From sequence record MH719082.1: a DNA stretch of 64,000 bases; one strand, written 5' to 3'. The stretch is from Escherichia phage vB_EcoM_IME392. Below the pieces are notes generated by a model. The model saw nothing but the letters and a program-made list of their open reading frames with translations. It ran no database searches and had not been told where the DNA came from. This document shows, one piece after another, positions 1 to 64,000 of this stretch (position 1 is its first letter; the number at the start of each line of letters is the position of its first letter). Both the position numbers and the translations under genes were made by a program.

Positions 1-58
1 GTCCAGATTCGATCAATTTTTGAGCTTCAGACACGATGTTCTCATCTAAGATCTGCAT
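1..58 (-). CDS. hypothetical protein (partial; only N-terminus in window)
   Basis: ATG at 56-58 on minus strand with AGGAG RBS; frame open to window edge. Confidence 0.35.
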   Translation of the reverse strand, partial: MQILDENIVSEAQKLIESG

Positions 59-60
59 CG

Positions 61-240
61 TTACTCCTTAATATTTTTCCATGTTGCTGATTCAATATCG
101 TAGTCGTCTCGGCATGGGTTATCCAGTCTCATGCCTCCGCACTCCCCGAACTCCACATCTACGAAATCCTTAATATCGGAATCAGATGCTGTGTCCGGTA
201 CTTCGACGACTAAGGTTACTTCGATAAATTTGCGGCCCAC
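61..240 (-). CDS. small acidic hypothetical protein (59 aa)
   Basis: GTG start with AGGAG 6 nt upstream; stop overlaps RBS of next gene; below ORF-track length cutoff. Confidence 0.35.
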   Translation of the reverse strand: MGRKFIEVTLVVEVPDTASDSDIKDFVDVEFGECGGMRLDNPCRDDYDIESATWKNIKE

Positions 241-248
241 AGTAACTC

Positions 249-467
249 CTACTTATTCGGAGTAATGATGCATGGTGCAGCAGCAGTGATCACTACCGGA
301 TTACCACTACTGTCCCAGATGGTGGTTGCGGCAGTCTCAATTACGTAGCGTTGCGCATTAGGCTCGCTATACAGAGACCGACCATCCGGACCGAAGCATT
401 CGATATTTACTGATGCACTAGCCATTCCGCTTGTTGCAAGAAGAGCAACTACAAGAATCTTTTTCAT
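249..467 (-). CDS. small secreted protein (signal-peptide-like N-terminus)
   Basis: ORF track; N-terminal MKKILVVALLATSGMASA hydrophobic segment. Confidence 0.45.
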   Translation of the reverse strand: MKKILVVALLATSGMASASVNIECFGPDGRSLYSEPNAQRYVIETAATTIWDSSGNPVVITAAAPCIITPNK

Positions 468-627
468 CGTTAGTTCCTTTCGTTTTACGTAAATCGTTAC
501 ACTTACCCAGCAAAGTCTTAACTGAATTAAGATCTGAGTTTAGCTTAGATAAGCGATCTTTTAATAAAGCCAATCTGAACAGGAGTATCATAACTACCCC
601 TATCAATACTCCGATCGTTATAGCCAT
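418..627 (-). CDS. small membrane-anchored protein (N-terminal TM helix)
   Basis: ORF track; AITIGVLIGVVMILLF hydrophobic helix; overlaps start of 249-467 ORF. Confidence 0.45.
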   Translation of the reverse strand: MAITIGVLIGVVMILLFRLALLKDRLSKLNSDLNSVKTLLGKCNDLRKTKGTNDEKDSCSCSSCNKRNG

Positions 628-629
628 GG

Positions 630-962
630 TTACCCCAGTTCGATGAATATCCTCTCGTTGCGGTAGTTAGAGGACATAGAGTAGCTTACCTTAAATCCTA
701 GAGCACGGTACAGATTAGACAGCACCGTAGTGTTGGTAGTCTTGCCATCCTTATTCAGGAGTGCTCGGTCTCCCTTAAATGCTTCGTCCAGCTGGGTAAG
801 ATGGACATCCGCACTGAAGTGAGTGATCAGCATCTTATTGATAGCGTCGAAACCATCGTTCCAGTGTTCGTCCAGGAACTTCAGGGCATTCTCTTTATCT
901 ACCTGCTGCTTATGTTCACGAGCCAGACGTACGTGTTCTGCAGTTGCAATAATGTTACTCAT
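630..962 (-). CDS. hypothetical protein (110 aa)
   Basis: Internal ATG at 962 with AGGAGA RBS; ORF-track start at 1016 is probably over-extended. Confidence 0.5.
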   Translation of the reverse strand: MSNIIATAEHVRLAREHKQQVDKENALKFLDEHWNDGFDAINKMLITHFSADVHLTQLDEAFKGDRALLNKDGKTTNTTVLSNLYRALGFKVSYSMSSNYRNERIFIELG

Positions 963-1024
963 AATATCTCCTAAGATTAACAGCAATATTAATAGATGGT
1001 ACTCATAGAGCACCATCGATAATA

Positions 1025-1270
1025 CTACTCAGCGAAACTAACGCCTAACCTCTCCAGCTCTAGTCGCTTATCATCAATACGGCGAGATAACTCGCTAAGA
1101 ACTGCTGGACGTATTGCATCAATGAAGGCATCGTCCTGGTACTGAGATTGGATAGTGATACCCAACGCCACATGACCAGTACTTTCTTCGATGATATTGT
1201 ACTGCCTTTCCAGTTCTTTAAGAGCCTGCATACCGTAGTGAATCTTATCTACATCGGCTGCCTTAACCAT
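1025..1270 (-). CDS. hypothetical protein
   Basis: ORF track; co-directional tight packing. Confidence 0.45.
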   Translation of the reverse strand: MVKAADVDKIHYGMQALKELERQYNIIEESTGHVALGITIQSQYQDDAFIDAIRPAVLSELSRRIDDKRLELERLGVSFAE

Positions 1271-1271
1271 A

Positions 1272-1469
1272 TTACCCTATTTTAGTAAATCGCCCATCCT
1301 CCATCTCGGAGGCGCGTCGGACCCATTTCTTAAAGTCCTTACCACGATAGACATAGGCACGCTCATTAGTTTCTTCCAGATATACTTCATCATCCAGAAT
1401 ATGATAATGATTACCAGACTTCTCGTGTAGGACTTTATCCCCAGGATTAAACATGCTCATTATGTGCAA
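1272..1469 (-). CDS. hypothetical protein
   Basis: ORF track; co-directional tight packing. Confidence 0.4.
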   Translation of the reverse strand: MHIMSMFNPGDKVLHEKSGNHYHILDDEVYLEETNERAYVYRGKDFKKWVRRASEMEDGRFTKIG

Positions 1470-1645
1470 TGTGCTCCCACTTCACGAATAATGACATCCT
1501 GCTGTTCCGGAGTCATGGGATTAGCAATAGCGCTAGCCATCTCTCCGAAGTTACCGATTAACTCATGGCCTACCTGCATCTGGGTAAGCAGCTCTGATAA
1601 CTTAACATAGTCATCAGTCTTTACTCTGATCTGCACAAACTTCAT
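1460..1645 (-). CDS. hypothetical protein
   Basis: ORF track; overlaps neighbours by a few nt as in operon. Confidence 0.4.
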   Translation of the reverse strand: MKFVQIRVKTDDYVKLSELLTQMQVGHELIGNFGEMASAIANPMTPEQQDVIIREVGAHCT

Positions 1646-1899
1646 TTACGGAGATCCGTGTAGACATAGTTCTGATGCTCGGTACGAGTTACCAGACCCA
1701 GCTTACCTTTACTGGTGACTGCGTACTGAACACCATCTTCGTTGATCAGTTTGTAGTTATCAGCACGTACCCTCTCGCCACGTTTATCTTCAGGCTCAAG
1801 AATAGTTGCTTCTATGGTGTTATTGGGATGAATGATGGCTTTCTCCACCACCATATCCACATGTACCGATACACCTAATCGGCCATCAAGAGAAGGCAT
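1642..1899 (-). CDS. hypothetical protein
   Basis: ORF track; ATG at 1897-1899. Confidence 0.45.
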   Translation of the reverse strand: MPSLDGRLGVSVHVDMVVEKAIIHPNNTIEATILEPEDKRGERVRADNYKLINEDGVQYAVTSKGKLGLVTRTEHQNYVYTDLRK

Positions 1900-2062
1900 G
1901 TAATTTAACTCCCATCTTTTGGTATTTCTTGCGGATCTTCTGAACTACGCGATCCTGGTTACGTCTGGTATTCTTACGCATACCATTAATAGCTTCTTCC
2001 ATCTCACGATGCATAGCGTTACGCATCTTATCGTTAAGACTCAATTCCTGACGTTCTCCCAT
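1886..2062 (-). CDS. small basic protein (58 aa, Lys/Arg-rich)
   Basis: ATG at 2062 preceded by GAGGAGG RBS; stop overlaps next start; below ORF-track cutoff. Confidence 0.45.
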   Translation of the reverse strand: MGERQELSLNDKMRNAMHREMEEAINGMRKNTRRNQDRVVQKIRKKYQKMGVKLHAFS

Positions 2063-2083
2063 GTGTCCTCCTCTTTGAACACT

Positions 2084-2114
2084 TTAACAGCCTTTGGAAC
2101 CCTATAAAGAGCGG
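2084..2114 (-). promoter_or_regulatory. 31-bp conserved intergenic motif (putative phage-RNAP promoter)
   Basis: TTAACAGCCTTT..AAAGAGCGG on + strand; about 22 nt upstream of minus-strand start at 2062. Confidence 0.5.
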
Positions 2115-2116
2115 TT

Positions 2117-2746
2117 TTATTTAGGTATCCATGAATACTTCAAATCCCATGGTCTCGGAGTACCATGGAAGCATACTACCGCAACTCCATTAGGCACCGA
2201 CCCGTTTCCGGTAGACCTATGACAGTAATGCTCCTGGTCAGGACCTACTACTGATACCTTGTAGGAACAGAATTTACCTGGGTATAGATCCTGTATGCGA
2301 GGTACTCCATTAAAGAATGGGCAGATAAACTCCTGATCACCACCTACAGAGTGATTAGCCATGAATCTATCTGGGCTAACTATCCAGGCATTCCAGATGC
2401 GCTCAGCTAAGATAGGCTCAACACGCATCACGCTACTGTTAACCATCCCAGTATGATACCAGTCACGAAGAATAGTTGATTCGTCGCAATTAAGCAAGAA
2501 CGTAATATCGTCGATAATTGCTGTGTCTAAGTCGAAGAACACGAACGGCTCCTGGATAGTGAATAACTCCATCTTACTCCACCAGCCAGGATAATCATAC
2601 TTCATAGGTATCCACTCAACTCCTTCGATAGGCTCTTTAGAGATACATGCATATCTCGTACCCTCTGGGAGTTGTCTACCTACCCATTTAACGTGATCTT
2701 CTGTGAAGTCCTTACCCTTACGAAATACCGTAACCACTAACGACAT
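2117..2746 (-). CDS. hypothetical protein (209 aa)
   Basis: ORF track; adjacent to glycosyltransferase genes. Confidence 0.55.
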   Translation of the reverse strand: MSLVVTVFRKGKDFTEDHVKWVGRQLPEGTRYACISKEPIEGVEWIPMKYDYPGWWSKMELFTIQEPFVFFDLDTAIIDDITFLLNCDESTILRDWYHTGMVNSSVMRVEPILAERIWNAWIVSPDRFMANHSVGGDQEFICPFFNGVPRIQDLYPGKFCSYKVSVVGPDQEHYCHRSTGNGSVPNGVAVVCFHGTPRPWDLKYSWIPK

Positions 2747-3705
2747 TTAGTCTTCTCCATATGTTTAAATCCCTGGATCATGTTCTTAGCCACGTTATCC
2801 CAGGTACAATCTTTAACCTTATCAGCAATCTTGGTTCTGTTAAGCTTAGGGAGTATTTCATCCCAGTTTATCTTAGCACCAACTATGTGATGCTCCACAG
2901 ATTCCAGACGATCCTTAGGAATTAGTCCTTCCTTAGTTACTACCAGAGCTCCGCACCGAGCCGCTTCCAGGACAGTAAGACCTAACGACTCTTTATGAGT
3001 AACTATGAAGATGTCGCAGCATCTGATTAATGCAGCGAACTCCTGACTGCTTACTCCTCCCCGACGATACTCCTCAACACTTATATTCTCCTCGTCGATA
3101 ACGCATAATCCATTATCGGTAAGAGTGTAAGATACGTGAGGAACCGGAATATGCTTAAGGTTCATCATCATGGTTAGGGAGTAATCGAAGTCCGACAGAT
3201 CAAATAGAGGATGGTCTACGAATATCCTAAGTATACCATCTGACATTTTCTCTGGGTGGAATAGCTTATCATCAGCTGCCCACCCTACCTGCCAGTTATT
3301 ATCCAGATGTCTTTTCAGACGACTCGGATTGTCTAAGTACTTATAGGTATCATCTCGAAGAGTGAAAGTTACATCTACCTGTTTACAGTCCAGCATCGAA
3401 CCATCATAGATATGGGTAACTAATCCCTTAAAGTTCTTTTTAAGGTACTCACCTATCTCGTGAGGGATCTGGGTGAATGGTCTTACTCCTACGTATAGGA
3501 TATGATCACACTCCTCTTCCCTAGCTATTTCTAATACCTGATCGGCATAAACATGTGGATTAATCGAATCGTGGTATTCTGGCCAGAATACCAACTCTAC
3601 TCCGTTATCCTCCAGAGCGCCTCGGAGATGATATTTCCACATGGTACTGAAGTTGGTTATCTGATGTGAACTACCAGGACAATTCGCTATATACAGTAAC
3701 TTCAT
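2737..3705 (-). CDS. GT-B fold glycosyltransferase (GT4-like)
   Basis: C-terminal ESLGLTVLEAARCGALVV matches the E-x7-E sugar-donor motif region of GT4 enzymes. Confidence 0.6.
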   Translation of the reverse strand: MKLLYIANCPGSSHQITNFSTMWKYHLRGALEDNGVELVFWPEYHDSINPHVYADQVLEIAREEECDHILYVGVRPFTQIPHEIGEYLKKNFKGLVTHIYDGSMLDCKQVDVTFTLRDDTYKYLDNPSRLKRHLDNNWQVGWAADDKLFHPEKMSDGILRIFVDHPLFDLSDFDYSLTMMMNLKHIPVPHVSYTLTDNGLCVIDEENISVEEYRRGGVSSQEFAALIRCCDIFIVTHKESLGLTVLEAARCGALVVTKEGLIPKDRLESVEHHIVGAKINWDEILPKLNRTKIADKVKDCTWDNVAKNMIQGFKHMEKTKCR

Positions 3706-4306
3706 TCACCCATTCCTCAACAGTAGTTTTACGAGTCCCACCAATCCCTGATAAGGACTGAATATTTATCTTCTCTGTAGCCGACTTAATTAAAATAGGA
3801 AGATGGCTAAGGTTATTTGGTACCCCACCAGATATTCTTGGTTCTGGACTACCATCTACCCCAACCAACAAGAGATCAGTGTAACCCATATGATAAGCTA
3901 ATCCGATCGCCCCATAAGCGCTATTCCCAGAACTGATTACATCAGGATCCTCAGATAACCCAGGAACTGCTCTCCATCTCCACAACCACCATAGGGGAGT
4001 GCCGTAGATAGGCTCCTCCCCACGATGTTCGTCCCGCTTAAGTAAGTGTGCTCCATAATCTGAATACAGATGCATATCTGCTTCGTCAACAGCTAGATAA
4101 TAACGAGTACCCATCTTAGGGTTTTGGATACGACATAGATTAGCTTGGCTAGGGTCTAGGGTAAAGAAGTAATTAGCTCTGGGTAGCCACTCTATCGCTC
4201 CGTTAACTGCAAATATCGGTATCTCATGTGGAGGAGTAAATCCTCTTGCCGATGGTCCATCTGCTACAATTATAGCAGGTCTTCTATACTTAGCCTCTCG
4301 AAGCAT
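3671..4306 (-). CDS. MptE/Maf-like (DUF115) or GT42-like transferase, paralog 1
   Basis: ADGPS motif and VGVDGS block resembling the GNGPS / GxDF motifs of sialyltransferase-like and Maf proteins; paralogous to next gene. Confidence 0.4.
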   Translation of the reverse strand: MLREAKYRRPAIIVADGPSARGFTPPHEIPIFAVNGAIEWLPRANYFFTLDPSQANLCRIQNPKMGTRYYLAVDEADMHLYSDYGAHLLKRDEHRGEEPIYGTPLWWLWRWRAVPGLSEDPDVISSGNSAYGAIGLAYHMGYTDLLLVGVDGSPEPRISGGVPNNLSHLPILIKSATEKINIQSLSGIGGTRKTTVEEWVNEVTVYSELSW

Positions 4307-4806
4307 GTTATTTTAGTCCTTCTGGTACAATTGATTACAGCAATACTATCTGGAAGGTATTTCTTGACCAAGTAATAGTCCTCCATCCATTTAGCAACTG
4401 TTTCCAGATCGGGATTAGTTAATTTACCAATATGATCCCCGTGGAAATGGCTGCCCTCAGAGATATCGCAGTCATATCCAAGAAGTACTATCTCTTTAGG
4501 AGCGAATACGCTGGCTAAGAAGATAGCTTGAGCACCTGAGTTATAGCAACTATTCAAGTAGAAGAACTGTTTCACATCTGGATGATTCTCTACCGGAAGA
4601 TGGCTATACTTAGAGCAAGTGCTTGGAATATTATCATAATTATACTCCCACCAGATAGGATCGAATCCATAAACTATGTTGGGAGGTCTGGATGAGAACA
4701 TGGCGTTGTTAGCGCTAATAACCAAGTCGGACTTACTAGCAAGTAGTAAATAATCCTCCTCGGTTAGAGAAGGACCGCTAGCTACACACATTATTCTCTT
4801 TATCAT
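4270..4806 (-). CDS. MptE/Maf-like (DUF115) or GT42-like transferase, paralog 2
   Basis: ASGPSLTEEDY and LLGYDCD...HFHGDH motifs; tandem paralog of 3671-4306. Confidence 0.4.
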   Translation of the reverse strand: MIKRIMCVASGPSLTEEDYLLLASKSDLVISANNAMFSSRPPNIVYGFDPIWWEYNYDNIPSTCSKYSHLPVENHPDVKQFFYLNSCYNSGAQAIFLASVFAPKEIVLLGYDCDISEGSHFHGDHIGKLTNPDLETVAKWMEDYYLVKKYLPDSIAVINCTRRTKITCFERLSIEDLL

Positions 4807-5519
4807 AAGTACTGTCTAACCTCTGGGCTAAGGATCGTATCCATAATAGCTGAAGTACATTCCCCATCAACCCAGTCACCAAGTACTTCAGTCAATGCTG
4901 AGTTAATTGCGGTAGTCATGTACTCTTTAAGGAGTAATGCCTCTTCGTTAATGTAGTCGGTTACGTCCTTAACGAAAGTAGCTACTGACTCAAAAGCACC
5001 ATCCAGAGTAGCCTTAAGTTCCTGAGCCTTAGCCAGAAGATCTTCAGTATCGTCCAGACCCAGGAACTCTGCAATACTATCGGCTGCTCCCCCAACGGCC
5101 TCGGTGACAGTATTCAGTACTCGTTGCCCAATACCACCGACGATACCCATCACAGAATTAAATGGGGTACATGCAGTAGCTACACCGAATTTATCCATAG
5201 CTGCTGCGTAGTTCTTGGCTATGTTAATTCGGGAGTACATATTCTGTACAGATTCATCACCGTAGGCAACTAGCGTAGAGATGCTGGATAGGTTACCATC
5301 CATAGCCAACTGAACCATGTTAATGTAGGATGAGTCAATACCAGCCTTACGAAGAGCCTCAGCCTTAAGTGCCGAAGGATTCTGCAGCTGGCTTAATCCG
5401 CTAACCACAGACTGGGTTTTCTCACCAGCTACTGCACCTATATCGCTGAGTGGGTTAACAGTGCCACGACCAGCTTGTAGAATCTGGAATACTTTATTCT
5501 TATCAACCATTATCCCCAT
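4803..5519 (-). CDS. hypothetical protein (Ala/Gly-rich)
   Basis: ORF track. Confidence 0.5.
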   Translation of the reverse strand: MGIMVDKNKVFQILQAGRGTVNPLSDIGAVAGEKTQSVVSGLSQLQNPSALKAEALRKAGIDSSYINMVQLAMDGNLSSISTLVAYGDESVQNMYSRINIAKNYAAAMDKFGVATACTPFNSVMGIVGGIGQRVLNTVTEAVGGAADSIAEFLGLDDTEDLLAKAQELKATLDGAFESVATFVKDVTDYINEEALLLKEYMTTAINSALTEVLGDWVDGECTSAIMDTILSPEVRQYL

Positions 5520-5740
5520 ACCTCTTTTCGTTCTAAGTAGCCACGACCTTCACATACTGGGCAAGTTATTATATCTCTGCCATCTCCGGATGGAGACGTC
5601 TTGCCAGTACCATCACAAGATCGACATTCTTTTATATCCCCAGACTTTCTTTTACGCTCTCTATTTAGAGCAGCTTCTTCGGTGTCCCATAAGGATCCGT
5701 CATTAGCTCTATACTTAGTTGTTACTATCTTGTCAACCAT
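5510..5740 (-). CDS. DnaJ-type zinc-finger small protein
   Basis: Two CxxCxGxG repeats (CRSCDGTGK, CPVCEGRGY). Confidence 0.5.
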   Translation of the reverse strand: MVDKIVTTKYRANDGSLWDTEEAALNRERKRKSGDIKECRSCDGTGKTSPSGDGRDIITCPVCEGRGYLERKEVWG

Positions 5741-5765
5741 CGTTAAACTCCGTACGTAAAAATAA

Positions 5766-5783
5766 GGGAGACCGAAGTCTCCC
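5766..5783 (-). terminator. intrinsic terminator (UUCG-tetraloop hairpin plus U-tract)
   Basis: Minus-strand RNA GGGAGAC-UUCG-GUCUCCC followed by UUAUUUUU. Confidence 0.6.
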
Positions 5784-5788
5784 TATGA

Positions 5789-6106
5789 TTATTTTATTCT
5801 GGTGATTCTTCTGTAGTCTGTGTCTATATGCTCGCCTACTTCCAGCTTAAGGACATACCCATCCCAGAACCATGATGAGTCCATAGTGGAACCGGGAGCA
5901 CGAGTAGCCAGGAAATCTGGAGGCATGTTACCCTTACAGAAAATAGGCTTAGAGTTCTCGAAATCCAGATGAGTAATCTTGAACTCTTTCTCACGAATAC
6001 CCTGGCACCCTTCGCAGTTACACGGTCTCTCGAGTGGTCTGCAGAATACGCAATGACAGTTATTCATAAGATAGTTTTCTTTCTTATGAGGATGTACGTG
6101 ACTCAT
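5789..6106 (-). CDS. Cys-rich putative zinc-binding protein
   Basis: CHCVFC...CNCEGC cluster near N-terminus. Confidence 0.45.
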   Translation of the reverse strand: MSHVHPHKKENYLMNNCHCVFCRPLERPCNCEGCQGIREKEFKITHLDFENSKPIFCKGNMPPDFLATRAPGSTMDSSWFWDGYVLKLEVGEHIDTDYRRITRIK

Positions 6107-6522
6107 TTGCTTAAGTCCGTAATCTGGATGATGCGAGAAGCATTCTGGGCAAAGTCTTCTGCAGTACTAATCGGATAGCATACTGCCCAGGAGTGTACTT
6201 CACGAAGACGAGCTGTCAGCTTATCGATAACTTCAGCAGCACGATACATGAGATCATACTCTTCACTATCACAGTTTTCCTGACTGGCTATGGAGCGAAG
6301 AGCCATGGTGATGGGTACAGTACGGTTATGGAAGTGCGGGCTAGTTACAGTCAGCAGCTCTCCCTTCTCGTCCTTATCTCCCTCCAGATTAATGACATCT
6401 TCAATAGTCATCAGGAGGCTAGGCAGATCCAGTTGTTGGATATCTTCACGGATGATGCCTTTAGCTACCAGCATTTTAGTTACTGCGGCCGCCAGGATCT
6501 CATAAGCATTATCTTTGTTCAT
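6103..6522 (-). CDS. hypothetical protein (139 aa)
   Basis: Internal ATG at 6522 with GGAGA RBS. Confidence 0.45.
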   Translation of the reverse strand: MNKDNAYEILAAAVTKMLVAKGIIREDIQQLDLPSLLMTIEDVINLEGDKDEKGELLTVTSPHFHNRTVPITMALRSIASQENCDSEEYDLMYRAAEVIDKLTARLREVHSWAVCYPISTAEDFAQNASRIIQITDLSK

Positions 6523-6742
6523 CGTACTTCTCCAATGTATAGTTACCACTGCTGCTAGGATAGAGGTGAATAACTCCTTCAGGAAATCCCCTATGACCTC
6601 TTAATTCGTCCTCGGTCTGGGGAGCTTTAACGCAGTCTTTAGGGCTAACCCTATACAGCTCGCATAATCTGTGGAATGATATATGATGCATATCACCATC
6701 GGCACTTAATACAGGTCCTGGGTGAACAACATATTTAACCAT
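6509..6742 (-). CDS. hypothetical protein (77 aa)
   Basis: ATG at 6742 with GAGGAT RBS; ORF-track start at 6775 is GTG. Confidence 0.4.
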   Translation of the reverse strand: MVKYVVHPGPVLSADGDMHHISFHRLCELYRVSPKDCVKAPQTEDELRGHRGFPEGVIHLYPSSSGNYTLEKYDEQR

Positions 6743-6769
6743 TATTTTATCCTCAATGATACCGACATA

Positions 6770-6787
6770 GGACACCCGAAGATGTCC
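6770..6787 (-). terminator. UUCG-tetraloop hairpin (terminator-like)
   Basis: GGACAUC-UUCG-GGUGUCC downstream of ACP-like gene; weak U-tract. Confidence 0.4.
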
Positions 6788-6796
6788 TATAGCTTA

Positions 6797-7051
6797 TCAC
6801 TGGTTCAGAACTGCCACGATCTTTTCTGCCACCTGCTCCAGAGTATCGTCGCTATCATAGTCGAAGTCTGGGATACAGTCTTCCATACCCAGTTCATCTT
6901 CAACACGCATGATGATCTCCACTTCATCCAGAGAATCTGCACCTAACTGCTCACCAGTAGTAGTTTCAGTTACTTCCAGAATATCAACCATCATGATGTC
7001 AGCTACTGCAGATCGCAGCGCATCTTTAACCTGTTCCAAAGTTACAGACAT
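6797..7051 (-). CDS. acyl carrier protein-like
   Basis: QLGADSLDEVEIIMRVEDELG matches the ACP phosphopantetheine-attachment DSL motif and helix II; 84 aa, acidic. Confidence 0.7.
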   Translation of the reverse strand: MSVTLEQVKDALRSAVADIMMVDILEVTETTTGEQLGADSLDEVEIIMRVEDELGMEDCIPDFDYDSDDTLEQVAEKIVAVLNQ

Positions 7052-8994
7052 TATTCAGCTCCAATGATTTTACGGAATTGATCTTCGGTAACGATCTTGG
7101 TACCCTTAGCTTCGGCAGCCTTAAACTTACTGGACTGACTCGGCTTGTCGCATACCAGATATTCTGCGTCGCCGATACCGACTTCGACTACGCCGTATTT
7201 GATCCAGGAGTTAACCAGTTCGCTACGAGGCTTACTAAGCTTACCAGTTAAGCAGATCTTGAACTTGCCTTCCGGAAGCGGTTCCTCTACCTTAGAGGCT
7301 ACCCAGTTCAGAGGAAGATTCAGTACCTTCAGGATTACTTCCTGATTCTCTGCAATCTTCTTAGCTACGGAACCCATGCAGGCATCATAGATTGCCTTAC
7401 AGATTTCGTAGTCCTCGGTATTGACCTGGATACCATCATTAACCATGTCGTGGAAGCTATTGTTACGCAATACACGAATCATCTGGTCGCGAGTCACCGC
7501 AGTGGCAATACGCACTCCTGTTGCATAACCAAGACCATCCGTCCAGGTACAGGTCAGCATGTGGTCCATAGAGATAGGACGATCCTTCATATTGAAGAAG
7601 GACTGACGAGTAAGCTGGAGAGGGCCATCGTACATCTCTACCATACTGAACACTGGATGAGATGGGCCAGTCTCGATGATATCGTTCATCATGGCAACAT
7701 CATCCAGTTTAGCCTGCTCGGCAAACTTGTTGATATTCATGCCACCGAGACCCTTAGGAGCGAAGTCACGGATTATTGTACGAATAACCATCGGGTCTAA
7801 CTTAGTCTTGATGCGGATGTGCACACCATCCCAGAAGGTACGTACCCCATCGACAAACTCAGGAATTACCGCAGTGACGGGTTCCACGACTTCTTCGATA
7901 TGAGGAATTACCTCGTTACGGCGACTGATCTTGATCTTAGCGCCAGGTCCGATACCAGCACTCTTGATGTACTCAGCATTCCACCCGGATGCATAAGTTA
8001 CATTAACGCCACTCATGTCTACCGTCTCGAACTCAACAGTAGGCACGACTCGGCCGTAACCACTAACTACCCAGTGTACTTTAACCACGGTAGTGTCGTA
8101 GAATGCTGATTGGTACTTGATCTTATAGTGGACAGTATTCTTGCCCAGCATATTCTCATCCCAGTCAACATTCAGAGATCCCAGAACTACGCCATCCAGC
8201 AGGTAGTTGCAGATGGGATCTTCGCGGAACTTAGATGGCGGGTTAGCCACCAGCCAGGTATTGACATAACCAGCAGGAAGAACGAAGTACTTAACCACTT
8301 TGAAACCAGCCTTACTTAAGCATAGCAGCAGCTGGTTGTAGTCATCCATCCATGTCTCGTGATCCACATCCTCGTAGAATGCGGTTACAGAATATGCAAC
8401 CACATCCAGCAGTTCCATTAATGCAGGATCACTGTATTTAGCCAGAGCAATACCAGAGGCAGCATTACGCTGGTTACTGTACTCGTGGCTGATACGCTCG
8501 AACTTATCATCAGGAATAACGATTTCGCAGCGGACTTCTTTAATACCCTTAGGAACCTGGCGAGGAAACTCGGCACACTCCAGATTCTTCGTGATGTCCA
8601 GACCAGTGACGCCGTCGTGACGAGTTAAGCCACGGACGAAGTTACCGTCGTAGTCGTAATACAGAACTACCGAGATGCCGTCCAGTTTAGCCGAAGCGAC
8701 GAATCCCTTAACTTCTTCGTGACCATGGAGGAAGTTAAATCCCTCTTCCACAGCACCGATCTTAACCTGGTCAAGACCACCCACGAATGAACCATGTGGA
8801 CACTTAGCCAGATGTTCAGCAGCTTCGGTTACTCCCCAGCCTGGGGTGGTGAGGAGTGGGTTAGTAGGATCCAGCTCAGCTAATTTCTCGGTAAGAGCAT
8901 CGAACTCTTCGTCCGTAATAATGGGCTGGTCACCATTATAATATGCATTAGCCGCATTCTTAATTTGCTCTATCAGAGCAGCGACTTTTTCCAT
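7051..8994 (-). CDS. ligA: NAD-dependent DNA ligase
   Basis: N-terminal NAD-ligase block (YYNGDQPIITDEEFDAL), 647 aa, C-terminal BRCT-like segment. Confidence 0.85.
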   Translation of the reverse strand: MEKVAALIEQIKNAANAYYNGDQPIITDEEFDALTEKLAELDPTNPLLTTPGWGVTEAAEHLAKCPHGSFVGGLDQVKIGAVEEGFNFLHGHEEVKGFVASAKLDGISVVLYYDYDGNFVRGLTRHDGVTGLDITKNLECAEFPRQVPKGIKEVRCEIVIPDDKFERISHEYSNQRNAASGIALAKYSDPALMELLDVVAYSVTAFYEDVDHETWMDDYNQLLLCLSKAGFKVVKYFVLPAGYVNTWLVANPPSKFREDPICNYLLDGVVLGSLNVDWDENMLGKNTVHYKIKYQSAFYDTTVVKVHWVVSGYGRVVPTVEFETVDMSGVNVTYASGWNAEYIKSAGIGPGAKIKISRRNEVIPHIEEVVEPVTAVIPEFVDGVRTFWDGVHIRIKTKLDPMVIRTIIRDFAPKGLGGMNINKFAEQAKLDDVAMMNDIIETGPSHPVFSMVEMYDGPLQLTRQSFFNMKDRPISMDHMLTCTWTDGLGYATGVRIATAVTRDQMIRVLRNNSFHDMVNDGIQVNTEDYEICKAIYDACMGSVAKKIAENQEVILKVLNLPLNWVASKVEEPLPEGKFKICLTGKLSKPRSELVNSWIKYGVVEVGIGDAEYLVCDKPSQSSKFKAAEAKGTKIVTEDQFRKIIGAE

Positions 8995-9026
8995 CTTTGT
9001 TATTCCTTACGGTTGGATTGACACTT

Positions 9027-9056
9027 TAACAGCCTTTTAGCACCCTAAAAGAGCGG
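9027..9056 (-). promoter_or_regulatory. 31-bp conserved intergenic motif (putative phage-RNAP promoter)
   Basis: Abuts stop of upstream gene; about 33 nt upstream of ligase start at 8994; internal hairpin CTTTTAG-cacc-CTAAAAG. Confidence 0.5.
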
Positions 9057-9058
9057 AA

Positions 9059-9832
9059 TTAGCGATTCTCAGGTTCTACGTATTCCAGGCCCAGCAGCTG
9101 ATACAGTTCTTCCTCAGAGGAATTAGTATCCACACGCTCACCAGTCTCTACATTAAACAGGCCGTACTCATTAAGAGTCATGCCCATACGCTTAGCCACC
9201 GAACGCATGTGTACGTTATTCTGCATTGATCCTGTGGAGTGAAGTAAGCATGCATTCCAGGATTCTTCTGGACATATCTTGATATCGAACTCCAGACCAG
9301 TAGCGCAGTGTACGAAGCGGATCTTTTTATCCCCACCATAAACTTCTTCCATACCGGTAAGACGGAAGGCATGGCGAACCACTTCTGGAGGGTAAGTAGT
9401 GATCAGATCAACATCGCGAATCCACATCTTACCGCGACGTACTGAACCAGCAGTAGAGATCCGACCAGCAGATCCTTCAGCTAATCCTAACTTAGCCACT
9501 TCCATAAGGTAGGATTCTATGATATCCTTAAACTCGGTAGAGTAGGCAACACGCCCTTCTGGGACTTTAGACATAAGTTCAATGAACTTAGGAGTCATGG
9601 TACCATACTTGGCGAATGCTTCTAACTCGCTAGCAATCCCAGCACCGATCCATGGGATTGTAGTGAAGTTCATCTGGGAAGTTACACCATACGGGTAATC
9701 ATCCAGGGAACGGGCTGCACGATCATACGCCCGAACATGCCACATCGAGTCACCATGAGCTTTCTTAAGCTCGGCTATTTGGCGAAGGTGGCGAACAGCA
9801 TCAATACGGAAGGTCATCCTAACAGGCTCCAA
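9059..9832 (-). CDS. DNA polymerase beta-like (family X) nucleotidyltransferase
   Basis: GSVRRGKMWIRDVDLI matches Pol beta GSFRRG...DMDVLL catalytic motif. Confidence 0.6.
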   Translation of the reverse strand: MEPVRMTFRIDAVRHLRQIAELKKAHGDSMWHVRAYDRAARSLDDYPYGVTSQMNFTTIPWIGAGIASELEAFAKYGTMTPKFIELMSKVPEGRVAYSTEFKDIIESYLMEVAKLGLAEGSAGRISTAGSVRRGKMWIRDVDLITTYPPEVVRHAFRLTGMEEVYGGDKKIRFVHCATGLEFDIKICPEESWNACLLHSTGSMQNNVHMRSVAKRMGMTLNEYGLFNVETGERVDTNSSEEELYQLLGLEYVEPENR

Positions 9833-9982
9833 AACAGAGTTCTAAAAGTGGCGAATCCGCTGATAATGATGGTGGCCAACACCACCATCCAGAAATACTT
9901 TTTAGGGATATTCCAGACCAGACGACGAATCACCGTGTGCATTGCTGTGGTGAGTAATTGATCAAGAGTCGGAATTTTCATT

Positions 9983-10354
9983 TTATCGTACCTGAACTTG
10001 CTCGAGACCCACAATTCCTTCCAGGCTAGGAAGGAGCATCGACATCAGCTTGATATAACGAGCTGTGTCGCCTTCGCTAAGATCAACACACCAGAGATTC
10101 GGAGAACCGAAGATGCCTGGCCACTTAGGAGTGCGAGGACCGTATGTAACCATCAGGCCAGTATTAGCTTTTGAGGCTTCGTGGATTTTAGCCTTCCACT
10201 CATCGTAGACTTCTGGGTTAGCTTTAGGATCCATCACGAAATAGGCGAGGCAGTGACTTCCCTCCAGATAAGTGGAGTTAGACAGCATTGTACGCTCACC
10301 AGGCTGGTAAGAATCAACACGACAAACGGTAACGTCTTTTTCTAAGTTAGTCAT
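9983..10354 (-). CDS. hypothetical protein
   Basis: ORF track; AAGGAA RBS. Confidence 0.5.
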   Translation of the reverse strand: MTNLEKDVTVCRVDSYQPGERTMLSNSTYLEGSHCLAYFVMDPKANPEVYDEWKAKIHEASKANTGLMVTYGPRTPKWPGIFGSPNLWCVDLSEGDTARYIKLMSMLLPSLEGIVGLEQVQVR

Positions 10355-10365
10355 GATAGGGTTCC

Positions 10366-10473
10366 TTATGCGAAGTGGAAGATAGAAATAACAGCAGCCC
10401 AGAATGCAAAGCTCACGCCAAATACCAGAGCCCAGCTGTAACGATCTACGAAGCGGATGAGTTTAGTTGACAT
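10366..10473 (-). CDS. small hydrophobic peptide (35 aa, one predicted TM helix)
   Basis: ATG at 10473 with GGAG RBS; MSTKLIRFVDRYSWALVFGVSFAFWAAVISIFHFA; not in ORF track (short). Confidence 0.35.
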   Translation of the reverse strand: MSTKLIRFVDRYSWALVFGVSFAFWAAVISIFHFA

Positions 10474-10511
10474 TATTTTCTCCAAAATTAGATTATACTA
10501 AGTTAGTGGAC

Positions 10512-10586
10512 TGGGGCCGCCGGAGGCCGCCCCACCCAAAAGAACGGGCTTTAAACCCGTTCATAATTCGTTTATTTGAAAAATAA
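10512..10586 (-). repeat. composite conserved intergenic element, family B, copy 1
   Basis: GC-rich hairpin + CACCCAAAAGAACGGGCTTTA + spacer + CGTTTATTTGAAAAATAA. Confidence 0.5.
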
Positions 10587-10588
10587 TT

Positions 10589-10831
10589 TTACCACTGCTC
10601 GATAGACTTCTCTACTGCTTGTGGAAAGAGAGTCTTAGCCTTTTCCATAGCCATCTGGGATGGACCACTATGGTCCCAGTTAGGCAGCAAGTGCATCTCA
10701 GTAGGCTTAGGGAACAGACCGCGCAGCTTATTAACGCAGCTGGCGTAGACAGCATCAGAGCGAGTAAGGTGCTGGGAGCGGATATAATCGTTATACTGCC
10801 GTTGATCTTTGGCGAATACCAGAATGGCCAT
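10589..10831 (-). CDS. hypothetical protein
   Basis: ORF track. Confidence 0.45.
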   Translation of the reverse strand: MAILVFAKDQRQYNDYIRSQHLTRSDAVYASCVNKLRGLFPKPTEMHLLPNWDHSGPSQMAMEKAKTLFPQAVEKSIEQW

Positions 10832-11286
10832 TATTTATAATCCCTAATTAATTTTAAGATATCTTCGTTTAATACAGATGCGAGGTTAGGCTTATCTTCC
10901 AGAATACGTTTAGCATTCAGGATCTCAGACTTCCTCTTAGATAGAGGCTTATCCCGATTAATGAGATAAGCCAATTTCTCCTGGGTATCGACTAAGATAC
11001 CAGTAAGAGTCGGATGGAACCACTTAACCTGCTTGTCATAAGCATCCTGTTCAGTAGTTCCGTGGAAGAGTAATCCTTCGCTCACCAGCTTCAGACAGGT
11101 AGAGATGTTTGCCATGTTCACAGAATTATTATCTGTGCGGCATTCATAACCACCATTCTCTACAGCTGTATGCAGGATCTTGGTTCTGTCCATTAATTTA
11201 AAAGCCATCAGCGAACCTATAGATTCCGATTTCAGATTTATCCTGGTCAGATAAGTGACCCTGACGGTACATAACCAATCCATCAC
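10831..11286 (-). CDS. hypothetical protein
   Basis: ORF track; true start may be internal. Confidence 0.45.
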   Translation of the reverse strand: MMDWLCTVRVTYLTRINLKSESIGSLMAFKLMDRTKILHTAVENGGYECRTDNNSVNMANISTCLKLVSEGLLFHGTTEQDAYDKQVKWFHPTLTGILVDTQEKLAYLINRDKPLSKRKSEILNAKRILEDKPNLASVLNEDILKLIRDYK

Positions 11287-11358
11287 GAGTCCGGATTATG
11301 TCATCTGGGCAGATAGGCTTTAGCCTACTTATGACCATCAATGCTCTTACCCATTCCA

Positions 11359-11565
11359 TTAGCGGACCTTAGTTAAGTTGCCTCCGCTCACGTAAGGATG
11401 TTGTGAGCGGTAGACTGTTGAACTGAATTCCTGGGTAATAGACTTACATCCACTTCTATACCCAGGATCGTCAGGACTGCGAGGAGTATTCATGGCGGAG
11501 CCTTCCCGAATCATCTTCAGGAAGCGCTCCTCCTGCTCCTTAGTTTTAAAGAGCTTATATCCCAT
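11359..11565 (-). CDS. hypothetical protein (68 aa)
   Basis: Internal ATG at 11565 with GAGGT RBS. Confidence 0.4.
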   Translation of the reverse strand: MGYKLFKTKEQEERFLKMIREGSAMNTPRSPDDPGYRSGCKSITQEFSSTVYRSQHPYVSGGNLTKVR

Positions 11566-11572
11566 AATTACC

Positions 11573-11869
11573 TCAGAAGGAGATATGGACGTCGACAGGA
11601 TGCTTCGTAGCAGGAGTAGACTGCTCCACATCTGACAGTTTAGAGAACAGATCCTGGAGAGGAATGATCTCGCCTTCGACGAAGAGGTTATCCACGCTCT
11701 TGATTACTTTCGCCTTATTTTTATCCAGCACGATAAACGTCGTGGAGATAAAGTAGTCATGGTAGCGAGTATTCGGATGGAGATCGATATTAGTGATCTC
11801 TGCCAGATTCTTAGACTGGGCCGCACGCAGCAGGGCTCGGTGCTTAGACTTAATGATTACGGAAGGCAT
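11573..11869 (-). CDS. hypothetical protein
   Basis: ATG at 11869 with GGAG RBS. Confidence 0.45.
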   Translation of the reverse strand: MPSVIIKSKHRALLRAAQSKNLAEITNIDLHPNTRYHDYFISTTFIVLDKNKAKVIKSVDNLFVEGEIIPLQDLFSKLSDVEQSTPATKHPVDVHISF

Positions 11870-11871
11870 GG

Positions 11872-12252
11872 TTAGCTCCACATTAGATTTGTTGTTATCA
11901 GTGTATAGGTATGACTGATTGCAGCTAAGGCGGTCAGCATCTTCGACAATTTAACCAGGAACTTAATTTGATCCACAGCCAGATTCTCGTGTTGCTCATC
12001 AAGAAGAGCTGAGGTCCTTAAGGACAGACCCAGCAGATCTATAGGTTGAGCAACTCGCTCCGCTAAGCTTCCGCATAGACCATCTTCGGTTTCCACCTGA
12101 ATTAATTGGTCTACAATAGTGTTGTAGTGAATCGGGAGGAGGTCATCCTTGTTAATAGTGTCCCGTAACCCAACAAGACTCGTCGTTACGATCTTGACGT
12201 TATCTTCATCTACTACGTGGCCACCAACTACGGCTCTGAAGTATACAGACAT
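11872..12252 (-). CDS. hypothetical protein
   Basis: ORF track. Confidence 0.45.
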   Translation of the reverse strand: MSVYFRAVVGGHVVDEDNVKIVTTSLVGLRDTINKDDLLPIHYNTIVDQLIQVETEDGLCGSLAERVAQPIDLLGLSLRTSALLDEQHENLAVDQIKFLVKLSKMLTALAAISHTYTLITTNLMWS

Positions 12253-12261
12253 AGCGGCACC

Positions 12262-12573
12262 TTACTTATTCAGGTCGAGGAAGAAACGAGCACGATGGCT
12301 TAGAGAGTATAAATTGCACGGACGACCACCCTCTTCCGAGGCAGTAGTCGTTTTGATCAACCAGCCATCCTTCTCCAACTTATTACATACATAGTAGATG
12401 GATGTACGAGGGATTTGACCCAGTGATGCTTTGCTATCAGCAAAGACAGTTAACTCGTTGATCGTGGCTCCCGAAGCGGTTCCGGAGATATACCACAGAA
12501 TCATCGAGGAAGAATTAGATAGACGATACAGACGAGAGATAAGGAACAGTTTAGCGATATCGATGTTTTTCAT
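12262..12573 (-). CDS. putative winged-helix DNA-binding regulator
   Basis: Small protein with helix-turn-helix-like core; TATAAT and AGGAG upstream. Confidence 0.45.
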   Translation of the reverse strand: MKNIDIAKLFLISRLYRLSNSSSMILWYISGTASGATINELTVFADSKASLGQIPRTSIYYVCNKLEKDGWLIKTTTASEEGGRPCNLYSLSHRARFFLDLNK

Positions 12574-12604
12574 AATAACTCCTAACAGATTAGATTATAC
12601 TATA

Positions 12605-13018
12605 TTAACGGAAAGATTCGTTCGCAGCTACGGTGCATAGGGACGGAAGGATCAGATCATTAGCGTCACTGAGATCTTCCTTAGTCGCACCAGTTTTCTC
12701 TACGGATAGAGTTGTAACTACTTCTACCGGATCCAGATGAATCAGGGAGCGGATCACTGCTGGCTTACCATCAGACCCTATACCATTAAACTGGACGATT
12801 GCTGACTTATGCCCATGATCCATAACAGGCAGGACCATCGCTTCTTTAGCAGAGTACAACACTTCAGCAAGACTGTACTCTGGACACTCTTCCACATACG
12901 ACTTAGCCAAGAGTGCAGTAATGACATCAGCTTCCATAGCAGAAGCTACACGAGGATCTTTACCAGCATGGGCTGTGACTGATGCCAGAATCAAAGAAGC
13001 AGCAATTAATTTCTTCAT
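12605..13018 (-). CDS. secreted/periplasmic protein
   Basis: N-terminal signal peptide MKKLIAASLILASVTAHA. Confidence 0.55.
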   Translation of the reverse strand: MKKLIAASLILASVTAHAGKDPRVASAMEADVITALLAKSYVEECPEYSLAEVLYSAKEAMVLPVMDHGHKSAIVQFNGIGSDGKPAVIRSLIHLDPVEVVTTLSVEKTGATKEDLSDANDLILPSLCTVAANESFR

Positions 13019-13030
13019 TTTATCACCAAG

Positions 13031-13249
13031 TTATGCAATACGAGTTACGGAAAGTTCGGTTTTAACATCGCGTGTGTCAGCACGCATCGGCAGGTACTCT
13101 ATCTCCTGATAAGCAAGCTCCGGCTCCATAAATTTGTACCACGTCTGGAATTGCTCTATCAGCTTACGAGCACTCGGAGCATTACCCTGGATGGTGAAGG
13201 AGTGGACACCATTGACCTGGACAGCAAGACGGTAGCGGAGCTTGTTCAT
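13031..13249 (-). CDS. hypothetical protein (72 aa)
   Basis: Internal ATG at 13249 with AAGGGGA RBS. Confidence 0.4.
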   Translation of the reverse strand: MNKLRYRLAVQVNGVHSFTIQGNAPSARKLIEQFQTWYKFMEPELAYQEIEYLPMRADTRDVKTELSVTRIA

Positions 13250-13259
13250 GAGGATCCCC

Positions 13260-13634
13260 TTATTTTGCTTCTTTAGTGAAAGTCGGACGACGAACCATGA
13301 TTTCGCCATTCATACCAACCACGAACTGAGCAATACGGTGGCCATTCGAACCACCATCGTGGTGCTCGTAGCGGTAACCAACTTCGAACCATGCACCAGT
13401 CTTGTCATCCAGAGGGCCTCCGGAGATATGGATCCACATGGATTTGAACATCGGGATGTTCATCTGGCACATAACGTCCTCGGTAGAACCACTCACGTAA
13501 ACCTGACCACGTACTTCGCGGACTTCTGGAGTAGCCACCAAACCGGACATATTGATCATTGATTCTACTTCTGCCAGCATGTTCTCGAAAGCAGTTTTAG
13601 CGTCGAACTTTTGAATGAATTCTTGGTTAGTCAT
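13260..13634 (-). CDS. hypothetical protein (124 aa)
   Basis: ATG at 13634 with GGAG RBS; ORF-track start at 13748 runs through a terminator hairpin. Confidence 0.5.
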   Translation of the reverse strand: MTNQEFIQKFDAKTAFENMLAEVESMINMSGLVATPEVREVRGQVYVSGSTEDVMCQMNIPMFKSMWIHISGGPLDDKTGAWFEVGYRYEHHDGGSNGHRIAQFVVGMNGEIMVRRPTFTKEAK

Positions 13635-13666
13635 AATTAGCTCCAAATTATAAAGGGGAAGAATTA

Positions 13667-13684
13667 GGAGGACCGAAGTCCTCC
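13667..13684 (-). terminator. UUCG-tetraloop hairpin (terminator-like)
   Basis: GGAGGAC-UUCG-GUCCUCC followed by U-rich sequence. Confidence 0.5.
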
Positions 13685-13693
13685 AGATTGGAA

Positions 13694-13978
13694 TCAGAAC
13701 TGGACGTCTACTTCTTCGAAGATCGCTTCGAACAGACCATCCTCGCACTTAGCCACCACGGCACCGGTACCTGGGTCCAGCATCTCGACTGTATCAGAAC
13801 CGTCGGAAGCGAAGTGACTTTCTTCAGGAAACACTTCTGGACCAGTGTAAGCTTTGAAACCGATGATCTTTTCACCAACCGCACTTACCCAGTTGGAATT
13901 GTAGTTTACTGAAACACCCATGTAGTCAGTTACCAGAGTGTCATTTGCCAGAGCAGCGAGCAGTTGAGCGATTTTCAT
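13694..13978 (-). CDS. hypothetical protein (94 aa)
   Basis: ATG at 13978; ORF-track start at 14038 would overlap a conserved intergenic element. Confidence 0.45.
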   Translation of the reverse strand: MKIAQLLAALANDTLVTDYMGVSVNYNSNWVSAVGEKIIGFKAYTGPEVFPEESHFASDGSDTVEMLDPGTGAVVAKCEDGLFEAIFEEVDVQF

Positions 13979-14011
13979 AGTTTTATCCCAAATTAGACGA
14001 TTTGATGAACC

Positions 14012-14093
14012 GGGAAGCGCCTTGACGCCCCCGCCCACAAGAACGGGCTTTAGGACGGTTCAAAAATCGTTTATTTGAAAAATAAAACGTTTT
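14012..14093 (-). repeat. composite conserved intergenic element, family B, copy 2
   Basis: Same core CCCACAAGAACGGGCTTTA...AAAAATCGTTTATTTGAAAAATAA. Confidence 0.5.
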
Positions 14094-14442
14094 ATTTTTC
14101 GTGTCGAACGATGGTATCAATACAGTCCATATCCATGATAACGAAGATTACAGACTCCCCATTATCTTCCACTACCTTAAGCACCTGCCATCCTTGCTCC
14201 ATAAAGACTTCTCTCATAGCGGCAAGATCTCGCACATGCATAAGCTCGGTAACTGTAATCACTCTGGGACGAATGAACTTCTTCAGAGTTATCTCGTAAA
14301 GATAGGTCCCATAGTTCTTGTAGAGATTATCTACATTACAGGTATACAGACCTAACTCGGGACCCCACCCCTGCGATAAGGTCTGGATGAGCTCATAACT
14401 AGGCCAATCCCATTTATGCTTACTACGATGATACAGAATCAT
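14092..14442 (-). CDS. hypothetical protein
   Basis: ORF track. Confidence 0.45.
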   Translation of the reverse strand: MILYHRSKHKWDWPSYELIQTLSQGWGPELGLYTCNVDNLYKNYGTYLYEITLKKFIRPRVITVTELMHVRDLAAMREVFMEQGWQVLKVVEDNGESVIFVIMDMDCIDTIVRHEK

Positions 14443-14728
14443 TAGCTACCACCTTATGATAAAATCTTCCGGTAGTGTGGATTACAGTAGCTATGTACTT
14501 AGCGTCCACTTCAGTGCCTAGCAGATTAGATACCGCCTTAATTACAGTTGCTGCTGGGTGTTTATGGTTAATTACCACATCCAGCATCTTACGATCGGCA
14601 GATGGGAAGAACTTCTTATTCCGACGAGCAATATTCTTAACCACCATGTTGGGATCATCGGATGTGTAACCAGCTATGGCCATGGTGGTCAGTAAGTCAA
14701 AGAATTCGACTGGTTTAGTGGACTTCAT
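14423..14728 (-). CDS. hypothetical protein
   Basis: ORF track. Confidence 0.45.
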   Translation of the reverse strand: MKSTKPVEFFDLLTTMAIAGYTSDDPNMVVKNIARRNKKFFPSADRKMLDVVINHKHPAATVIKAVSNLLGTEVDAKYIATVIHTTGRFYHKVVANDSVSS

Positions 14729-14783
14729 ATCGTACCTTAACGAGTAAATAAAAATAGGCTGTTAACCGAGGGCGCTCCCCAAG

Positions 14784-14813
14784 TTAACAGCCTTTGGACC
14801 GTATTAAACGGCG
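14784..14813 (-). promoter_or_regulatory. 31-bp conserved intergenic motif (variant)
   Basis: TTAACAGCCTTTGG...AAACGGCGG; additional upstream inverted copy GGCTGTTAAC forming 10-bp stem. Confidence 0.45.
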
Positions 14814-15148
14814 GCAGTCAGGAAGTTACTGGAGATCAGGAAATCATCCAGAGCTACTTCTGTATTCTTAGGAGTATTGTCTAACTCCCATTCACCTACT
14901 CCCAAACGGATCTTAGCCACGCCAGGAGCAATCTCTTCAATAGCTAGCTTAGAGCCACCGATTATCTGGAGGCGAAGAGCATTTACAGCTACTGCATACC
15001 CAGAGAACGCAGTCTCTACCTGGTGACGGAACTCCTGGTCGGAATTAACCTTAGCAGCGTAAGCAGCAGGTTCCATACCCAGTTGCTTAGCATACATCAG
15101 ATGAAACATGTCCAGGTTAATTTTGTTACCAGTAGTCTTCTTAGTCAT
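14804..15148 (-). CDS. hypothetical protein
   Basis: ORF track. Confidence 0.45.
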   Translation of the reverse strand: MTKKTTGNKINLDMFHLMYAKQLGMEPAAYAAKVNSDQEFRHQVETAFSGYAVAVNALRLQIIGGSKLAIEEIAPGVAKIRLGVGEWELDNTPKNTEVALDDFLISSNFLTAAV

Positions 15149-15665
15149 TCTTGATTTCCTCAGCAGTTACGCCAGTGATGTTTAAATACAGATCGGTAGG
15201 TAATTCTGGTAGGGTAGAGACATCCAGATTCTCTACGTCCTTAGCCAGAGTTATGTGAGGAGAGTATTCCGCACTGATCTCAGACGGCACCTCTCCAGAG
15301 GCACGGAGTCGATAGTTAAACGACTGTAGCAGATCGCTATCGAACGCCAGCACCAGGTAGTTAGCATTCTCACCAAAGATCTCATAGCGAGGATTCTTCA
15401 GATGAAGTTTGCTACCCACCAGATCAGCAATAGTTCCCTCATCCGGAGCACCAGTCCCCGGAGCATACATAAGGGTGCAGTGGTTATCGTGACCGGTATC
15501 GAAGTTAAGCTTATCATAATCAGCTACTTCGGAGATAACCTGCTTAAGATTATCTATCCAGGCATCAGAGTCTGGACAGAATTTTACCGAGGAGTAACCC
15601 TCGTCCACGGACTGTACAAGTCCTAACACTACTTCAGCTTTATTCATTTTTATCACCATGGCCAT
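15141..15665 (-). CDS. 2H phosphoesterase superfamily protein (LigT-like)
   Basis: Two H-x-T-x motifs (HCTLMY, HITLAK) with spacing typical of 2H phosphoesterases. Confidence 0.5.
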   Translation of the reverse strand: MAMVIKMNKAEVVLGLVQSVDEGYSSVKFCPDSDAWIDNLKQVISEVADYDKLNFDTGHDNHCTLMYAPGTGAPDEGTIADLVGSKLHLKNPRYEIFGENANYLVLAFDSDLLQSFNYRLRASGEVPSEISAEYSPHITLAKDVENLDVSTLPELPTDLYLNITGVTAEEIKND

Positions 15666-15952
15666 GGTAGTTTATTTTCGGGCTCCTGCCTATAGTAGGA
15701 GCATTTGATACCCAACGATTCCACAATACTTACAGGAATCTTATCAGTTACTTCAGAGTCTTGATAGATTGGTCCGAATACTGATACGTTTGGATCTTGC
15801 AACAGTTCAGATACTAATCCGGCTTCTTCATAAGTATCGAAGAATGCTGCGGTAGTATCCGGATTACAGCCGAGACCGGTCCATGAGGTGTAAAACTCGT
15901 TTACTCCACAGAGAGCACCGTGCTCCTTATGCACCACTAAAAATCCCAGCAT
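15653..15952 (-). CDS. hypothetical protein
   Basis: ORF track. Confidence 0.4.
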   Translation of the reverse strand: MLGFLVVHKEHGALCGVNEFYTSWTGLGCNPDTTAAFFDTYEEAGLVSELLQDPNVSVFGPIYQDSEVTDKIPVSIVESLGIKCSYYRQEPENKLPWPW

Positions 15953-16457
15953 CTGTGTATCCTTTAAGTTTATTTCTATACTTAACCATTTCCTGCTTAG
16001 CTATCTCATCGCAGAGATTATTTACTTTGTAGCGAGGATTATTGAACTTCTGATGACCTTTGACATGCTTAACCTTAATGGACTTAGGGTTAAGATCGCG
16101 AAGCATTTCCATATGCTTATCTATGAATTCCTTTAGTGCCCATTCGCAATCGCATTGGACGACTACTCTAACGCCATCGAACGCTGTCTTAGTCATGGCG
16201 AACCATAAGGTCTTCATGATCCCTTCTAGCTCTGCCCAGTTATTATCTGCAGCAGTAAATCCTCCGCGAGTTATATGAGCTCGCTGCTCACCAGGAAGAC
16301 GAATCCATCCTCCGAAGCCAGCAGCCTTACTCTTATGACAGTACGATGCATCTGAGAAGATTGTTATATACCCAGTAGGGTCCAGACCGCGTTCGGGAGT
16401 ACCCTCAAAGTGGATAACTCTACCAACATCTTTCTCACCGATAGCAGGTTTCTTCAT
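15927..16457 (-). CDS. RNase H (type 1-like)
   Basis: IFSDASY, WAELEGI and VKHVKGH...NNLCDEIAKQ blocks matching RNase HI catalytic DEDD arrangement. Confidence 0.7.
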   Translation of the reverse strand: MKKPAIGEKDVGRVIHFEGTPERGLDPTGYITIFSDASYCHKSKAAGFGGWIRLPGEQRAHITRGGFTAADNNWAELEGIMKTLWFAMTKTAFDGVRVVVQCDCEWALKEFIDKHMEMLRDLNPKSIKVKHVKGHQKFNNPRYKVNNLCDEIAKQEMVKYRNKLKGYTDAGIFSGA

Positions 16458-18025
16458 TACATATCCACCGTAGTTGCCTGGAATAAACCGACTACCATTT
16501 CATGGCTTGGTTTGACTACCGGACTATCGAAGTCGATAGAGCTATTGATGTTCTGGTTAACCATCATCAGGCTACGTACTTCCCAGCAAGCACGATCAGT
16601 CAGTACACGGTGAATTGCTGCGGTATCACCATCCACGTCCATGTTCTGACCACCCATAGCCATCGGAGGAACCTGAATCTCCTTACCCATGTGAGGTCTG
16701 ACCTTAAATCCCCATACTGAGTAACGGTGTAGGGATGGCGCACGGTTCATGAACACCGTAGCATTCTCACACAGTCTCCAGCATACTTCCAGAGCTACTC
16801 GGGACTTATTCTTGTACATACGCTGGACTTTATTGCTGATGTCGTACATGTTGTACCCTTCGTTAGTCGGGCCACCATATAAGTTCTCCAGCTCACCCAG
16901 GATGTCTGGCTGAAGTAATTCGTACATCATCTTGAACGGTACACCAAGAGTATCCAGCGGAAGATGAGGAGCCGAAGTAACTACAGAACGACCGGAGTAA
17001 TCAACGCGCTTACCTAACAGGTTACCACGGATTCGACCACCCTTACCTTTAAGGTTATTGATCATCGGCTTAATTAAATTACCTCGATAGTCCTTAGTAC
17101 CCTCCAGGATTAGTCCGTTAACCATCTTCTGCATTACAATAGATTCACGAGGAATCAGAGATAACAGCGCTTCGCTGGCCTCGGCAGTATCGCGAATACT
17201 TCTGATACGGATAGCATGGCGCAGGATTCGCAGGTAGAGTAAGTTAGTTGGATGATACGACATTACCCCATTACTGATACCAACATCACGATAGCTAGGA
17301 GGATTCACCAGCACCGTAGTGTTATAGAAGTCGCTGAACTCCGTATAACCACTATTGATTACTGTAGGATCTTCGCATTCTTCGATATAGGCTTTCATAT
17401 CAGCATGGTTAGCTACCAATGCCTGGATAAGGCTTAGGAGACCTAATTCAGATGACTCATGCTCGGACATACGGCGGATCTTGATCATTACTACTGCGAG
17501 GCGCTTCGTGCTATCCTGAACTGGGATAGTGTTAGAGTAGAACATCGCATACTTCTCACGATCTTCATATTCCGGAAGAGCAGCATTAGCCTCACGAACC
17601 CGCTCCCGATCATCGCCAACCATCTTAGCTGCCAAACCAGCTTCCTGGACTACGAAGCGGTATTTACCGATAAGGAACTGACCGAACTCTCGCTCTGGAA
17701 ACCCGAATAACGCAGCCATGCGTTTGATAGCTAATGGATTCACATAAGGAACGATCGTCTCGATGTGACCCATACGGCGGCGACGAGATTCACGATGCAT
17801 CGCTACCATACCGCATACATTACACGGAGGCGCTCCCATAACCATCTGGTTACCACACTCACACTTACCAGTTACCAGAGGTCCGAAGATACGCTGGCAG
17901 AATAACCCACCAGTGAATGGCTTAGGATCATGGAACTTAAGGTTATACATGCCCATACTGGTTACTTCACCACTGGACTCGGCACGGATTACAGCATCAG
18001 TTGCAATAGATAACTTTAATTTCAT
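16457..18025 (-). CDS. multisubunit RNA polymerase beta-prime subunit, N-terminal portion
   Basis: GLFCQRIFGP...CECG zinc motif, RRRRMGHIE, NLLGKRVDYSGRSVV, NRAPSLHR and NMDVDGD (variant of NADFDGD) in canonical order. Confidence 0.85.
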   Translation of the reverse strand: MKLKLSIATDAVIRAESSGEVTSMGMYNLKFHDPKPFTGGLFCQRIFGPLVTGKCECGNQMVMGAPPCNVCGMVAMHRESRRRRMGHIETIVPYVNPLAIKRMAALFGFPEREFGQFLIGKYRFVVQEAGLAAKMVGDDRERVREANAALPEYEDREKYAMFYSNTIPVQDSTKRLAVVMIKIRRMSEHESSELGLLSLIQALVANHADMKAYIEECEDPTVINSGYTEFSDFYNTTVLVNPPSYRDVGISNGVMSYHPTNLLYLRILRHAIRIRSIRDTAEASEALLSLIPRESIVMQKMVNGLILEGTKDYRGNLIKPMINNLKGKGGRIRGNLLGKRVDYSGRSVVTSAPHLPLDTLGVPFKMMYELLQPDILGELENLYGGPTNEGYNMYDISNKVQRMYKNKSRVALEVCWRLCENATVFMNRAPSLHRYSVWGFKVRPHMGKEIQVPPMAMGGQNMDVDGDTAAIHRVLTDRACWEVRSLMMVNQNINSSIDFDSPVVKPSHEMVVGLFQATTVDM

Positions 18026-18040
18026 TTTAATTTCTCCTAA

Positions 18041-18760
18041 TCAAGGCTTAGCGACGACAGTATAGGCTTCACGAACGATTTCACGAGCTACTTTAGCCGC
18101 ATGCTGAGTACCACAATACTGATGCATGTATTTGAACTGCACAGGTTGTTGCTGGCGAAGATGATTGATATAGCGACGAAGAGTAGGATGTGTGACACTC
18201 TGGTCAGCACCACTCACTACCATCATAAACGCAAACATCTTCAAACTAGCTTCACGTTTAGCAGGATATTTCTGCATGATGTAATCGATTACACCGTTCA
18301 CCAGGAGCTTCAGATCACGAGAACGCGCTATGGGTGATTTCTGGTCTGGGCTAATGGAAGCAGGATCGATTAATTCCACACGACTTTCGCCATCATCGTC
18401 CGTTACGAGAGTAGACTCGTTAAAGGACATTATGTGACGACGATCCATCGTTTCTTTATCTTCGTGACGAGTATCACCAGTTTTAGCCATATAACCAGTT
18501 GGGTTAACTACCCGAAGATACTCATGCGACACGATAGAGTCAGCAACGTATGGATTATTATTGACACGAGCAATGTTACGGTCTAGAGAACGTAAATCTC
18601 CTGAATCTAATGCGCTATCATAGAAGGATAAGTCGATGTACTCGTCCCCAGTGTTAGCAATGTTGAATGTTTCATGGAACTTATAGTTAGCGGTCATTGG
18701 TCTATCCCAATTAGAGAATTCAAAGAGCGACCGCGAGGCCGCTCGGTTACCTGCTATCAA
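18041..18760 (-). CDS. hypothetical protein (between the two RNAP genes)
   Basis: ORF track. Confidence 0.5.
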   Translation of the reverse strand: MIAGNRAASRSLFEFSNWDRPMTANYKFHETFNIANTGDEYIDLSFYDSALDSGDLRSLDRNIARVNNNPYVADSIVSHEYLRVVNPTGYMAKTGDTRHEDKETMDRRHIMSFNESTLVTDDDGESRVELIDPASISPDQKSPIARSRDLKLLVNGVIDYIMQKYPAKREASLKMFAFMMVVSGADQSVTHPTLRRYINHLRQQQPVQFKYMHQYCGTQHAAKVAREIVREAYTVVAKP

Positions 18761-19095
18761 AGCGCGAAGTAATACCAGTCACCATAAACGCGAATCAGCA
18801 CTTCCTGACTTTCTGCGTCCACATTAGTGAAGTAGAAGCTACCGAATCCGAACTCCAGAGACTCACCAGTCTGCATGAGATCTGCCATTTCATCCATGAA
18901 CTTATCGAAGTCTGGATCACGGTCCTGAACTACAGCGACTTCCACCTCCTTGGCGTACAATTCAGAACGACCAATATGAGGAGCAGCCTGGCGGAACTCC
19001 ATTACAGCACCACGAGCCAGATTTTCCTCAGCAGCATCCCGAACAGAGTCAGTATCGATTGTAGCGAAAGATTTAATCGCATTTAAACGTGACAT
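18757..19095 (-). CDS. hypothetical protein
   Basis: ORF track. Confidence 0.45.
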   Translation of the reverse strand: MSRLNAIKSFATIDTDSVRDAAEENLARGAVMEFRQAAPHIGRSELYAKEVEVAVVQDRDPDFDKFMDEMADLMQTGESLEFGFGSFYFTNVDAESQEVLIRVYGDWYYFAL

Positions 19096-19123
19096 AGTAT
19101 TAGCTCCAAATTAGATTATCCAG

Positions 19124-19196
19124 TGAAGCGCGACCGCACCCCACCCAAAAGAACGGGCTTTATGAGCTCCCAAAAATCGGTTATTTGAAAAATAAA
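19124..19196 (-). repeat. composite conserved intergenic element, family B, copy 3
   Basis: CACCCAAAAGAACGGGCTTTA...CCCAAAAATCGGTTATTTGAAAAATAA. Confidence 0.5.
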
Positions 19197-19202
19197 TTTC
19201 AA

Positions 19203-19895
19203 TTATTTTTGGTTAGGAGGCATCTTGCGAGAGCGACGATAGTTAATCATCGTACATGCACAGTTACGCTTATCCTGAGTCTCATAGATAATTGCGCTGG
19301 ATAATTCCACATTAGACAATAGCAGAGTCATTACCCGACCTTGGGAAGACAGATCCTGGATGCGCTGCTTATTGATGAACTCTCTTACGGTTTCCTTAGA
19401 GTACAGCTTACGATCTCTACGTCCGCAAGTAATCACGTCTTCTATGGGGACCACCATATCCCCTAGTTCCTTAATTATGAAACGATCATCTGTTATGATA
19501 ATAGGGAACGACTTCAATAGTTCTTCCACAATCCGTAGAATACCATTGCCCATTCCGTAATACCGCCGATTACTAATATCGTCAATAAGATTATGTCGAT
19601 ATTTTTCATTAATATAGGTTTTGTGGGTAGCCAACAGATAGTACAGTTGCATACCACCGAACCCTTCACATGCCAGATTTCTCCGGAGTACCGCCTTACT
19701 TCCTGCGATAGTGAAGTTTCTGATAGGATACCAATCAGTGGTCCAAAAGTCGTCTATGTCGTCTATATGCGACTCTATTCCATTATACCAGACTGGCTGT
19801 AGGGCATCTGTACCTATGAATTTACGACCCTCGTAGCATATACTGTCCCCTACCGTATGGATCAGCAGGGGATTATAGATCTTGCCCACATCCAT
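19203..19895 (-). CDS. hypothetical protein
   Basis: ORF track. Confidence 0.5.
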   Translation of the reverse strand: MDVGKIYNPLLIHTVGDSICYEGRKFIGTDALQPVWYNGIESHIDDIDDFWTTDWYPIRNFTIAGSKAVLRRNLACEGFGGMQLYYLLATHKTYINEKYRHNLIDDISNRRYYGMGNGILRIVEELLKSFPIIITDDRFIIKELGDMVVPIEDVITCGRRDRKLYSKETVREFINKQRIQDLSSQGRVMTLLLSNVELSSAIIYETQDKRNCACTMINYRRSRKMPPNQK

Positions 19896-19903
19896 CTCCC
19901 AAG

Positions 19904-21418
19904 TTATTTGTTATTCAGATTTAACCCAGCAATGATCATCTCGGAACGGGTTCCGAAGCTAACATCACCATTAAGCACCGCCGAGGTAAGACGCTGCTTA
20001 ACGTTACCGTGGCCGATAGACTTCAACCAGCTAGGATGCTTCGTAGGGATGGCATCAGCTTTAATCGCCAGTACCTCACCTTTATCACCCATGCTGCGAA
20101 CGCCGATTCGTCCGTTATTCATCTTAACTAGATCAGTACATCCACGAGCAATGATCTCATGGTGAATCGATGCGATACCGATACCGATGTCGTCGAAGAT
20201 ATGCTTAAGCTGGATTGATGCTAGCTCTGCACCCTTAATAGCCGAACCAGTTTCGTGGGCAAGATCCGTGATGCACTTATACTTAGACTCAGATACCTGA
20301 GCCACCGCAGTACCTCGGCCACCTACCGTCTTCAGGATATCAGCCAAGGTATTACTTACCGAGGTACCGAATTCCTTAAGCGTAGTCGAACCAGATGTAT
20401 GCTTACCACGAAGACCAGCCTGAGTAGATGGTTCAGATATATGCTGCGCCGACGCCGTTCCAATACCGAAGTTAATCGGGAAGAAGTTAGCTGGCTTAGC
20501 CGGATCCATACCGCAGCAATGCTGACATACCCCACCCTTAGTTGATTCACAGGTAATCGGGCTAAGAACTTTCACATTACCTTCTTCATCTGCTAACTGA
20601 TCAACATTCTCTTTAGTGACCATTACTCGGTCGCTAGTGAATCGATACAGTGCCGATTTCTTAGGTAAGGTAATCACTTCCTTAGTTCCACAGTCCTCTT
20701 CGACAATAGACAGCTCTCTGGAACAGTTAACTAGCTGGCGAGCGAACCACCCAGTCGCAGGTACCAGGAAGAAGTTACCAGCCAGACCCTTACGTGCAGG
20801 TCCGCAGGTATTGAAGTAGTTGATCGGAGATAATCCAGAGCTTAAGTTCTCCATGATCGGCATCGGCATGATCTTACCAGTCATACCCACCAGAAGACCC
20901 TTAGCTACCACCATCGAACGAACCTGGGGAGGAGATACACGAGCACCGGATACACCCATCGCATACAGAGGATTATGACGGTCCACTTCTTTGAACCAGC
21001 GATCAGTACATTCGTTGATCACCTTATCAGCAGCAGCCAGACGATCCTCATACCCCATCTTACCAAGCTCCTGGGTCATAGCTGGGAAGTCAATACCGAA
21101 GTCAAACTTAGTATCGTCATAGCACAGGCTAAGTCCAGACATAGTTGCTTTATGGAATCCGAACTGCTGCAACTTATGTAATCTACGCCCAGCTACTTCC
21201 GGAGTGTAGTTATTATTGATGTGAGAGACGATCTTCGCAGATTCCTTCTTATCGATTTCTTTCTCTGGAAGATAGCCACTGATTTCCCAAATAAACAGTC
21301 GACCGATAGTAGTTTCTTTAGGACCATCAGAGAAGTAAAAACGCACCGGAGTGGTGTAGGTTGCTTCTTTCATATCAATAAGACGGTGTAATTCATTCAA
21401 GGACTTTGATACGATCAT
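19904..21418 (-). CDS. multisubunit RNA polymerase beta-prime subunit, C-terminal portion
   Basis: GVSGARVSPPQVRSM...GPARKGLAGN, EEDCGT, GVCQHCCGMD, ASAQHISEPSTQ blocks colinear with bacterial beta-prime C-terminal half. Confidence 0.8.
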   Translation of the reverse strand: MIVSKSLNELHRLIDMKEATYTTPVRFYFSDGPKETTIGRLFIWEISGYLPEKEIDKKESAKIVSHINNNYTPEVAGRRLHKLQQFGFHKATMSGLSLCYDDTKFDFGIDFPAMTQELGKMGYEDRLAAADKVINECTDRWFKEVDRHNPLYAMGVSGARVSPPQVRSMVVAKGLLVGMTGKIMPMPIMENLSSGLSPINYFNTCGPARKGLAGNFFLVPATGWFARQLVNCSRELSIVEEDCGTKEVITLPKKSALYRFTSDRVMVTKENVDQLADEEGNVKVLSPITCESTKGGVCQHCCGMDPAKPANFFPINFGIGTASAQHISEPSTQAGLRGKHTSGSTTLKEFGTSVSNTLADILKTVGGRGTAVAQVSESKYKCITDLAHETGSAIKGAELASIQLKHIFDDIGIGIASIHHEIIARGCTDLVKMNNGRIGVRSMGDKGEVLAIKADAIPTKHPSWLKSIGHGNVKQRLTSAVLNGDVSFGTRSEMIIAGLNLNNK

Positions 21419-21437
21419 TACTTAATTCTCCAAATTA

Positions 21438-21752
21438 TTATGCAGCTACGGATAAGTTTTCAAGGTAACTAACCACTCGGTCGGAATGGCGGAAGATCTT
21501 CGGATCCTGAGGTAAGTCAGTAGCGAAGTTGTGGAAGATCTTGTAGTAGATCTCCCGACGCTGCTCGTCGTTCTTATGAGGAACTCGAACAGTTATGGAA
21601 ATAGTCTGATCTCCCTTATCCACCAGGATGTACGGGAAACCTGTAGAGGAAGCAAATACCCCACGGTAGTTAACACGGTCGAACAGATTACTGAGCATCT
21701 GATACGATTTACGCTGGCGGAAAGTAGCCTTAGACAGATCAAAGTACTGCAT
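21438..21752 (-). CDS. hypothetical protein (104 aa)
   Basis: Internal ATG at 21752 with GGAGA RBS. Confidence 0.4.
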   Translation of the reverse strand: MQYFDLSKATFRQRKSYQMLSNLFDRVNYRGVFASSTGFPYILVDKGDQTISITVRVPHKNDEQRREIYYKIFHNFATDLPQDPKIFRHSDRVVSYLENLSVAA

Positions 21753-22083
21753 TGATAATCTCCTCAGCCTGATGATCAACCAGGAATACTCCACACTGAC
21801 CATCATAACCAATACGCTGCGAATTAAAGCCGTACACAGTAATAACTTCTGATATCCCATCGATAGGATCAGTTTCACCAGAACGAATCACTGGGTAACG
21901 ACCAGACAGGATATACTGCTCAATCACCATGGCCCAGTGATCGTTATGAGACGACCCAGCCACAACCTTATCAGGATCGGTGAGGATCAGGTCAGCGAAC
22001 TTACGCAGAGCGGCCTCCTCGAAGCCATCAACATCTGCCAAGGTTACCAGACCATGCTCCTTCTTGAACTCGTCACTAATCAT
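21739..22083 (-). CDS. hypothetical protein
   Basis: ORF track. Confidence 0.45.
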   Translation of the reverse strand: MISDEFKKEHGLVTLADVDGFEEAALRKFADLILTDPDKVVAGSSHNDHWAMVIEQYILSGRYPVIRSGETDPIDGISEVITVYGFNSQRIGYDGQCGVFLVDHQAEEIINAVL

Positions 22084-22547
22084 AAAGCCTCCAGAACTAA
22101 GTGGACGTTATTCCCTACGCTGTCATTTACAACGATATGGGATTTAAACTTATACATTTCGTTGATCACATCAGTCATGTGAATCACCGGAATATACACT
22201 CGGTCAGAACCAACTACTGCAACTTCATTAAGCCAGTCATAGTCGATTTCATGGGTCTTCAGGAGATTTATGAGATCACGGTACATAAGGCTTACAGACT
22301 TGATTCCACCACTCATACGAGCAGACCAGTCTGTAGCCGGAACTGATTCAATTTCCTTCCTACCTTTCATCTTACGGCGAAAGATGGCGGACTGAACGTT
22401 CCATAACTCTGAGAATTCTTGATCGGGGATTTCTCGACCATGCTTGGTCCGAGAGACCAGTCGAGCTTGAGGATCGGCATTAGGACGGAACTGCTCAGCG
22501 ATAGAAGGAGCAGCTTGTTGGAAGGCAGCGAAAAGGGATGTAGACAT
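22080..22547 (-). CDS. hypothetical protein (155 aa)
   Basis: Internal ATG at 22547 with GGAGA RBS; longer ORF would overlap conserved element. Confidence 0.45.
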   Translation of the reverse strand: MSTSLFAAFQQAAPSIAEQFRPNADPQARLVSRTKHGREIPDQEFSELWNVQSAIFRRKMKGRKEIESVPATDWSARMSGGIKSVSLMYRDLINLLKTHEIDYDWLNEVAVVGSDRVYIPVIHMTDVINEMYKFKSHIVVNDSVGNNVHLVLEAL

Positions 22548-22584
22548 GACTTTCTCCAGTCTTTCAAGGTCGCAGGCAACGCGA

Positions 22585-22675
22585 CGGATCATTCGGCGGG
22601 AAACGCCCCGCCCCAAGTGAACGGGCTGTGGGGCGTCTCAAACTTCGCCAGGAAGCGTCTTTTTGAAACTATTTT
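22585..22675 (-). repeat. composite conserved intergenic element, family B, divergent copy
   Basis: GGCGGG-aaacg-CCCCGCC hairpin + CCCAAGTGAACGGGCT... + T-rich tail. Confidence 0.35.
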
Positions 22676-22678
22676 TGA

Positions 22679-22918
22679 TTAGAATCCCTGGGTAGCAATC
22701 ATGTAAACCAGGTTAGTTATCCCAGCCTCATCCGAGGAATCAAGGCCGATTCCTTTAAGGACTTCTGCAGGAACATGCTCACGAATAGCCGGAACCAGAG
22801 CAGCATGGTTACCTTTATCAAACTCTTCCCAAGACTCAGCTGGGATTGCCTCGACCAGTTCACTGAAAGAGGTGGTAGTGATGATTTCATCGTAGCGGGA
22901 TTGAGAAATGATTGTCAT
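22679..22918 (-). CDS. hypothetical protein
   Basis: ORF track; TATAAT and GGAG upstream. Confidence 0.45.
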   Translation of the reverse strand: MTIISQSRYDEIITTTSFSELVEAIPAESWEEFDKGNHAALVPAIREHVPAEVLKGIGLDSSDEAGITNLVYMIATQGF

Positions 22919-22943
22919 GATTTAACTCCGTATTATAATGAAC

Positions 22944-23048
22944 GGCGAAGCGGCCAACCCGCTCCACCCAAAAGAACGGGCTTATCTGACGTCCAAAGTT
23001 CGTTTTATTTTTCAAAAACATTTCGACAATGAAAAATATTTTTGAAAA
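22944..23048 (-). repeat. composite conserved intergenic element, family B, copy 4
   Basis: CACCCAAAAGAACGGGCTTA...GTTCGTTTTATTTTTCAAAAA...TTTGAAAAATA. Confidence 0.45.
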
Positions 23049-23051
23049 ATA

Positions 23052-23065
23052 GGCCATCCCTGGCC
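23052..23065 (-). terminator. intrinsic terminator-like hairpin
   Basis: GGCCA-GGGA-UGGCC followed by UAUUUUUC, just after stop of 23073-24533. Confidence 0.45.
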
Positions 23066-23072
23066 TAATGAA

Positions 23073-24533
23073 TCAGCGAGCTTTGCTGATTGCCTGGGTA
23101 ATACGTTGGGACTGTTTACGCCAGGATTGCTGCAGACGAGGATTAAGCTTCATGATTACAGACATAATCATGGCTAGTACTCCGCGCTTAGCCTTAGGAC
23201 TACCAGACTTAGCATCCTTCAGGTATTTACGAGCCACAGTTTTAATATCCTGGGATGGCCAGGTCTTAATGACTGGTGACTTAACCTGCTTAGCTAGCGC
23301 TACGAAAATTACCAGAGTGCTGATAAGGTCGGAGGTACGTACAGAGCCTTTACCACCCATCAGTACTTCGATAACCTTGTTAACGCGACGGAGCACTTCC
23401 GACGGAGCTGCTTCGTCTACTCCCTCAGGCATAGCCGTACTCTCAGAAGCAGATAGCTTCCAGGAGTTAGCAGTAGCCATATCGGTAGTGTAACATGCTG
23501 ACAGCTCATCGTCGGATGCTTCGGACAGATTCATGAACTCGTTCTTAGTCGGGTTCCAAACCATATCCTTGTACTTAATGTACCAGCGACCACCATCGTC
23601 TTTGATCATATCAGGGACTTCACCCTTAGACAGATCTTCGTTGACAGATCGTCCCATCAACCAGCGGTAAACAGGTTTCAGATCCCAGCGACCATCAGGA
23701 GTAACCTTCACATCCTGGCCAGTCAGATCCTTAATTACCTGAGTTACGTTATCGCCAGTCTGGTTGATCTTATGGTTAGTCACCAGCTGCGCTACGGACT
23801 TCTTATTACCCTGATCGTCGGTACGTTCTGCACCACGTAAGATCATGGTGGAGTTAATCTGGTCCATAGTGAATCCAGCATCGATAAGACGCTTGATCTG
23901 AGCCATGACCTGATCATACTCCTTCGGCAGCTTATCTACGAACTCGTTGAGCTGCAGACCAGCACCAGCAGTCATGCTACCACGACCCGCCGCATCACCG
24001 GTAGTCAGTCGAGCAATAACAACCAGTTTAGAACTGGAAGATAGCTTAGGATGGTTAATGAATTTCGACAGAAAATCATTTACCGTAGTGATCTCTTCAG
24101 GGTTATTAGCACGGTTGCTAGATGCCAGTTCTGTGAACATACCCATAGCGGAACCATCCGGAGTCTCATAAGCATCCATCATATTCAGCTGGGTAGAACC
24201 ACCTTCCCCATCTTCGGCGAAGAATGCATCAGCTGAGAACGTACCAGAACGAACTTCTTTCTGGACGAACTCACGCATCAGGTTCTTAGCCATCTGAGGA
24301 GACATCATCATCAGGTAGGAATAGTAGTCACGCAGGTTAGCATCACTGGTATTCTGCATCTTGCGGAACATAGTGTACCACTGGGATGAACGACCATTCT
24401 TCTCGATGTCAGCAATCGCATGATCCAACATACGCTGGTCAATAAATCGCTCAACGTCAGCAAGCGCCTCGTCTACTTCTTCGCCGAATCCAGCAACAGA
24501 TAGCAGGACAGCGGCTTTATTTAAGTTTTCCAT
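23073..24533 (-). CDS. hypothetical protein (486 aa)
   Basis: ORF track; followed by hairpin plus U-tract. Confidence 0.55.
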   Translation of the reverse strand: MENLNKAAVLLSVAGFGEEVDEALADVERFIDQRMLDHAIADIEKNGRSSQWYTMFRKMQNTSDANLRDYYSYLMMMSPQMAKNLMREFVQKEVRSGTFSADAFFAEDGEGGSTQLNMMDAYETPDGSAMGMFTELASSNRANNPEEITTVNDFLSKFINHPKLSSSSKLVVIARLTTGDAAGRGSMTAGAGLQLNEFVDKLPKEYDQVMAQIKRLIDAGFTMDQINSTMILRGAERTDDQGNKKSVAQLVTNHKINQTGDNVTQVIKDLTGQDVKVTPDGRWDLKPVYRWLMGRSVNEDLSKGEVPDMIKDDGGRWYIKYKDMVWNPTKNEFMNLSEASDDELSACYTTDMATANSWKLSASESTAMPEGVDEAAPSEVLRRVNKVIEVLMGGKGSVRTSDLISTLVIFVALAKQVKSPVIKTWPSQDIKTVARKYLKDAKSGSPKAKRGVLAMIMSVIMKLNPRLQQSWRKQSQRITQAISKAR

Positions 24534-24638
24534 CTTAAATCCTTATTTAAGTGATCACACGCGAGAAATAAATGGGATGATCAGTCCCTACTCGCTAAGT
24601 GGTGAACGGATTCATCCGTGTAGTCTCCGTCCACCAGA

Positions 24639-24669
24639 TTAACAGCCTTTCGAGTCATCAAAAGAGCGG
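24639..24669 (-). promoter_or_regulatory. 31-bp conserved intergenic motif
   Basis: Consensus match; about 105 nt upstream of start at 24533. Confidence 0.5.
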
Positions 24670-24671
24670 TT

Positions 24672-24941
24672 TTATCGAATTAGCCCATACTTCCATGCCA
24701 TTACATGCGCAGGTTCGTTATGAGCGAAGAATGCGGTACCCTTCTTGGTAGTAAGCACCAAACATGGCTTATTTCCCATCATATCAGCCATGCTAGCTAC
24801 CACAGTCTTCTCAGACCCAGGCTTAGCCGGATCAATGCCCATAGCTATTTTATGAGCAGTTGTCTTACCAGGACGTCTCGGATTAGATACCAAGACTTTA
24901 GGGGAGGCCTTTCGGCCACCCTTACGCTGCTTTCTCGCCAT
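24672..24941 (-). CDS. small basic protein
   Basis: ORF track; Lys/Arg-rich N-terminus. Confidence 0.4.
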   Translation of the reverse strand: MARKQRKGGRKASPKVLVSNPRRPGKTTAHKIAMGIDPAKPGSEKTVVASMADMMGNKPCLVLTTKKGTAFFAHNEPAHVMAWKYGLIR

Positions 24942-27900
24942 GTTTAGGCTCCAGAGTTATTTTAGCCTTAAGCTCGATATACTTACATCCCCAGCCTGTA
25001 CCGTCGGAACGAATACCGGATTTGGAGTTGAAGCTGTTAGCTATAGAGTTTAACTTCTCCTTCTCCTTAAGGATCTCTACGTATGGAGTCCACTGGCTAT
25101 ACTGATCGAGAGCTTCCAGTAGTTTTTCCAATGCAGACTCACGACCCTCAACGATCAGCCATCCGGAACCATCTTCGTTAACTCCATAGTCATCCAGACC
25201 CATCAAGGAACCTCCCCGAGCACCGAATTCGATATCAGTGCGCATAGGCATATCCCAGAGTTCACGAATAGCTCCCTCCATATTCTCACGAGTCTTCTGG
25301 AATACCTTGAACATCTCGTTGATTCCGGATGTGGTATCCAAGGAGTCGTGGACCATGATGTGAGTCTCGGCTTCCATATTGGACTGCTTAAAGTCCTCAT
25401 CCAGGAAATACATACCTGCACCAGCAACCATCGACGAAGTATTCTGGATAGGGTAGTTCACCGAAGTAGAGTTAACGTTGGTACCTTCCAGGTTGATACG
25501 GTTACCGAAGTAGCCATAAGCATACCCAGTCTCGAAGCCATTTTTCTTGGTAGCATCAATCCATGCCTTAAGACCGGTAAACTTACCGAATACCGTGTCC
25601 ATCAGATTCTGAGCACGCTCCATATCACCACCAGTAGCAACCATCGCTACCGATTCAAGGCTAGACTGGTATACTAATGCGAAGTTAATCGCCTTACCAC
25701 CCTTACGCTCAACATCAGTTACTTCAGGTTCAGACTTCTGGTATGCAATAGAGCTAACGAATCGGTGCATGTCACCACCAGATGAGAATACGTTCTTCAT
25801 ATCCGAGTCATCGGCGAACACGCTAACCATCACCAGCTCAGCCTGGCTAAAGTCCTGGTGATACCACAGACCACCCTCCGGCTTAGATACCCAGATGTTA
25901 CGCAGAGTACTGTCGCCAGGAACGTTATGAATACCTGCCTGCCAACGGGATGTAATCGCAGCCAACGAGTTAAAGTCCGGAGTCATGATGTAACAATCTT
26001 CACCATCCTGCAACTTCGGATTATCCCAGTCGTACTTACGAACTCGCAGTGGAGGTAGACCATCACGTAGCTTAGCTGCCCATACCGTCTGACGTCCTAC
26101 CTTACCATCAATGTACGTAGCAATCTGTTTGTAGTGACGCTTATACATCTTCAGGTCAACCATCATACGGAACGATGTATTCCAGGTAGACTCGTCGTCA
26201 GGATTAACTCCCAGCATCAACTGGTGAATAGCCAATTGAGCATCGAGAACATCCGCTTTAAACTTATTCGTGAATCGCTCTTCATAAGCTTCCAGACCGT
26301 CCTGGACGCACATGGCAATTAACTCTCGAACATGCTTAGACTCAGCAGTATCCCCGAATTGGATGATCCTGGTTAAGATCTCATCTACCGGAAACTCCCG
26401 GAAGAATTCCTTCTCCAGCTTCTCCGAATCCTTAGGCACGAATCCCTTAGAGATCGCTAGCAGGGTTTTATCCCAGTAGTCATGCACCTTAAGCTGGTCC
26501 ATTACAGACCATAGCATGGTACACATCTCGACTTCATCGGTAAGATAGGCTTTCCAGAACTTCTCCTTATTAGCCTTATCGTTACTGTTAGGGTTGAAGA
26601 ATCCAGACAGATCAGCAATCTTCCCAGCCAGAGTAGTAACCATCTTACGGCGCTCTTGGCCACCAGGAGTGTACCATACGTTCTCGTACGGCAACTCTCG
26701 ATAGATAAAGTCACGAGCTGTAAGCATCTGGTCAGGAGGTAACTTAAGGTTAGGAATTAGGCTAACCAAGTGCTCCGACATTTTGCTCATGCAATAGTCG
26801 TACTCTTTAGTCGCCTCTTCGTCATCCCAACGAATACCGTTAGCTTCAAAGATAGATGCCAGGTATGGATGTAACATATATACGTTATACCCATCCTTAT
26901 ACTTATCGTAAAACATCTCGTGGATGAACACACCGTACGCGGAGTCATAGCAGCAGTACTCCCCAAGAATCTCACGAGGAATCGCACCCCACTCATATGG
27001 GTAGAACGATGCCAAGTAAATAATCTCGGATTCTTCGAGCTCCTCCGATAGTTCGGCTATCTTATCCAGCATAAACTGGTTGAAGTTAACAGGAACACGA
27101 TTCTTAGCTGCCTTAGTCGGAGCCGCTTCCACGAGTTTCTCGTACTCAGCTTTAAGAGCTAGGTGATGCTCAATATTGAACTCACCGGACTGAATCTCGG
27201 CAATCTGTTCAGGAGTACAACGCTTCTTCATATCCTTGAAGATAGCTGCCCAACGATCCTTCCATTCGTGTACCGACCCTTCCCAGAAGTCTGCATGTAA
27301 ATAACGACGAGCAGCATCTTTCAACGAGCTTCGTTCGCCATGCATAGTCAGAGTTACAATCGCATCTATAAACTTACAGAATACGTCTAACCAGTGCCAC
27401 GTAGTCTTAATCTCGTACGGGCAGTTAAACGCCACGATCTGTTCCTGGAACTTAACCAGGAAGTCACGCAGGAATCCGAGCTGCTCCGGAGTCTCTTTAC
27501 CGGTAACATTATACCATACAGACTTGGCATCCTTATCACCAATCTTCTTAGCGATACTGAATCCAGTGATCCGGAAGTCTACCGAGAATAAATCAGCTGC
27601 GTTAGACTCATAGTCGAGGCCGAGATAGCCTTTGTACCCAGACCACATAATGTCGTTAAGGAACTCCTGGAGGCCGTTCCAGTCGACGAATTCCCACTCT
27701 ACATTATACTCGGATTCTTTCTGGCCGAATACCAGAAACTTAAAACGATCAATCCACGAATCCAGTAGGCCAGGATCAGAATCCAGATTACGTTCAACCT
27801 GGGCATGGTGCATGACTACAGCTAGCTTAAAGTTATACTCCGGTATGTTACCCAGAGGGAACTTCAGCAACTTATCCAGAGTCTTCTTATGCGTGTAACC

Positions 27901-28209
27901 TGGAGATATAGTCGCAGCTAATTGGCGACCCAAAGTCATTACATGCTTAACGCCATGCTTTTCACACAGCTCGTAAAAGTTGAGACCATCCTTATCACGG
28001 ATTTCGTCTATGTTAGACAGCTCTTCGAAAGTACCATCTCTGTTGATCTCTATCAGACCAACTTTGTTATGTACCCCAGCTGTAATTAGCGCTACATCAA
28101 GAGTTTGGCCAGCATTCGATGCAGCAAACGGAGGAGCATCATTATTCTCGCGCTCGTCCCCGATAATGACATAGTCTACTTCGCCAACTAAATTGTGATT
28201 CAGAAACAT
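24922..28209 (-). CDS. family A DNA polymerase
   Basis: Motif A DFSQAELV, motif B RKGGKAINFALVYQ, motif C VHDSLD; ATG at 28209 with GGAG RBS (ORF-track start at 28221 is TTG). Confidence 0.8.
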   Translation of the reverse strand: MFLNHNLVGEVDYVIIGDERENNDAPPFAASNAGQTLDVALITAGVHNKVGLIEINRDGTFEELSNIDEIRDKDGLNFYELCEKHGVKHVMTLGRQLAATISPGYTHKKTLDKLLKFPLGNIPEYNFKLAVVMHHAQVERNLDSDPGLLDSWIDRFKFLVFGQKESEYNVEWEFVDWNGLQEFLNDIMWSGYKGYLGLDYESNAADLFSVDFRITGFSIAKKIGDKDAKSVWYNVTGKETPEQLGFLRDFLVKFQEQIVAFNCPYEIKTTWHWLDVFCKFIDAIVTLTMHGERSSLKDAARRYLHADFWEGSVHEWKDRWAAIFKDMKKRCTPEQIAEIQSGEFNIEHHLALKAEYEKLVEAAPTKAAKNRVPVNFNQFMLDKIAELSEELEESEIIYLASFYPYEWGAIPREILGEYCCYDSAYGVFIHEMFYDKYKDGYNVYMLHPYLASIFEANGIRWDDEEATKEYDYCMSKMSEHLVSLIPNLKLPPDQMLTARDFIYRELPYENVWYTPGGQERRKMVTTLAGKIADLSGFFNPNSNDKANKEKFWKAYLTDEVEMCTMLWSVMDQLKVHDYWDKTLLAISKGFVPKDSEKLEKEFFREFPVDEILTRIIQFGDTAESKHVRELIAMCVQDGLEAYEERFTNKFKADVLDAQLAIHQLMLGVNPDDESTWNTSFRMMVDLKMYKRHYKQIATYIDGKVGRQTVWAAKLRDGLPPLRVRKYDWDNPKLQDGEDCYIMTPDFNSLAAITSRWQAGIHNVPGDSTLRNIWVSKPEGGLWYHQDFSQAELVMVSVFADDSDMKNVFSSGGDMHRFVSSIAYQKSEPEVTDVERKGGKAINFALVYQSSLESVAMVATGGDMERAQNLMDTVFGKFTGLKAWIDATKKNGFETGYAYGYFGNRINLEGTNVNSTSVNYPIQNTSSMVAGAGMYFLDEDFKQSNMEAETHIMVHDSLDTTSGINEMFKVFQKTRENMEGAIRELWDMPMRTDIEFGARGGSLMGLDDYGVNEDGSGWLIVEGRESALEKLLEALDQYSQWTPYVEILKEKEKLNSIANSFNSKSGIRSDGTGWGCKYIELKAKITLEPKHGEKAA

Positions 28210-28238
28210 GTTTAACTCCAAAAATAAACCTCCGCCAA

Positions 28239-28270
28239 TTTAACAGCCTTTTAGGCCGCTAAAAAGGCGG
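28239..28270 (-). promoter_or_regulatory. 31-bp conserved intergenic motif
   Basis: Consensus match immediately upstream of DNA polymerase RBS. Confidence 0.5.
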
Positions 28271-28278
28271 AGGTATCT

Positions 28279-29916
28279 TTAGATGAGGGTCTGTAGGAAC
28301 CACTCGGGCACTTGACCCTTAAGGTTATCCAGCAGTCTCTGGAAGGATGGGTCCATCATGTAGGTTACTGCGAAATCGTCATGGCTACGTACAGCACGAC
28401 CACTACCCTGGATGATGGCTATCATAGGCTGGATATTATACCACTCGGGATCACGCACTTTCTTACGCTCTACCCAGAGATCACCCAGATTAGGATAGGA
28501 GATCTTGAAGAATACCTGGAATCTGGCAAGATCGCCATGTAAGTCCACACCCTCCAGAATAGATGGAGACACGATAATACGACCAGGAGTCATCAGCTTA
28601 GTGATGTCTCGCACTTCCCTAGAGGTGGGAATATACATACGGTCAGCATACTTACTTAACTTCTTGATCTCCTCAGCATTAGCATACGATGCAGAGTGAA
28701 CCAGTCCGCAAGCAGTGTCATCTCCCAGACCCTCCAGGAAGTTATCCAGAGCTTCTACATATTCCGGGAACACATCCGCCTTAGTCTTGAAGTTCATGCT
28801 GGGAAGAGAACGTTCCACAATAAACGGACGATTCTCCAGAGGCCATGCATAATCAGTAGTGATTACTTCCGTATCATCCATGCTCAGTTTCAGATCATAG
28901 ATAAGATTAAACGGAGTAGCAGTCATCAGCAGACGATACTCTGGATGCATAATCAAGCTAGCTGAAGAGTCCAGTACTTCCAGTGGCTTGAACTTAAACA
29001 TCAGATCTCGCTCACCAGTATCTTCGTACAGTACCCACTGATCTGGATCCGTAGCGATGATTGTATTAATCCCGGACACGGTCTCTGAAGCCAGGCTAGC
29101 TCGCGATTCCAGAGGTCCCAGTTTACTCGCGATCAGCGACTCTACCTGAGCCTTGTTACCGATAGCATCGAACTTCTCGATAGCCTTCTCCAGATCACGA
29201 ATCTGGGCGTATAGAACAGATTTAGCCTGGGTAAGATATGGCAGCAGGTCGAAGATGTAGTTGATCTTGAAGTGCTTAGTCTTCTGAATCTCAGCAACCG
29301 GAATGTAATCCCCCATGTCGAATTCTGGAGTTAGGTCCATAAGACGACTGATGTTGATAGTAACTTCGGAGCGATCAATAAGAGATCCTGGCAGAGTATG
29401 GGCTTCATCCGCCACCAGCAGTCCTTCTGCAGTGTACTTACCATCCGCAGTAAAGAAGAATGCATAGTTAAGGTTCTTAAGTGGTGAATCTTTCCACGCA
29501 TTACGAGCTGCCGCATACTCACAGCACCCGTCCGTCTTACGATAGCGGCAGGTAGGGTGATGTTTCTTCTTCGGAGGAATAGGCAGAGTAAGGTCTGTAT
29601 GGCAGCTATAGTTCGTAGCACCCATCAACTGCTTCATATCCTTAAAGTCGCGAAGATACTGCTGCTGGAGAGCGATAGTCTTGGTAATGAATAGAGAATC
29701 GGTCTCGAACAGCTGATTAATTACTTCGGCTACGATTCGAGAGATCCACGATTTACCAGCACCGGTAGGAGCATTCAGCAGCACCGTCTTCTTATTCTTG
29801 TTAATGAACGCATCCAGAATTCTGATAATAGTTTCGCGCTGATTAGCTCGATAGCTAAAGTCCGGGAACGTCTCCTCCACTACGCTATCGAGGATTCCTT
29901 CGACATCATATTGCAT
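28279..29916 (-). CDS. DinG/Rad3-like SF2 DNA helicase with Fe-S cysteine cluster
   Basis: Walker A NAPTGAGKS, DEAH box, Cys cluster CHTD...CRYRKTDGCC, motif VI QGSGRAVR. Confidence 0.6.
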   Translation of the reverse strand: MQYDVEGILDSVVEETFPDFSYRANQRETIIRILDAFINKNKKTVLLNAPTGAGKSWISRIVAEVINQLFETDSLFITKTIALQQQYLRDFKDMKQLMGATNYSCHTDLTLPIPPKKKHHPTCRYRKTDGCCEYAAARNAWKDSPLKNLNYAFFFTADGKYTAEGLLVADEAHTLPGSLIDRSEVTINISRLMDLTPEFDMGDYIPVAEIQKTKHFKINYIFDLLPYLTQAKSVLYAQIRDLEKAIEKFDAIGNKAQVESLIASKLGPLESRASLASETVSGINTIIATDPDQWVLYEDTGERDLMFKFKPLEVLDSSASLIMHPEYRLLMTATPFNLIYDLKLSMDDTEVITTDYAWPLENRPFIVERSLPSMNFKTKADVFPEYVEALDNFLEGLGDDTACGLVHSASYANAEEIKKLSKYADRMYIPTSREVRDITKLMTPGRIIVSPSILEGVDLHGDLARFQVFFKISYPNLGDLWVERKKVRDPEWYNIQPMIAIIQGSGRAVRSHDDFAVTYMMDPSFQRLLDNLKGQVPEWFLQTLI

Positions 29917-30872
29917 ATTAAGTTCTCTCTTCTGTCTAATACGGACTGGATGAACTCATCAGTACCATTCTGCAGTTTCCGTATTAGTAATTCCTCAGGA
30001 TCCTCACCATCGCTGTAGACTACTCGCAGTTGACGAATACTCTTCACCTTCTGTCTTACGCTATTGCGCAGTTCAAAAGATAAATCCGTACTGTCAAGAA
30101 ATATCTGACCTTCTTCCGGGAAGAACTGACTCATCATCCTGGCCTGGGTATCGGTGAGGAAAGATCCCTGGACAGCTAATGGGTTATCGTAGCCTAACAG
30201 CAACATTGCGAAAGCATCAAACATACCCTCGCATAAGCTGAACTTAGTCATACCTCCGTACAGACTAGTCTTCAGAGCACGATTCGGACTATAGATATAC
30301 TTATCCCCAGGAGGAATATGGTATTTCCTTTTACCTATCGGCTCGTACAGACGCATCGTATAAGATATGATCTTACCCTTAAAATACATAGGAGCTGCCA
30401 CACCTACTCCCTTAAGTTCGCGGATCTGGAAATAATCTTCCATACCCTGCAGGAGCGGGTTGCGGTTAGCCAAATATTCTTTACAGAAATCAGATGGAGG
30501 ATCAAACATCCTCTCATACTGAATCTCTGGAACCGAAGATAAACTCCGGACTACCTGCTTATCTGAATGAGCTATCCATCCACGGATAGTTAGCTCTAAT
30601 TCTAACTCTTCCTTACTCTTATTCGAGAAAGGTATGAACTTACAATGGCAACGATGGCATATGCCAGTCTGCTTATTGTAGTTCCAGTAAAATGTCCACT
30701 TAGAGTTTGGTTCCCCCATAAGTTCACAGGTAGGACACAGTCGGAGCTCCTCCCCCTTATGTTCGTTAGCTATCTGGACATTACCAGGATACTTATCTGC
30801 TTCGAACATGTAAACTCTGGGAGTAACCCTAACCAAGTATTCATTTATACGAGTTAGAGACTCAATTTCCAT
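29880..30872 (-). CDS. DnaG-type DNA primase (zinc ribbon plus TOPRIM)
   Basis: CPTC...CHRCHC zinc ribbon; EGMFDAF and DSTD acidic TOPRIM-like motifs. Confidence 0.55.
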   Translation of the reverse strand: MEIESLTRINEYLVRVTPRVYMFEADKYPGNVQIANEHKGEELRLCPTCELMGEPNSKWTFYWNYNKQTGICHRCHCKFIPFSNKSKEELELELTIRGWIAHSDKQVVRSLSSVPEIQYERMFDPPSDFCKEYLANRNPLLQGMEDYFQIRELKGVGVAAPMYFKGKIISYTMRLYEPIGKRKYHIPPGDKYIYSPNRALKTSLYGGMTKFSLCEGMFDAFAMLLLGYDNPLAVQGSFLTDTQARMMSQFFPEEGQIFLDSTDLSFELRNSVRQKVKSIRQLRVVYSDGEDPEELLIRKLQNGTDEFIQSVLDRRENLICNMMSKESSIA

Positions 30873-31185
30873 AGACTAAACTCTGACCTGCATGGATGCG
30901 TACTGCATGGTTCTTGTTAGAGTTAGTCAGACGAATCCACTTATTACCTTCGTCTGTAGAGAATACCTGAGCAGTTAAGCCCAGGTAAGATACAGAAAGA
31001 TTAGAGATAGAGTCTACAGTTACCGTACTATCTACCGGAAACTCTACCGATGAGCCAGCTCCAACAATGTAGCCACTCTTACGCAGCTTCATCGGAGCAA
31101 TACGACTACTGTGCTGATCGTCAGCACCAATTGTCCGAGCGAACGAGCTCTCAACGTAAACAGTTTCAGGAATATTAATCTGCAT
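30862..31185 (-). CDS. hypothetical protein (107 aa)
   Basis: Internal ATG at 31185 with AAGAGG RBS. Confidence 0.4.
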   Translation of the reverse strand: MQINIPETVYVESSFARTIGADDQHSSRIAPMKLRKSGYIVGAGSSVEFPVDSTVTVDSISNLSVSYLGLTAQVFSTDEGNKWIRLTNSNKNHAVRIHAGQSLVYGN

Positions 31186-31774
31186 TGCCAATAGCCTCTT
31201 TAACCAGGTGCTCGATTGAACTACCATGTGCCATATGGAGAAGAGACTGGAGAGTACCCATCCATACATCATCACTCACTTCGTCTTTGTACTTATTGAA
31301 GCAGGTACTGAAGATGTTGCGGCAGTTCTCCAGCTCGCTTTCGCCAAAGAAGATGTTACCCATGCTGAACTCAGTCATGATCTCACGAGATACCGCAATC
31401 GCATCTGCAACTTTACAGATGAACTTAGCTTCGGCAGATGCAGGAGTGCGGAAAGTAGGAAGTACCTCTTCCCAGATTTCCTGCTCAACTTTATTCAGAG
31501 TCTCTTTTAACTCTGGGAAGCGAGCCTTAGCAGTGTAGGGGACATCACCTGTAAAGATCTCTGGAATGTCGTGAACCAACGAGTACTGATTTACTTCCAG
31601 ACCCTGCTCAGCAGTTAAAAATCCATCCATCACCAGTTTCTGAACAATCAGAGTAGAGTAGTAAGTAACTTCGAAGCTATGCTCCGAGATAGTAGAGCGA
31701 TGAGACAGTACTTGCTTACCTGCGAAGCGATTCACGTTATTGGTACACACTGGTACCTTAAAAAGATCTTTCAT
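31175..31774 (-). CDS. HD-domain phosphohydrolase (YfbR-like 5'-deoxynucleotidase)
   Basis: H...HD...D signature (HSFEV ... HDIPEIFTGDVP). Confidence 0.55.
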   Translation of the reverse strand: MKDLFKVPVCTNNVNRFAGKQVLSHRSTISEHSFEVTYYSTLIVQKLVMDGFLTAEQGLEVNQYSLVHDIPEIFTGDVPYTAKARFPELKETLNKVEQEIWEEVLPTFRTPASAEAKFICKVADAIAVSREIMTEFSMGNIFFGESELENCRNIFSTCFNKYKDEVSDDVWMGTLQSLLHMAHGSSIEHLVKEAIGNAD

Positions 31775-31826
31775 GTAATTTCTCCTAAGTTACAAAAATA
31801 AAGGTATGGAAGTTGCCTCCCACACC

Positions 31827-31857
31827 TTAACAGCCTTTCGAGCCCTAAAAAGAGCGG
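31827..31857 (-). promoter_or_regulatory. 31-bp conserved intergenic motif
   Basis: Consensus match upstream of HD-domain gene start at 31774. Confidence 0.5.
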
Positions 31858-32931
31858 TTATTCCAGAATGAACGGAGACTTATCCCAGAGGCGGTTCGCG
31901 ACCCATTTCACGAATGGTGAATTAACCAGATGCTCGCACTGGATAGACATGTGAGCTCCAGTAGTCTTGCACAGGTAATGAGCACCTGCTAACCACATCA
32001 TCACATCCAGAGTTGATCCTGGTTGGAACTCTCGACCAACATCTTCCATTACGTATTCTAGAATACTGTGATCGCTATTATAACGAGAAGCAGCATCTTC
32101 AAGAGTAGCGATGTAATGCTGGAAGTAGGTACGGATCTTATACCAGGAATTAAGTGATCCGAGATCAATCGTAGTTACCGGAGCTTCATTAATGTCGTCA
32201 ACATAAGCTCGGATATTACTTACCTGCTTCTTGATGTTCGACACTTCCGGATACCAGTGGAGATCATCCGTCATCACCACATAGTTGCCCATATCTACTT
32301 TGAGCATAGTTGCGATGATTTCCTGGATGATCGTGAACTCCACCAGATTAACGTTAGTCAATCCCCAGATTAGATCATTACTACGGTTGAATACCGTGCA
32401 GTCCAGACCACCATTACGGTACTTAAACGATAGAGCAATGTTGCAGATCATATCTGCGGTATTGATGCTGCCGATGCTGTTTACCAAACCTACATCAGAA
32501 TCACGGCTGGGATCGTGAATAGTAGCCACGCACTTACGGTTACCCAGGTCAGAACGGAGGCGGTCTGTTACAGTCTGGAGTTGATCGTAGTTATACAGAC
32601 GCTCACCGTAAGCACCACGCCAGGTAACCATATCATCGCTAAACATCTTAGCGCGAGGAACCATAATCGACATCCAGTTATCGATTGCATAGCCACCAGA
32701 CAGTACCCACAATACTTCCCCCATAATTCCGAGGATATTGTCTTTACGTTCTGGATGAGCCATCCAACGATTAATCGGATTACTTAACTCAACTACAGCA
32801 TGACCGATGGATACTACCGCCGAAGAGTTAACAGAAGTTCTGGACTTCTGCAACTCACCAGCCTTATCCATAGTATTGATGCTGTTAACCAGGATTTCAG
32901 TATTACTGTTACCGCGAATTACCGAGATCAT
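31858..32931 (-). CDS. thymidylate synthase-fold pyrimidine methylase/hydroxymethylase
   Basis: ADMICNIALSF...LDCTVFNRSNDLIWGLTNVNLVEFTII colinear with ThyA PCH...[26 protein letters not shown] core, catalytic Cys retained. Confidence 0.6.
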   Translation of the reverse strand: MISVIRGNSNTEILVNSINTMDKAGELQKSRTSVNSSAVVSIGHAVVELSNPINRWMAHPERKDNILGIMGEVLWVLSGGYAIDNWMSIMVPRAKMFSDDMVTWRGAYGERLYNYDQLQTVTDRLRSDLGNRKCVATIHDPSRDSDVGLVNSIGSINTADMICNIALSFKYRNGGLDCTVFNRSNDLIWGLTNVNLVEFTIIQEIIATMLKVDMGNYVVMTDDLHWYPEVSNIKKQVSNIRAYVDDINEAPVTTIDLGSLNSWYKIRTYFQHYIATLEDAASRYNSDHSILEYVMEDVGREFQPGSTLDVMMWLAGAHYLCKTTGAHMSIQCEHLVNSPFVKWVANRLWDKSPFILE

Positions 32932-33662
32932 TTAGAGTCCTTACGCACTGAATCAATAGACTTAACTGCAGAGGACAGTAACTCCAGACGGGCCTCCTGA
33001 GGGATCATACCAGATGGCTCATTCAGGATCATAATACCTTTACCAGTATTAGTAAAACGAGCTGTGATTGATCCAGGATACACCGGATGATTCAGAGTTA
33101 CAGAATTACACAACGCAGCACCGAATCGCTCCTCGTAGGCACGCATAGTTACCTTAAGGAGAGTAGAACTGACTGCTACAGAGTATTCCGGATCAACAAC
33201 ACGGAAGTTATTGTCCTCAATACTCTTATCCTTCGTATTGAAGAACAGAGTCATGTTATAATAATCAATAGACTCGTTACTGAGACGTAATGCCTCATCA
33301 CGAGCTTCCTGGCTAGCAAACATACTGTTATGCAGCAGGAAGTAAACGTACGAATCGAATACCGCACGATCACTGACGATCAACTCGCCACGATTGTAGG
33401 CATCCTTGAACATCTGAGTTCGCTGACGAATAAGACGCAGCTGGAACTCTACCGCTTCCATAGGATCTTCCACAGCTAAGCGCAGAATATCCATATGGGA
33501 TGTTACTCCCAGAGGAAGATGGTCACGAGTCTGTACTGCACGGAAGGTACATTCGGTTGATTCTTCCCAGCCTTTAGCCAGAGTAGATTTACCGGTACCC
33601 TGCGCACCAGACATAATTACACTGTAGCCTGGGATACTATAGTCTCTCATTATTCTCTCCAA
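32928..33662 (-). CDS. P-loop nucleotide/nucleic-acid kinase
   Basis: Walker A SGAQGTGKST near N-terminus; 244 aa. Confidence 0.55.
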   Translation of the reverse strand: MERIMRDYSIPGYSVIMSGAQGTGKSTLAKGWEESTECTFRAVQTRDHLPLGVTSHMDILRLAVEDPMEAVEFQLRLIRQRTQMFKDAYNRGELIVSDRAVFDSYVYFLLHNSMFASQEARDEALRLSNESIDYYNMTLFFNTKDKSIEDNNFRVVDPEYSVAVSSTLLKVTMRAYEERFGAALCNSVTLNHPVYPGSITARFTNTGKGIMILNEPSGMIPQEARLELLSSAVKSIDSVRKDSK

Positions 33663-33682
33663 TTAAGAATCTTTCCCACATT

Positions 33683-33713
33683 TTAACAGCCTTTCAAGAC
33701 CCTAAAAGAGCGG
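33683..33713 (-). promoter_or_regulatory. 31-bp conserved intergenic motif
   Basis: Consensus match about 20 nt upstream of kinase start at 33662. Confidence 0.5.
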
Positions 33714-33739
33714 ACTAAAAAGGCTGGTGTAAATGTGAA

Positions 33740-34711
33740 CTAGCTAAACTTATACCAGCGAGGTCTCATACGGATCTCGTGATTCAGTTTATGTAGTTTC
33801 GAGAATTCGCAGAATGAGTTGGTGAACATCTGACGAGTATAGAACCGCTCATCCTCCGGCATGAAGTGGAACCATTTCTCCGGCTCCCATGCATACCCGA
33901 AATGAGCACATATCTCTTTGATGTTCTGATACCACCATTCCACGAACATCTGGTAGCCGCAAGGAGGGTTCTGGTCATTAAGCATGTACCATACCCCATC
34001 CTGCGTCCCGGGTCCACATACGATAGCATCGTTATCTGTGTACGCAGTCTCTTTAGAGTAGGACATAGTTGCCCAGCATTGATATGCCATGAACGGACCT
34101 AATCCAGATACCTGTAACAGATGCTCGATGGCCTCGGTAGCGAACGGAGACTTCCATGCCAGTAAGATAGGATCACTGTAGGTCTTCACCAGATAGGCTC
34201 TGGCAGCTACACTGTACTTAATATCCTCTGGACATACTTCATTAGCCATCTTAACTGCTGTGCTAAGGAAGTAGGCATTTGATTGCTGTGGAGCAGTGAA
34301 CGGAGGACCATCCTCATAACGACGTAGCTCTTCACGACCCATGTTATGTATGTCGTCATAGCTCATCTCATAAAGAGGAAGGACTCTGCGGAAGCGATCC
34401 ATATATGAATCACCACGGTTTATCATCTGGAAGAGTACCACGTTAAGCGCCTTACTCTCCCAGCTTAGGGAATCGTTCTCCAGAATGTTCTTGATAGCCC
34501 ATACTGTTTCACGATCGTGCTTACGGAACACGTTAGTGAATTTAAACTTACTAATCCACTTATGTTCTGTCCACGGAGGAGGTAGCTTAAGTATCTCCTT
34601 CTTATAATAAACCTCAGTCCGCTCGCGGTTATACTCCACATACTCACGTAGCTCCTCGGGATTTATCATCCCGAGTAACCCGTCGAAGTGCAAACCTAAC
34701 GGTTTAGACAT
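33740..34711 (-). CDS. hypothetical protein (323 aa) in modification cluster
   Basis: ORF track; position between kinase and glycosyltransferase. Confidence 0.5.
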   Translation of the reverse strand: MSKPLGLHFDGLLGMINPEELREYVEYNRERTEVYYKKEILKLPPPWTEHKWISKFKFTNVFRKHDRETVWAIKNILENDSLSWESKALNVVLFQMINRGDSYMDRFRRVLPLYEMSYDDIHNMGREELRRYEDGPPFTAPQQSNAYFLSTAVKMANEVCPEDIKYSVAARAYLVKTYSDPILLAWKSPFATEAIEHLLQVSGLGPFMAYQCWATMSYSKETAYTDNDAIVCGPGTQDGVWYMLNDQNPPCGYQMFVEWWYQNIKEICAHFGYAWEPEKWFHFMPEDERFYTRQMFTNSFCEFSKLHKLNHEIRMRPRWYKFS

Positions 34712-35790
34712 TAAAGAATACCTTCTTTGGTAAAGTAGTCTATTACTTCATCCTGAAGTTCTTGTGCGTAATCCTTGCGCAGATATAGATTCTCATACTG
34801 ATGTTTCAGCAGAGCATCACGATCTTTCAGTTTCTCTGCAATCTCCGCATTACTGGAGACGATCAGAGGAGCCAGTAGCTCTTCGGGGACGCCGCTCCGG
34901 ATTATTGTTCCAGCAGCATCTTTATCCACCAGCATCAGAGTACCAGAGCTCAGGTATTCGTAATAACGGTTAGGTGGGCTGGTATAGAACGAATTACTGG
35001 AGTTCCAGTCTTCGATAAGCAGTACCGCTGCATATTTAGCCACTTCATCCAGCATCTCTGACAGCTTAAACTTAGGCAGCCAGTTAATCGGAGCAGCAGG
35101 TCCCAGCCACTTACGTTCTTTAGGATCCAGCTCTTCCCAGTTTTCCTGCTCGTAGCCGTCAAATCCTGCAAGACCACCAGTATGTTTAGCGATGGACATC
35201 TGAGCTTTGTAGCTCGGCACCGACATAAACAGTTCCAGACCATCTTGCTGGGAGAAGTACTGAGTGAACTTATGGAAGCGGCCTTCACGAGCAGCACCGT
35301 AATACAGCAGGCTATTGTCCGGCTTATCTGACGATCCATAGCGAGGCTTACGACCAGGAACGTAGGTAAGACGGTTCCAGTTAATGTGATGATAGTTCTC
35401 TTCGCTAGGAGAATACTGATTACCCCAGGAAGTACGTTCAAATGCTGCTACAACTTTAAATACAGTAGCTGCGGTGATGTGTCTCCACTGCGGACCCTGG
35501 ATACGCATCTTAGACGAGTAATCCTGTCCAATCCAGTAGAACTTAGCTCCGACATCTGCCTGGTCTACCCAGAACTTATACATCTCGTCGCGGAACTTAC
35601 AGAAGGTAGGAACACCATTGATGGCGATAATCACGTCATATTTAGTGCCATCTTCCATAGCCTTAACGAACTTAGGAGTATCGTCCAACAGGTCAGCTTG
35701 AAGTCCGTAGGCTAACCAGGAAGCCAGAGTATTACTGGCAATGATGGATTTATCGCTGCATGGCGAAAAGTTAGTTACTGCAATCTTCAT
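34711..35790 (-). CDS. putative glycosyltransferase (GT-B-like)
   Basis: N-terminal MKIAVTNFSP and C-terminal GTLMLVDKD segments resemble T-even DNA beta-glucosyltransferase; similarity is weak and from memory. Confidence 0.4.
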   Translation of the reverse strand: MKIAVTNFSPCSDKSIIASNTLASWLAYGLQADLLDDTPKFVKAMEDGTKYDVIIAINGVPTFCKFRDEMYKFWVDQADVGAKFYWIGQDYSSKMRIQGPQWRHITAATVFKVVAAFERTSWGNQYSPSEENYHHINWNRLTYVPGRKPRYGSSDKPDNSLLYYGAAREGRFHKFTQYFSQQDGLELFMSVPSYKAQMSIAKHTGGLAGFDGYEQENWEELDPKERKWLGPAAPINWLPKFKLSEMLDEVAKYAAVLLIEDWNSSNSFYTSPPNRYYEYLSSGTLMLVDKDAAGTIIRSGVPEELLAPLIVSSNAEIAEKLKDRDALLKHQYENLYLRKDYAQELQDEVIDYFTKEGIL

Positions 35791-35817
35791 GTTTAATTTC
35801 TCCGTAGGCTGTCACAA

Positions 35818-35850
35818 TTTAACAGCCTTTTAGCTCATCAAAGAAGCGAG
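35818..35850 (-). promoter_or_regulatory. 31-bp conserved intergenic motif (variant)
   Basis: TTAACAGCCTTTTAG...AAAGAAGCGAG; upstream GGCTGT forms hairpin with ACAGCC. Confidence 0.45.
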
Positions 35851-36872
35851 TTAGCTGATGCCCAGCTCAGCCAGTTATCGTTGAGATCGGTCAGGTAGGA
35901 GTAATCCTTATTCAGACCGAATACAGTACGGTTAGTTCCGTCGAACTTCATTATACCAGCGCCAGGAGCTCTGATGATTGCATCTTCCGTAGCCAGACAA
36001 TATTCTTTCAAGTATTCCTGGATGTTGGGACGAATACGACGGAAGGAACTATCTGCCGAGTCATAGTGGAACATATCTGCGCAGTGCCACTGTACGTAGG
36101 ATTTATCCGGACGGCTGAGTAGTTCATTACGGGTAACCATATCTTTAGGAGAATATCCCAGCTTAGCTACAGTGACTTCGTGAATACCTCCACCATTAGA
36201 CGAAGTATCCATCAGCCAGTTTTCGTCCCAGTAGAACGAAGTACCAGTACCAGTTACCTGTCCAACCTTCCAGCCCATCGCCATACCTTTAAACAACAGG
36301 TAGCAATCTTCTCCTACGGTCAACTGTTGGAAGGTTATATCGAACAGCCAGAACATCTTCTCACTGGTCTTGACCATGATACCGAGGTCAGTGGCCGGAG
36401 CAGTGTTATTATGTGACTGACGATCGCATAGTTCAACAATCTTGTAGTTACGATTCTTGAAGCTACGGACGAACGCCATCTCAAACTCAGATCCCTCGAA
36501 GTCTATAACGGAACGGTCCAGATGGAAAATATTATCTGCGAACCAGACATCATCATCCACGAAGTAGCAGATGTCTGGACACCAGTTCTGATCCTCCATT
36601 AAAATCCATGCCTTATCAAGAGCATGAGCTCGGATTCTTCCGATTACCGGATTATCGTACTTAGGACGATGCCAGAAATTAAACTGCTCGTCCCCACCGA
36701 ACTGCTCTTCCAGAACTGCCTTATCTTCTTCGGAGGCATCCTGCATAAAGTAGAAGAAACGATACTCGATAGAGTCGTCAGTCTTCTTAGCATCTTTGAA
36801 CGACTGAATCTGACGGAGTACCGACTTCATACGATGATAGGTTGGGATGATAAAAGCCACTTTGGTAGTCAT
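35838..36872 (-). CDS. GT-A fold glycosyltransferase (family 2-like)
   Basis: IIPTYHR N-terminal block and DDD (DxD) motif. Confidence 0.5.
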   Translation of the reverse strand: MTTKVAFIIPTYHRMKSVLRQIQSFKDAKKTDDSIEYRFFYFMQDASEEDKAVLEEQFGGDEQFNFWHRPKYDNPVIGRIRAHALDKAWILMEDQNWCPDICYFVDDDVWFADNIFHLDRSVIDFEGSEFEMAFVRSFKNRNYKIVELCDRQSHNNTAPATDLGIMVKTSEKMFWLFDITFQQLTVGEDCYLLFKGMAMGWKVGQVTGTGTSFYWDENWLMDTSSNGGGIHEVTVAKLGYSPKDMVTRNELLSRPDKSYVQWHCADMFHYDSADSSFRRIRPNIQEYLKEYCLATEDAIIRAPGAGIMKFDGTNRTVFGLNKDYSYLTDLNDNWLSWASANSLL

Positions 36873-36878
36873 ATTTAT

Positions 36879-37490
36879 TTATCCAATTTGACGAACTAAG
36901 CGAAACCCTTCGGCGTACGGCCACTGGGCAGAATATCCACGTAAGGTGGCTAGAGCTAAGATACTCTGGGTATCTCGGTCTGACTTAATCTGGGAGTCGA
37001 ATCGTCCCATAGCCTGGCACTTACACTCAATATCGTCCTTATTCAGACGCTCGAAGTAATTAGGTTCCATCTGACCGAACTGGGTCAGGGACTCGGCATA
37101 CTCATATTCCAGGATAAGCCAGTTATACGCTCGGAGAGCTACACGAGCAGCATGATTAACTAGTTGATGGTCCTGGTGTAGGCTACTGAACGGAATATAG
37201 ACTACATCCGGCCTGATTTTAGCAACATAGTCCGCAATATCCTTAGCCAATTGCGGAATATCCTTCTGAGTCATACCATCGCCTGTGGAGGCATCGTTAC
37301 GCTCCAGGCAATGTACTTCTTTGATATTCGGATAGACACCGAATGCTGCTTCGGCTTCACCACGACGGGTCTCGTCCGGAGCAGTTACTTCGAGGATGAA
37401 AAATTGGTCGTCGCGGAATTTGCTCATAATACCTCCGCAACCCAGAATCTCATCATCGTGATGTGGGCTGATAATCAATCGTGACTTCAT
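36879..37490 (-). CDS. PIG-L/LmbE family N-acetylglucosaminyl deacetylase
   Basis: SPHHDDEILGCGG matches the PIG-L zinc-binding HPDDE motif. Confidence 0.7.
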   Translation of the reverse strand: MKSRLIISPHHDDEILGCGGIMSKFRDDQFFILEVTAPDETRRGEAEAAFGVYPNIKEVHCLERNDASTGDGMTQKDIPQLAKDIADYVAKIRPDVVYIPFSSLHQDHQLVNHAARVALRAYNWLILEYEYAESLTQFGQMEPNYFERLNKDDIECKCQAMGRFDSQIKSDRDTQSILALATLRGYSAQWPYAEGFRLVRQIG

Positions 37491-37514
37491 TATTAATCCT
37501 CGCTACACAAAAAT

Positions 37515-37541
37515 GGGGTTAGGCCGTAGAGACCTAACCCC
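37515..37541 (-). terminator. intrinsic terminator (9-bp hairpin plus U-tract)
   Basis: GGGGUUAGG...CCUAACCCC followed by AUUUUUGUG. Confidence 0.55.
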
Positions 37542-37557
37542 GTACGCCTCTGACACC

Positions 37558-37588
37558 TTAACAGCCTTTTAGGTCATCAAACAGGAGG
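37558..37588 (-). promoter_or_regulatory. 31-bp conserved intergenic motif (variant, overlaps 3' end of transporter CDS)
   Basis: Left half conserved; right half diverged where it overlaps last codons of 37577-38959. Confidence 0.4.
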
Positions 37589-38959
37589 AGTTTCCTTAGC
37601 CAAGAATACTTTAGGTACAAAGATCTTGAGGAACCCGAATAGAATACACAATACCCCAATCAGTACCGGAACAGCCGATACAGCTACCAGAGTCTTCGTT
37701 ACAGTTACTACGTCACCACCTGCCCAGTTAAGTGCAGCAGCAACTACACCCATGCTTACAATCCAGAATACACGAGTTCTAGGAGCGGTCATGGACTCTA
37801 CCGTAATACCTGCTGAGTCATGACCTGTAATAAAGAACAGAATCACAGACACGAGGGTAATTACTGAGAATATCCATCCGCCTGGGAAATTAGCCAGAAG
37901 CTGGAAGATATCCTGAGCACCATGTTGCAAACCGGCTACACCGAATACGGTAAACCATACGTTACTGATAATGGTAGGGAACAGTACACATCCCAGGATC
38001 AGTTCGCGAATAGTACGGCCGTAAGAGATACGTGCCACAAACGCTCCGACGAATAATGCCCAACCTACCCAGGCTGCATAGTAAGCATAAGGCCAGCTAG
38101 CCAGCCATTGCTTCTCTTCAGCAGTACTGCCAATGTTTACCGACATAGGAATAATCTGGAGCAGATAGCTGCCAGAATAGGTGATGGTCTTCCAGAGGTA
38201 TTCAAAGAATGTACCACTTACAGCAACGAATGCCATAATAGATAGAGCTACGATTACATTATATCTGGATAACCACTTAACCCCACGATCGACACCAGTT
38301 ACGGCACTAAGTACAGTGCCCAGAGTCAGGAGTGCGATAATGGTGTAAGGACCAACATCCACACCAAGGAACTCTTTAAATCCAGAACTGATCGGGCCTA
38401 CTGCGTAGACGAACGACAGGGTTAAGCCTATGATGGTCGAGAAGAGTAAGCTTATCGTATTAAGGTTATTCAGAGTTCGGGACTTGAATAACTGATTAAG
38501 CGGACGGTCTTCACCACGTACATGCAGTAAGTACCCGAATGCCACCCCTACGACTGCATACACAGCCCATGCATTAAGTCCCCAGTCAAAGAAGGTAGTT
38601 ACCATATTCTGACGTTCGGACATACCCTCCTGATGATGGTACATAGGTTCGAGTACGCCATAATAAATCATGGATACACCCATACCGGTACTAAACATCA
38701 TAGAGTAATAGGTAAAGCGATTGTATTTCGGAGTACCTTTACCCAGCTTAATGTTACCATGTTTGCTGAATACAAAGAATGCCAGGAACGCCAGGAAGAT
38801 CAGCGAAGACCAGGTAAATATGAATCCATACTGAGATATAAATACAGACTTACTCCAGTCCATTACAGCACCAAACTGGGTGGGAGCAAACATAATGGCG
38901 AGTACAATACCCACCGTTACCAGCACCGTCCCCCAGGTAACTACCTTTGAATCGGACAT
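37577..38959 (-). CDS. BCCT family transporter (betaine/carnitine/choline-type)
   Basis: Multi-pass membrane protein; FVGAFVARISYGRTIRE matches the BCCT signature. Confidence 0.8.
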   Translation of the reverse strand: MSDSKVVTWGTVLVTVGIVLAIMFAPTQFGAVMDWSKSVFISQYGFIFTWSSLIFLAFLAFFVFSKHGNIKLGKGTPKYNRFTYYSMMFSTGMGVSMIYYGVLEPMYHHQEGMSERQNMVTTFFDWGLNAWAVYAVVGVAFGYLLHVRGEDRPLNQLFKSRTLNNLNTISLLFSTIIGLTLSFVYAVGPISSGFKEFLGVDVGPYTIIALLTLGTVLSAVTGVDRGVKWLSRYNVIVALSIMAFVAVSGTFFEYLWKTITYSGSYLLQIIPMSVNIGSTAEEKQWLASWPYAYYAAWVGWALFVGAFVARISYGRTIRELILGCVLFPTIISNVWFTVFGVAGLQHGAQDIFQLLANFPGGWIFSVITLVSVILFFITGHDSAGITVESMTAPRTRVFWIVSMGVVAAALNWAGGDVVTVTKTLVAVSAVPVLIGVLCILFGFLKIFVPKVFLAKETPPV

Positions 38960-38962
38960 TGA

Positions 38963-39871
38963 TTATTCCTCAATTACGCCCTTAGCGATTAACTGGCGAC
39001 GGACGTATGCGTAGCCAGCAGGTGAAGTAGCGAGGACGATGTCCGCACTACGGAAGTTGGTTTCGATATAGAAGCACTCCTGAAGATCCCGAGTACAGAA
39101 GAGCTCAGTACTCATCATACCCTCGCGTACGTTACATGCATCTGCAACGAATTGCGCAACATCTTCGAAGTGGTCTACCGAATGACTATAGCCGAATCCA
39201 CGGGCATCAGTAGATATAACGTAGTTAGGGCAGTACGGAGTGAAGTCAGTATCTTCGTAGGATTTACCCTGGATAGTGAAGATATCTGCATAGTCCTTGA
39301 ACCCGCTCGGGCTAACCAGAAGATCCCAGGCAACTACCATACCATCGATAACATCTGCCTGAAGTACCAGAGAGGTAGTATATTCGTCCGGTGCCTTATC
39401 GCAGACCAAAATTGGGGAGTCTCCCAGAAGGTCCGACATAGTGCCCGCACCCTTGCCCCCGTGAACACGATCACGGCGTACAAACGCCTCCTGAGGCCTC
39501 TGGTACAGTCTGAACGACGGTACAATCAGCGAATCAGGCAGAGTTCCCAGGTTAGCTTCGGAGCGAAGGCAGGATAATTGGTCAGCTTTAGACCACGTAC
39601 TTTCGATAGCGTGCAGATCGTTACCGATTTTGGTATAGATATAGCTTTCCGGATTACGGCACTTACCCTGATTCAACTCTTCGATAACCGAGTCGAAATA
39701 AGGAAGTCGTACTGATCCCTCACGAGGAGCAGTTAACGCTACTGAGCCATGCTTGGTATGATCCTGATCAACTACCATAACCTGGTCCAGACTTACACCC
39801 ATCTTAAGAATCTGGGATAATGTAGCTGCCGTGTGATTAGTGCAGCCAATCATCAAATCTAACTTCTTCAT
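38963..39871 (-). CDS. hypothetical enzyme-sized protein (302 aa)
   Basis: ORF track; 4 nt downstream of transporter gene. Confidence 0.5.
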   Translation of the reverse strand: MKKLDLMIGCTNHTAATLSQILKMGVSLDQVMVVDQDHTKHGSVALTAPREGSVRLPYFDSVIEELNQGKCRNPESYIYTKIGNDLHAIESTWSKADQLSCLRSEANLGTLPDSLIVPSFRLYQRPQEAFVRRDRVHGGKGAGTMSDLLGDSPILVCDKAPDEYTTSLVLQADVIDGMVVAWDLLVSPSGFKDYADIFTIQGKSYEDTDFTPYCPNYVISTDARGFGYSHSVDHFEDVAQFVADACNVREGMMSTELFCTRDLQECFYIETNFRSADIVLATSPAGYAYVRRQLIAKGVIEE

Positions 39872-39898
39872 TTTAATTCCTCAGTTAACTTGTACAAC

Positions 39899-39928
39899 CT
39901 AACAGCCTTTCGAACCCTAAAAAGAGCG
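39899..39928 (-). promoter_or_regulatory. 31-bp conserved intergenic motif (variant)
   Basis: CTAACAGCCTTTCGAACCCTAAAAAGAGCG about 27 nt upstream of start at 39871. Confidence 0.45.
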
Positions 39929-39942
39929 AAATAATAGATATC

Positions 39943-39964
39943 TAGCCATCTCGTAAGATGGCTA
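39943..39964 (-). terminator. terminator-like hairpin
   Basis: UAGCCAUC-loop-GAUGGCUA downstream of methyltransferase gene; U-rich tail. Confidence 0.4.
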
Positions 39965-39972
39965 TGTATATA

Positions 39973-40713
39973 TTACTTTAATTCGGAGAGATCTGCGATC
40001 TTCACCTTAGCTGATACATCCCAGATTCCTTCACCAAATCCGGTATCTTCCAGCAGCTTAGGCACTTCACGTTTCTGTACCTTAGATTGCTCGTACTTAA
40101 GCAGAGGAATATTACCGGTCTTATCTGATTGATCCCACAGATAAGTAGCAGCACCGATGTTATCGAACAGTGCGAGATCTGGATTAAACTGGGTAAGGAG
40201 TCGGCAGTCCCAGTGAGACTTATGTTCCTCGAAAGGATTAGTTTCCGTGCCACGCTGACGATACTCATAGTTAGGAGTACCGATCACGATTTTAGCCTTA
40301 GACTGGAATAGCTTAGACAACACCATAAGCCCGTCTTCGCTATCCAGATGCTCCAACACATCCAGCCAGATAATAGTGCCGAATTTATCCAGCTCTTCAA
40401 TAGGAAGATCTTTCAACAGTTCAACGATATTGCAGATATAGATATCGCTATATACATTTACACTGCCTTTGATGTAGTCTTCGCAGATGTCCAGACCTGT
40501 AATCTGACCATCGAATCCTGCGTTACGGAGAGCAAGACCAATTTCTCCACGACCTAATCCCATATCCAGGATTGGCCCGGAGATAATTTCGTTACGGAGC
40601 ATCCATTGGAGAAAGTGCTTCTGGACTAAGTAGGAGGTGCCTCCGTTGCCCAGTGAAGCCTTCGTGACCTTAGTACCAGGAACGAAATTACACTCGATAT
40701 GTTTACCAAACAT
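39973..40713 (-). CDS. class I SAM-dependent methyltransferase
   Basis: Motif I ILDMGLGRGEIG and downstream acidic WLDVLEH block. Confidence 0.6.
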   Translation of the reverse strand: MFGKHIECNFVPGTKVTKASLGNGGTSYLVQKHFLQWMLRNEIISGPILDMGLGRGEIGLALRNAGFDGQITGLDICEDYIKGSVNVYSDIYICNIVELLKDLPIEELDKFGTIIWLDVLEHLDSEDGLMVLSKLFQSKAKIVIGTPNYEYRQRGTETNPFEEHKSHWDCRLLTQFNPDLALFDNIGAATYLWDQSDKTGNIPLLKYEQSKVQKREVPKLLEDTGFGEGIWDVSAKVKIADLSELK

Positions 40714-40739
40714 GTTCTGTCCTCATTAGTTTCGACACC

Positions 40740-40770
40740 TTAACAGCCTTTGGAGCCGTAAAAGAAGTGG
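40740..40770 (-). promoter_or_regulatory. 31-bp conserved intergenic motif
   Basis: Between terminator hairpin and methyltransferase start at 40713. Confidence 0.5.
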
Positions 40771-40792
40771 TATTGTACATATTCAAAAATTA

Positions 40793-40810
40793 GGGTGGCC
40801 GAAGCCACCC
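40793..40810 (-). terminator. intrinsic terminator (UUCG-tetraloop hairpin plus U-tract)
   Basis: GGGUGGC-UUCG-GCCACCC followed by UAAUUUUUG. Confidence 0.6.
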
Positions 40811-40817
40811 TAGTTAG

Positions 40818-42065
40818 TTACAGTTTACCGATCATCTTCTGAATCATCTCGTCAGAAGTCTGATTCTCTACCTTAGCACGACGTTCTTGCAGATTAGCAA
40901 TGCGGTCGTCGTGATCTTTCTTACGTAGCATGCTGATGCTACGGCTAAGGCAGGAATTCAACACTTCCTGGGTAATACCGAGAGCTTTGATGATCTGAGC
41001 ATCAGACTTATCCTGCATAACCAGCTCGCCCACTTTAGGAAGAATCTGGTAAATCTCGATGTCTCGGTCAATCTTCTTAAGAGACTCAGTCTTATGGACG
41101 GAGAATGCCTGATTGTAGAGAGCCATCGTGACTGCAATCCAGTCGCGAATACCCATCGTCACCAGTTGACCATTGTAGGCTACCTGGATACGATGCGAGC
41201 GGTTCATGTAAGCAATATTCATGCATGCTTCGTGAACCTCGTCCATATCGATGGTCCTGATACGGGGAGCCTTCATTACTCGGATATAGATCTTATCCTT
41301 GGACATGTTCTTGACCAGGATCTTACCTTCTGATAACCACTTATTCAGGAACCCGATGCGAGGAGTAATTACCTCACCAGACCCGATGATGTCGATGGTG
41401 TCGGTATTGACGCGAGTTACCTTAAGGGTAAGGCCTAAGCGACCTACACCAGTTTCCCATAAGGACTTAAGGTCTGACTTACTCGGCACGATATCATACC
41501 CGTACTGAGCCTTAAGCAGATTATAATCGTCATGCTTGTAGGCTTCCAGCAGACTCTCGTAAGTGAATGCTGGGATACGGGACTGAATACCAGTAGCCCA
41601 TGAGAAGGTACCATACATCAGAGCATACGGAATAGGCACTGGAAGGTATGCGTATTCCATCTTCTCTTCACCTTCAACCTGCGGAACATAGTCCGCTAGA
41701 CCGAAGTAGTATTCTGCACGATCTTCGTTCAGGCCAACCTTCGTGTAACGAGGAGCAGCACCAGGAACTTCTTCCAGCAACTTAACGCCGAAAGATCCCT
41801 GACCATCAATAGCACCGATGCGAGCAAGACGGGAAATAGTCCCATCGATAGACTGGTCACCGAATGGGTGTAGCGACTGAGTTTCTGAGATAGCGCTCAG
41901 AGTCCCCACCAGCTTCCCACGAGCAATGCTATTCAGAGCCATGTAGATACGGCGCTGGGCAGGAATCAGGCCATCGATACCGGGAACTACACGATGAAGA
42001 GCACAATACACACTGTAGTCAGTGTAGTTCTTGGTGATGAATTCAGAAATCTTTACCTGTTCCAT
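40818..42065 (-). CDS. type II topoisomerase DNA-cleavage subunit (GyrA/gp52-like)
   Basis: DGLIPAQRRI and HPFGD blocks; APRYTK around predicted active-site Tyr. Confidence 0.7.
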   Translation of the reverse strand: MEQVKISEFITKNYTDYSVYCALHRVVPGIDGLIPAQRRIYMALNSIARGKLVGTLSAISETQSLHPFGDQSIDGTISRLARIGAIDGQGSFGVKLLEEVPGAAPRYTKVGLNEDRAEYYFGLADYVPQVEGEEKMEYAYLPVPIPYALMYGTFSWATGIQSRIPAFTYESLLEAYKHDDYNLLKAQYGYDIVPSKSDLKSLWETGVGRLGLTLKVTRVNTDTIDIIGSGEVITPRIGFLNKWLSEGKILVKNMSKDKIYIRVMKAPRIRTIDMDEVHEACMNIAYMNRSHRIQVAYNGQLVTMGIRDWIAVTMALYNQAFSVHKTESLKKIDRDIEIYQILPKVGELVMQDKSDAQIIKALGITQEVLNSCLSRSISMLRKKDHDDRIANLQERRAKVENQTSDEMIQKMIGKL

Positions 42066-42067
42066 AA

Positions 42068-44053
42068 TTACTCCTTAAACAGACCGTAGTCTTCTAACAG
42101 TTGGCGACGAGCACGAGATGAGTACAGCAACTTACGAGCGGCATCGAGATGCTCTTCATTATCATCGTAGGTTACCTGGATAAGACGGCGAGATTTCGAG
42201 TTAATGATGAATTGCTCAGTTTCTTCTTCGGTATATGACCCGAGTCCCTTACGACGTTCAACATAGCACTTATCGAAGTCGATCTTATCCTTCTCGTCAG
42301 CGTAGTAGAACTCGGTCTTCTTACCATTCTTAACTACATAGAACGGAGCTTCGAGTTTATACAGACGACCATCTTTAACCAGCTCTGGAGCATGGATAAG
42401 GAAGATTGAGCTAATGAGGTTACTGATGTGCTGACCATCAACATCAAGGTCGGTCATAATGATGATCTTACCGTAACGAGCCTTATCTATGTCAAACATC
42501 TGGCCCATACCACACCCGATAGTATTGATGATCGCCAGCAGCTCTGGGTTATTCACGAATTCCATGATATCCATGGAAGCCGAGTTACGCATCTTACCGC
42601 GAAGAGGAAGCACCGACTGATACTCATTACGCAACTTGATGATATTACCAGAAGCAGACGGACCCTCTGTGATGAACAGCTCACGAAGATCCCAGCGGTC
42701 GGACGGAGATTCGTAGATCTTCGCCATGTCACCATCCATAGCGGCCTTACGGTGATCATCACCCATCACCAGCTTAGACTTAATGAAGTCCATGTTGGAG
42801 AGTTTATTCAGGCTAGCTTTGTAAGCCAGGATCTTGGCAATCAGAGCATCAAAGAATTGCTTATTCTTCTCGTATACCAGGCTGAAGTAGAATGTGAGCT
42901 GACTCAGGCATTCTTTCTCGTAGAAGAAGTACTCGCCATAATAGTCGTAATCGTTGATTTGCTCATCATTCAGCATCAACTTATTCTTAGCCATGATTTC
43001 CCAGTCGCTCCAGGACATACCGAGGCCAGTTAACTTCTCCTTAGTCTGCGAGGAGAATGCTGTACGATAGCTGGAGAAGACGTTAGTGAACACGATCAAT
43101 CCCAGCTTAGCATCACCAACAGTGATAGCAGAGTTAACTTTATTCAGCATACCGCCGAGCGCTCTCGTGACCAGCTTCTCATGCAGACCACCATGCGGGT
43201 TATTGATCAAGTTGATCATGTCTACATGGGAGTAGGACATATTCTTATCAGAGTAGCCCAACTCACCAGAGAAGGTCAGACGATCGTTGAACGAGAACTC
43301 GTACTTGACTGTAGTATCGAGGAACAGCTTCTCATTCTCTGCAACATCACGACGAAAATCCCAGGTAGCCAGAGCTTCACCATTAACGGTGATAGTTGCA
43401 TCACGACCAATCAGGGAGATCTTCAGAGGAACAGTATCCACATCAGACCAGATGCTGCGGTACAGAGTCGCATCAGGCACCATGAAGACTGCTGTGGAGA
43501 AGTCGGTAGCCTTTAACGTCTCGAGCACTTCGTCTGGGAAGCCATCGTCGTGAAGATCATTCAGATCATTGATCACTCCATCGATTTCCATAACACCACG
43601 GCGGAATCCGAGGACATAGAACTGACCTGGCTCCATAGGGATGTGTGCCTTATCTCCCTGCATTACGCGACGGATTACAACGAATCGCTCGGACACTGCG
43701 TTAACAGCGGAGCTACCTACGCCATGGGTACCAGAGGTAATTTCACGGTTATCGCCCAGCTTAGAGCCAGCATGCAGATCTGTTACAGTAGAGAACAGAA
43801 TAGATTTAGACGGATCTTCCGGATCAGCGTAGATAGGAATACCACGTCCGTTATCGGTAACCAACTTGTAGGCTTCACGGTTAATGATCTGCACTAGGTT
43901 AGCATAACCATTAAGCAGCTCGTCCTCCGCATTATTGATTATTTCCTGGAGAGGATGAGTGTAGTTAATCGGGTCACCGAGATACATGGATACGTTCTGA
44001 CGAACGTTATCAGGGTAACGCAATCTTGTGATTTCAATAGCATGTTCTGACAT
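42068..44053 (-). CDS. type II topoisomerase ATPase/TOPRIM subunit (GyrB/gp39-like)
   Basis: GHKL ATPase motifs DNGRGIP and GTHGVGSS; TOPRIM-like EGPSASG. Confidence 0.75.
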   Translation of the reverse strand: MSEHAIEITRLRYPDNVRQNVSMYLGDPINYTHPLQEIINNAEDELLNGYANLVQIINREAYKLVTDNGRGIPIYADPEDPSKSILFSTVTDLHAGSKLGDNREITSGTHGVGSSAVNAVSERFVVIRRVMQGDKAHIPMEPGQFYVLGFRRGVMEIDGVINDLNDLHDDGFPDEVLETLKATDFSTAVFMVPDATLYRSIWSDVDTVPLKISLIGRDATITVNGEALATWDFRRDVAENEKLFLDTTVKYEFSFNDRLTFSGELGYSDKNMSYSHVDMINLINNPHGGLHEKLVTRALGGMLNKVNSAITVGDAKLGLIVFTNVFSSYRTAFSSQTKEKLTGLGMSWSDWEIMAKNKLMLNDEQINDYDYYGEYFFYEKECLSQLTFYFSLVYEKNKQFFDALIAKILAYKASLNKLSNMDFIKSKLVMGDDHRKAAMDGDMAKIYESPSDRWDLRELFITEGPSASGNIIKLRNEYQSVLPLRGKMRNSASMDIMEFVNNPELLAIINTIGCGMGQMFDIDKARYGKIIIMTDLDVDGQHISNLISSIFLIHAPELVKDGRLYKLEAPFYVVKNGKKTEFYYADEKDKIDFDKCYVERRKGLGSYTEEETEQFIINSKSRRLIQVTYDDNEEHLDAARKLLYSSRARRQLLEDYGLFKE

Positions 44054-44088
44054 AATTTCTCCGGTCAGGTTTAAATAAGCTCACACAG

Positions 44089-44120
44089 TTTAACAGCCTT
44101 TGGAGGCCTCAAAGGAGCGG
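44089..44120 (-). promoter_or_regulatory. 31-bp conserved intergenic motif
   Basis: Upstream of topoisomerase ATPase gene start at 44053. Confidence 0.5.
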
Positions 44121-44752
44121 TTCACGAACAGGACTAAATCCTCTACTCTGGACTTATCTACCCACTCTGTTCTTCCTGGTAAGGACCTATTAGACTCGGA
44201 GAAGAAAGATAATCTCACTTTTGATTCTAAATCCACTCCCTCTTCTTTAGGCATCTCGATTAAGATTAGCGGGGTCATACCGATGCCTAATCCATCTAAT
44301 CTTCTTTCTATATTTGAAGTAATCCCATATTTAGCATTTCCAGATTGGTCCAATACGATATAAAAGACCACCTTACCTTCTGGAATGGTAGATATCGCTA
44401 GGTTCTTAATCACAGAGTTAGCGTATTCAGGATTCAACCATCGTTTATGATTTGAAGAGGATATCACTTTAGACATCTTCTTCTGGTAGTTCTCATCTTC
44501 CCACATTTTAATGTTGCGATTAGTCATGGAAACAGACCTAGCCCTGGTGGCGCATTCTGATCTTCCACATGTAGGACGATAGCCCTTAATCACGGATTTA
44601 AAGGAGCAGGGTTTTCCACATGAACATATTTTTACAGGAAAGAATTTTAAGTAATATTCATGCGGAGTTAAGCCATGAGATTTGGCATGGGAGGGAAATG
44701 CCTGGCCTCTTACTTCGGCAGAGCATATTCTACATTTATGATTCATAATCAT
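44090..44752 (-). CDS. putative GIY-YIG-like endonuclease with N-terminal zinc-binding region
   Basis: FYIVL...YGITSNIERRL resembles GIY-(x10)-YIG with downstream Arg; N-terminal Cys/His cluster. Confidence 0.35.
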   Translation of the reverse strand: MIMNHKCRICSAEVRGQAFPSHAKSHGLTPHEYYLKFFPVKICSCGKPCSFKSVIKGYRPTCGRSECATRARSVSMTNRNIKMWEDENYQKKMSKVISSSNHKRWLNPEYANSVIKNLAISTIPEGKVVFYIVLDQSGNAKYGITSNIERRLDGLGIGMTPLILIEMPKEEGVDLESKVRLSFFSESNRSLPGRTEWVDKSRVEDLVLFVNRSFEASKGC

Positions 44753-44990
44753 ACCACTTAGTTAATTCAAGGAAGTCATCCATCGCGGAATTAAAGAAGG
44801 AGTCTATCTCCTTAGCCATTTCCTTGGCGAAGCGACCAGATTCGGTCGACATCACTACCTTAGCCTCGCCCATAGGGTGCTTGACCACTTCGTAGATTCC
44901 CAGATTTGGGTAATACACTATGCTGGATAGGAAGTTTACAGACTTAACCACCACAGTATTGAATTGAGTTACTTCCACCATCTTAATCAT
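44736..44990 (-). CDS. hypothetical protein
   Basis: ORF track. Confidence 0.4.
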   Translation of the reverse strand: MIKMVEVTQFNTVVVKSVNFLSSIVYYPNLGIYEVVKHPMGEAKVVMSTESGRFAKEMAKEIDSFFNSAMDDFLELTKWYDYES

Positions 44991-45226
44991 GCTTCACCTA
45001 CCATTTTCAGGAAGGTGTCTACCATAATCGGGTCGAAGCTATCGACATCGGCAGTATGCATCAGGGCGGAGAATAATGAGTTAGCCCAGTGCTCCGTAAC
45101 TCCGTCTTTACCTTCGAGAATTACGCAGTACTGATCTTTGGAAGGATGGTACTGAATCTTAGCAACATTGCGATTCGAGGTCAGGACCAAAATCTTGGTT
45201 CCCGAGATAGTGAAGATTCTAGACAT
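44987..45226 (-). CDS. hypothetical protein (79 aa)
   Basis: Internal ATG at 45226; longer ORF would overlap conserved element. Confidence 0.4.
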   Translation of the reverse strand: MSRIFTISGTKILVLTSNRNVAKIQYHPSKDQYCVILEGKDGVTEHWANSLFSALMHTADVDSFDPIMVDTFLKMVGEA

Positions 45227-45249
45227 ATAATAATCCCAAATTAGAAGAT

Positions 45250-45335
45250 CCGCAGCGGGAACGCCCCGCCACCCAAAAGAACGGGCTTTAGGAGGTCCCA
45301 TAAATCGTTTTATTTTTCATTATTTGAAAAATAAA
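45250..45335 (-). repeat. composite conserved intergenic element, family B, copy 5
   Basis: GCGGG-aacgc-CCCGC hairpin + CACCCAAAAGAACGGGCTTTA...AAATCGTTTTATTTTTCATTATTTGAAAAATAA. Confidence 0.5.
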
Positions 45336-45352
45336 ATAATCTACACAAAAAT

Positions 45353-45368
45353 GGGGTCCGAAGACCCC
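45353..45368 (-). terminator. intrinsic terminator (UUCG-tetraloop hairpin plus U-tract)
   Basis: GGGGUC-UUCG-GACCCC followed by AUUUUUGUG, just after stop of SbcCD-like gene. Confidence 0.6.
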
Positions 45369-45373
45369 ATCAA

Positions 45374-48139
45374 CTACTCTTCCATAAACGTAGTTACGTT
45401 ATTGGAAAGGTAGGCACCAATTTTAGTGTTATATCTCTGGAAGGTAGGAACATGGGTAACCAGGATGATGTGGTTAACCGGAATGTCCTGAAGAGCATCA
45501 ATAGCTACGTCCAGAGTATTTACGTCCAGATTTCGCAGAGACTCATCCAGAATCAGACATCCTGCTCCCTTACTGAGGCTAATCAGCTTACCGATGAACA
45601 GTACGTCCACCAGGTTCTGTTGGCCACCAGACAGATCAGCATACGGAATTAACAGATCTCCAACTTTGTATTGAACATCGAAGTCAATCTTGATAGCTCC
45701 GTTAGCCTGTTCACGAACAGTAGAAATTACCATATCTCCACCAGTCATCATAGCAGCTACTTCTTTGAAGATAGAAGCAGTTACATCGCCGCTATTAGTG
45801 AACAGGCTCTGATACTCAACCAGTTTCTGATACTTAGGCTGGAGAATAGCCAACTGCGCATTAGCATCGTCGAGTTTCTTCTGAGCCTCGTCCATACGAG
45901 TCTTCAGACTACGAAGAGTAGCCATAGCGCCGATGGTAGAGTTGATCTCGATTAGCTCCTGCTCCAGCTTAGCCACTTCCTCTTCGAGAACCTGCACGGA
46001 AGGATAGGACTTAGTCTTACTCTTAAGCACTTCCACGTCGCTATTAACGGTATGGATCTTCTGACGAAGAGTAGCCACATCGTTCAGCAGACCGGACTTA
46101 CGTCTTAGTTCGGCTAATTCACTATTCTTAACGTTAAGCTTCTCTCTGAGTTCATCAGACTTAGGAGCCTTACTGATCTCAGCCTCGACAGCATCCAGCT
46201 TAGTAACAGATGCAGATCCTTGGGTTTCGAGATCATCCATCTTAGCTCTGATAGACTTCTCTACTTCTTTAATGTCCTCTTCCTTAAGGGACTGCTTACA
46301 GGTTGGGCACGTAGTAGGGATGTTGCGCATCTCGGTCTCGAGCTTAGTTAACTCCTTCTCTAAGCGAGTTAACTCATTAGTCAGAGATTCACTCTGATTA
46401 TGCAGTGACCGGATGTTACCTTCTACTTCAGATACCTCGGCATCCAGAGTAGTGATTTCGTCCCGGACCTTAGCGAGAGCGGAGTTAACCTCCTCTTCGT
46501 TAAAGTCAATCTTGAACGCAGCCAGAGAATCTTCCAGCATCTGGAGACTCTGTAGCTTACTGTCCAGATTACCCAGCTCACGGATCTTCTGACGAATATC
46601 ATCAATCTGTGGCAGGATTCGAGACTTATCTTCTTCCAGATTACTCACGTCCTTAAGTTTGGAGAAGTCGTGATCCTCCATGGTCTTAAGGACTTCTTCC
46701 TGAGCAGTTACCTGGGTCTGATAGTTACTGATCTCTACCTTACAGTTCTTAGCCGAGGCCTTTGCGACAGCTTCGTACTGGTTAATTACGGTAAGACCGA
46801 GCATCTTCGTGATCAGGTTAATACGTTCGTTGAATCCGAACTGGCTCAAGAACGGAGGACTATTCTGGGAACGATACAGAAGATCGAAGTGTTCGAGGAA
46901 TGGCAACATCTCCCAGAGCTTAGCTTCACGCTCTCGGATACTACCACCATCCATCTCATCACCATCAATCCAGACTCGGAAAGTCTGACCACCAGCCCAA
47001 TGGCGACTGATCAGGAATTCACGACCACCATACTCTAGCATCACTTCTACCAGAAGATGGTCTTGACCGCGTCTCACCACGTTACGAGGACTGTCGCTAC
47101 CAGTTAAGCAGTAGTTAAGAGCTCTCAGCAACGAGGATTTACCGTTACCAGTTTCGCCGTAGAGATAAGTAAGACCTCGCTTAAAGTTAAGCTCCAGCTT
47201 ATCAATACTGCGGAAGTTCTCTACCTTAATACTATTCAAGGTAAAGTTAAGGTCGAAGACCGACTCGGAACGATCAACGTGGGTAGACATCTCATCATGG
47301 ATATCTTTAAGACCCTTTGCCCGAACGACTTTGTCGATTACTTCTTCAACATCGATAGATTTAACTGAGATGCGTGAAGCATCCATCATCTGAGCTCTTT
47401 CACGAACTACCAGATGAGGGTAATTATCCATACCGGCAGGTACTTCATCTTCCCAGTACATCTTGAGGTATTTGTAGGAGTCAGACTCTACCGGAACCCG
47501 CTGCCAGGAAAGATCTTTAAGATCCAGCAGCACCAAGCTACCGTCCTGACAGTCACCCATCCCGTGAGGAATAGGTACGTTAACCGAGTGGGTATGACCG
47601 ATGCTGATAGGACGATGGATGTCACCAGCAAATCCCAGCTCATACTTAGTATCGTCGAACTCCTGACCAAACATAGAGGACAGAGTAATGTGGCCAATAA
47701 GGACATCTACTTTATCTTCGATAAAACTGAAGTCCTGGGTAGGACGCCAGTCGCTAAAGGCGACCTTACGGCCACCTAAGTTCAGGATTTTACCATCGAC
47801 ATATTCTGCCTTACCAGCGAGGATCGGCACCAGTGAGTTCTGGTAGTGATCAGCATCTACTGATTTGGAGTTAATGTCGTGGTTACCCAGAATATAATAA
47901 ATCTCGGTAAACTGCTCACCGAGGATCTCCATAAACTGGGATGTAGCGTGTGCAATTTTAGGCTCATGCTGAGCCTTATGCACTAAGTCGCCAGCGATAG
48001 ACAGACAGGTTACTTTATGTTCCCTGCCCATCTCCGCCATACGATGAGCTAAACCGATAAACTGCTTTAAGCGAAACCCTTCCGAGTTATGCTGCTGAAA
48101 TTCATGGATATGAATATCAGCTACGATCAACATTTTCAT
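45374..48139 (-). CDS. fused SbcD/Mre11-like nuclease and SbcC/Rad50-like ATPase
   Basis: N-terminal metallophosphatase motifs (DIHIHE, GDLVH, GNHD, GHTH); then Walker A GETGNGKS, coiled coils with CPTC zinc hook, signature LSGGQQ and Walker B ILDES in one 921-aa ORF. Confidence 0.8.
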   Translation of the reverse strand: MKMLIVADIHIHEFQQHNSEGFRLKQFIGLAHRMAEMGREHKVTCLSIAGDLVHKAQHEPKIAHATSQFMEILGEQFTEIYYILGNHDINSKSVDADHYQNSLVPILAGKAEYVDGKILNLGGRKVAFSDWRPTQDFSFIEDKVDVLIGHITLSSMFGQEFDDTKYELGFAGDIHRPISIGHTHSVNVPIPHGMGDCQDGSLVLLDLKDLSWQRVPVESDSYKYLKMYWEDEVPAGMDNYPHLVVRERAQMMDASRISVKSIDVEEVIDKVVRAKGLKDIHDEMSTHVDRSESVFDLNFTLNSIKVENFRSIDKLELNFKRGLTYLYGETGNGKSSLLRALNYCLTGSDSPRNVVRRGQDHLLVEVMLEYGGREFLISRHWAGGQTFRVWIDGDEMDGGSIREREAKLWEMLPFLEHFDLLYRSQNSPPFLSQFGFNERINLITKMLGLTVINQYEAVAKASAKNCKVEISNYQTQVTAQEEVLKTMEDHDFSKLKDVSNLEEDKSRILPQIDDIRQKIRELGNLDSKLQSLQMLEDSLAAFKIDFNEEEVNSALAKVRDEITTLDAEVSEVEGNIRSLHNQSESLTNELTRLEKELTKLETEMRNIPTTCPTCKQSLKEEDIKEVEKSIRAKMDDLETQGSASVTKLDAVEAEISKAPKSDELREKLNVKNSELAELRRKSGLLNDVATLRQKIHTVNSDVEVLKSKTKSYPSVQVLEEEVAKLEQELIEINSTIGAMATLRSLKTRMDEAQKKLDDANAQLAILQPKYQKLVEYQSLFTNSGDVTASIFKEVAAMMTGGDMVISTVREQANGAIKIDFDVQYKVGDLLIPYADLSGGQQNLVDVLFIGKLISLSKGAGCLILDESLRNLDVNTLDVAIDALQDIPVNHIILVTHVPTFQRYNTKIGAYLSNNVTTFMEE

Positions 48140-48993
48140 GCCGACTCCAGTATCTTAGCCGTAACGGATCTGTTATATTTACCCAGTACACCATGGAAGT
48201 ACGGAGGGAATCTGAATCCTGGACAGAACTCTTCCAGAGTAGGTAGGATGCGCTGTTGCATCTGTACCTTAGACTCCTGTTCTTTAATGATGCTGTGGAC
48301 TTCTGTATCGGTTAGGATTCTGTCTAGACGCATCAGTTCCATATTAGAACGAATACGGAATTCAACCGATTGGCTTAAGCTACCATCTTTGTAGGCATTA
48401 ATCGCCTCCTTAACAGTGCTTAATCCAGTAGCCACTCCTGGAATGTTGTCGGAGCCGTCCCCGACGATGGCTTTGTAGATGAGATAATCCTTATGATCGT
48501 CCAGATCGTAGGTCTTCATTAACCAAGGAAGATCCACTAAACCATCGTCAGGATTTAAGACACAAGTATTCTCATTAATTGATAAGTACCAGTCACGGTC
48601 ACGAGAATGCAACATAACCGGACGTCCTGAATGAGCATAGTAGTAGCCTAAATCATCGGCTTCCACACCAGACACCTGGATACACTTAATACCCAATGCT
48701 GGGAAGATCTGCTCATGAAGTACATTCATAGCAGCCCACAATGCCTCAAAGCTCTCGTCATACTCACGATTAGCTTTATACTCCGGATTCTTATCTTTAG
48801 GCCTGTATCTCCACTTGCCTCGATCATATAGCATGATTAGCTCGGAGTTATATCCGTCTTCCTTAATCAACTTCGCTACACTACCAATAGTGGAGGAGAC
48901 CGTAGGACCTAAGTCCTGGGACTTACCGGCTGCGAACCAGTTACGAAGAGTCAGCCACTGACAATCGACTGGTATTAACGGGATGTCATTCAT
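48136..48993 (-). CDS. 5'-3' exonuclease / flap endonuclease
   Basis: GDGSDNIPGV helix-hairpin-helix motif typical of FEN / Pol I 5' nuclease family. Confidence 0.7.
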   Translation of the reverse strand: MNDIPLIPVDCQWLTLRNWFAAGKSQDLGPTVSSTIGSVAKLIKEDGYNSELIMLYDRGKWRYRPKDKNPEYKANREYDESFEALWAAMNVLHEQIFPALGIKCIQVSGVEADDLGYYYAHSGRPVMLHSRDRDWYLSINENTCVLNPDDGLVDLPWLMKTYDLDDHKDYLIYKAIVGDGSDNIPGVATGLSTVKEAINAYKDGSLSQSVEFRIRSNMELMRLDRILTDTEVHSIIKEQESKVQMQQRILPTLEEFCPGFRFPPYFHGVLGKYNRSVTAKILESA

Positions 48994-49019
48994 AGTCTAC
49001 CTAGAGCGTCAAAAATAAA

Positions 49020-49033
49020 GGGACCGAAGTCCC
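49020..49033 (-). terminator. intrinsic terminator (UUCG-tetraloop hairpin plus U-tract)
   Basis: GGGAC-UUCG-GUCCC followed by UUUAUUUUUG, after SSB-like gene. Confidence 0.6.
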
Positions 49034-49045
49034 TTTATTAGTTAA

Positions 49046-50056
49046 TTAATTTTTACGGAACTTGGCGAAACGGGAAGCTGCACCACCTTCTTCCTGACCT
49101 TCGTCAGACTTATCTTCGCCGGCATCTTCGACTTTATCTTCAGACTTCTCTTCGGACTTAGTTTCAGATTTATCTTCACCAGCTTCGTCAGACTTAGCCT
49201 GATCTTCGGTAGGCTCGGACTTAGCGTCAGACTTAGTATCTTCAACTTTATCGTCTGATTTAGCTTCTTCAGCCTTAGCCTCTTCCTCAGCTTTGAGCTC
49301 TTCGAAGCCATCTTCACCAACTAACGGCAGACCCTTAGCCTTACGCTGGGAGCGAATTTCGTCCAGATCTTTACGGACACGCTTAACCAGACCTACGTAC
49401 TTATCTTTATCGAAACCTTCACGAATATAAGCCTGAGACAGAGGCTGGTAAGTCTGATCCACAACTACCGGATCAGCTTTGCTGAACAGCGGAGTGAAAG
49501 TTACAGATCCCTGGTTACCACGTACCACGGTAATTTTAACCGGAGATCCTTTGACGTCTTTATCCAGCATACCTTCCAGAACTTCTGGAGAGTCTTCCGC
49601 CAGCGCCGTAATGAAGTCGGTCAGTGCGTTAGCCACTTTACCGTTACCGATCACCGCATACAGAGTATTCGGCTTCCAGTTATCAGACGGAGTGTCGGTT
49701 TTCTGCAGGAAGAAGTAGAACAGGATGTTGTACTTCAGACCGTATTTCCAGTGATTGTACTCATTCAGCTCTTCGAGCATGTCATCCAGCTCGGCATAGT
49801 TGAAGTTCTCAGGAAGATCTTCACAGTCAGACGGAGTCTGAATACCATAACTGAAGTAACCGTGAGTACGGACTTCGCGATACAGGTTACCGACAGGGTC
49901 AGTGATGATACGACCCTGATGGCTACCTTCTGGTAAGAACGTAGCATTTGGGAAGTTACCGGTACCGCCGGACTTCTCTTTACGTTCTTTCATTTTACCT
50001 GCGAGGGCTTTGATACCGGCTACGTCTAACTTCTTAACTTGAGTTTGTTCAGTCAT
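49046..50056 (-). CDS. putative ssDNA-binding protein with acidic low-complexity tail
   Basis: Position between nuclease and helicase genes; long acidic C-terminal region; terminator downstream; no diagnostic motif. Confidence 0.35.
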   Translation of the reverse strand: MTEQTQVKKLDVAGIKALAGKMKERKEKSGGTGNFPNATFLPEGSHQGRIITDPVGNLYREVRTHGYFSYGIQTPSDCEDLPENFNYAELDDMLEELNEYNHWKYGLKYNILFYFFLQKTDTPSDNWKPNTLYAVIGNGKVANALTDFITALAEDSPEVLEGMLDKDVKGSPVKITVVRGNQGSVTFTPLFSKADPVVVDQTYQPLSQAYIREGFDKDKYVGLVKRVRKDLDEIRSQRKAKGLPLVGEDGFEELKAEEEAKAEEAKSDDKVEDTKSDAKSEPTEDQAKSDEAGEDKSETKSEEKSEDKVEDAGEDKSDEGQEEGGAASRFAKFRKN

Positions 50057-50117
50057 CTTTGTGATCTCTATTTAAACAATGTTTCAACAATCATAATCAG
50101 AGTTGCCCTCTGACACC

Positions 50118-50148
50118 TTAACAGCCTTTCGACCCTCCAAAAGAGCGG
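50118..50148 (-). promoter_or_regulatory. 31-bp conserved intergenic motif
   Basis: Upstream of SSB-like gene start at 50056. Confidence 0.5.
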
Positions 50149-50152
50149 CGGA

Positions 50153-51193
50153 CTACACTTTACGCAATCGATCTATCATTTTAGCACGATGCTGCTCTTC
50201 TGTATTGATGATCGAGTACATACGAACCAACACTGACGGATCATTATCCACTCTGTTAGCCAACTTATCCAGAGCTCCTAAGTAGATACTGGTTTCTTCC
50301 TTGATTACCTTACGGACTGAGTCAGCGAAGGTAAATCCAATACTGTCTGGGTCGAACGTAATACCGTCCAGCATCACAGCCAGCATGACATTATCCTGGA
50401 AGATATCTGACTTAATGGAATCCAGCACGCTATTCTTGCGCACTGCTTCCAATATAGAAACTACCTTAGATACCTTCGGGAACCCTTTCCGGCCATTTAG
50501 TAATTCCAGGAAGGTAAAGAACTTGCCTATGTCTTTGATAGATGTGAGCAGCAGAAACAGTTCCGGATGGTGCTCTGCTAGGATCGACAGAAACATCATC
50601 TTCTCTGTATTCGTCTTAGGAATCAGATCCTGTATCGCTTTAATATCTACGTCGGTCACGATTGCTCCCATGTGTTCGAGTATGCGAGTCACGATGATCC
50701 TGTCTGTAAGATCAAGATGCTCGACCATAACCACTCCCCAGTCTAAATATAGCTGGATGATAGGTTTAAATCGTTTAGGGAGGAACTGATTCCAAAGATT
50801 AACATAGCGATGGACAGCTACCTCCTGTCGCACGCTGTAACTATTGCCTAACTCCAGAGCCTTGTAAAAATCTGAGTTCTCGGCTAATTCGGGTTCTAAC
50901 ATGTCGATCGATACTTGCTTTACTTCTTTCTTAATTATCGATTCTAGATGATCCCGAGTAACTTCTTCTGTAGTAGTTAACAGCATGTAGGTCAGGCTGG
51001 TTACTGCAGAAGATAATGCCTCTTCGGTCTGTCCTCTGAATTTATAATAAGTACACACCCGTCGGACGATCGCCAGGGATAGGGTGAATAGGGTACGAGA
51101 ATCCCTCTTCACTGAATTAATTTCCCTATTCACCAGTTCCACTAGCTTATCGACGGTAGCGTTCTCGAGGATCTCTACCATCTCTTTTATCAT
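50153..51193 (-). CDS. hypothetical protein (346 aa)
   Basis: ORF track. Confidence 0.5.
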   Translation of the reverse strand: MIKEMVEILENATVDKLVELVNREINSVKRDSRTLFTLSLAIVRRVCTYYKFRGQTEEALSSAVTSLTYMLLTTTEEVTRDHLESIIKKEVKQVSIDMLEPELAENSDFYKALELGNSYSVRQEVAVHRYVNLWNQFLPKRFKPIIQLYLDWGVVMVEHLDLTDRIIVTRILEHMGAIVTDVDIKAIQDLIPKTNTEKMMFLSILAEHHPELFLLLTSIKDIGKFFTFLELLNGRKGFPKVSKVVSILEAVRKNSVLDSIKSDIFQDNVMLAVMLDGITFDPDSIGFTFADSVRKVIKEETSIYLGALDKLANRVDNDPSVLVRMYSIINTEEQHRAKMIDRLRKV

Positions 51194-51417
51194 TTAAATA
51201 TCTTCCTTAAGCCAGCATCTGGATCTCCTTCGTCAACCAGATCTTGCTTCATGCTAACAGCATCATTGATAGATATTTTGAACTCCTCGTCTGTTACACG
51301 AGTTATAGTTCCGTACTTACTTTCTATGGAATTACCTGGGCTGATGGAACTAAGCACCATGAATACCATAGCTTCGTTGGGCAGGGTACCTACGATATCG
51401 GACAGCTTTACACTCAT
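51190..51417 (-). CDS. hypothetical protein
   Basis: ORF track. Confidence 0.4.
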   Translation of the reverse strand: MSVKLSDIVGTLPNEAMVFMVLSSISPGNSIESKYGTITRVTDEEFKISINDAVSMKQDLVDEGDPDAGLRKIFK

Positions 51418-51420
51418 ATA

Positions 51421-51870
51421 TTACCCCATACTTGATAAAGAGATAGACTTTTCGTCTAGTTCGCATACCTCCATGATTAAAATCAGGTATTCGTAATTAT
51501 CTTTATCGTTTATTAGTTTATCCATATTTAAGGTGATGGTGAACCGATCATCTATGCTAATAGCTTCCTTGACAGCATCTTCCACTGCTTTAATTAGGTT
51601 AGATACGTCACGAGTCCAGAATGACTGGCTAAACGAGAATATCATCCTAATATTCAGCATCACAGGCTTACCTTTATATACCAGGAAGTCTTCACGAGCT
51701 CCTTGCATATCTAGGGAGGATTTAACCCACTCTTTAAAGTCCTTGATGCTGGGGTCGAGATAGACCCATGATCTTCCTCCACGAGCCCTCCCGACTTTAT
51801 ACATCTCGTTTACGGAGGGGAAGTTCCCTCCGTATTGCAGCAGGTAGTTATGAGTTCCTAATACTTCCAT
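51421..51870 (-). CDS. RusA-like Holliday junction resolvase
   Basis: FPSVNEMY...RDVSNLIKAVEDA...DDRF pattern resembling RusA PPSxN...RDLDNLxKAxxDA...DD. Confidence 0.45.
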   Translation of the reverse strand: MEVLGTHNYLLQYGGNFPSVNEMYKVGRARGGRSWVYLDPSIKDFKEWVKSSLDMQGAREDFLVYKGKPVMLNIRMIFSFSQSFWTRDVSNLIKAVEDAVKEAISIDDRFTITLNMDKLINDKDNYEYLILIMEVCELDEKSISLSSMG

Positions 51871-53129
51871 TAGTTCCTCCGGCCACCTCTGCCACCATAA
51901 GTCTGCATACGTGAGTATACATCACGACCGATCTGCTCGATTTCACCATGAGATCGCATAATCCATGGAGAACTAACTCCATCTTTACCACGACGGCATT
52001 TAGCTACTTTCAAGATCCCGCAGTGTTTCTCACTACGAGGACTCAGACCTACGGTTATCATCATATCCACGTTCTGCTGTTTACGAGCAGACTCACCAGC
52101 CGAGTCGATATTCAGTTCTTCCTCGCCCCAGTATTGAATCTTAGGCTGGGAAGCAACGAATACCAGACGAGCAGGTTCGTAGATAGGTTTAGCAATAGAT
52201 GTAAGTATGTCATAGATATGACCACCATCATCATACATGCTACCAGTTTCAGGACGCTTAAGGTTAGAGTCATAGTCGACTACCAGACAGTCATAGCGTT
52301 TCTTACCGCGGCAACTATCCAGATACTCTTCCAAATCTTCAGCACCTAAGCTACGAGACGGAACCGTAATCAGATCGATATAGTTCAGGATCTCACGAAC
52401 GTCGTCGGTGAGATGTTTATTAAGTTCGGCAACTACCTTGGCATAAGGAGTACCGGTGATCACTGCCGTAGCACGAGATAGGAAGTCATAGCGAGTTAAG
52501 TCTCCAAGAGCTACCCATAACGTGCGGCGACCCTGTGTAGCAAATCCGAGGACTTCCTGTAGCATGATAGCAGACTTACCACCACCAGGACGACCTACGA
52601 ACTGAATTACCTGACCAGGAATATAGCCATTGAATACTGATGCTTCAGTAACCACATCCAGAGTAGACTGGAATACGCCATCTAAACCACCGATGTCATG
52701 CTCCATTACAGTATCTACATCCAGACCACCCAGAGTATGTACCGGAATAGTTGAAGTAAGACTACGAGGAATCTCGCGAATCATATCAATCAACATTCCG
52801 GTATCTTCGGAGTTAGCCTTCATGATCTCGGTCAGTTTACGTTCCTGATAGAACTTGAAGAAGTTATTTACAATCTTCTCTATTTCTTTAGGATCCGTAA
52901 CCAGACGGAAGTTTTCAGCTAACTCCACAAAGTTAGATATGTCCTCGGCAGGACATATTTCACCAAGTATCGAATGAATTACAGCTGGGGTAGCATCCGG
53001 TAACTTAATACCGGACTCCACGAGGGCTCTTGCAATCTCAGTAGACCAGGGAAGATCATTAATAGTGAGTCCCATAGACTCTTTGATCTTAGGGTTAAAC
53101 AAACTTGCTACGTGTGTGATCTCTGACAT
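51870..53129 (-). CDS. DnaB-like replicative helicase (RecA-fold ATPase)
   Basis: Walker A GRPGGGKS after a ~170-aa N-terminal domain; Walker B-like VVDYD. Confidence 0.55.
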   Translation of the reverse strand: MSEITHVASLFNPKIKESMGLTINDLPWSTEIARALVESGIKLPDATPAVIHSILGEICPAEDISNFVELAENFRLVTDPKEIEKIVNNFFKFYQERKLTEIMKANSEDTGMLIDMIREIPRSLTSTIPVHTLGGLDVDTVMEHDIGGLDGVFQSTLDVVTEASVFNGYIPGQVIQFVGRPGGGKSAIMLQEVLGFATQGRRTLWVALGDLTRYDFLSRATAVITGTPYAKVVAELNKHLTDDVREILNYIDLITVPSRSLGAEDLEEYLDSCRGKKRYDCLVVDYDSNLKRPETGSMYDDGGHIYDILTSIAKPIYEPARLVFVASQPKIQYWGEEELNIDSAGESARKQQNVDMMITVGLSPRSEKHCGILKVAKCRRGKDGVSSPWIMRSHGEIEQIGRDVYSRMQTYGGRGGRRN

Positions 53130-53138
53130 TTCTATGTC

Positions 53139-54779
53139 CTATTTGCGAAATGATACCTTAGCGTGACTGATTACTTTCAGTCTACTTTTAATAGTTTCCA
53201 TCTTGGACTTCATCTGCTTATTCAGCATATAGTTATGCTTATCGAAGAAGAGTCCTACCTTAACTGCATCACCACGAGCCGAACGACCGATCGTCTGAAT
53301 TACGCTCTTGTATGACTTACCAGTTAATGGTATAATAGAATCTAAGTTAGGGATGTCGATCCCTTCGGTACCTACGGATGTAGTAATCAGCACTTTGAAT
53401 GCTAAATCCTGAGCTAGTTCCTTGAGTTCATCAAGTCCCAACCCATCCGCTTCGCCTACAGGTGTCCAAACTACCGAACTCGAGAAGAATACAGTATCAA
53501 TTCCAATAGCATTCAGATTCTTAGCGATCTGAACACCATCCTCGACCTGCACCATCGGGATATAGGTTATTCCTTTACCACCGAATACTTCATTATAGGT
53601 TCGTTTAATAGCCTCAGCAGTCATCATGCTACCCATATGCAGGTACAAACTACCTAACATATACTCGGGTCGCTCTTTCTGATACTTGGCAATAACAGAT
53701 CTGTCTTCTGACATCTCAACCAGTATTTCTGTCAACTCTACCGGAACAGGTAGGTCGTGCTCAATAATGGATGGTCCGCAATATGCTAATACAGCCATCC
53801 CTTTACTTGATGCTCCGAACTTAAATCCTTCTACGAGTAAACTGACGCCTTCCAGAGAATCTCCGGTAGCCGTAGTTCCCCAGATATACTCGGGATCAAT
53901 TAGTTCGGTAAGTCTCTGCCAACCAGATGCAGAGAAGTGGTGAGCCTCGTCGGCTATAATACAGTTTACCTGTTTAAAGAACTCGGCATACTCACCTTTC
54001 TTGTATTTATTAGTTCTCTGGAGTCCAGCAGGATTAATAACGTTAATCGGGCTATTTACATCCAGATCCCACGGAATAGTTACCCCGTACTTCTCAGCAC
54101 GTAGAATAATCTCTTCCTTAACTCTGTTAGCGAAAGTATAGATTAGTACTTTCTCTGTCAGACCCGCTTCCAGTACAGATTCGGCAGTACCGATCAGCAG
54201 TTCTGTCTTACCAGCACCGGTATATAAGCCAATAATTCCGAACTTAGAGTGGCAGATAGCATCTGCTGCACTCATCTGAATTTTACCCTTCTCTGGCTTA
54301 GGGTGATTCTGATAGATATCTATCCATTTCTGGCTAAAGTTAAATGCTGGATCTTCCAGACTATTATCGAACTGGGTAGGATCATCAGCAGTAGCGAACG
54401 CTGTAGCTCCTGGAATTACATCAGCTCCAGAGTTAATCAGCTGATATAACATCTGACCGACGCCTAATTGGCAGTTAACCTCTCCAGAGAATAGACTCGT
54501 ATATTTAATTTCTTTACGAGTCGGTAACATTCTCTTCATCCGCCAATTGTATTCCATAACATCTTCGATGGCGGTAGCGAACATGTGAATCTGTTTCAGA
54601 GCTTCCTGATCGTCAGCCGTGATCTTGCACAGCATACGAGGCTCGCGAGTAAAATGTACATTGTACGTTTTACCTACAGACTCGTTCTTAATCTTGGCCA
54701 GTTCCATGCGGATAGCTTTAGACACATCCGGATTTACTTTAGCCTTCTTACCTACAAGATCCTCTAGCTTTACAGACAT
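53139..54779 (-). CDS. SF2 DEAH-box helicase (UvsW/Res-like)
   Basis: Walker A GAGKT, DEAH box IIADEAHH, motif VI TIGRSARG. Confidence 0.6.
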   Translation of the reverse strand: MSVKLEDLVGKKAKVNPDVSKAIRMELAKIKNESVGKTYNVHFTREPRMLCKITADDQEALKQIHMFATAIEDVMEYNWRMKRMLPTRKEIKYTSLFSGEVNCQLGVGQMLYQLINSGADVIPGATAFATADDPTQFDNSLEDPAFNFSQKWIDIYQNHPKPEKGKIQMSAADAICHSKFGIIGLYTGAGKTELLIGTAESVLEAGLTEKVLIYTFANRVKEEIILRAEKYGVTIPWDLDVNSPINVINPAGLQRTNKYKKGEYAEFFKQVNCIIADEAHHFSASGWQRLTELIDPEYIWGTTATGDSLEGVSLLVEGFKFGASSKGMAVLAYCGPSIIEHDLPVPVELTEILVEMSEDRSVIAKYQKERPEYMLGSLYLHMGSMMTAEAIKRTYNEVFGGKGITYIPMVQVEDGVQIAKNLNAIGIDTVFFSSSVVWTPVGEADGLGLDELKELAQDLAFKVLITTSVGTEGIDIPNLDSIIPLTGKSYKSVIQTIGRSARGDAVKVGLFFDKHNYMLNKQMKSKMETIKSRLKVISHAKVSFRK

Positions 54780-54781
54780 AA

Positions 54782-55321
54782 TTACTCCTCTTTACTCTGG
54801 TAAAGTAACTGGATATCTGCCGAGTTCTCGACATATTCCTGAGCTATTCGAATAGCTCTAACGACCATAGCCTTCTCTCCCCAGCTTAGGAATTCTGGGG
54901 TAGCAGCCATCTTAACTACTAACTCGCGAGAAAGATCTTCGATACACTTAATCTTGTTCGAGACCTTAGGGAACGCAAGTCTATTATTAATAGTTATACG
55001 ATCAGCAGGAATCTGGGTGAAGGTCTCGCTGAATAGTCTATCGAAATCTCCGATATTTAATTCAGTGAAATAACCCTTACCCTCTTCTGTATCGAATATA
55101 CCATGAACAACTACTTCTTGTCGAATAGATACATTTAGTAAGTACTTCGAGTTCAACAAGATAACGTAGATGCTCGAATAGCTCCGAAGATCTCGTTTCC
55201 ATGCTGATAGGGACTCAGTAGGTGATCCCTTGTATTCTACTCCCGAATTCAGAAGCATCTTACAAAATGGGTCTAGGCTGTTAATTACTACAGTACTCAT
55301 TGTATTCTCCTCACGTGCCAC
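54782..55321 (-). CDS. hypothetical protein
   Basis: ORF track. Confidence 0.45.
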   Translation of the reverse strand: MAREENTMSTVVINSLDPFCKMLLNSGVEYKGSPTESLSAWKRDLRSYSSIYVILLNSKYLLNVSIRQEVVVHGIFDTEEGKGYFTELNIGDFDRLFSETFTQIPADRITINNRLAFPKVSNKIKCIEDLSRELVVKMAATPEFLSWGEKAMVVRAIRIAQEYVENSADIQLLYQSKEE

Positions 55322-55323
55322 AG

Positions 55324-55355
55324 TTTAACAGCCTTTCGACGCTAATTAAAGGTGG
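55324..55355 (-). promoter_or_regulatory. 31-bp conserved intergenic motif (variant)
   Basis: Immediately upstream of start at 55321; overlaps stop of 55346-55657. Confidence 0.45.
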
Positions 55356-55657
55356 TCTTTAACAGTTCCCAGGATAGCTTCTCTGGTGTGGATTAGGCCA
55401 GATCGATTAATCTCTACTTTGGTGGTAGTCACCATTTCGAATACTTCCAGCTCAATACCAGGATGAGCCATGCATGTATGAATCAATACAGACAGAGCAT
55501 CATCATAGCTGGGATAACCAGTGGCATATTTATGATTGTCGTTCCACAGGCGGTCGGTTGCATGCCTGCGTTCGCTGATGTAAGATATCTTACCTTCTTT
55601 CATCCGGCCTACATAATACTTAGCTTCGGAATTATCCGAAATATGTAACGTTTCCAT
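55346..55657 (-). CDS. hypothetical protein (103 aa)
   Basis: ATG at 55657 with AGGAGA RBS; ORF-track start at 55696 is over-extended. Confidence 0.5.
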   Translation of the reverse strand: METLHISDNSEAKYYVGRMKEGKISYISERRHATDRLWNDNHKYATGYPSYDDALSVLIHTCMAHPGIELEVFEMVTTTKVEINRSGLIHTREAILGTVKDHL

Positions 55658-55701
55658 AATTTCTCCTAATGGGGAGTTTTTACCTCCCCCGAGCAAAGGT
55701 A

Positions 55702-55947
55702 TTAGAATGGGCTATGACGAGATTCCGTTACTTGCAGACCGGAGAGGATCTGACCGATAAAGTCATAGCTTACACCATCTTCTACAGATGTAATCTTAAC
55801 TTCATTGGTATTTTCGATCTTCTGGCCAGTTGCCAGTAATCCGTTAGGGAGGACGACGCCTACGAATTCACGAGTATCGACTGGCTTACGAAAGTGCTTC
55901 TTAGCTGGTTTCTTATGTCTCATGAACGGATTGTTATTATAAGGCAT
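55702..55947 (-). CDS. small basic protein
   Basis: ORF track; Lys/Arg-rich N-terminus. Confidence 0.4.
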   Translation of the reverse strand: MPYNNNPFMRHKKPAKKHFRKPVDTREFVGVVLPNGLLATGQKIENTNEVKITSVEDGVSYDFIGQILSGLQVTESRHSPF

Positions 55948-56254
55948 TGTCTGATTCCCCTTTTATAGTATGATCTTTGAAAACTCTTAAACTATACGGA
56001 TTCTCTATTTCTTCGAACTGTAGACCATCAAAGCCATGTATCATATTCACATAGTTCATACTATACATAGTAATTCTGATTTGCCAGATCGTCGAATTAG
56101 AGGACTTACGAAATACTCTACACGGCTCACTAACTACAGCACCCTTAATCTTCCCAAGTTCCCTGAGAATACCAGTTATGTCCTCGATCTCGCAGAACGA
56201 TTGAAAGATGCGGGATGGACATCGTCTTATGGGACTAACGTCTGAACCATACAT
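55937..56254 (-). CDS. doubtful ORF
   Basis: ORF track only; no convincing RBS at any candidate start. Confidence 0.25.
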   Translation of the reverse strand: MYGSDVSPIRRCPSRIFQSFCEIEDITGILRELGKIKGAVVSEPCRVFRKSSNSTIWQIRITMYSMNYVNMIHGFDGLQFEEIENPYSLRVFKDHTIKGESDNAL

Positions 56255-56310
56255 AATTTTACATAATAGGTAAGTTGGACACAGAAGGACGCAGTCACGC
56301 CTCCACCGTT

Positions 56311-56341
56311 TTAACAGCCTTTTAGGTCATTAAAACGGCGG
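56311..56341 (-). promoter_or_regulatory. 31-bp conserved intergenic motif (variant)
   Basis: TTAACAGCCTTTTAGGTCATTAAAACGGCGG; abuts stop of GT32-like gene. Confidence 0.45.
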
Positions 56342-56348
56342 AGTTCAA

Positions 56349-57140
56349 TCAGTACCGAGGATCAGTATCCTGATAGTCGCGAATTAGGTCATAGACGAGC
56401 ACATCCAGACGAGTAGCATCTTCACGTTTCATGCGGGTAGGTCTGTACATATGGATACATACACAATGCTTAGACCAGACCTTAGCAGTCTGACGCTCCG
56501 TAAGTTCTTTACGGTCGATAATGTACTTCTCGAATGCGTGATAAGAGATAGGCTTTGATACTTCGACATGCTGGCACATATCGAGGAACTGCGGGTAGTC
56601 GTCAGTTAAGAAGCGACTGAATACGTCCTGGTAATAAGAGTAGTTAGGGAATTTACCACCCTGCTCCAGAGATAACGCATGAGTCTCGATCTCCTTCAAC
56701 ATCAGAGCCATAAATTCCTGATTATTGCTGGGAGAGGTCCACATGTTTATCTCGCAGTAATCTAACCGAGGGGAATAAACACGTACCTGAGTCTCGTGAG
56801 GAGTATACGTTTCGTGAGGGCTTCTGATAAAGAGAGTATCAGCATCTACATAGGAGTAACCACGAAGATCCATCATTACCTGAATCTTGAGTCGCAGATA
56901 GTCACATACAGAGGCCATCTTAGCCTTAGTTTTCAGGATATTATACGCCTTCTCCATAATAGGATCTCTGGCGAATAAATCCTGGATCATAACGCAACGG
57001 CAACCTTCGATAATATTCTCTTCGTTATCGATCACCAGTACATGATCATTAGGTCCGTATTTCTGTAAGGACTTAATGCATTCCCGAACATGGATAGGCA
57101 TTTTGGGTCCTACCCAAAGCTGGAAATAATTCTGACTCAT
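56349..57140 (-). CDS. putative DXD-type glycosyltransferase (GT32-like)
   Basis: N-terminal YFQLWVG and CDYLRLKI...GYSYVDADT resembling the GT32 sugar-binding region. Confidence 0.4.
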   Translation of the reverse strand: MSQNYFQLWVGPKMPIHVRECIKSLQKYGPNDHVLVIDNEENIIEGCRCVMIQDLFARDPIMEKAYNILKTKAKMASVCDYLRLKIQVMMDLRGYSYVDADTLFIRSPHETYTPHETQVRVYSPRLDYCEINMWTSPSNNQEFMALMLKEIETHALSLEQGGKFPNYSYYQDVFSRFLTDDYPQFLDMCQHVEVSKPISYHAFEKYIIDRKELTERQTAKVWSKHCVCIHMYRPTRMKREDATRLDVLVYDLIRDYQDTDPRY

Positions 57141-57239
57141 AGTTACCTCTATGTTATTTATTTTAAACTGGATAGGGACTAATAAAGTAAATAGTAATTA
57201 AATACTTATTAATCTTCCTCTTATCTAATGCTAAGGGAA

Positions 57240-57770
57240 GCGTACTCGAGGAGTACAGAAGCTTAGCGAAGAGCGGAGTAACCATTTGATTTAAACAGTC
57301 ACCGTAGAGAGCGAAGGAGTCGCGCCCGCTTGAGGCGGCGCGACCTCCGCTTCACCAATCCTACCGGATGGACGCCTGCGACCACCCGAGCCTACCCCTG
57401 CCTCACTCACTAAAGCCACTTCGGGCTTTACCTCGTTCCGCTACGCGATACGCAGGCAGATAGCTACACTAAGTCCCCTGGAGATGGCTAGTAAGTATCC
57501 GTTACCAGACCATGTCCAACCTAACATTGACGAAGCCAGGGACTAGGCACTCCTCGCCAATAAGCTACATTAGGATTTATGTCCGTATTTCGAAGATAGG
57601 CCGATCGGGGAGACTATGCATTCATCTCTGCTCAACCAGGAAGCACCGATTAGGGTAAATACCCAAACTATCTTCTTAATGTCACTCCTCCCAGACCGCT
57701 TCGGGACTTAGCTTAAGTCTTATCCGAATAATCTGGCATCTACGACGGACCGTAGTGTATGGAGCGTACT
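57240..57770 (-). ncRNA. ORF-free structured region (candidate ncRNA or long structured leader)
   Basis: No ORF of 60 aa or more in any frame; multiple strong hairpins (e.g. GGAGUCGCGCCCGC-loop-GCGGCGCGACCUCC at 57313-57347); lies between a 31-bp motif copy and gene start at 57140. Confidence 0.35.
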
Positions 57771-57774
57771 GCAA

Positions 57775-57805
57775 TTTAACAGCCTTTTGACTCATCAAAA
57801 GAGCG
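57775..57805 (-). promoter_or_regulatory. 31-bp conserved intergenic motif
   Basis: Internal perfect hairpin CTTTTGA-ctca-TCAAAAG; precedes the ORF-free structured region. Confidence 0.5.
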
Positions 57806-57923
57806 TAATTAGGGCCCGATTATTTCACTTAGCTTCCATCCGTTCGGGCCAACACGGATCGTACATGACGTTACCGTCGTTTCAAGTCACTCGGATTATT
57901 AGTTCCCGGTGCTCATATAAAGA

Positions 57924-58002
57924 TGGTGCCACGTAGGGAATCGAACCCTATATCAGGTAAACGTCTAGCCGTAGACTGCTGAGTGCCCTCAGCTACCCTA
58001 TC
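57924..58002 (-). ncRNA. tRNA-like element (canonical T-arm and CACCA 3' end, no canonical anticodon arm)
   Basis: UAGGG-UUCGAUU-CCCUA T-arm followed by ACGUGGCACCA; upstream perfect hairpin GCUGAG-GGCA-CUCAGC; acceptor pairing not found. Confidence 0.3.
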
Positions 58003-58104
58003 ACTTAACCGAACCATCGGCAAATCTTTCACAGATACTTACACGTGATTTTCTCTGATCGGATCTGGTGATTCCTCGGAGTCGAACCGAGGAGTGGCAT
58101 AATA

Positions 58105-58180
58105 TGGTGGTCCATACTGGTTTCGAACCAGTGACCAAGCGATTATGAGTCGCCTGCTCTCACCACTGAGCTAATGGACC
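58105..58180 (-). tRNA. tRNA-Met (anticodon CAU; could be initiator, elongator or lysidine-Ile)
   Basis: Manual cloverleaf: acceptor GGUCCAU/AUGGACC, D-arm GCUC/GAGC, anticodon stem GGCGA/UCGCU with loop CUCAUAA, T-arm ACUGG-UUCGAAA-CCAGU, encoded ACCA. Confidence 0.8.
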
Positions 58181-58649
58181 GAACTAGATTGAGCGATAGG
58201 CTATGGAGTACCTTACCATCGGGCGTCTTTCGCTAAATAGCCCATCATGGGCTACCGCAGGGGCATGACACCTATCGCTCAAATTGGTCGGGATCGTGGC
58301 CCACGTCGGAGGATTTGCCAAACTCCCCATTATCATAGCCTAAGCTATCCAGACGGCCGTAACTACCCTGCTCCGGTACATGCGATAATGGGGACGTATC
58401 CAAAGATGTGGAGATCCCGTTAAAATATCTTAAGCTTCTCGCTATGTGTGTCCTACACTCTACCCTTGCGGGGTACCGGAGGATGAATCCGAACTTCCTG
58501 CGACCACACACGGAGGCCCTTGCAGACGTGCTTTATTGCGCTCATCCTGGCATAGCGAGAACTTAAGATATCTATTGATGCGCACCAGATAAGTATTTCC
58601 CAAGCCATGAACTTAATCTGGGATCTTGACCTATCCAGTGCGACTTATG
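58181..58649 (-). ncRNA. structured inter-tRNA region with long-range helices
   Basis: 12-bp inverted repeat TTGAGCGATAGG / CCTATCGCTCAA (58190-58201 and 58271-58282); 17-bp interrupted repeat 58431-58448 / 58551-58567. Confidence 0.3.
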
Positions 58650-58725
58650 TGGTACTCCCTACTGGATTCGAACCAGTGACCGTCGGTTTAGAAGACCGAT
58701 GCTCTATCCTCTGAGCTAAGGGAGC
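58650..58725 (-). tRNA. tRNA-Arg (anticodon UCU)
   Basis: Manual cloverleaf: acceptor GCUCCCU/AGGGAGU, D-arm GCUC-AGAGGAUA-GAGC, anticodon stem UCGGU/ACCGA with loop CUUCUAA, T-arm ACUGG-UUCGAAU-CCAGU, encoded CCA. Confidence 0.8.
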
Positions 58726-59302
58726 TTAACTTTAGGATGACCTCTTAGCTTACCATCGCGAAAGCTACATGGAGTGTAGTTAACGTGAACTAAGAGGTCA
58801 TCATAAAATCAGTTACTGACGAATTATACTTTCCCAACCATCCACATATACTGCGTTGGCTATGTAAAGAATGCAGAACAAGCCAACGATTAAAGGATTA
58901 ATCATTGTACTTCTCCATTTAATTAAGTTACCTGCTTACTGTTACAGGGACGCCGTTCGTCGCGCCAGATTACCAATTGGCGTATTAAGCCAATCTCGCC
59001 AACCGCGTAACGCCATTGGCTGGTATCACATAGGCTTGTAGCCCTCAGTCAACCTATCCTGAGGATGAAGATCAGATACTCTCTAACGGCGGGATTGATA
59101 GTCCCAGAGTACGATCTCTTTGCCATTCTCGTATGACCTAGGAGACGACTGCCCTGGTTAAGGAGACCAGACAGCTGATATGGTTTAGTTTATTTTTAAT
59201 TTGAGTCCCACTCATACCTTACAGACTCAAGCACTGCAGACCACCATGAAGCCGACTCGTACGCTAACAGTCGACACCACGGATCCATGAAACTCCAACA
59301 AT

Positions 59303-59332
59303 TTAACAGCCTTTCGACTCATCAAAAGAGTG
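59303..59332 (-). promoter_or_regulatory. 31-bp conserved intergenic motif
   Basis: Consensus match at upstream edge of tRNA region. Confidence 0.5.
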
Positions 59333-59485
59333 TTAAATTGTCCGCTCCCTATCACCGAGCACTGTGATGATGGGAAAATAGGGAGCGAAGCGATTCCTAA
59401 GTTTTATCTCTTCTCTAAGTGATTAACCGTTACATACGATGTACCTTCTCGAAAGAATTAAGCCGGTATTGGCACTTCAGACACT

Positions 59486-59516
59486 TTAACAGCCTTTCGA
59501 CCGTACAAAAGAGCGG
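59486..59516 (-). promoter_or_regulatory. 31-bp conserved intergenic motif
   Basis: Exact 31-mer identical to copy at 61173-61203. Confidence 0.5.
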
Positions 59517-59521
59517 CGTAA

Positions 59522-60064
59522 TTAGACGCTCGCCTCAGGCACTTTAACAGCCTTTGGACGTGTAAAAAGAGCGGGATTATACCATTCTGGGGTACGATAG
59601 AAAGAGATCTTACGACCCTCTTTCTTCCAGAAGTAGAATTTATCGTTGAGGTAGTTACGGTACTTCTCGTAGACTGTCTCACCAGGAGCACCTGATACAC
59701 ATGCATACGGAGTCATATCGGTCTCTGGACCTACTACCAGATTTTTAGGTAGTGCCACAAGACGGGATAAAATTTCTTCGGTTGCATGGAGCCGTCCGGT
59801 ACGTTCAAAGAATAGCATGCATAAATAGCTTGCCAAGTCACGAACGAAGTTGTAGTTACCTGACGATTCACGAACCCACTTAGCACACGGATGATTAACA
59901 TGCGTCTGCTTATAAATACCCTCGATAGCGTTTTCGCCATCCAGAACATGATGAGCAGTAGATAATAACTGAGCACACTCAATAATCATTTTATTCTGGT
60001 GCATAGGCATACAGTGGTCCATAGCACATTCTAACGCATCTTCGTGAGTACGGAAAATATTCAC
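59522..60064 (-). CDS. hypothetical protein (C-terminal 23 codons coincide with a copy of the 31-bp motif)
   Basis: ORF track; GTG start with AGGAG RBS. Confidence 0.45.
   Translation of the reverse strand: MNIFRTHEDALECAMDHCMPMHQNKMIIECAQLLSTAHHVLDGENAIEGIYKQTHVNHPCAKWVRESSGNYNFVRDLASYLCMLFFERTGRLHATEEILSRLVALPKNLVVGPETDMTPYACVSGAPGETVYEKYRNYLNDKFYFWKKEGRKISFYRTPEWYNPALFTRPKAVKVPEASV
59544..59574 (-). promoter_or_regulatory. 31-bp conserved motif copy inside annotated CDS 3' end
   Basis: Tandem with copy at 59486; encodes last 23 codons of ORF 59522-60064. Confidence 0.4.
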
Positions 60065-60148
60065 AATAATTACTCCTAACGTGGTTGCTTACTTTAAGTC
60101 TCTCGTGAAAGATTTAGAGTAAGCATCGGAGGAATTACCTCCGACACT

Positions 60149-60179
60149 TTAACAGCCTTTCGACGGCACAAAAGAGCGG
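60149..60179 (-). promoter_or_regulatory. 31-bp conserved intergenic motif
   Basis: About 85 nt upstream of start at 60064. Confidence 0.5.
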
Positions 60180-60181
60180 TT

Positions 60182-60343
60182 TTAAATTTTACATGCATCT
60201 CCGCAGTCGTCGTCACCAGGCTGGCTGATAACTTCGTCTACGTTAACCATGCGATCTTCTACACGACGAGATGCCTCGTCTAATTCTTCCTGAGATGGGA
60301 GATTGGAGAAATCCAATTCTTCACCAGATTTATTGCCTGACAT
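60182..60343 (-). CDS. small acidic protein (53 aa)
   Basis: Internal ATG at 60343 with GGAG RBS. Confidence 0.35.
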   Translation of the reverse strand: MSGNKSGEELDFSNLPSQEELDEASRRVEDRMVNVDEVISQPGDDDCGDACKI

Positions 60344-60812
60344 AATCACTCCACACGTTAATAACTTCTTTACCACAGGATTTAGCATAGGCTACACAGT
60401 TACCTGTGCCACCCGAACTACCATCCCATAGGGCTAATCCCATCTGACTACGGTTAACCATGTATCGGTTACGCACCATCATCTTGAAGGAATCATACCC
60501 AGGCTCGGACACTATAATTGTGCGACGACTTTTTCTGCATAGCTCAGTCCATTTTTCTGTATCTGCAGATCGCCACATTTTGGGTTGGTCAATCATAGGG
60601 ATTGTTGCAAAGTATGGTATTCCGAGATTGGCACATGCCTGAGCACATGCCATATCCCATCCTAACGCCATACCTATAAACCAGCAGTCCACGCTATTCT
60701 TAGCTGTAAGCTCCTGGATGTGATGTTCGGCAAACTGGGTAAGATGATCATGGCTAAAGTTATCCCATCCACCCAGCTTATCTGGCCTATGACCAGTCAC
60801 GAACATAAACAT
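60330..60812 (-). CDS. YpsA/DUF1273-like (SLOG superfamily) nucleotide-binding protein
   Basis: FVTGHRP N-terminal block and IGMALGWDMACAQAC resemble YpsA LAITGYKP ... ISGQLGVELWAAEAA. Confidence 0.45.
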   Translation of the reverse strand: MFMFVTGHRPDKLGGWDNFSHDHLTQFAEHHIQELTAKNSVDCWFIGMALGWDMACAQACANLGIPYFATIPMIDQPKMWRSADTEKWTELCRKSRRTIIVSEPGYDSFKMMVRNRYMVNRSQMGLALWDGSSGGTGNCVAYAKSCGKEVINVWSDYVRQ

Positions 60813-61153
60813 TACTTCTTGCCCATCTTAGCCTGCATAGCACGGACGGTATCCATGGCGCTGGCCAATTTGGCTGAAGTATCCTGCGGACCATCTTCTT
60901 CTAGCTGTTTCTTAAGGGACTCCATACGATCAGTAGTACCCTTAGTATCCATCTCGATTAATTCGTTGATGGTCGAACCACCCACGTTAGGTAACTTACC
61001 CAGCTGAGTAAGATCCTTAACTTCTGGGATTTTAACATGAAGTTGAATAGACTGGGATGCTCTCGCGAACGACCCAGCACGACGATTGTCTCCTACCTTA
61101 TTGTACAGGGAAGATAGGTTACCCAGGAACGTAATGATATCAGCAGTTTTCAT
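60812..61153 (-). CDS. small helix-hairpin-helix-like protein
   Basis: ATG at 61153 with GGAGG RBS; LPNVGGSTINELIE resembles an HhH motif; ORF-track start at 61195 lies inside the 31-bp motif. Confidence 0.35.
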   Translation of the reverse strand: MKTADIITFLGNLSSLYNKVGDNRRAGSFARASQSIQLHVKIPEVKDLTQLGKLPNVGGSTINELIEMDTKGTTDRMESLKKQLEEDGPQDTSAKLASAMDTVRAMQAKMGKK

Positions 61154-61172
61154 ATTTGATTCCTCCAACAAG

Positions 61173-61203
61173 TTAACAGCCTTTCGACCGTACAAAAGAG
61201 CGG
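61173..61203 (-). promoter_or_regulatory. 31-bp conserved intergenic motif (outermost copy at strand-switch region)
   Basis: 20 nt upstream of start at 61153; identical to copy at 59486. Confidence 0.5.
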
Positions 61204-61349
61204 TTTTTACTCAAAAAGACTCTTAAAATTATGTTTTCGAGCTTTACAGGACGCCCCTGCGGTCTAAAGATAGGCCTCAAAAGGGTGTTTTTGTGAAGGT
61301 TGTCCGAGGCCCGTCCGTGACGTCTTCAATTATAAACAGGAGAAATACA

Positions 61350-61823
61350 ATGGGCGAGTTAGCTAAGCAAAACTTAAGTACTATTCAAAAGGGTCTTTCC
61401 TTAGTTAATTCGGAGGGCTCTGAATCCGTAAACGTTAAAGCCCTACAAGGTAAAGAAATAGGCTTACAGATTCTTCAGTTAGGTCTGGCAGAATCCGAGG
61501 CTAACCGAGTAGCAAAGCTTAACGGGATTATAGAGATCCTGGAAAAGAAAATATTCGATCCTGAGCGATTAGATAGACTTACCGAGAAGGAGCAGATCGA
61601 GAGATATCAGCTGGCCTTAGCTAGCGCATCTCAATCGGCAGCATTCGTTAAATCGACCATCGGCTCGATTAACTGGACAGCTATCGAAGTTTCTCTCTTA
61701 AGTCTGGCATCCGCCATTGAGACAGCCAACGAAGGTCAGTCTCCTAAGGATCGTAAAGACATGTCTACTATTGCCAATAACTTGATTAAGCAGTTGGCAG
61801 AAGGCATTGGTCCTAAGGGGTAA
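61350..61823 (+). CDS. hypothetical protein (possible small terminase subunit by position)
   Basis: ATG at 61350 with AGGAG RBS; immediately upstream of terminase-like ATPase. Confidence 0.45.
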   Translation: MGELAKQNLSTIQKGLSLVNSEGSESVNVKALQGKEIGLQILQLGLAESEANRVAKLNGIIEILEKKIFDPERLDRLTEKEQIERYQLALASASQSAAFVKSTIGSINWTAIEVSLLSLASAIETANEGQSPKDRKDMSTIANNLIKQLAEGIGPKG

Positions 61824-61826
61824 GCC

Positions 61827-63653
61827 ATGGCTGATGCATTAGATGAGTTTATTGAAGCATGTGGCTCTAGACTCGAAGCTATGCATCAGTTAGCATTGAT
61901 GAGTGGCTACGAGGAGCGGGTTCCAACGATCCAAGAGTTCGTAATGGATCCATACTACCTGGGTAAGTCCTTGGTAGATGCTGATGGTGTCTGCTCGGTC
62001 TATCCTATTTGGATGGATGCTCTGGCTAAGATTTATCCTACTCCGTACACTTCACCAGCCGTAGAGATTTATCTCACTGGTGGTATCGGTCTTGGTAAGT
62101 CTACTGCTGCTAAGATTATCACTCTCTATGACTTGTGCAAATTGCTATGTCTTAGAGATCCTCGTGCACATTTTAAACTTCTGCCATCCACAGTAATTCG
62201 CTGGATGCTGATGAACGCCACTAAAGGTCTGTCCTACGATGTACTCTATGCAGAGATCATCGAGTGGATAGAGAATAGCCCATTCTTCAAAGGTAAGATG
62301 ACTGGTGGTAAGAATCCTCGTACTCTGTTCATTAAGAACGTAGACTTAGGATTCGGTTCTCGTGGTCAAGATGCTCTGGGTCAGGCTACCGTAGGTGCCA
62401 TCTTCTCAGAGATAAACGACATGACCGTAGTTCACGGTCAAGCAGAAGATAACTTTGATACCATCTATACTCGTATGAACTCTCGTTTCGGGGGTAAAGG
62501 GGTAGAGATGATTGGCCACTTGATTCTGGACTCTTCGAATAAGGGAAACCGTTCCTTTATCGATGTTCGTCTAGAGGATAAGGCCAAGAAAGGAATTCAC
62601 GACTATCTGTTATTCAGATACGCTCACTGGGAAGCTAAATGGCACCTCGGCGGGTATTCTGGGGAAATGTTCTACGTCTATGCTGGTGACCAGTATCGAG
62701 ATCCGTTTATCTTCGATGAGAATACTCTCAAGATTAAAGACGGTCTGGAGCCATCTCGTATTATCTCTGTACCTGTTGAACATAGACAGGAATTCGAGAC
62801 TAACATTGTTAAGTCTCTTAGGGATCTTGCAGGTGTGTCCACATTCGGTACATGGTCGTTCATCTCGTCCTACGAGGTGCTTAACCGAGCTGCTGATCAC
62901 ATTAACCCTACTGAATCTAACGTGGTGGTTCTGGACTTCTTCGATAAGGAGCAGACTCTTCACCAGACTATAGATATTCCTAGACTTGCCTTCCTTAATA
63001 AGAAGGATAGGTTCATCCATATTGACTTGGGTCTTAAGAACGACTCAACTGGTATAGCCTGTTCCTATCTCGATGGTTATGTTGACCAAGAGACTTACGA
63101 TCCTCTAACCAGTACGCGCATGGTTACTCGTGAACCTAAGATCGTTACTGAGTGGGCGTTAGAAATTACCTGCCAGCCTGGTCAGGAAGTTCCTATCTAC
63201 AAGATTAAGAACTTCTTAATAGAAGCATCTCAGCAGGGTTACCCAATTAAAATGGTAACCACCGATGGATACCAATCCACTAACTTACGTCAGGATTTAA
63301 CTCTGGCTGGGTTCGAGACTGCTCTGCTATCTGTTGACCGGACTAAAGATCCATATAACTACTTAAGGAACTCGATTCTCGAAGGTCGCAGCACTATTCC
63401 AGCTGTACCTAAGTTGATCAAAGAACTTAAGGAGCTAGAGGAAGGCGAAGGTAAATTCGACCATCCACCAGATGGCTCTAAGGATATCGCGGATGCCGTA
63501 TGTGGATCCCAATGGTCTGTTAAGGAGAATATCCATAAGATCGGGTCTACTGCTACGGTTGAAGATCTTCAAGTTGCACTCCACGAACTTAATAAGTCTA
63601 GGGATGCGAAGGAGATGTTTCGGAACATTATTAAGCAACGAGTGGGTGGCTAA
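61827..63653 (+). CDS. putative terminase large subunit
   Basis: 608 aa; Walker A GGIGLGKST near N-terminus; first gene pair after strand switch. Confidence 0.5.
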   Translation: MADALDEFIEACGSRLEAMHQLALMSGYEERVPTIQEFVMDPYYLGKSLVDADGVCSVYPIWMDALAKIYPTPYTSPAVEIYLTGGIGLGKSTAAKIITLYDLCKLLCLRDPRAHFKLLPSTVIRWMLMNATKGLSYDVLYAEIIEWIENSPFFKGKMTGGKNPRTLFIKNVDLGFGSRGQDALGQATVGAIFSEINDMTVVHGQAEDNFDTIYTRMNSRFGGKGVEMIGHLILDSSNKGNRSFIDVRLEDKAKKGIHDYLLFRYAHWEAKWHLGGYSGEMFYVYAGDQYRDPFIFDENTLKIKDGLEPSRIISVPVEHRQEFETNIVKSLRDLAGVSTFGTWSFISSYEVLNRAADHINPTESNVVVLDFFDKEQTLHQTIDIPRLAFLNKKDRFIHIDLGLKNDSTGIACSYLDGYVDQETYDPLTSTRMVTREPKIVTEWALEITCQPGQEVPIYKIKNFLIEASQQGYPIKMVTTDGYQSTNLRQDLTLAGFETALLSVDRTKDPYNYLRNSILEGRSTIPAVPKLIKELKELEEGEGKFDHPPDGSKDIADAVCGSQWSVKENIHKIGSTATVEDLQVALHELNKSRDAKEMFRNIIKQRVGG

Positions 63654-64000
63654 ATGGCAGAAAACGAAGTGGTCTCTAAGCAAGACTTAGATGACAAACC
63701 TGGTTCTCGCCAGGAGGTCTTAGCAAAGTTGCTAGACGATACCATCACTATGAAGCATAGTGATGGATTGTTGGGCACGGTACAGGCTTACCTTACCGAT
63801 CGCCTTACCAATATGGTAACCACTCGTGAAAAGTATTTCAACGAGCTGGCGAGATTTCGCTATAACTATATCACAGCTGGTATCTATGATATCATCTGCA
63901 ATGACGTGCTCACCAATACGGATGATGGTGGATTCGTCATAGAGATTGAAGGTGATGAAGAACTGACTCAGGAGGCGAACGAGCTAATTAAGGCTCTGGC
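63654..64000 (+). CDS. hypothetical protein (partial, continues past window end; portal by position?)
   Basis: ATG at 63654 overlapping stop of terminase gene; open to window edge. Confidence 0.35.
   Translation, partial: MAENEVVSKQDLDDKPGSRQEVLAKLLDDTITMKHSDGLLGTVQAYLTDRLTNMVTTREKYFNELARFRYNYITAGIYDIICNDVLTNTDDGGFVIEIEGDEELTQEANELIKAL

What the first reader, a model, noticed from the sequence alone, without database searches (positions are those of the whole stretch)
15141..16457. 2H phosphoesterase next to RNase H: RNA repair factor or cyclic-nucleotide-degrading anti-defence candidate
ORF 15141-15665 carries two H-x-T-x motifs typical of the 2H phosphoesterase fold (LigT / 2',3'-cyclic phosphodiesterase). 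Phage 2H-fold enzymes have been implicated in degrading cyclic oligonucleotide immune signals (Acb1-type anti-CBASS) as well as in tRNA repair; this phage also carries its own tRNAs. Sequence alone cannot distinguish the roles.
Basis: partly seen in the sequence, partly recalled or inferred. Interest (0 to 1): 0.5.

Follow-up and report, generated by a model that had tools for sequence, protein, structure and literature searches.

The report
Acb1-family anti-CBASS phosphodiesterase, lid-less variant
This phage gene encodes a small enzyme of the Acb1 family, which phages use to destroy the cyclic-nucleotide alarm signals of bacterial immune systems. It is a previously unlabelled and somewhat unusual member of a known family, not a new kind of system.

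Summary
ORF 15141-15665 lies on the minus strand. Its real start is most likely the ATG at 15647, giving 168 aa. It carries two H-x-T motifs (H56-C-T58 and H131-I-T133). An RNase HI gene lies two genes upstream, and two tRNAs lie at about 58 kb.

- The protein passes Pfam PF23474 (Acb1), but only just.
- A profile built from its own 9-member subclade finds only Acb1 chains in the PDB with confidence (7T26, E 2e-7; 9Q2G, E 2e-5). A LigT-like protein scores E 0.009.
- The catalytic tetrad, the Tyr12 equivalent and the adenine-contacting Glu141 equivalent are conserved.

The differences are these. The protein ends before the C-terminal Trp lid of T4 and FBB1 Acb1. The Phe107 position is not aromatic. 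A conserved 17-residue N-terminal segment resembles the N-terminal lid of phage BCSR5 PDE-9.

The exact protein is GenBank AXY86065.1 (Escherichia phage vB_EcoM_IME392, "hypothetical protein"). Substrate range and anti-defence activity are inferred, not shown.

Verdict: new member of a known kind, with modest interest.

The parts
15141..15647 (-). Acb1-family 2H phosphodiesterase CDS, 168 aa. The longest ORF reaches 15665, but the homologues start at 15647.
   Evidence: Identical to AXY86065.1 of Escherichia phage vB_EcoM_IME392.
15474..15482 (-). First catalytic motif, H56-C-T58, equivalent to T4 Acb1 H44/T46.
   Evidence: Read from the sequence. His and Thr are invariant in 101 of 101 family sequences.
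15249..15257 (-). Second catalytic motif, H131-I-T133, equivalent to T4 Acb1 H113/T115.
   Evidence: Read from the sequence. His is invariant and Thr is present in 99 of 101 family sequences.
15603..15647 (-). N-terminal 15 residues (MNKAEVVLGLVQSVD), a candidate N-terminal lid. The subclade consensus is MxKAxxxLxxLxxV, and the segment has the same length and hydrophobic pattern as the N-terminal lid of BCSR5 PDE-9.
   Evidence: Alignments. AF2 predicts a helix at residues 3-11, but at low confidence (pLDDT 53-72). The PDE-9 lid is described in bioRxiv 10.1101/2025.08.21.671373. The lid role here is an inference.
15141..15161 (-). C-terminus ...A-E163-E-I-K-N-D-stop. E163 is equivalent to the adenine-contacting E141 of Acb1. 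The protein ends one residue before the position of the lid tryptophan W147.
   Evidence: Residue mapping. The roles of E141 and W147 come from PMC9117128.
15653..15952 (-). 99-aa ORF of unknown function between the RNase H gene and the Acb1-like gene. Its stop lies 5 nt before the Acb1-like start. It is context, not shown to be functionally linked.
   Evidence: No Pfam, PHROG or NCBIfam hit. The same position is kept in EP_H11 and L005.
15927..16457 (-). RNase HI-like gene (176 aa), a neighbour that recurs next to Acb1-like genes of this subclade.
   Evidence: Pfam PF00075 E 1.2e-8 and PHROG 531 E 4.5e-18. Also adjacent in L005 and L006.
14804..15148 (-). 114-aa ORF of unknown function. Its ATG overlaps the Acb1-like stop codon by 8 nt, which suggests translational coupling. 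It is context only.
   Evidence: No family hits. The same overlap is seen in L005 and EP_H11.

Best explanation
The gene encodes a metal-independent 2H phosphodiesterase of the Acb1 family (Pfam PF23474; 'structural group 3' viral 2H PDEs). The proposed mechanism is taken from the solved Acb1 structures. A cyclic di- or trinucleotide immune signal binds in the U-shaped beta-sheet cleft. There it stacks on Y18 and F91 and is read at an adenine by E163. The two HxT motifs (H56/T58 and H131/T133) catalyse attack of the 2'-OH on the adjacent 3'-5' phosphodiester. This gives a 2',3'-cyclic phosphate intermediate that is then hydrolysed, so the ring is linearised and can no longer activate CBASS effectors. 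The gene sits in a co-directional cluster of replication and transcription genes. It would therefore blunt abortive-infection signalling in E. coli hosts that carry CBASS or related oligonucleotide-signalling systems. This protein lacks the C-terminal Trp lid of T4/FBB1 Acb1. If a lid closes the pocket, it most likely comes from the conserved N-terminal segment, as in phage BCSR5 PDE-9. Shown here: gene, fold, family placement and conservation of catalytic and some ligand-contact residues. Inferred: substrate, lid and biological role.
Against: The Pfam score is only marginally above threshold. Identity to any biochemically characterised enzyme is 22-24% (17-22% over the structural alignments), and none of them falls inside the subclade. 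Two of the four base-stacking aromatics of Acb1 are missing: F107 is replaced by I124/S125, and W147 is absent because the protein ends first. T4 Acb1 without its lid failed to trigger Panoptes-dependent cell death, which the authors take to show the lid is needed for catalysis. The candidate N-terminal lid has no aromatic residue and is modelled at low confidence. The AF2 alignment consisted mainly of PF23474 proteins, so the model's resemblance to Acb1 is not fully independent evidence. Some viral 2H PDE structural groups showed no activity on any tested messenger. No experiment exists for this protein.
Confidence: 0.68

Rival explanations
1. The fold is Acb1-like but the specificity has changed. 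The altered pocket (no Trp lid, aliphatic residue at the F107 position, 2-3 residue insertion before the second HxT) retunes the enzyme. It might act on a narrower or different set of nucleotide messengers, for example sparing 2'3'-c-di-AMP to avoid triggering Panoptes as PDE-9 does. Alternatively it might target cA3 from type III CRISPR, or another signal, rather than the broad CBASS range of T4 Acb1.
For: The missing aromatics and the lid are documented. The subclade is a separate NJ clade (bootstrap 73/100) with no characterised member. Doherty et al. show that substrate scope tracks variation in the 2H core and differs even within structural group 3.
Against: The core residues that contact ligand in Acb1 (the Y12, W74 and E141 equivalents) are retained. 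The core is structurally closer to broad-range FBB1 Acb1 than to PDE-9. No computation available here can predict specificity.
Confidence: 0.17
2. The protein is a LigT/ThpR-type RNA 2',3'-cyclic phosphodiesterase working in RNA or tRNA end-healing. It would trim 2',3'-cyclic phosphate ends produced by host anticodon nucleases, or take part in RNA processing alongside the neighbouring RNase H.
Against: Every sequence and structure comparison ranks Acb1 above LigT. The Acb1-specific nucleobase contacts Y18 and E163 are conserved. No RNA ligase or polynucleotide kinase domain appeared in about 45 window ORFs scanned with Pfam or PHROGs. RNase HI products carry 3'-OH and 5'-phosphate ends, not cyclic phosphates, so there is no biochemical hand-off (established knowledge). 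The RNase H adjacency is absent in the other three contexts where neighbours could be read, L007, L009 and L010.
Confidence: 0.1
3. The protein is a catalytically dead or purely ligand-binding relic of a 2H enzyme.
For: There is no lid tryptophan, and some viral 2H PDE groups were inactive on all substrates tested.
Against: Both HxT motifs are invariant across the subclade down to 30% identity, together with E16-G17-Y18 and E163-E164. This indicates selection on the active site.
Confidence: 0.04

Closest known systems
Acb1 (anti-CBASS protein 1) of phages T4 (gp57B) and Erwinia FBB1; PDB 7T26/7T27; Pfam PF23474
   Different: Identity is only 21-24%. The protein stops one residue short of the lid Trp (W147), so it has no C-terminal lid. 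The F107 position is I124/S125. The N-terminus before the Tyr is longer and conserved (17 residues against 11 in T4). There are extra residues in the loop after the first HxT and before the second. The genomic neighbourhood differs: RNA polymerase, RNase H and replication genes here, against 57A/gene 1/ipI in T4.
2H PDE-9 of Burkholderia jumbo phage BCSR5 (PDB 9Q2G/9Q2Y; Doherty et al., bioRxiv 10.1101/2025.08.21.671373)
   Different: Identity is 17-22%. It is not in the same clade. PDE-9 has a roughly 20-residue insertion after the second HxT and a different C-terminal end, and it has a Trp at the W74 position. Its lid contains a Tyr where this protein has Leu. PDE-9's selectivity (it cleaves 3'3'-cGAMP and spares 2'3'-c-di-AMP) cannot be transferred by homology.
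LigT/ThpR RNA 2',3'-cyclic phosphodiesterase ('2'-5' RNA ligase'), e.g. E. coli LigT 5LDI and D. radiodurans CPDase 5H7E
   Same: It belongs to the same 2H superfamily, with two HxT motifs and a metal-independent acid-base mechanism through or on 2',3'-cyclic phosphates.
Eukaryotic-virus 2H phosphodiesterases (coronavirus ns2, rotavirus VP3 C-terminal domain, avian poxvirus cGAMP PDE 9BKQ)
   Same: They follow the same strategy: a viral 2H enzyme destroys an oligonucleotide immune messenger. The poxvirus enzyme also uses an N-terminal lid.

Membership tests
Acb1 family (Pfam PF23474) | Scores at or above the curated Pfam gathering threshold | tested here: met
   27.7-27.8 bits against a cut-off of 27, which is marginal. 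All 9 subclade members match, best E 3.5e-14. The precomputed Pfam label of P0001 and P0002 is PF23474.
Acb1 family (Pfam PF23474) | Compact 2H phosphoesterase fold whose nearest solved structures are Acb1 proteins | tested here: met
Acb1 family (Pfam PF23474) | Active-site HxT/HxT tetrad (T4 H44, T46, H113, T115) | tested here: met
   The equivalents are H56, T58, H131 and T133. These columns are invariant or nearly so in 101 sequences.
Acb1 family (Pfam PF23474) | Nucleobase contacts of the core: Y12, W74 and E141 (adenine N6) | tested here: met
   The equivalents are Y18, F91 (FBB1 also has Phe here) and E163. Their roles come from PMC9117128.
Acb1 family (Pfam PF23474) | Aromatic residue at the F107 position stacking on a base | tested here: not met
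   The position maps to I124 (L-INS-i alignment) or S125 (default MAFFT). Neither is aromatic. Ile at this column occurs only in this subclade (5 of 101 sequences).
T4/FBB1-type Acb1 (C-terminal lid subtype) | C-terminal lid (T4 residues 145-152) with Trp147 closing over the ligand | tested here: not met
   The protein ends 5 residues after E163, and the Trp would fall at +6. In the sampled family, 57 of 101 sequences have the Trp and 33 end before it, PDE-9 included. The lid therefore defines a subtype, not the whole family.
PDE-9-type Acb1 (N-terminal lid subtype) | N-terminal segment of about 15 residues acting as the lid | tested here: inconclusive
   The segment has the same length and hydrophobic pattern as PDE-9 residues 1-15, and the subclade conserves MxKAxxxLxxL. 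The AF2 confidence for residues 1-10 is only 53, and no ligand-bound model was possible.
Acb1 family (functional definition) | Cleaves cyclic di- and trinucleotide CBASS signals and rescues phage from CBASS | not testable with these tools
   This requires biochemistry and infection assays.
LigT/ThpR 2',3'-cyclic phosphodiesterase (PF13563 / PF02834) | Scores above the family threshold, with LigT-type enzymes as nearest structures | tested here: not met
Phage RNA-repair module (Pnk + Rnl, with end-healing enzyme) | Co-occurrence with RNA ligase or polynucleotide kinase genes | tested here: not met
   No such domain was found in about 45 ORFs of the window scanned with Pfam or PHROGs. The scan was not exhaustive, and the rest of the roughly 116-kb genome lies outside the window.

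The most novel reading that the evidence does not exclude
The IME392/EP_H11 subclade could be a distinct functional type of Acb1-like enzyme. It lacks the Trp lid and one stacking aromatic, and it has a conserved N-terminal segment without aromatics. Its substrate range could therefore differ from both T4 Acb1 and PDE-9. For example, it might be selective for a subset of CBASS signals while sparing decoy 2'3'-c-di-AMP, or it might act on a messenger not yet linked to 2H enzymes. Its recurring adjacency to an RNase HI gene could reflect a two-enzyme counter-defence or RNA-processing unit.
Probability: 0.2. Interest if true: 0.55.

Novelty: new member of a known kind. Interest (0 to 1): 0.3.

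Why it matters
The result attaches a probable counter-defence function to a gene that GenBank lists as 'hypothetical' in Escherichia phages vB_EcoM_IME392 and EP_H11. These phages belong to a poorly studied group of about 110-116 kb with its own multisubunit RNA polymerase and probably hypermodified thymidine. For phage therapy or host-range prediction, an Acb1-type enzyme suggests resistance to CBASS-carrying E. coli and possible sensitivity to decoy systems such as Panoptes. For enzymology, the subclade is a natural test of how much of the Acb1 pocket (Trp lid, F107) is dispensable. It also tests whether N-terminal lids are widespread. The family and its mechanism are already established, so the conceptual gain is small.

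Tried and rejected
- A single-sequence phmmer search against the PDB found nothing. The word-indexed homologue search found only two close relatives.
- The first AlphaFold run, with a 3-sequence alignment, was unusable (pLDDT 37) and was discarded. The second run used 70 sequences.
- NCBIfam gave no meaningful hit.
- The supplements of Doherty et al. mention none of the four search terms (EP_H11, WBU87659, OP688485, BCSR5). A literature search for IME392 and EP_H11 returned nothing about this gene.
- The sigma-70 promoter and terminator scan of 14000-19200 was at or below shuffle expectation, so it says nothing about timing of expression.
- P0007, a 3390-aa hit with 15 matched stretches, is an invasin/Ig-repeat protein and was treated as spurious.
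- I considered a functional RNase H-2H pair. The adjacency recurs in one distant context (L006) but not in L007, L009 or L010, and RNase HI chemistry yields no cyclic phosphate, so I kept it only as a minor possibility.
- I considered the longer 174-aa start at 15665 and rejected it, because no homologue has the MAMVIK extension.

Full report
**Observation**

The region 15141-16457 holds three tightly packed minus-strand genes.
- A 174-aa ORF at 15141-15665.
- A 99-aa ORF at 15653-15952.
- A 176-aa ORF at 15927-16457.

The first ORF contains HCTL and HITL. I checked both against the raw sequence; the codons lie at 15474-15482 and 15249-15257. The closest homologues all begin MNKAE: EP_H11 WBU87659, P0001 and P0002. 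A GGTGAT element lies 5 nt upstream of the ATG at 15647. The product is therefore most likely 168 aa, and I use that numbering below.

The third ORF is an RNase HI homologue (Pfam E 1.2e-8, PHROG 531 E 4.5e-18). Its catalytic Asp, Glu, Asp, His and Asp residues are visible by eye against E. coli RnhA. Two tRNA genes lie at about 58 kb.

**Source**

The DNA is 93% identical to Escherichia phage EP_H11, a 111-kb unclassified phage. The 168-aa protein is identical to AXY86065.1, a "hypothetical protein" of Escherichia phage vB_EcoM_IME392, on a contig of 116,460 bp. The viral structure library also holds an identical entry, A0A385ISL7. In the window, all genes between about 2 and 60 kb run on the minus strand. 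Neighbours of the gene include:
- two pieces of a split RNA polymerase beta' subunit;
- a family-A DNA polymerase;
- a helicase;
- a PolX-like protein;
- an NAD-dependent DNA ligase.

**Family placement**

- **Pfam.** The protein matches Acb1 (PF23474) at 27.7 bits against a curated cut-off of 27, E 2.6e-6. The LigT-type PF13563 reaches only 12.8 bits.
- **PHROGs.** It matches PHROG 755, labelled "RNA ligase", at E 4e-10. GenBank puts the same "RNA ligase" label on gp57B (Acb1) of T4 and RB49.
- **Phage genomes.** Apart from EP_H11, the listed hits were all gp57B loci of RB49-like phages (33% identity, E 2e-3).
- **Exhaustive profile search.** A search of 1.8 billion representatives returned 57 proteins at E<1e-3. 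A second word-indexed search seeded with them returned 57 proteins, all pre-annotated PF23474.
- **Independent test.** To avoid circularity I built a profile from the nine subclade sequences only (A5, 30-91% identity to the window protein). It hits Acb1 of Erwinia phage FBB1 (7T26) at E 2.4e-7 and the BCSR5 enzyme (9Q2G) at E 1.7e-5. The best LigT-like chain (B. subtilis YjcG, 2D4G) reaches E 0.009. All nine members match PF23474 individually, best E 3.5e-14.

**Structure**

With a 3-sequence alignment AlphaFold failed (pLDDT 37). With 70 sequences it gave pLDDT 88.1 and pTM 0.82, with the expected beta-alpha pattern of a 2H fold.

| Comparison | Target | Score |
|---|---|---|
| Foldseek | Acb1 chains | E 9e-7 to 7e-6 |
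| Foldseek | D. radiodurans CPDase (5H7E); E. coli LigT | E 6e-5; E 1e-4 or weaker |

In the viral library the named top hits are "Anti-CBASS protein Acb1". One caveat applies. The alignment that drives the model consists mainly of PF23474 proteins, so the structural ranking is supportive but not independent of the sequence result.

**Residue-level comparison**

Hobbs et al. (PMC9117128) define the following for Acb1:
- the HxT/HxT tetrad (H44, T46, H113, T115);
- four stacking aromatics (Y12, W74, F107, W147);
- an adenine-N6 contact (E141);
- a C-terminal lid (residues 145-152).

I aligned 101 family sequences, including T4 Acb1, the FBB1 chain, RB49 57B and BCSR5 PDE-9. The mapping is below.

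| T4 Acb1 residue | Window protein | Status |
|---|---|---|
| Y12 | Y18 | conserved |
| H44 / T46 | H56 / T58 | conserved |
| W74 | F91 | aromatic kept (FBB1 also has Phe) |
| F107 | I124 or S125, depending on the alignment | not aromatic |
| H113 / T115 | H131 / T133 | conserved |
| E141 | E163 | conserved |
| W147 | none | protein ends at D168; the Trp would be residue 169 |

In this biased sample, 57 of 101 sequences have the lid Trp and 33 stop before it. PDE-9 is among those that stop before it.

Doherty et al. (bioRxiv 10.1101/2025.08.21.671373) solved PDE-9. They showed that its lid is the N-terminal 15 residues. They also showed that the core, not the lid, sets specificity: PDE-9 cleaves 3'3'-cGAMP and largely spares 2'3'-c-di-AMP. 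As a result it does not trigger the Panoptes decoy system.

The window protein has 17 residues before the conserved Tyr, against 18 in PDE-9 and 11 in T4. The hydrophobic pattern of the two N-termini matches (A4/V6/V7/L8/V11 here against A5/I7/L8/Y9/L12 in PDE-9). The subclade conserves MxKAxxxLxxLxxVxEGY. AlphaFold predicts a helix at residues 3-11, but at low confidence. An N-terminal lid is therefore plausible but unproven, and this candidate lid carries no aromatic residue.

**Phylogenetic position**

In a neighbour-joining tree of 157 well-occupied columns, the window protein groups with P0001-P0006, P0008 and P0009 (bootstrap 73/100). T4, FBB1, RB49 and PDE-9 all lie outside this group at saturated distances. 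No characterised enzyme belongs to the subclade.

**Genomic context of relatives**

- **L005** carries P0002 (71% identity). The order beta'-N, RNase H, 99-aa ORF, Acb1-like, 115-aa ORF is the same as in the window.
- **L006** is from a 110-kb JGI contig and carries P0003 (43% identity). The Acb1-like gene is immediately followed by an RNase H gene. These two are the only genes of the 16.5-kb locus with detectable similarity to any window ORF.
- **L007, L009 and L010** have other neighbours: a topoisomerase fragment, a dUTPase, and unrelated genes. **L008** starts at the gene itself.

The RNase H linkage therefore recurs once outside the close lineage but is not general. RNase HI leaves 3'-OH and 5'-phosphate ends, so there is no obvious chemical hand-off to a 2H enzyme. 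I treat the adjacency as co-location among replication and transcription genes, with a small chance of something more.

**RNA-repair alternative**

About 45 ORFs of the window were scanned with Pfam or PHROGs. None showed an RNA ligase or polynucleotide kinase domain. The scan was not exhaustive, and roughly half of the genome lies outside the window. Together with the lower LigT scores, this puts the RNA-repair reading at about 0.1.

**Mechanism proposed**

By homology with Acb1, the enzyme should bind a cyclic di- or trinucleotide in the beta-sheet cleft. The two HxT motifs would then drive metal-independent 2'-OH attack on a 3'-5' bond next to an adenosine. This forms a 2',3'-cyclic phosphate, which is hydrolysed to a linear 3'-phosphate product. 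That removes the signal which activates CBASS effectors (mechanism from PMC9117128).
- **Shown here:** the gene, its family, the fold, conservation of the tetrad, and three of the five non-catalytic ligand contacts.
- **Inferred:** substrate, lid and role in infection.

The missing aromatics are real differences and could change substrate range.

**Verdict**

This is a divergent, previously unlabelled member of the Acb1 anti-CBASS phosphodiesterase family, of the type without a C-terminal Trp lid. Novelty: new member of a known kind. Interest: 0.3.

Noticed in passing
window 16457-18025 (-) and 19904-21418 (-): There are two separate genes for pieces of a multisubunit RNA polymerase beta' subunit (Rpb1 domains 1-2; PHROG 25354, 2987, 3015). 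They sit in a phage of only about 111-116 kb, separated by two ORFs of unknown function. Split multisubunit RNA polymerases are best known from jumbo phages.
   Followed up: partly
window 31858-32931 (-) and 33740-34711 (-): A thymidylate-synthase homologue (E 5e-12) lies near a protein with the 5-hmdU DNA kinase helical domain (PF18723, E 3e-35). This points to a thymidine hypermodification pathway. A preprint (10.1101/2025.03.26.645540) lists EP_H11 among phages suspected of T-modification and says that the 5-HMUDK gene 'could not be detected'. It is unclear whether that remark covers only phage RP13 or also EP_H11. Here a clear match exists.
   Followed up: partly
window 37577-38959 (-): A 460-aa ORF matches the BCCT betaine/carnitine/choline transporter family nearly end to end (E 1e-92). 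A full-length secondary transporter is an unusual gene for a phage.
   Followed up: no
window 9059-9832 (-) and 7051-8994 (-): A PolX-like protein (HHH_8 plus the DNA polymerase beta thumb domain) lies directly upstream of an NAD-dependent DNA ligase. This could be a phage-encoded gap-filling and repair pair. It fits the UDG-fused DNA polymerase and abasic-site handling described for this phage group.
   Followed up: no
window 24922-28221 (-): A 1099-aa family-A DNA polymerase (PHROG 17), much longer than usual. It probably belongs to the SP-15/YerA41-type UDG-fused polymerases discussed in bioRxiv 10.1101/2025.03.26.645540, which names EP_H11.
   Followed up: no
window 14804-15148 (-) and 15653-15952 (-): Two small ORFs of unknown function flank the Acb1-like gene. 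One overlaps its stop codon by 8 nt and the other ends 5 nt before its start. Both keep these positions in EP_H11 and in the 71%-identity relative L005. No family match was found in Pfam, PHROGs or NCBIfam.
   Followed up: partly
L006 8501-9325 (+); L006 12019-12450 and L008 4098-4523: In distant relatives the RNase H next to the Acb1-like gene is 274 aa, with an extra C-terminal region. A NADAR-domain gene lies a few kb downstream in both L006 and L008. No NADAR domain was detected in the window ORFs that were scanned.
   Followed up: no
PDB 8HDS (cyanophage Pam3 portal protein), residues about 483-617: The family profile matches the C-terminal part of a solved phage portal protein at E 1.7e-14. 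This suggests an Acb1-like 2H domain fused to a portal.
   Followed up: no
window 2737-3705 (-) and 56349-57140 (-): There are weak glycosyltransferase matches: GT1 at 26.2 bits against a cut-off of 26.4, and a DXD sugar-binding region. They may relate to DNA or surface glycosylation.
   Followed up: no

What the first reader, a model, noticed from the sequence alone, without database searches (positions are those of the whole stretch)
16457..21418. Multisubunit RNAP beta-prime split into two genes, in permuted order with three intervening genes
ORF 16457-18025 carries the beta-prime N-terminal hallmarks (zinc motif, NLLGKRVDYSGRSV, NMDVDGD catalytic loop) and ORF 19904-21418 the C-terminal hallmarks (GARxxxxQ, GPARKGLA, CxxC, SEPSTQ). 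On the transcribed minus strand the C-terminal half is encoded first and the N-terminal half second, with three unassigned genes (18041-19895) between them. Split beta-prime genes are known from phiKZ-like and AR9-like jumbo phages; the catalytic motif variant NMDVDGD and the permuted arrangement are worth confirming. No beta-subunit motifs (GEMEVWA, RHGNKG) were found in this window.
Basis: partly seen in the sequence, partly recalled or inferred. Interest (0 to 1): 0.7.

Follow-up and report, generated by a model that had tools for sequence, protein, structure and literature searches.

The report
Split phage RNA-polymerase β′, no β
A 111-kb-class E. coli phage with chemically modified DNA carries a bacterial-type RNA polymerase β′ subunit cut into two genes in swapped order. 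Neither it nor its relatives have any detectable partner β subunit, so the phage β′ probably has to work with the host's β, which would be a new way of taking over host transcription.

Summary
ORF 16457-18025(-) is the N half of β′ (Rpb1 domains 1-2). ORF 19904-21418(-) is the C half (domains 3-5). The C half is transcribed first.

It is not a phiKZ/AR9-type enzyme. The window is about 94% identical to Escherichia phage EP_H11 (111 kb, thymidine-hypermodifying "RP13-like" group), and its β′ is closer to bacterial β′ (about 30% identity) than to jumbo-phage subunits.

Relatives carry the same β′ fused, split in normal order, split with inserts, or 40 kb apart. The permutation here is a lineage-specific swap of two gene pairs:
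- family A (18041-18760) sits upstream of β′N;
- family B (19203-19895) sits downstream of β′C.

Each pair has its own copy of a conserved promoter-like module. The third intervening ORF (18757-19095) is a roughly 290-bp strain-specific insertion.

The main result is that no β exists in the whole EP_H11 genome or in the related phage records. A control profile finds β in YerA41, Carin-5 and Arash at E of about 1e-52 or lower.

Catalytic elements of β′ are intact and under purifying selection. The best reading, which is inferred and not shown, is a hybrid enzyme using host β/α, steered by novel phage factors (families A and C) to a 21-copy phage promoter-like motif.

The parts
16457..18025 (-). 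β′ N-terminal half (522 aa). It carries the Zn-binding domain, lid/clamp helices, rudder, NLLGKRVDYSGRS, NRAPSLHR and the catalytic loop NMDVDGD, and it ends at about E. coli β′ residue 515.
   Evidence: Pfam Rpb1_1 and Rpb1_2. phrog_25354 positions 9-507. Alignment to E. coli RpoC. 97.5% aa vs 91.7% nt identity to EP_H11.
18041..18760 (-). Family A protein (239 aa from the TTG; probably 218 aa from the ATG at 18697). It is a conserved companion gene found immediately upstream of β′N in 6 relatives (5 metagenomic/cultured loci plus Ab1-TPeters); in two others it lies just downstream of β′N (L010) or two genes after β′C (RP13). It shares an N-terminal module of about 60 aa with family C. No known domain was found. 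It is a candidate RNAP-associated specificity or assembly factor.
   Evidence: All-vs-all BLAST. Alignment A3. Profile hits in Ab1-TPeters and RHph_TM30, with a weaker one (E 0.0012) in Vibrio phage 150E35-1. Shared module with C. No Pfam, PHROG or PDB hit.
18725..18744 (-). Terminator-like GC hairpin followed by a T run, between the inserted 112-aa ORF and the probable start of family A.
   Evidence: Consensus scan. Function not tested.
18757..19095 (-). 112-aa ORF with no homologue in any related locus. Most of it (window 18794-19083) is an insertion absent from EP_H11. It is not part of the conserved module.
   Evidence: blastn window vs EP_H11. No BLAST partner. No Pfam or PHROG hit.
19096..19202 (-). 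Class-2 intergenic module heading the (112-aa ORF)-A-β′N unit: TTATTTTTCAAATAAcCGATTTTTG-N10-AAAGCCCGTTCTTTTGGGTGG, then a GC hairpin, then TCTAATTTGGAG-ATG. It reads as a σ70-like early promoter plus a conserved leader. This reading is inferred.
   Evidence: Five near-identical copies, all on the minus strand.
19203..19895 (-). Family B protein (230 aa). It is the gene immediately downstream of β′C in all 7 metagenomic/RP13 loci examined. Invariant residues are I134 and D136 ('VITD'). Its function is unknown.
   Evidence: The AF2 model is poor (pLDDT 51); only an α/β C-terminal half is confident, and Foldseek vs PDB gives nothing.
19904..21418 (-). β′ C-terminal half (504 aa). It carries the bridge helix, second Zn site and trigger loop (the R933 and H936 equivalents are kept), plus the C-terminal clamp segment. 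It lacks SI3 and the jaw.
   Evidence: Pfam Rpb1_3/4/5. Alignment. 98.8% aa vs 92.5% nt identity to EP_H11.
21438..22918 (-). Four small ORFs (about 21438-21752, 21739-22083, 22080-22616, 22679-22918) transcribed ahead of β′C in the same unit. Only 22080-22616 has a homologue (L005). Their functions are unknown.
22919..23072 (-). Second class-2 module, heading the unit that ends with β′C-B.
23073..24533 (-). Family C protein (486 aa). It is the conserved gene between PolA and the β′ cluster, and it is linked to β′C in Ab1-TPeters. It is mostly α-helical, shares its N-terminal module with family A, and matches no known fold or family. It is not a β fragment.
   Evidence: AF2 pLDDT 70. Foldseek vs PDB and BFVD.
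24640..24650 (-). Class-1 motif core AAAGGCTGTTA (full form CCGCTCTTTT-N8/9-AAAGGCTGTTAA), 107 nt upstream of the family C start codon. It is one of 21 same-strand copies in the window.
   Evidence: 21 exact copies vs fewer than 1 expected..

Best explanation
SHOWN.
- The two ORFs are the N and C halves of one minimal, bacterial-type RNA polymerase β′ subunit.
- The phage is an EP_H11-like, roughly 111-kb E. coli myovirus of the thymidine-hypermodifying 'RP13-like' group.
- The gene is split at about E. coli residue 515.
- Each half travels with a conserved companion gene: family A upstream of β′N, and family B downstream of β′C.
- In this sublineage the two pairs have swapped places, and each pair sits behind its own copy of the same promoter-like module.
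- The third intervening ORF is a recent insertion.
- No β subunit is encoded in the complete EP_H11 genome, and none was detected in the related phage records that carry this β′.

INFERRED.
- The two halves assemble after translation into a catalytically competent β′, as in other naturally split β′ subunits.
- This β′ needs a β partner. Because the phage has none, it most likely joins host β, α2 and perhaps ω to make a hybrid core enzyme.
- The novel β′-linked proteins of families A and C (paralogous, helical, one short and one long) are the best candidates for the factors that direct this enzyme to the phage's own promoter-like motif, CCGCTCTTTT-N8/9-AAAGGCTGTTAA. That motif precedes the replication and nucleotide-metabolism genes and family C itself.
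- Family B may help assembly.
For: Identity of the halves:
- Pfam Rpb1_1/2 and Rpb1_3/4/5.
- Collinear alignment to E. coli RpoC with every catalytic element kept: Zn sites, DxDGD, bridge helix, trigger-loop Arg and His.

Lineage:
- 94% nt identity to EP_H11.
- The next relatives are metagenomic phages, RP13, Ab1-TPeters, Rhizobium RHph phages and Vibrio Va2, 1.031.O and 150E35-1; after those come bacterial β′ at about 30% identity.

Arrangements in relatives:
- Fused: RHph_TM30 and Va2.
- N then C: L008, L009, L006, L010, RP13.
- C then N: L005 and the window.
- 40 kb apart: Ab1-TPeters.

Companion genes.

Function retained:
- aa identity far exceeds nt identity vs EP_H11.
- A group I intron (Rfam, 66 bits) sits inside NAD|FDGD in Ab1-TPeters, and an intein interrupts the β′N gene of L010. 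Such elements usually home to essential sites.

No β:
- No Pfam Rpb2 hit in any window ORF of 100 aa or more, or in the large EP_H11 ORFs.
- tblastn with YerA41 β against the window, the whole EP_H11 genome and the loci gives only noise.
- tblastn with YerA41 β and with E. coli β against 50,697 phage records hits YerA41, Carin-5, Arash, the D69 group, phiKZ-like and AR9-like phages. No phage of this β′ group appears.
- A bacterial-only β HMM finds β of Arash, Carin-5 and YerA41 at 1e-52 to 1e-58. It finds nothing at E of 1 or below in the window, EP_H11 or the other loci.

Phage-specific promoter-like motif:
- 21 exact same-strand copies vs fewer than 1 expected, typically 20-70 nt upstream of start codons.
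- It is absent from the structural block of EP_H11 and conserved upstream of PolA in L005.
Against: - No direct evidence that phage β′ binds host β. At about 30% identity to E. coli β′, interface compatibility is unproven.
- There is no known precedent for a phage replacing only β′.
- Pre-formed host core is stable, so a route for exchange or assembly would be needed.
- Families A, B and C have no recognisable σ or assembly-factor domains. My reading of σ-region-4-like patterns in them is by eye only.
- Only EP_H11 was checked over its complete sequence with profiles. For the other phages the absence of β rests on tblastn, and for the E. coli β query only 60 of 94 hit records were listed.
Confidence: 0.5

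Rival explanations
1. The polymerase is fully phage-encoded. The β function is supplied by one or several proteins too diverged to recognise, for example families A, B or C or other small ORFs, as in crAss-like or YonO-type enzymes.
For: - A, B and C are conserved, tightly linked to β′ in every relative, and of unknown fold.
- Together they total about 950 aa.
- B occupies the position that β has in YerA41 and Carin-5.
- One weak Pfam Rpb2_3 hit in C (E 0.097), which is also the top hit of my β HMM (E 0.09).
Against: - The Rpb2_3-like stretch (ETPDG..GM..LAS) is not conserved in the 29-member C alignment.
- hhalign of A, B and C against a β alignment gives probabilities below 0.1%.
- The profile of C finds nothing in PDB or Pfam.
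- The AF2 model of C is mostly helical with no β-barrel and no RNAP match.
- β′ here is well conserved (E about 1e-46 to bacteria). A co-evolving β that had lost every motif (RHGNKG, GEMEVWA, PSRM) would be unprecedented; in YerA41, Carin-5, Arash, phiKZ and AR9 β is as recognisable as β′.
Confidence: 0.2
2. The β′ homologue no longer polymerises RNA. It acts as a decoy or regulator, for example by sequestering host σ, NusG/Gre-type factors or α2β assembly intermediates to shut off host transcription.
For: - No β partner is encoded.
- The clamp-helix (σ-binding) region is retained.
- The jaw, SI3 and C-terminal tail have been lost.
Against: - The Asp triad, bridge helix, trigger-loop Arg and His and both Zn sites are conserved across all relatives.
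- There is strong purifying selection over the full length.
- An intron sits exactly in the catalytic loop and an intein interrupts the same gene in relatives.
- A decoy would not need to keep the whole active centre. The A-to-M and F-to-V changes in NMDVDGD leave the three Asp untouched.
Confidence: 0.12
3. One reading: a phiKZ/AR9-type jumbo-phage multisubunit RNAP whose β fragments lie elsewhere in the genome, outside the window.
For: - Split β′ genes are typical of those phages.
- Weak PHROG hits to their families: phrog_2987, 3015, 2986 and 2962.
Against: - The nearest genome is 111 kb, not jumbo-sized, and was searched completely without finding β.
- There is only one β′ set.
- The sequence is closer to bacterial β′ than to phiKZ or AR9 subunits.
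- Fused versions exist in relatives.
Confidence: 0.03
4. Assembly or sequencing artefact, or a decaying pseudogene: one gene broken by a frameshift or rearrangement.
For: None beyond the unusual order.
Against: - The same split point is seen in at least 7 independent genomes and contigs.
- Both ORFs are intact with proper starts and stops.
- EP_H11 has the same order.
- Both halves are under purifying selection.
Confidence: 0.01

Closest known systems
RNAP gene cluster of Yersinia phage YerA41 and Cobetia phage Carin-5 (thymidine-hypermodified myoviruses)
   Same: - Same broad phage group (listed together with EP_H11 and RP13 in PMC12686479).
- Bacterial-type β′, split at about the same site in YerA41.
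- A roughly 200-aa gene immediately upstream of β′, annotated 'sigma factor' in Carin-5.
- The cluster lies next to replication genes.
   Different: - YerA41 and Carin-5 encode a full β (924 and 927 aa) right after β′. The window phage and its group have none, and carry family B (about 220 aa) at that position.
- β′ identity is only about 26-27% over about half of the N half.
Unsplit β′ of Rhizobium phages RHph_TM30/Y65 (Kleczkowskaviridae) and Vibrio phage Va2; split β′ of Ralstonia phage RP13 and Acinetobacter phage Ab1-TPeters
   Same: - Same β′ lineage (30-50% identity).
- A-like and C-like genes upstream of β′ are detected by profile in RHph_TM30, Va2 and Ab1-TPeters; RP13 instead has its family A gene two genes downstream of β′C. 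A B-like gene follows β′C in RP13 and, weakly (E 0.012), β′ in RHph_TM30.
- No β detectable.
   Different: - Gene architecture differs: fused (1127 and 1192 aa), N then C with five inserted genes (RP13), or 40 kb apart with a group I intron in the catalytic loop (Ab1-TPeters).
- Only the EP_H11/L005 sublineage has the C-before-N order, and only EP_H11 and the window have NMDVDGD.
phiKZ and AR9 non-virion/virion multisubunit RNAPs (jumbo phages)
   Same: Phage-encoded β′-like subunit split into separate genes, with extra phage-specific subunits of unknown ancestry (phiKZ gp68, AR9 gp226; from general knowledge).
   Different: - Those enzymes have β as well as β′ fragments, usually two complete sets, and work independently of host RNAP.
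- Their genomes exceed 200 kb.
- Their sequences are far more diverged from bacterial β′.
- Here there is one β′ set, no β and a 111-kb genome.
Naturally split β′ of cyanobacteria and plastids (rpoC1/rpoC2) and archaeal A′/A″
   Same: β′ is encoded as two polypeptides that assemble into one functional subunit (established knowledge). This shows that a split β′ can be fully active.
   Different: - The split sites differ (recalled from memory, not tested here).
- Those genes are adjacent, in N-to-C order, and sit next to β.
T4-type appropriation of host RNAP (AsiA/MotA, gp55/gp33) and SPO1-type phage σ cascades
   Same: What it may work like: phage proteins re-programme the host core to phage promoters in temporal classes. 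The window has two strand-specific promoter-like motif classes and two paralogous β′-linked factors.
   Different: Those phages add σ-like or σ-binding proteins but keep the host catalytic subunits. Here the phage would replace a catalytic subunit itself, for which I know no precedent.

Membership tests
Bacterial-type RNAP β′ (RpoC / Rpb1 superfamily) | Rpb1 domains 1-5 in collinear order | tested here: met
   Pfam: N half Rpb1_1 and Rpb1_2; C half Rpb1_3, Rpb1_4 and Rpb1_5 (domains 3 and 4 fall just below the gathering score). Collinear alignment to E. coli RpoC.
Bacterial-type RNAP β′ (RpoC / Rpb1 superfamily) | Catalytic loop with three Asp (NADFDGD) | tested here: met
   The window has NMDVDGD, with all three Asp kept. 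Relatives have NADFDGD or NADYDGD.
Bacterial-type RNAP β′ (RpoC / Rpb1 superfamily) | Bridge helix, trigger loop with catalytic Arg and His, and two Zn-binding Cys clusters | tested here: met
   GPARKGLAGNF..., SEPSTQAGLRGKHTSG, CxC..CxxC, EDCG plus C..C..C are all aligned to the E. coli elements.
Bacterial-type RNAP β′ (RpoC / Rpb1 superfamily) | Forms an active enzyme with a β subunit | not testable with these tools
   This needs biochemistry or complex modelling. No phage β was found.
phiKZ/AR9-like jumbo-phage multisubunit RNAP | β-like subunit(s) encoded by the phage alongside β′ | tested here: not met
   The whole EP_H11 genome, the window and related loci have no β by Pfam, tblastn or HMM. 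The positive control scored 1e-52 to 1e-58.
phiKZ/AR9-like jumbo-phage multisubunit RNAP | Jumbo genome (over 200 kb), usually with two RNAP sets (virion and non-virion) | tested here: not met
   The closest genome is 111,373 bp. There is a single β′N and a single β′C.
phiKZ/AR9-like jumbo-phage multisubunit RNAP | Sequence membership in the phiKZ/AR9 β′ families | tested here: inconclusive
   Matches to phrog_2987, 3015, 2986 and 2962 (E 5e-16, 6e-20, 4.5e-6 and 4e-5) are much weaker than those to phrog_25354 (E 1e-48 and 7e-30). tblastn to Staphylococcus jumbo phages covers only 38% at E 2e-6.
Complete phage RNAP of the YerA41/Carin-5 type | β gene directly downstream of β′ | tested here: not met
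   The gene downstream of β′C is family B (230 aa), which is unrelated to β.
σ70-family initiation factors (considered for families A and C) | Recognisable σ region 2 and/or region 4 domains | tested here: not met
   No Pfam Sigma70 hit in any of 27 plus 29 members, even at lenient E. No PDB sequence hit. Foldseek of the C model gives no σ match. The by-eye HTH-like patterns were not tested further.
σ70-family initiation factors (considered for families A and C) | Binds RNAP core and confers promoter specificity | not testable with these tools
   Only genomic linkage to β′ and the existence of phage-specific promoter-like motifs support this.
RNAP β fragments (considered for families A, B and C) | Double-psi β-barrel and the conserved β motifs | tested here: not met
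   hhalign probability is below 0.1%. The C model is helical. The weak Rpb2_3 hit is not conserved in the family. The B model is too poor to judge, and A was not modelled.

The most novel reading that the evidence does not exclude
A whole clade of mid-sized phages with hypermodified thymidine encodes only the β′ catalytic subunit. The clade includes EP_H11-like, RP13, Ab1-TPeters, the Rhizobium Kleczkowskaviridae, and Vibrio Va2 and 1.031.O. These phages would build a chimeric RNA polymerase in which phage β′ (here delivered as two polypeptides) replaces host β′ on host α2β. A previously unknown family of paralogous specificity factors (A and C) would guide it to phage promoters. This would be subunit replacement as a host-takeover strategy, possibly adapted to transcribing bulky modified DNA; the phage β′ lacks the jaw and SI3, which line the downstream-DNA channel.
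Probability: 0.4. Interest if true: 0.9.

Novelty: new variant of a known kind. Interest (0 to 1): 0.65.

Why it matters
All characterised phage multisubunit RNAPs (phiKZ, AR9, and by annotation YerA41 and Carin-5) bring both catalytic subunits. All characterised host-RNAP hijackers leave the catalytic core intact. A conserved, selected, catalytically intact β′ with no β falls between these two categories.

If it pairs with host β, that is a new takeover mechanism and a natural experiment in RNAP subunit compatibility and minimal β′ architecture. It might also explain how heavily modified DNA is transcribed. If it does not pair with host β, the phage must hide a β-like protein of a new kind.

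Either outcome is informative, and the system is tractable: an E. coli host, a 111-kb phage, clear candidate factors and candidate promoters.

Tried and rejected
1. 'FGGMQLYYLLA' in family B as a diverged β 'GEMEVWA'. Rejected: the motif is not conserved in alignment A2.
2. Family C as a β fork-domain fragment (Pfam Rpb2_3 E 0.097; by-eye match to HKRRISALGPGG...EVRDVH). Rejected: the ETPDG stretch is absent from the other 27 family members, hhalign is negative and the model is helical.
3. Profile searches of A, B and C against PDB sequences and Pfam found nothing.
4. One homologue search on a concatenated A+B+C alignment, meant to harvest all three families, returned a single protein. It wasted the last search.
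5. The profile search for B in the 5.8-billion set found only 4 proteins. The AF2 model of B was therefore poor and its fold search meaningless.
7. Homing-endonuclease origin of the split: the intervening genes of 150E35-1, RP13, L006 and L010 have no HNH, GIY-YIG or LAGLIDADG hit.
8. Carin-5 'sigma factor' and YerA41 gp136 vs families A and C: hhalign is not significant, and neither has Pfam σ domains.
9. Literature: no paper in the searchable library discusses the missing β or the RNAP of EP_H11, RP13 or the RHph phages.
10. Accession MH719082 (vB_EcoM_IME392, possibly the source phage) is not in the collections.
11. A conserved late-promoter motif in the EP_H11 structural block: nothing convincing.
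12. Rfam on window 15500-25500: no family.

Full report
**1. Observation**

The ORF list shows 16457-18025(-) at 522 aa and 19904-21418(-) at 504 aa. Three minus-strand ORFs lie between them: 19203-19895 (230 aa), 18757-19095 (112 aa) and 18041-18760 (239 aa).

- Pfam places Rpb1 domains 1 and 2 in the first ORF (E 5e-14 and 3e-23). It places domains 5, 3 and 4 in the second (3e-12, 3e-6, 1e-4).
- A MAFFT alignment with E. coli RpoC and seven phage relatives shows the two ORFs are collinear, non-overlapping halves meeting at about E. coli residue 515.
- Both halves keep the two Zn sites, lid/clamp helices, rudder, NLLGKRVDYSGRS, NRAPSLHR, the Asp triad, the bridge helix and the trigger loop with its Arg and His.
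- They lack SI3, the jaw, the first 16 residues or so, and the C-terminal tail.

It cannot be a frameshift artefact.

**2. Which phage**

- Megablast finds one relative in 50,697 phage records: Escherichia phage EP_H11. It is 111,373 bp, unclassified, and 94% identical over 95% of 25 kb.
- EP_H11 has the same gene order, and only its β′N is annotated.
- The window otherwise encodes PolA, helicases, primase, ligase, topoisomerase II, SbcCD, a thymidylate-synthase homologue, a 5-hmdU DNA kinase domain and other nucleotide-modification genes.
- PMC12686479 lists EP_H11 with RP13, YerA41, SP-15 and Carin-5 as 'RP13-like' phages with hypermodified thymidine.
- A BFVD entry (A0A385IRW0) is 100% identical to the 486-aa protein at 23073-24533. 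The phage, or a twin of it, is therefore deposited. It may be vB_EcoM_IME392 (MH719082), which is not in the collections.

**3. Lineage of the β′**

- The homologue search gives about 15 phage or metagenomic relatives at 99-32% identity, including RP13. After those come bacterial β′ at about 30% identity (E about 1e-46).
- tblastn against phages adds Acinetobacter phage Ab1-TPeters, the Rhizobium RHph_TM30/Y65 group, and Vibrio phages Va2, 1.031.O and 150E35-1.
- More distant (24-27% over about half the N half) are YerA41/GN1, Carin-5, Arash and the Vibrio D69 group.
- phiKZ- and AR9-type phages appear only marginally.
- The best PHROG for both halves is phrog_25354. The halves match its 1216-position profile collinearly (positions 9-507 and 615-827), so it is probably an unsplit β′ family.

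The phiKZ/AR9 frame is therefore wrong.

**4. The split and the permutation in context**

Gene neighbourhoods and an all-vs-all BLAST give these arrangements:

- Fused β′: RHph_TM30 (1127 aa) and Va2 (1192 aa).
- β′N then β′C, adjacent: L008 and L009.
- β′N then β′C with one to five inserted genes: L006, L010, 150E35-1 and RP13.
- β′C then β′N with two inserted genes: L005, at 47% identity.
- The same with three inserted genes: the window.
- The halves 40 kb apart: Ab1-TPeters.

Two gene families accompany the halves.

- Family A (window 18041-18760) lies immediately upstream of β′N in the window, L005, L006, L008, L009 and Ab1-TPeters. It is next to β′ elsewhere.
- Family B (19203-19895) is the gene immediately downstream of β′C in all seven metagenomic and RP13 loci.

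The window order β′C-B-(112)-A-β′N is thus the common order A-β′N-β′C-B with the two pairs exchanged.

The 112-aa ORF has no homologue anywhere. It corresponds to a roughly 290-bp insertion (18794-19083) that EP_H11 lacks.

**5. The halves are functional genes**

- Against EP_H11, β′N is 91.7% identical in DNA but 97.5% in protein. β′C is 92.5% and 98.8%.
- NMDVDGD is confined to the window, EP_H11 and two metagenomic relatives. The Asp residues are invariant in all others.
- In Ab1-TPeters the β′N reading frame stops after ...PFNAD and resumes with FDGDQ... 354 bp later.
- That interruption is a group I intron (RF00028, 66 bits, E 1e-16).
- In L010 the same gene carries an intein with an HNH domain.

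Mobile elements of these kinds typically home to indispensable sites.

**6. Where is β?**

- No Rpb2 family appears in the Pfam scans of all window ORFs of 100 aa or more, or of the large ORFs in the rest of EP_H11. Those large ORFs are structural: sheath, gp23-like capsid, baseplate J, tail spike, DUF4815.
- YerA41 has a 924-aa β directly after β′C. Carin-5 has a 927-aa β after an unsplit β′. Arash has a β::β′N fusion.
- Using YerA41 β as a tblastn query against the window, the entire EP_H11 genome and all loci gives only noise.
- Against all phage records it hits 41 records, all listed. None is EP_H11, RP13, an RHph phage, Ab1-TPeters, Va2, 1.031.O or 150E35-1.
- E. coli β as the query gives 94 records, again with none of these among the 60 listed. 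Rhizobium is also absent from the organism tally.
- A β HMM built only from E. coli and S. aureus finds the β of Arash, Carin-5 and YerA41 at 1e-58 to 1e-52.
- The same HMM finds nothing at E of 1 or below in 3,260 six-frame ORFs from the window, EP_H11 and the other loci.

This β′ clade therefore lacks any β of ordinary conservation.

**7. Could the companion proteins be a hidden β?**

- I first thought B carried a GEMEVWA-like motif. The family alignment does not conserve it.
- A third linked family, C (window 23073-24533, between PolA and the β′ cluster), is also linked to β′C in Ab1-TPeters.
- Family C gave a weak Rpb2_3 hit (E 0.097) and was the top, non-significant, hit of my β HMM.
- A full HMMER scan of 1.84 billion representatives found 27 family members. 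In the 29-sequence alignment the β-like stretch is not conserved.
- The C profile finds nothing in PDB or Pfam, and hhalign of A, B and C against β gives probabilities below 0.1%.
- The AF2 model of C (pLDDT 70) is largely α-helical. It matches no solved structure, and in BFVD only itself and one distant relative (20% identity, unnamed).
- The model of B is poor (pLDDT 51) and uninformative.

A and C share an N-terminal module of about 60 aa (…fY.kA…D….YY..R…P..A.N…):

- One RHph_TM30 ORF matches both profiles.
- Va2 has both a C-like ORF and a second ORF upstream of β′ that matches both profiles only weakly.

They look like two paralogous β′-associated factors, not β fragments. No σ domain is detectable in them. 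My impression of σ-region-4-like helix-turn-helix patterns is by eye only.

**8. Promoter-like motifs (found in passing, relevant to mechanism)**

Intergenic regions of the window carry two strand-specific motif classes.

Class 1 is CCGCTCTTTT-N8/9-AAAGGCTGTTAA:

- The 11-mer core occurs 21 times, always on the transcribed strand, against fewer than 1 expected.
- It usually lies 20-70 nt upstream of a start codon. Examples are PolA, topoisomerase, ligase and the family C gene.
- In EP_H11 it is confined to the non-structural gene blocks. It is conserved upstream of PolA in L005.

Class 2 is a module of about 110 nt:

- It consists of an AT-rich TTCAAA-N17-(C)ATAAA-like part, then AAGCCCGTTCTTTTGGGTGG, a GC hairpin and TCTAATTTGGAG-ATG.
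- It has five copies.
- Two of them head the two transcription units that contain the β′ halves (22919-23072 and 19096-19202).

This fits a temporal scheme, which remains untested:

- Class 2 is read early by the host holoenzyme and gives β′N, β′C, A and B.
- Class 1 is read by an enzyme containing phage components and gives the replication genes and C.

**9. Explanation and rivals**

Shown: a genuine, selected, catalytically intact, split bacterial-type β′; module shuffling; conserved novel companions; no β.

Inferred, and the best reading (about 0.5 including the firm part, about 0.4 for the hybrid itself): the halves assemble into a β′ that joins host α2β, with A and C as specificity factors.

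Rivals:
- A cryptic β (0.2).
- A non-catalytic decoy (0.12).
- A phiKZ-like enzyme with β elsewhere in the genome (0.03).
- An artefact (0.01).

The strongest argument against a cryptic β is that β′ is so well conserved. A co-evolving β stripped of every motif would be without parallel among the phage enzymes compared here.

The strongest argument against the hybrid is that nothing demonstrates compatibility with host β, and no precedent exists.

**10. Novelty and verdict**

The split itself is known in kind. The permuted order is ordinary. RP13's annotation already names both halves, and EP_H11's names one.

What appears new is the consistent absence of β across a clade with a functional β′, together with two unknown β′-linked protein families and a phage-specific promoter-like motif. 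I found no paper in the searchable library that notes this.

I rate it a new variant of a known kind, interest 0.65. The hybrid-polymerase reading would deserve about 0.9 if proven.

Noticed in passing
window, minus strand: 2085, 9027, 14785, 24640, 28241, 31828, 33684, 35820, 37559, 39900, 40741, 44091, 50119, 55326, 56312, 57777, 59304, 59487, 59545, 60150, 61174: There are 21 exact, same-strand copies of AAAGGCTGTTA (fewer than 1 expected), each inside a bipartite CCGCTCTTTT-N8/9-AAAGGCTGTTAA(R)(K)TGT motif. Most lie 20-70 nt upstream of start codons of replication and nucleotide-metabolism genes. This is a candidate phage-specific promoter. It is also present in the non-structural blocks of EP_H11 and upstream of PolA in L005.
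   Followed up: partly
window, minus strand: modules around 10540, 14039, 19149, 22972 and 45277 (e.g. 19096-19202 and 22919-23072): Five copies of a conserved intergenic module of about 110 nt. It has an AT-rich σ70-like part, AAGCCCGTTCTTTTGGGTGG, a GC-rich hairpin and TCTAATTTGGAG before the ATG. Two copies head the two units that carry the β′ halves. It may be an early promoter plus a structured leader.
   Followed up: partly
window 18794-19083 (ORF 18757-19095): A roughly 290-bp insertion relative to EP_H11 creates a 112-aa ORF with no homologue in any related locus. It lies between the class-2 module and family A.
   Followed up: yes
L014 (Acinetobacter phage Ab1-TPeters, PP763253) 11293-11604: A group I intron (Rfam RF00028, 66 bits) interrupts β′N exactly inside the catalytic motif (…PFNAD | FDGDQ…). 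The record annotates the exons as separate hypothetical proteins. In L010 the same gene carries an intein plus an HNH domain.
   Followed up: yes
window 37577-38959 (-): A 460-aa BCCT-family (betaine/carnitine/choline) transporter, Pfam E 1e-92, annotated BetT in EP_H11. This is an unusual membrane transporter for a phage genome. It may be linked to supplying the DNA hypermodification pathway.
   Followed up: no
window 23073-24533 (-): The protein is 100% identical to BFVD/UniProt entry A0A385IRW0, so this phage or a twin is already deposited. A candidate is vB_EcoM_IME392 (MH719082, 116.5 kb), named in PMC12686479 but absent from the searchable collections.
   Followed up: partly
L017 (Salmonella phage Arash, OQ632216) 7933-12510: A single 1525-aa gene fuses β to the N half of β′, with β′C encoded 4.8 kb downstream. 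This is another unusual RNAP gene architecture in the wider group.
   Followed up: no
L011 (Rhizobium phage RHph_TM30) 9922-10653 and 11096-11752; L020 (Vibrio phage Va2) 3398-4801 and 5260-5901: In RHph_TM30 both ORFs are A-like: both match the A profile and, more weakly, the C profile. In Va2 one ORF is C-like and the second matches both profiles weakly. All four sit upstream of an unsplit β′. Families A and C share an N-terminal module of about 60 aa, suggesting an uncharacterised superfamily of β′-associated factors.
   Followed up: partly
window ORFs listed (Pfam summary): The window also encodes a 5-hmdU DNA kinase helical domain, Pol-β-like thumb/HHH_8 proteins, an Acb1-like anti-CBASS domain, a PinA-like peptidase inhibitor, RusA, RNase H, YfbR-like 5′-deoxynucleotidase, glycosyltransferases and methyltransferases. 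The individual ORFs were not assigned.
   Followed up: no
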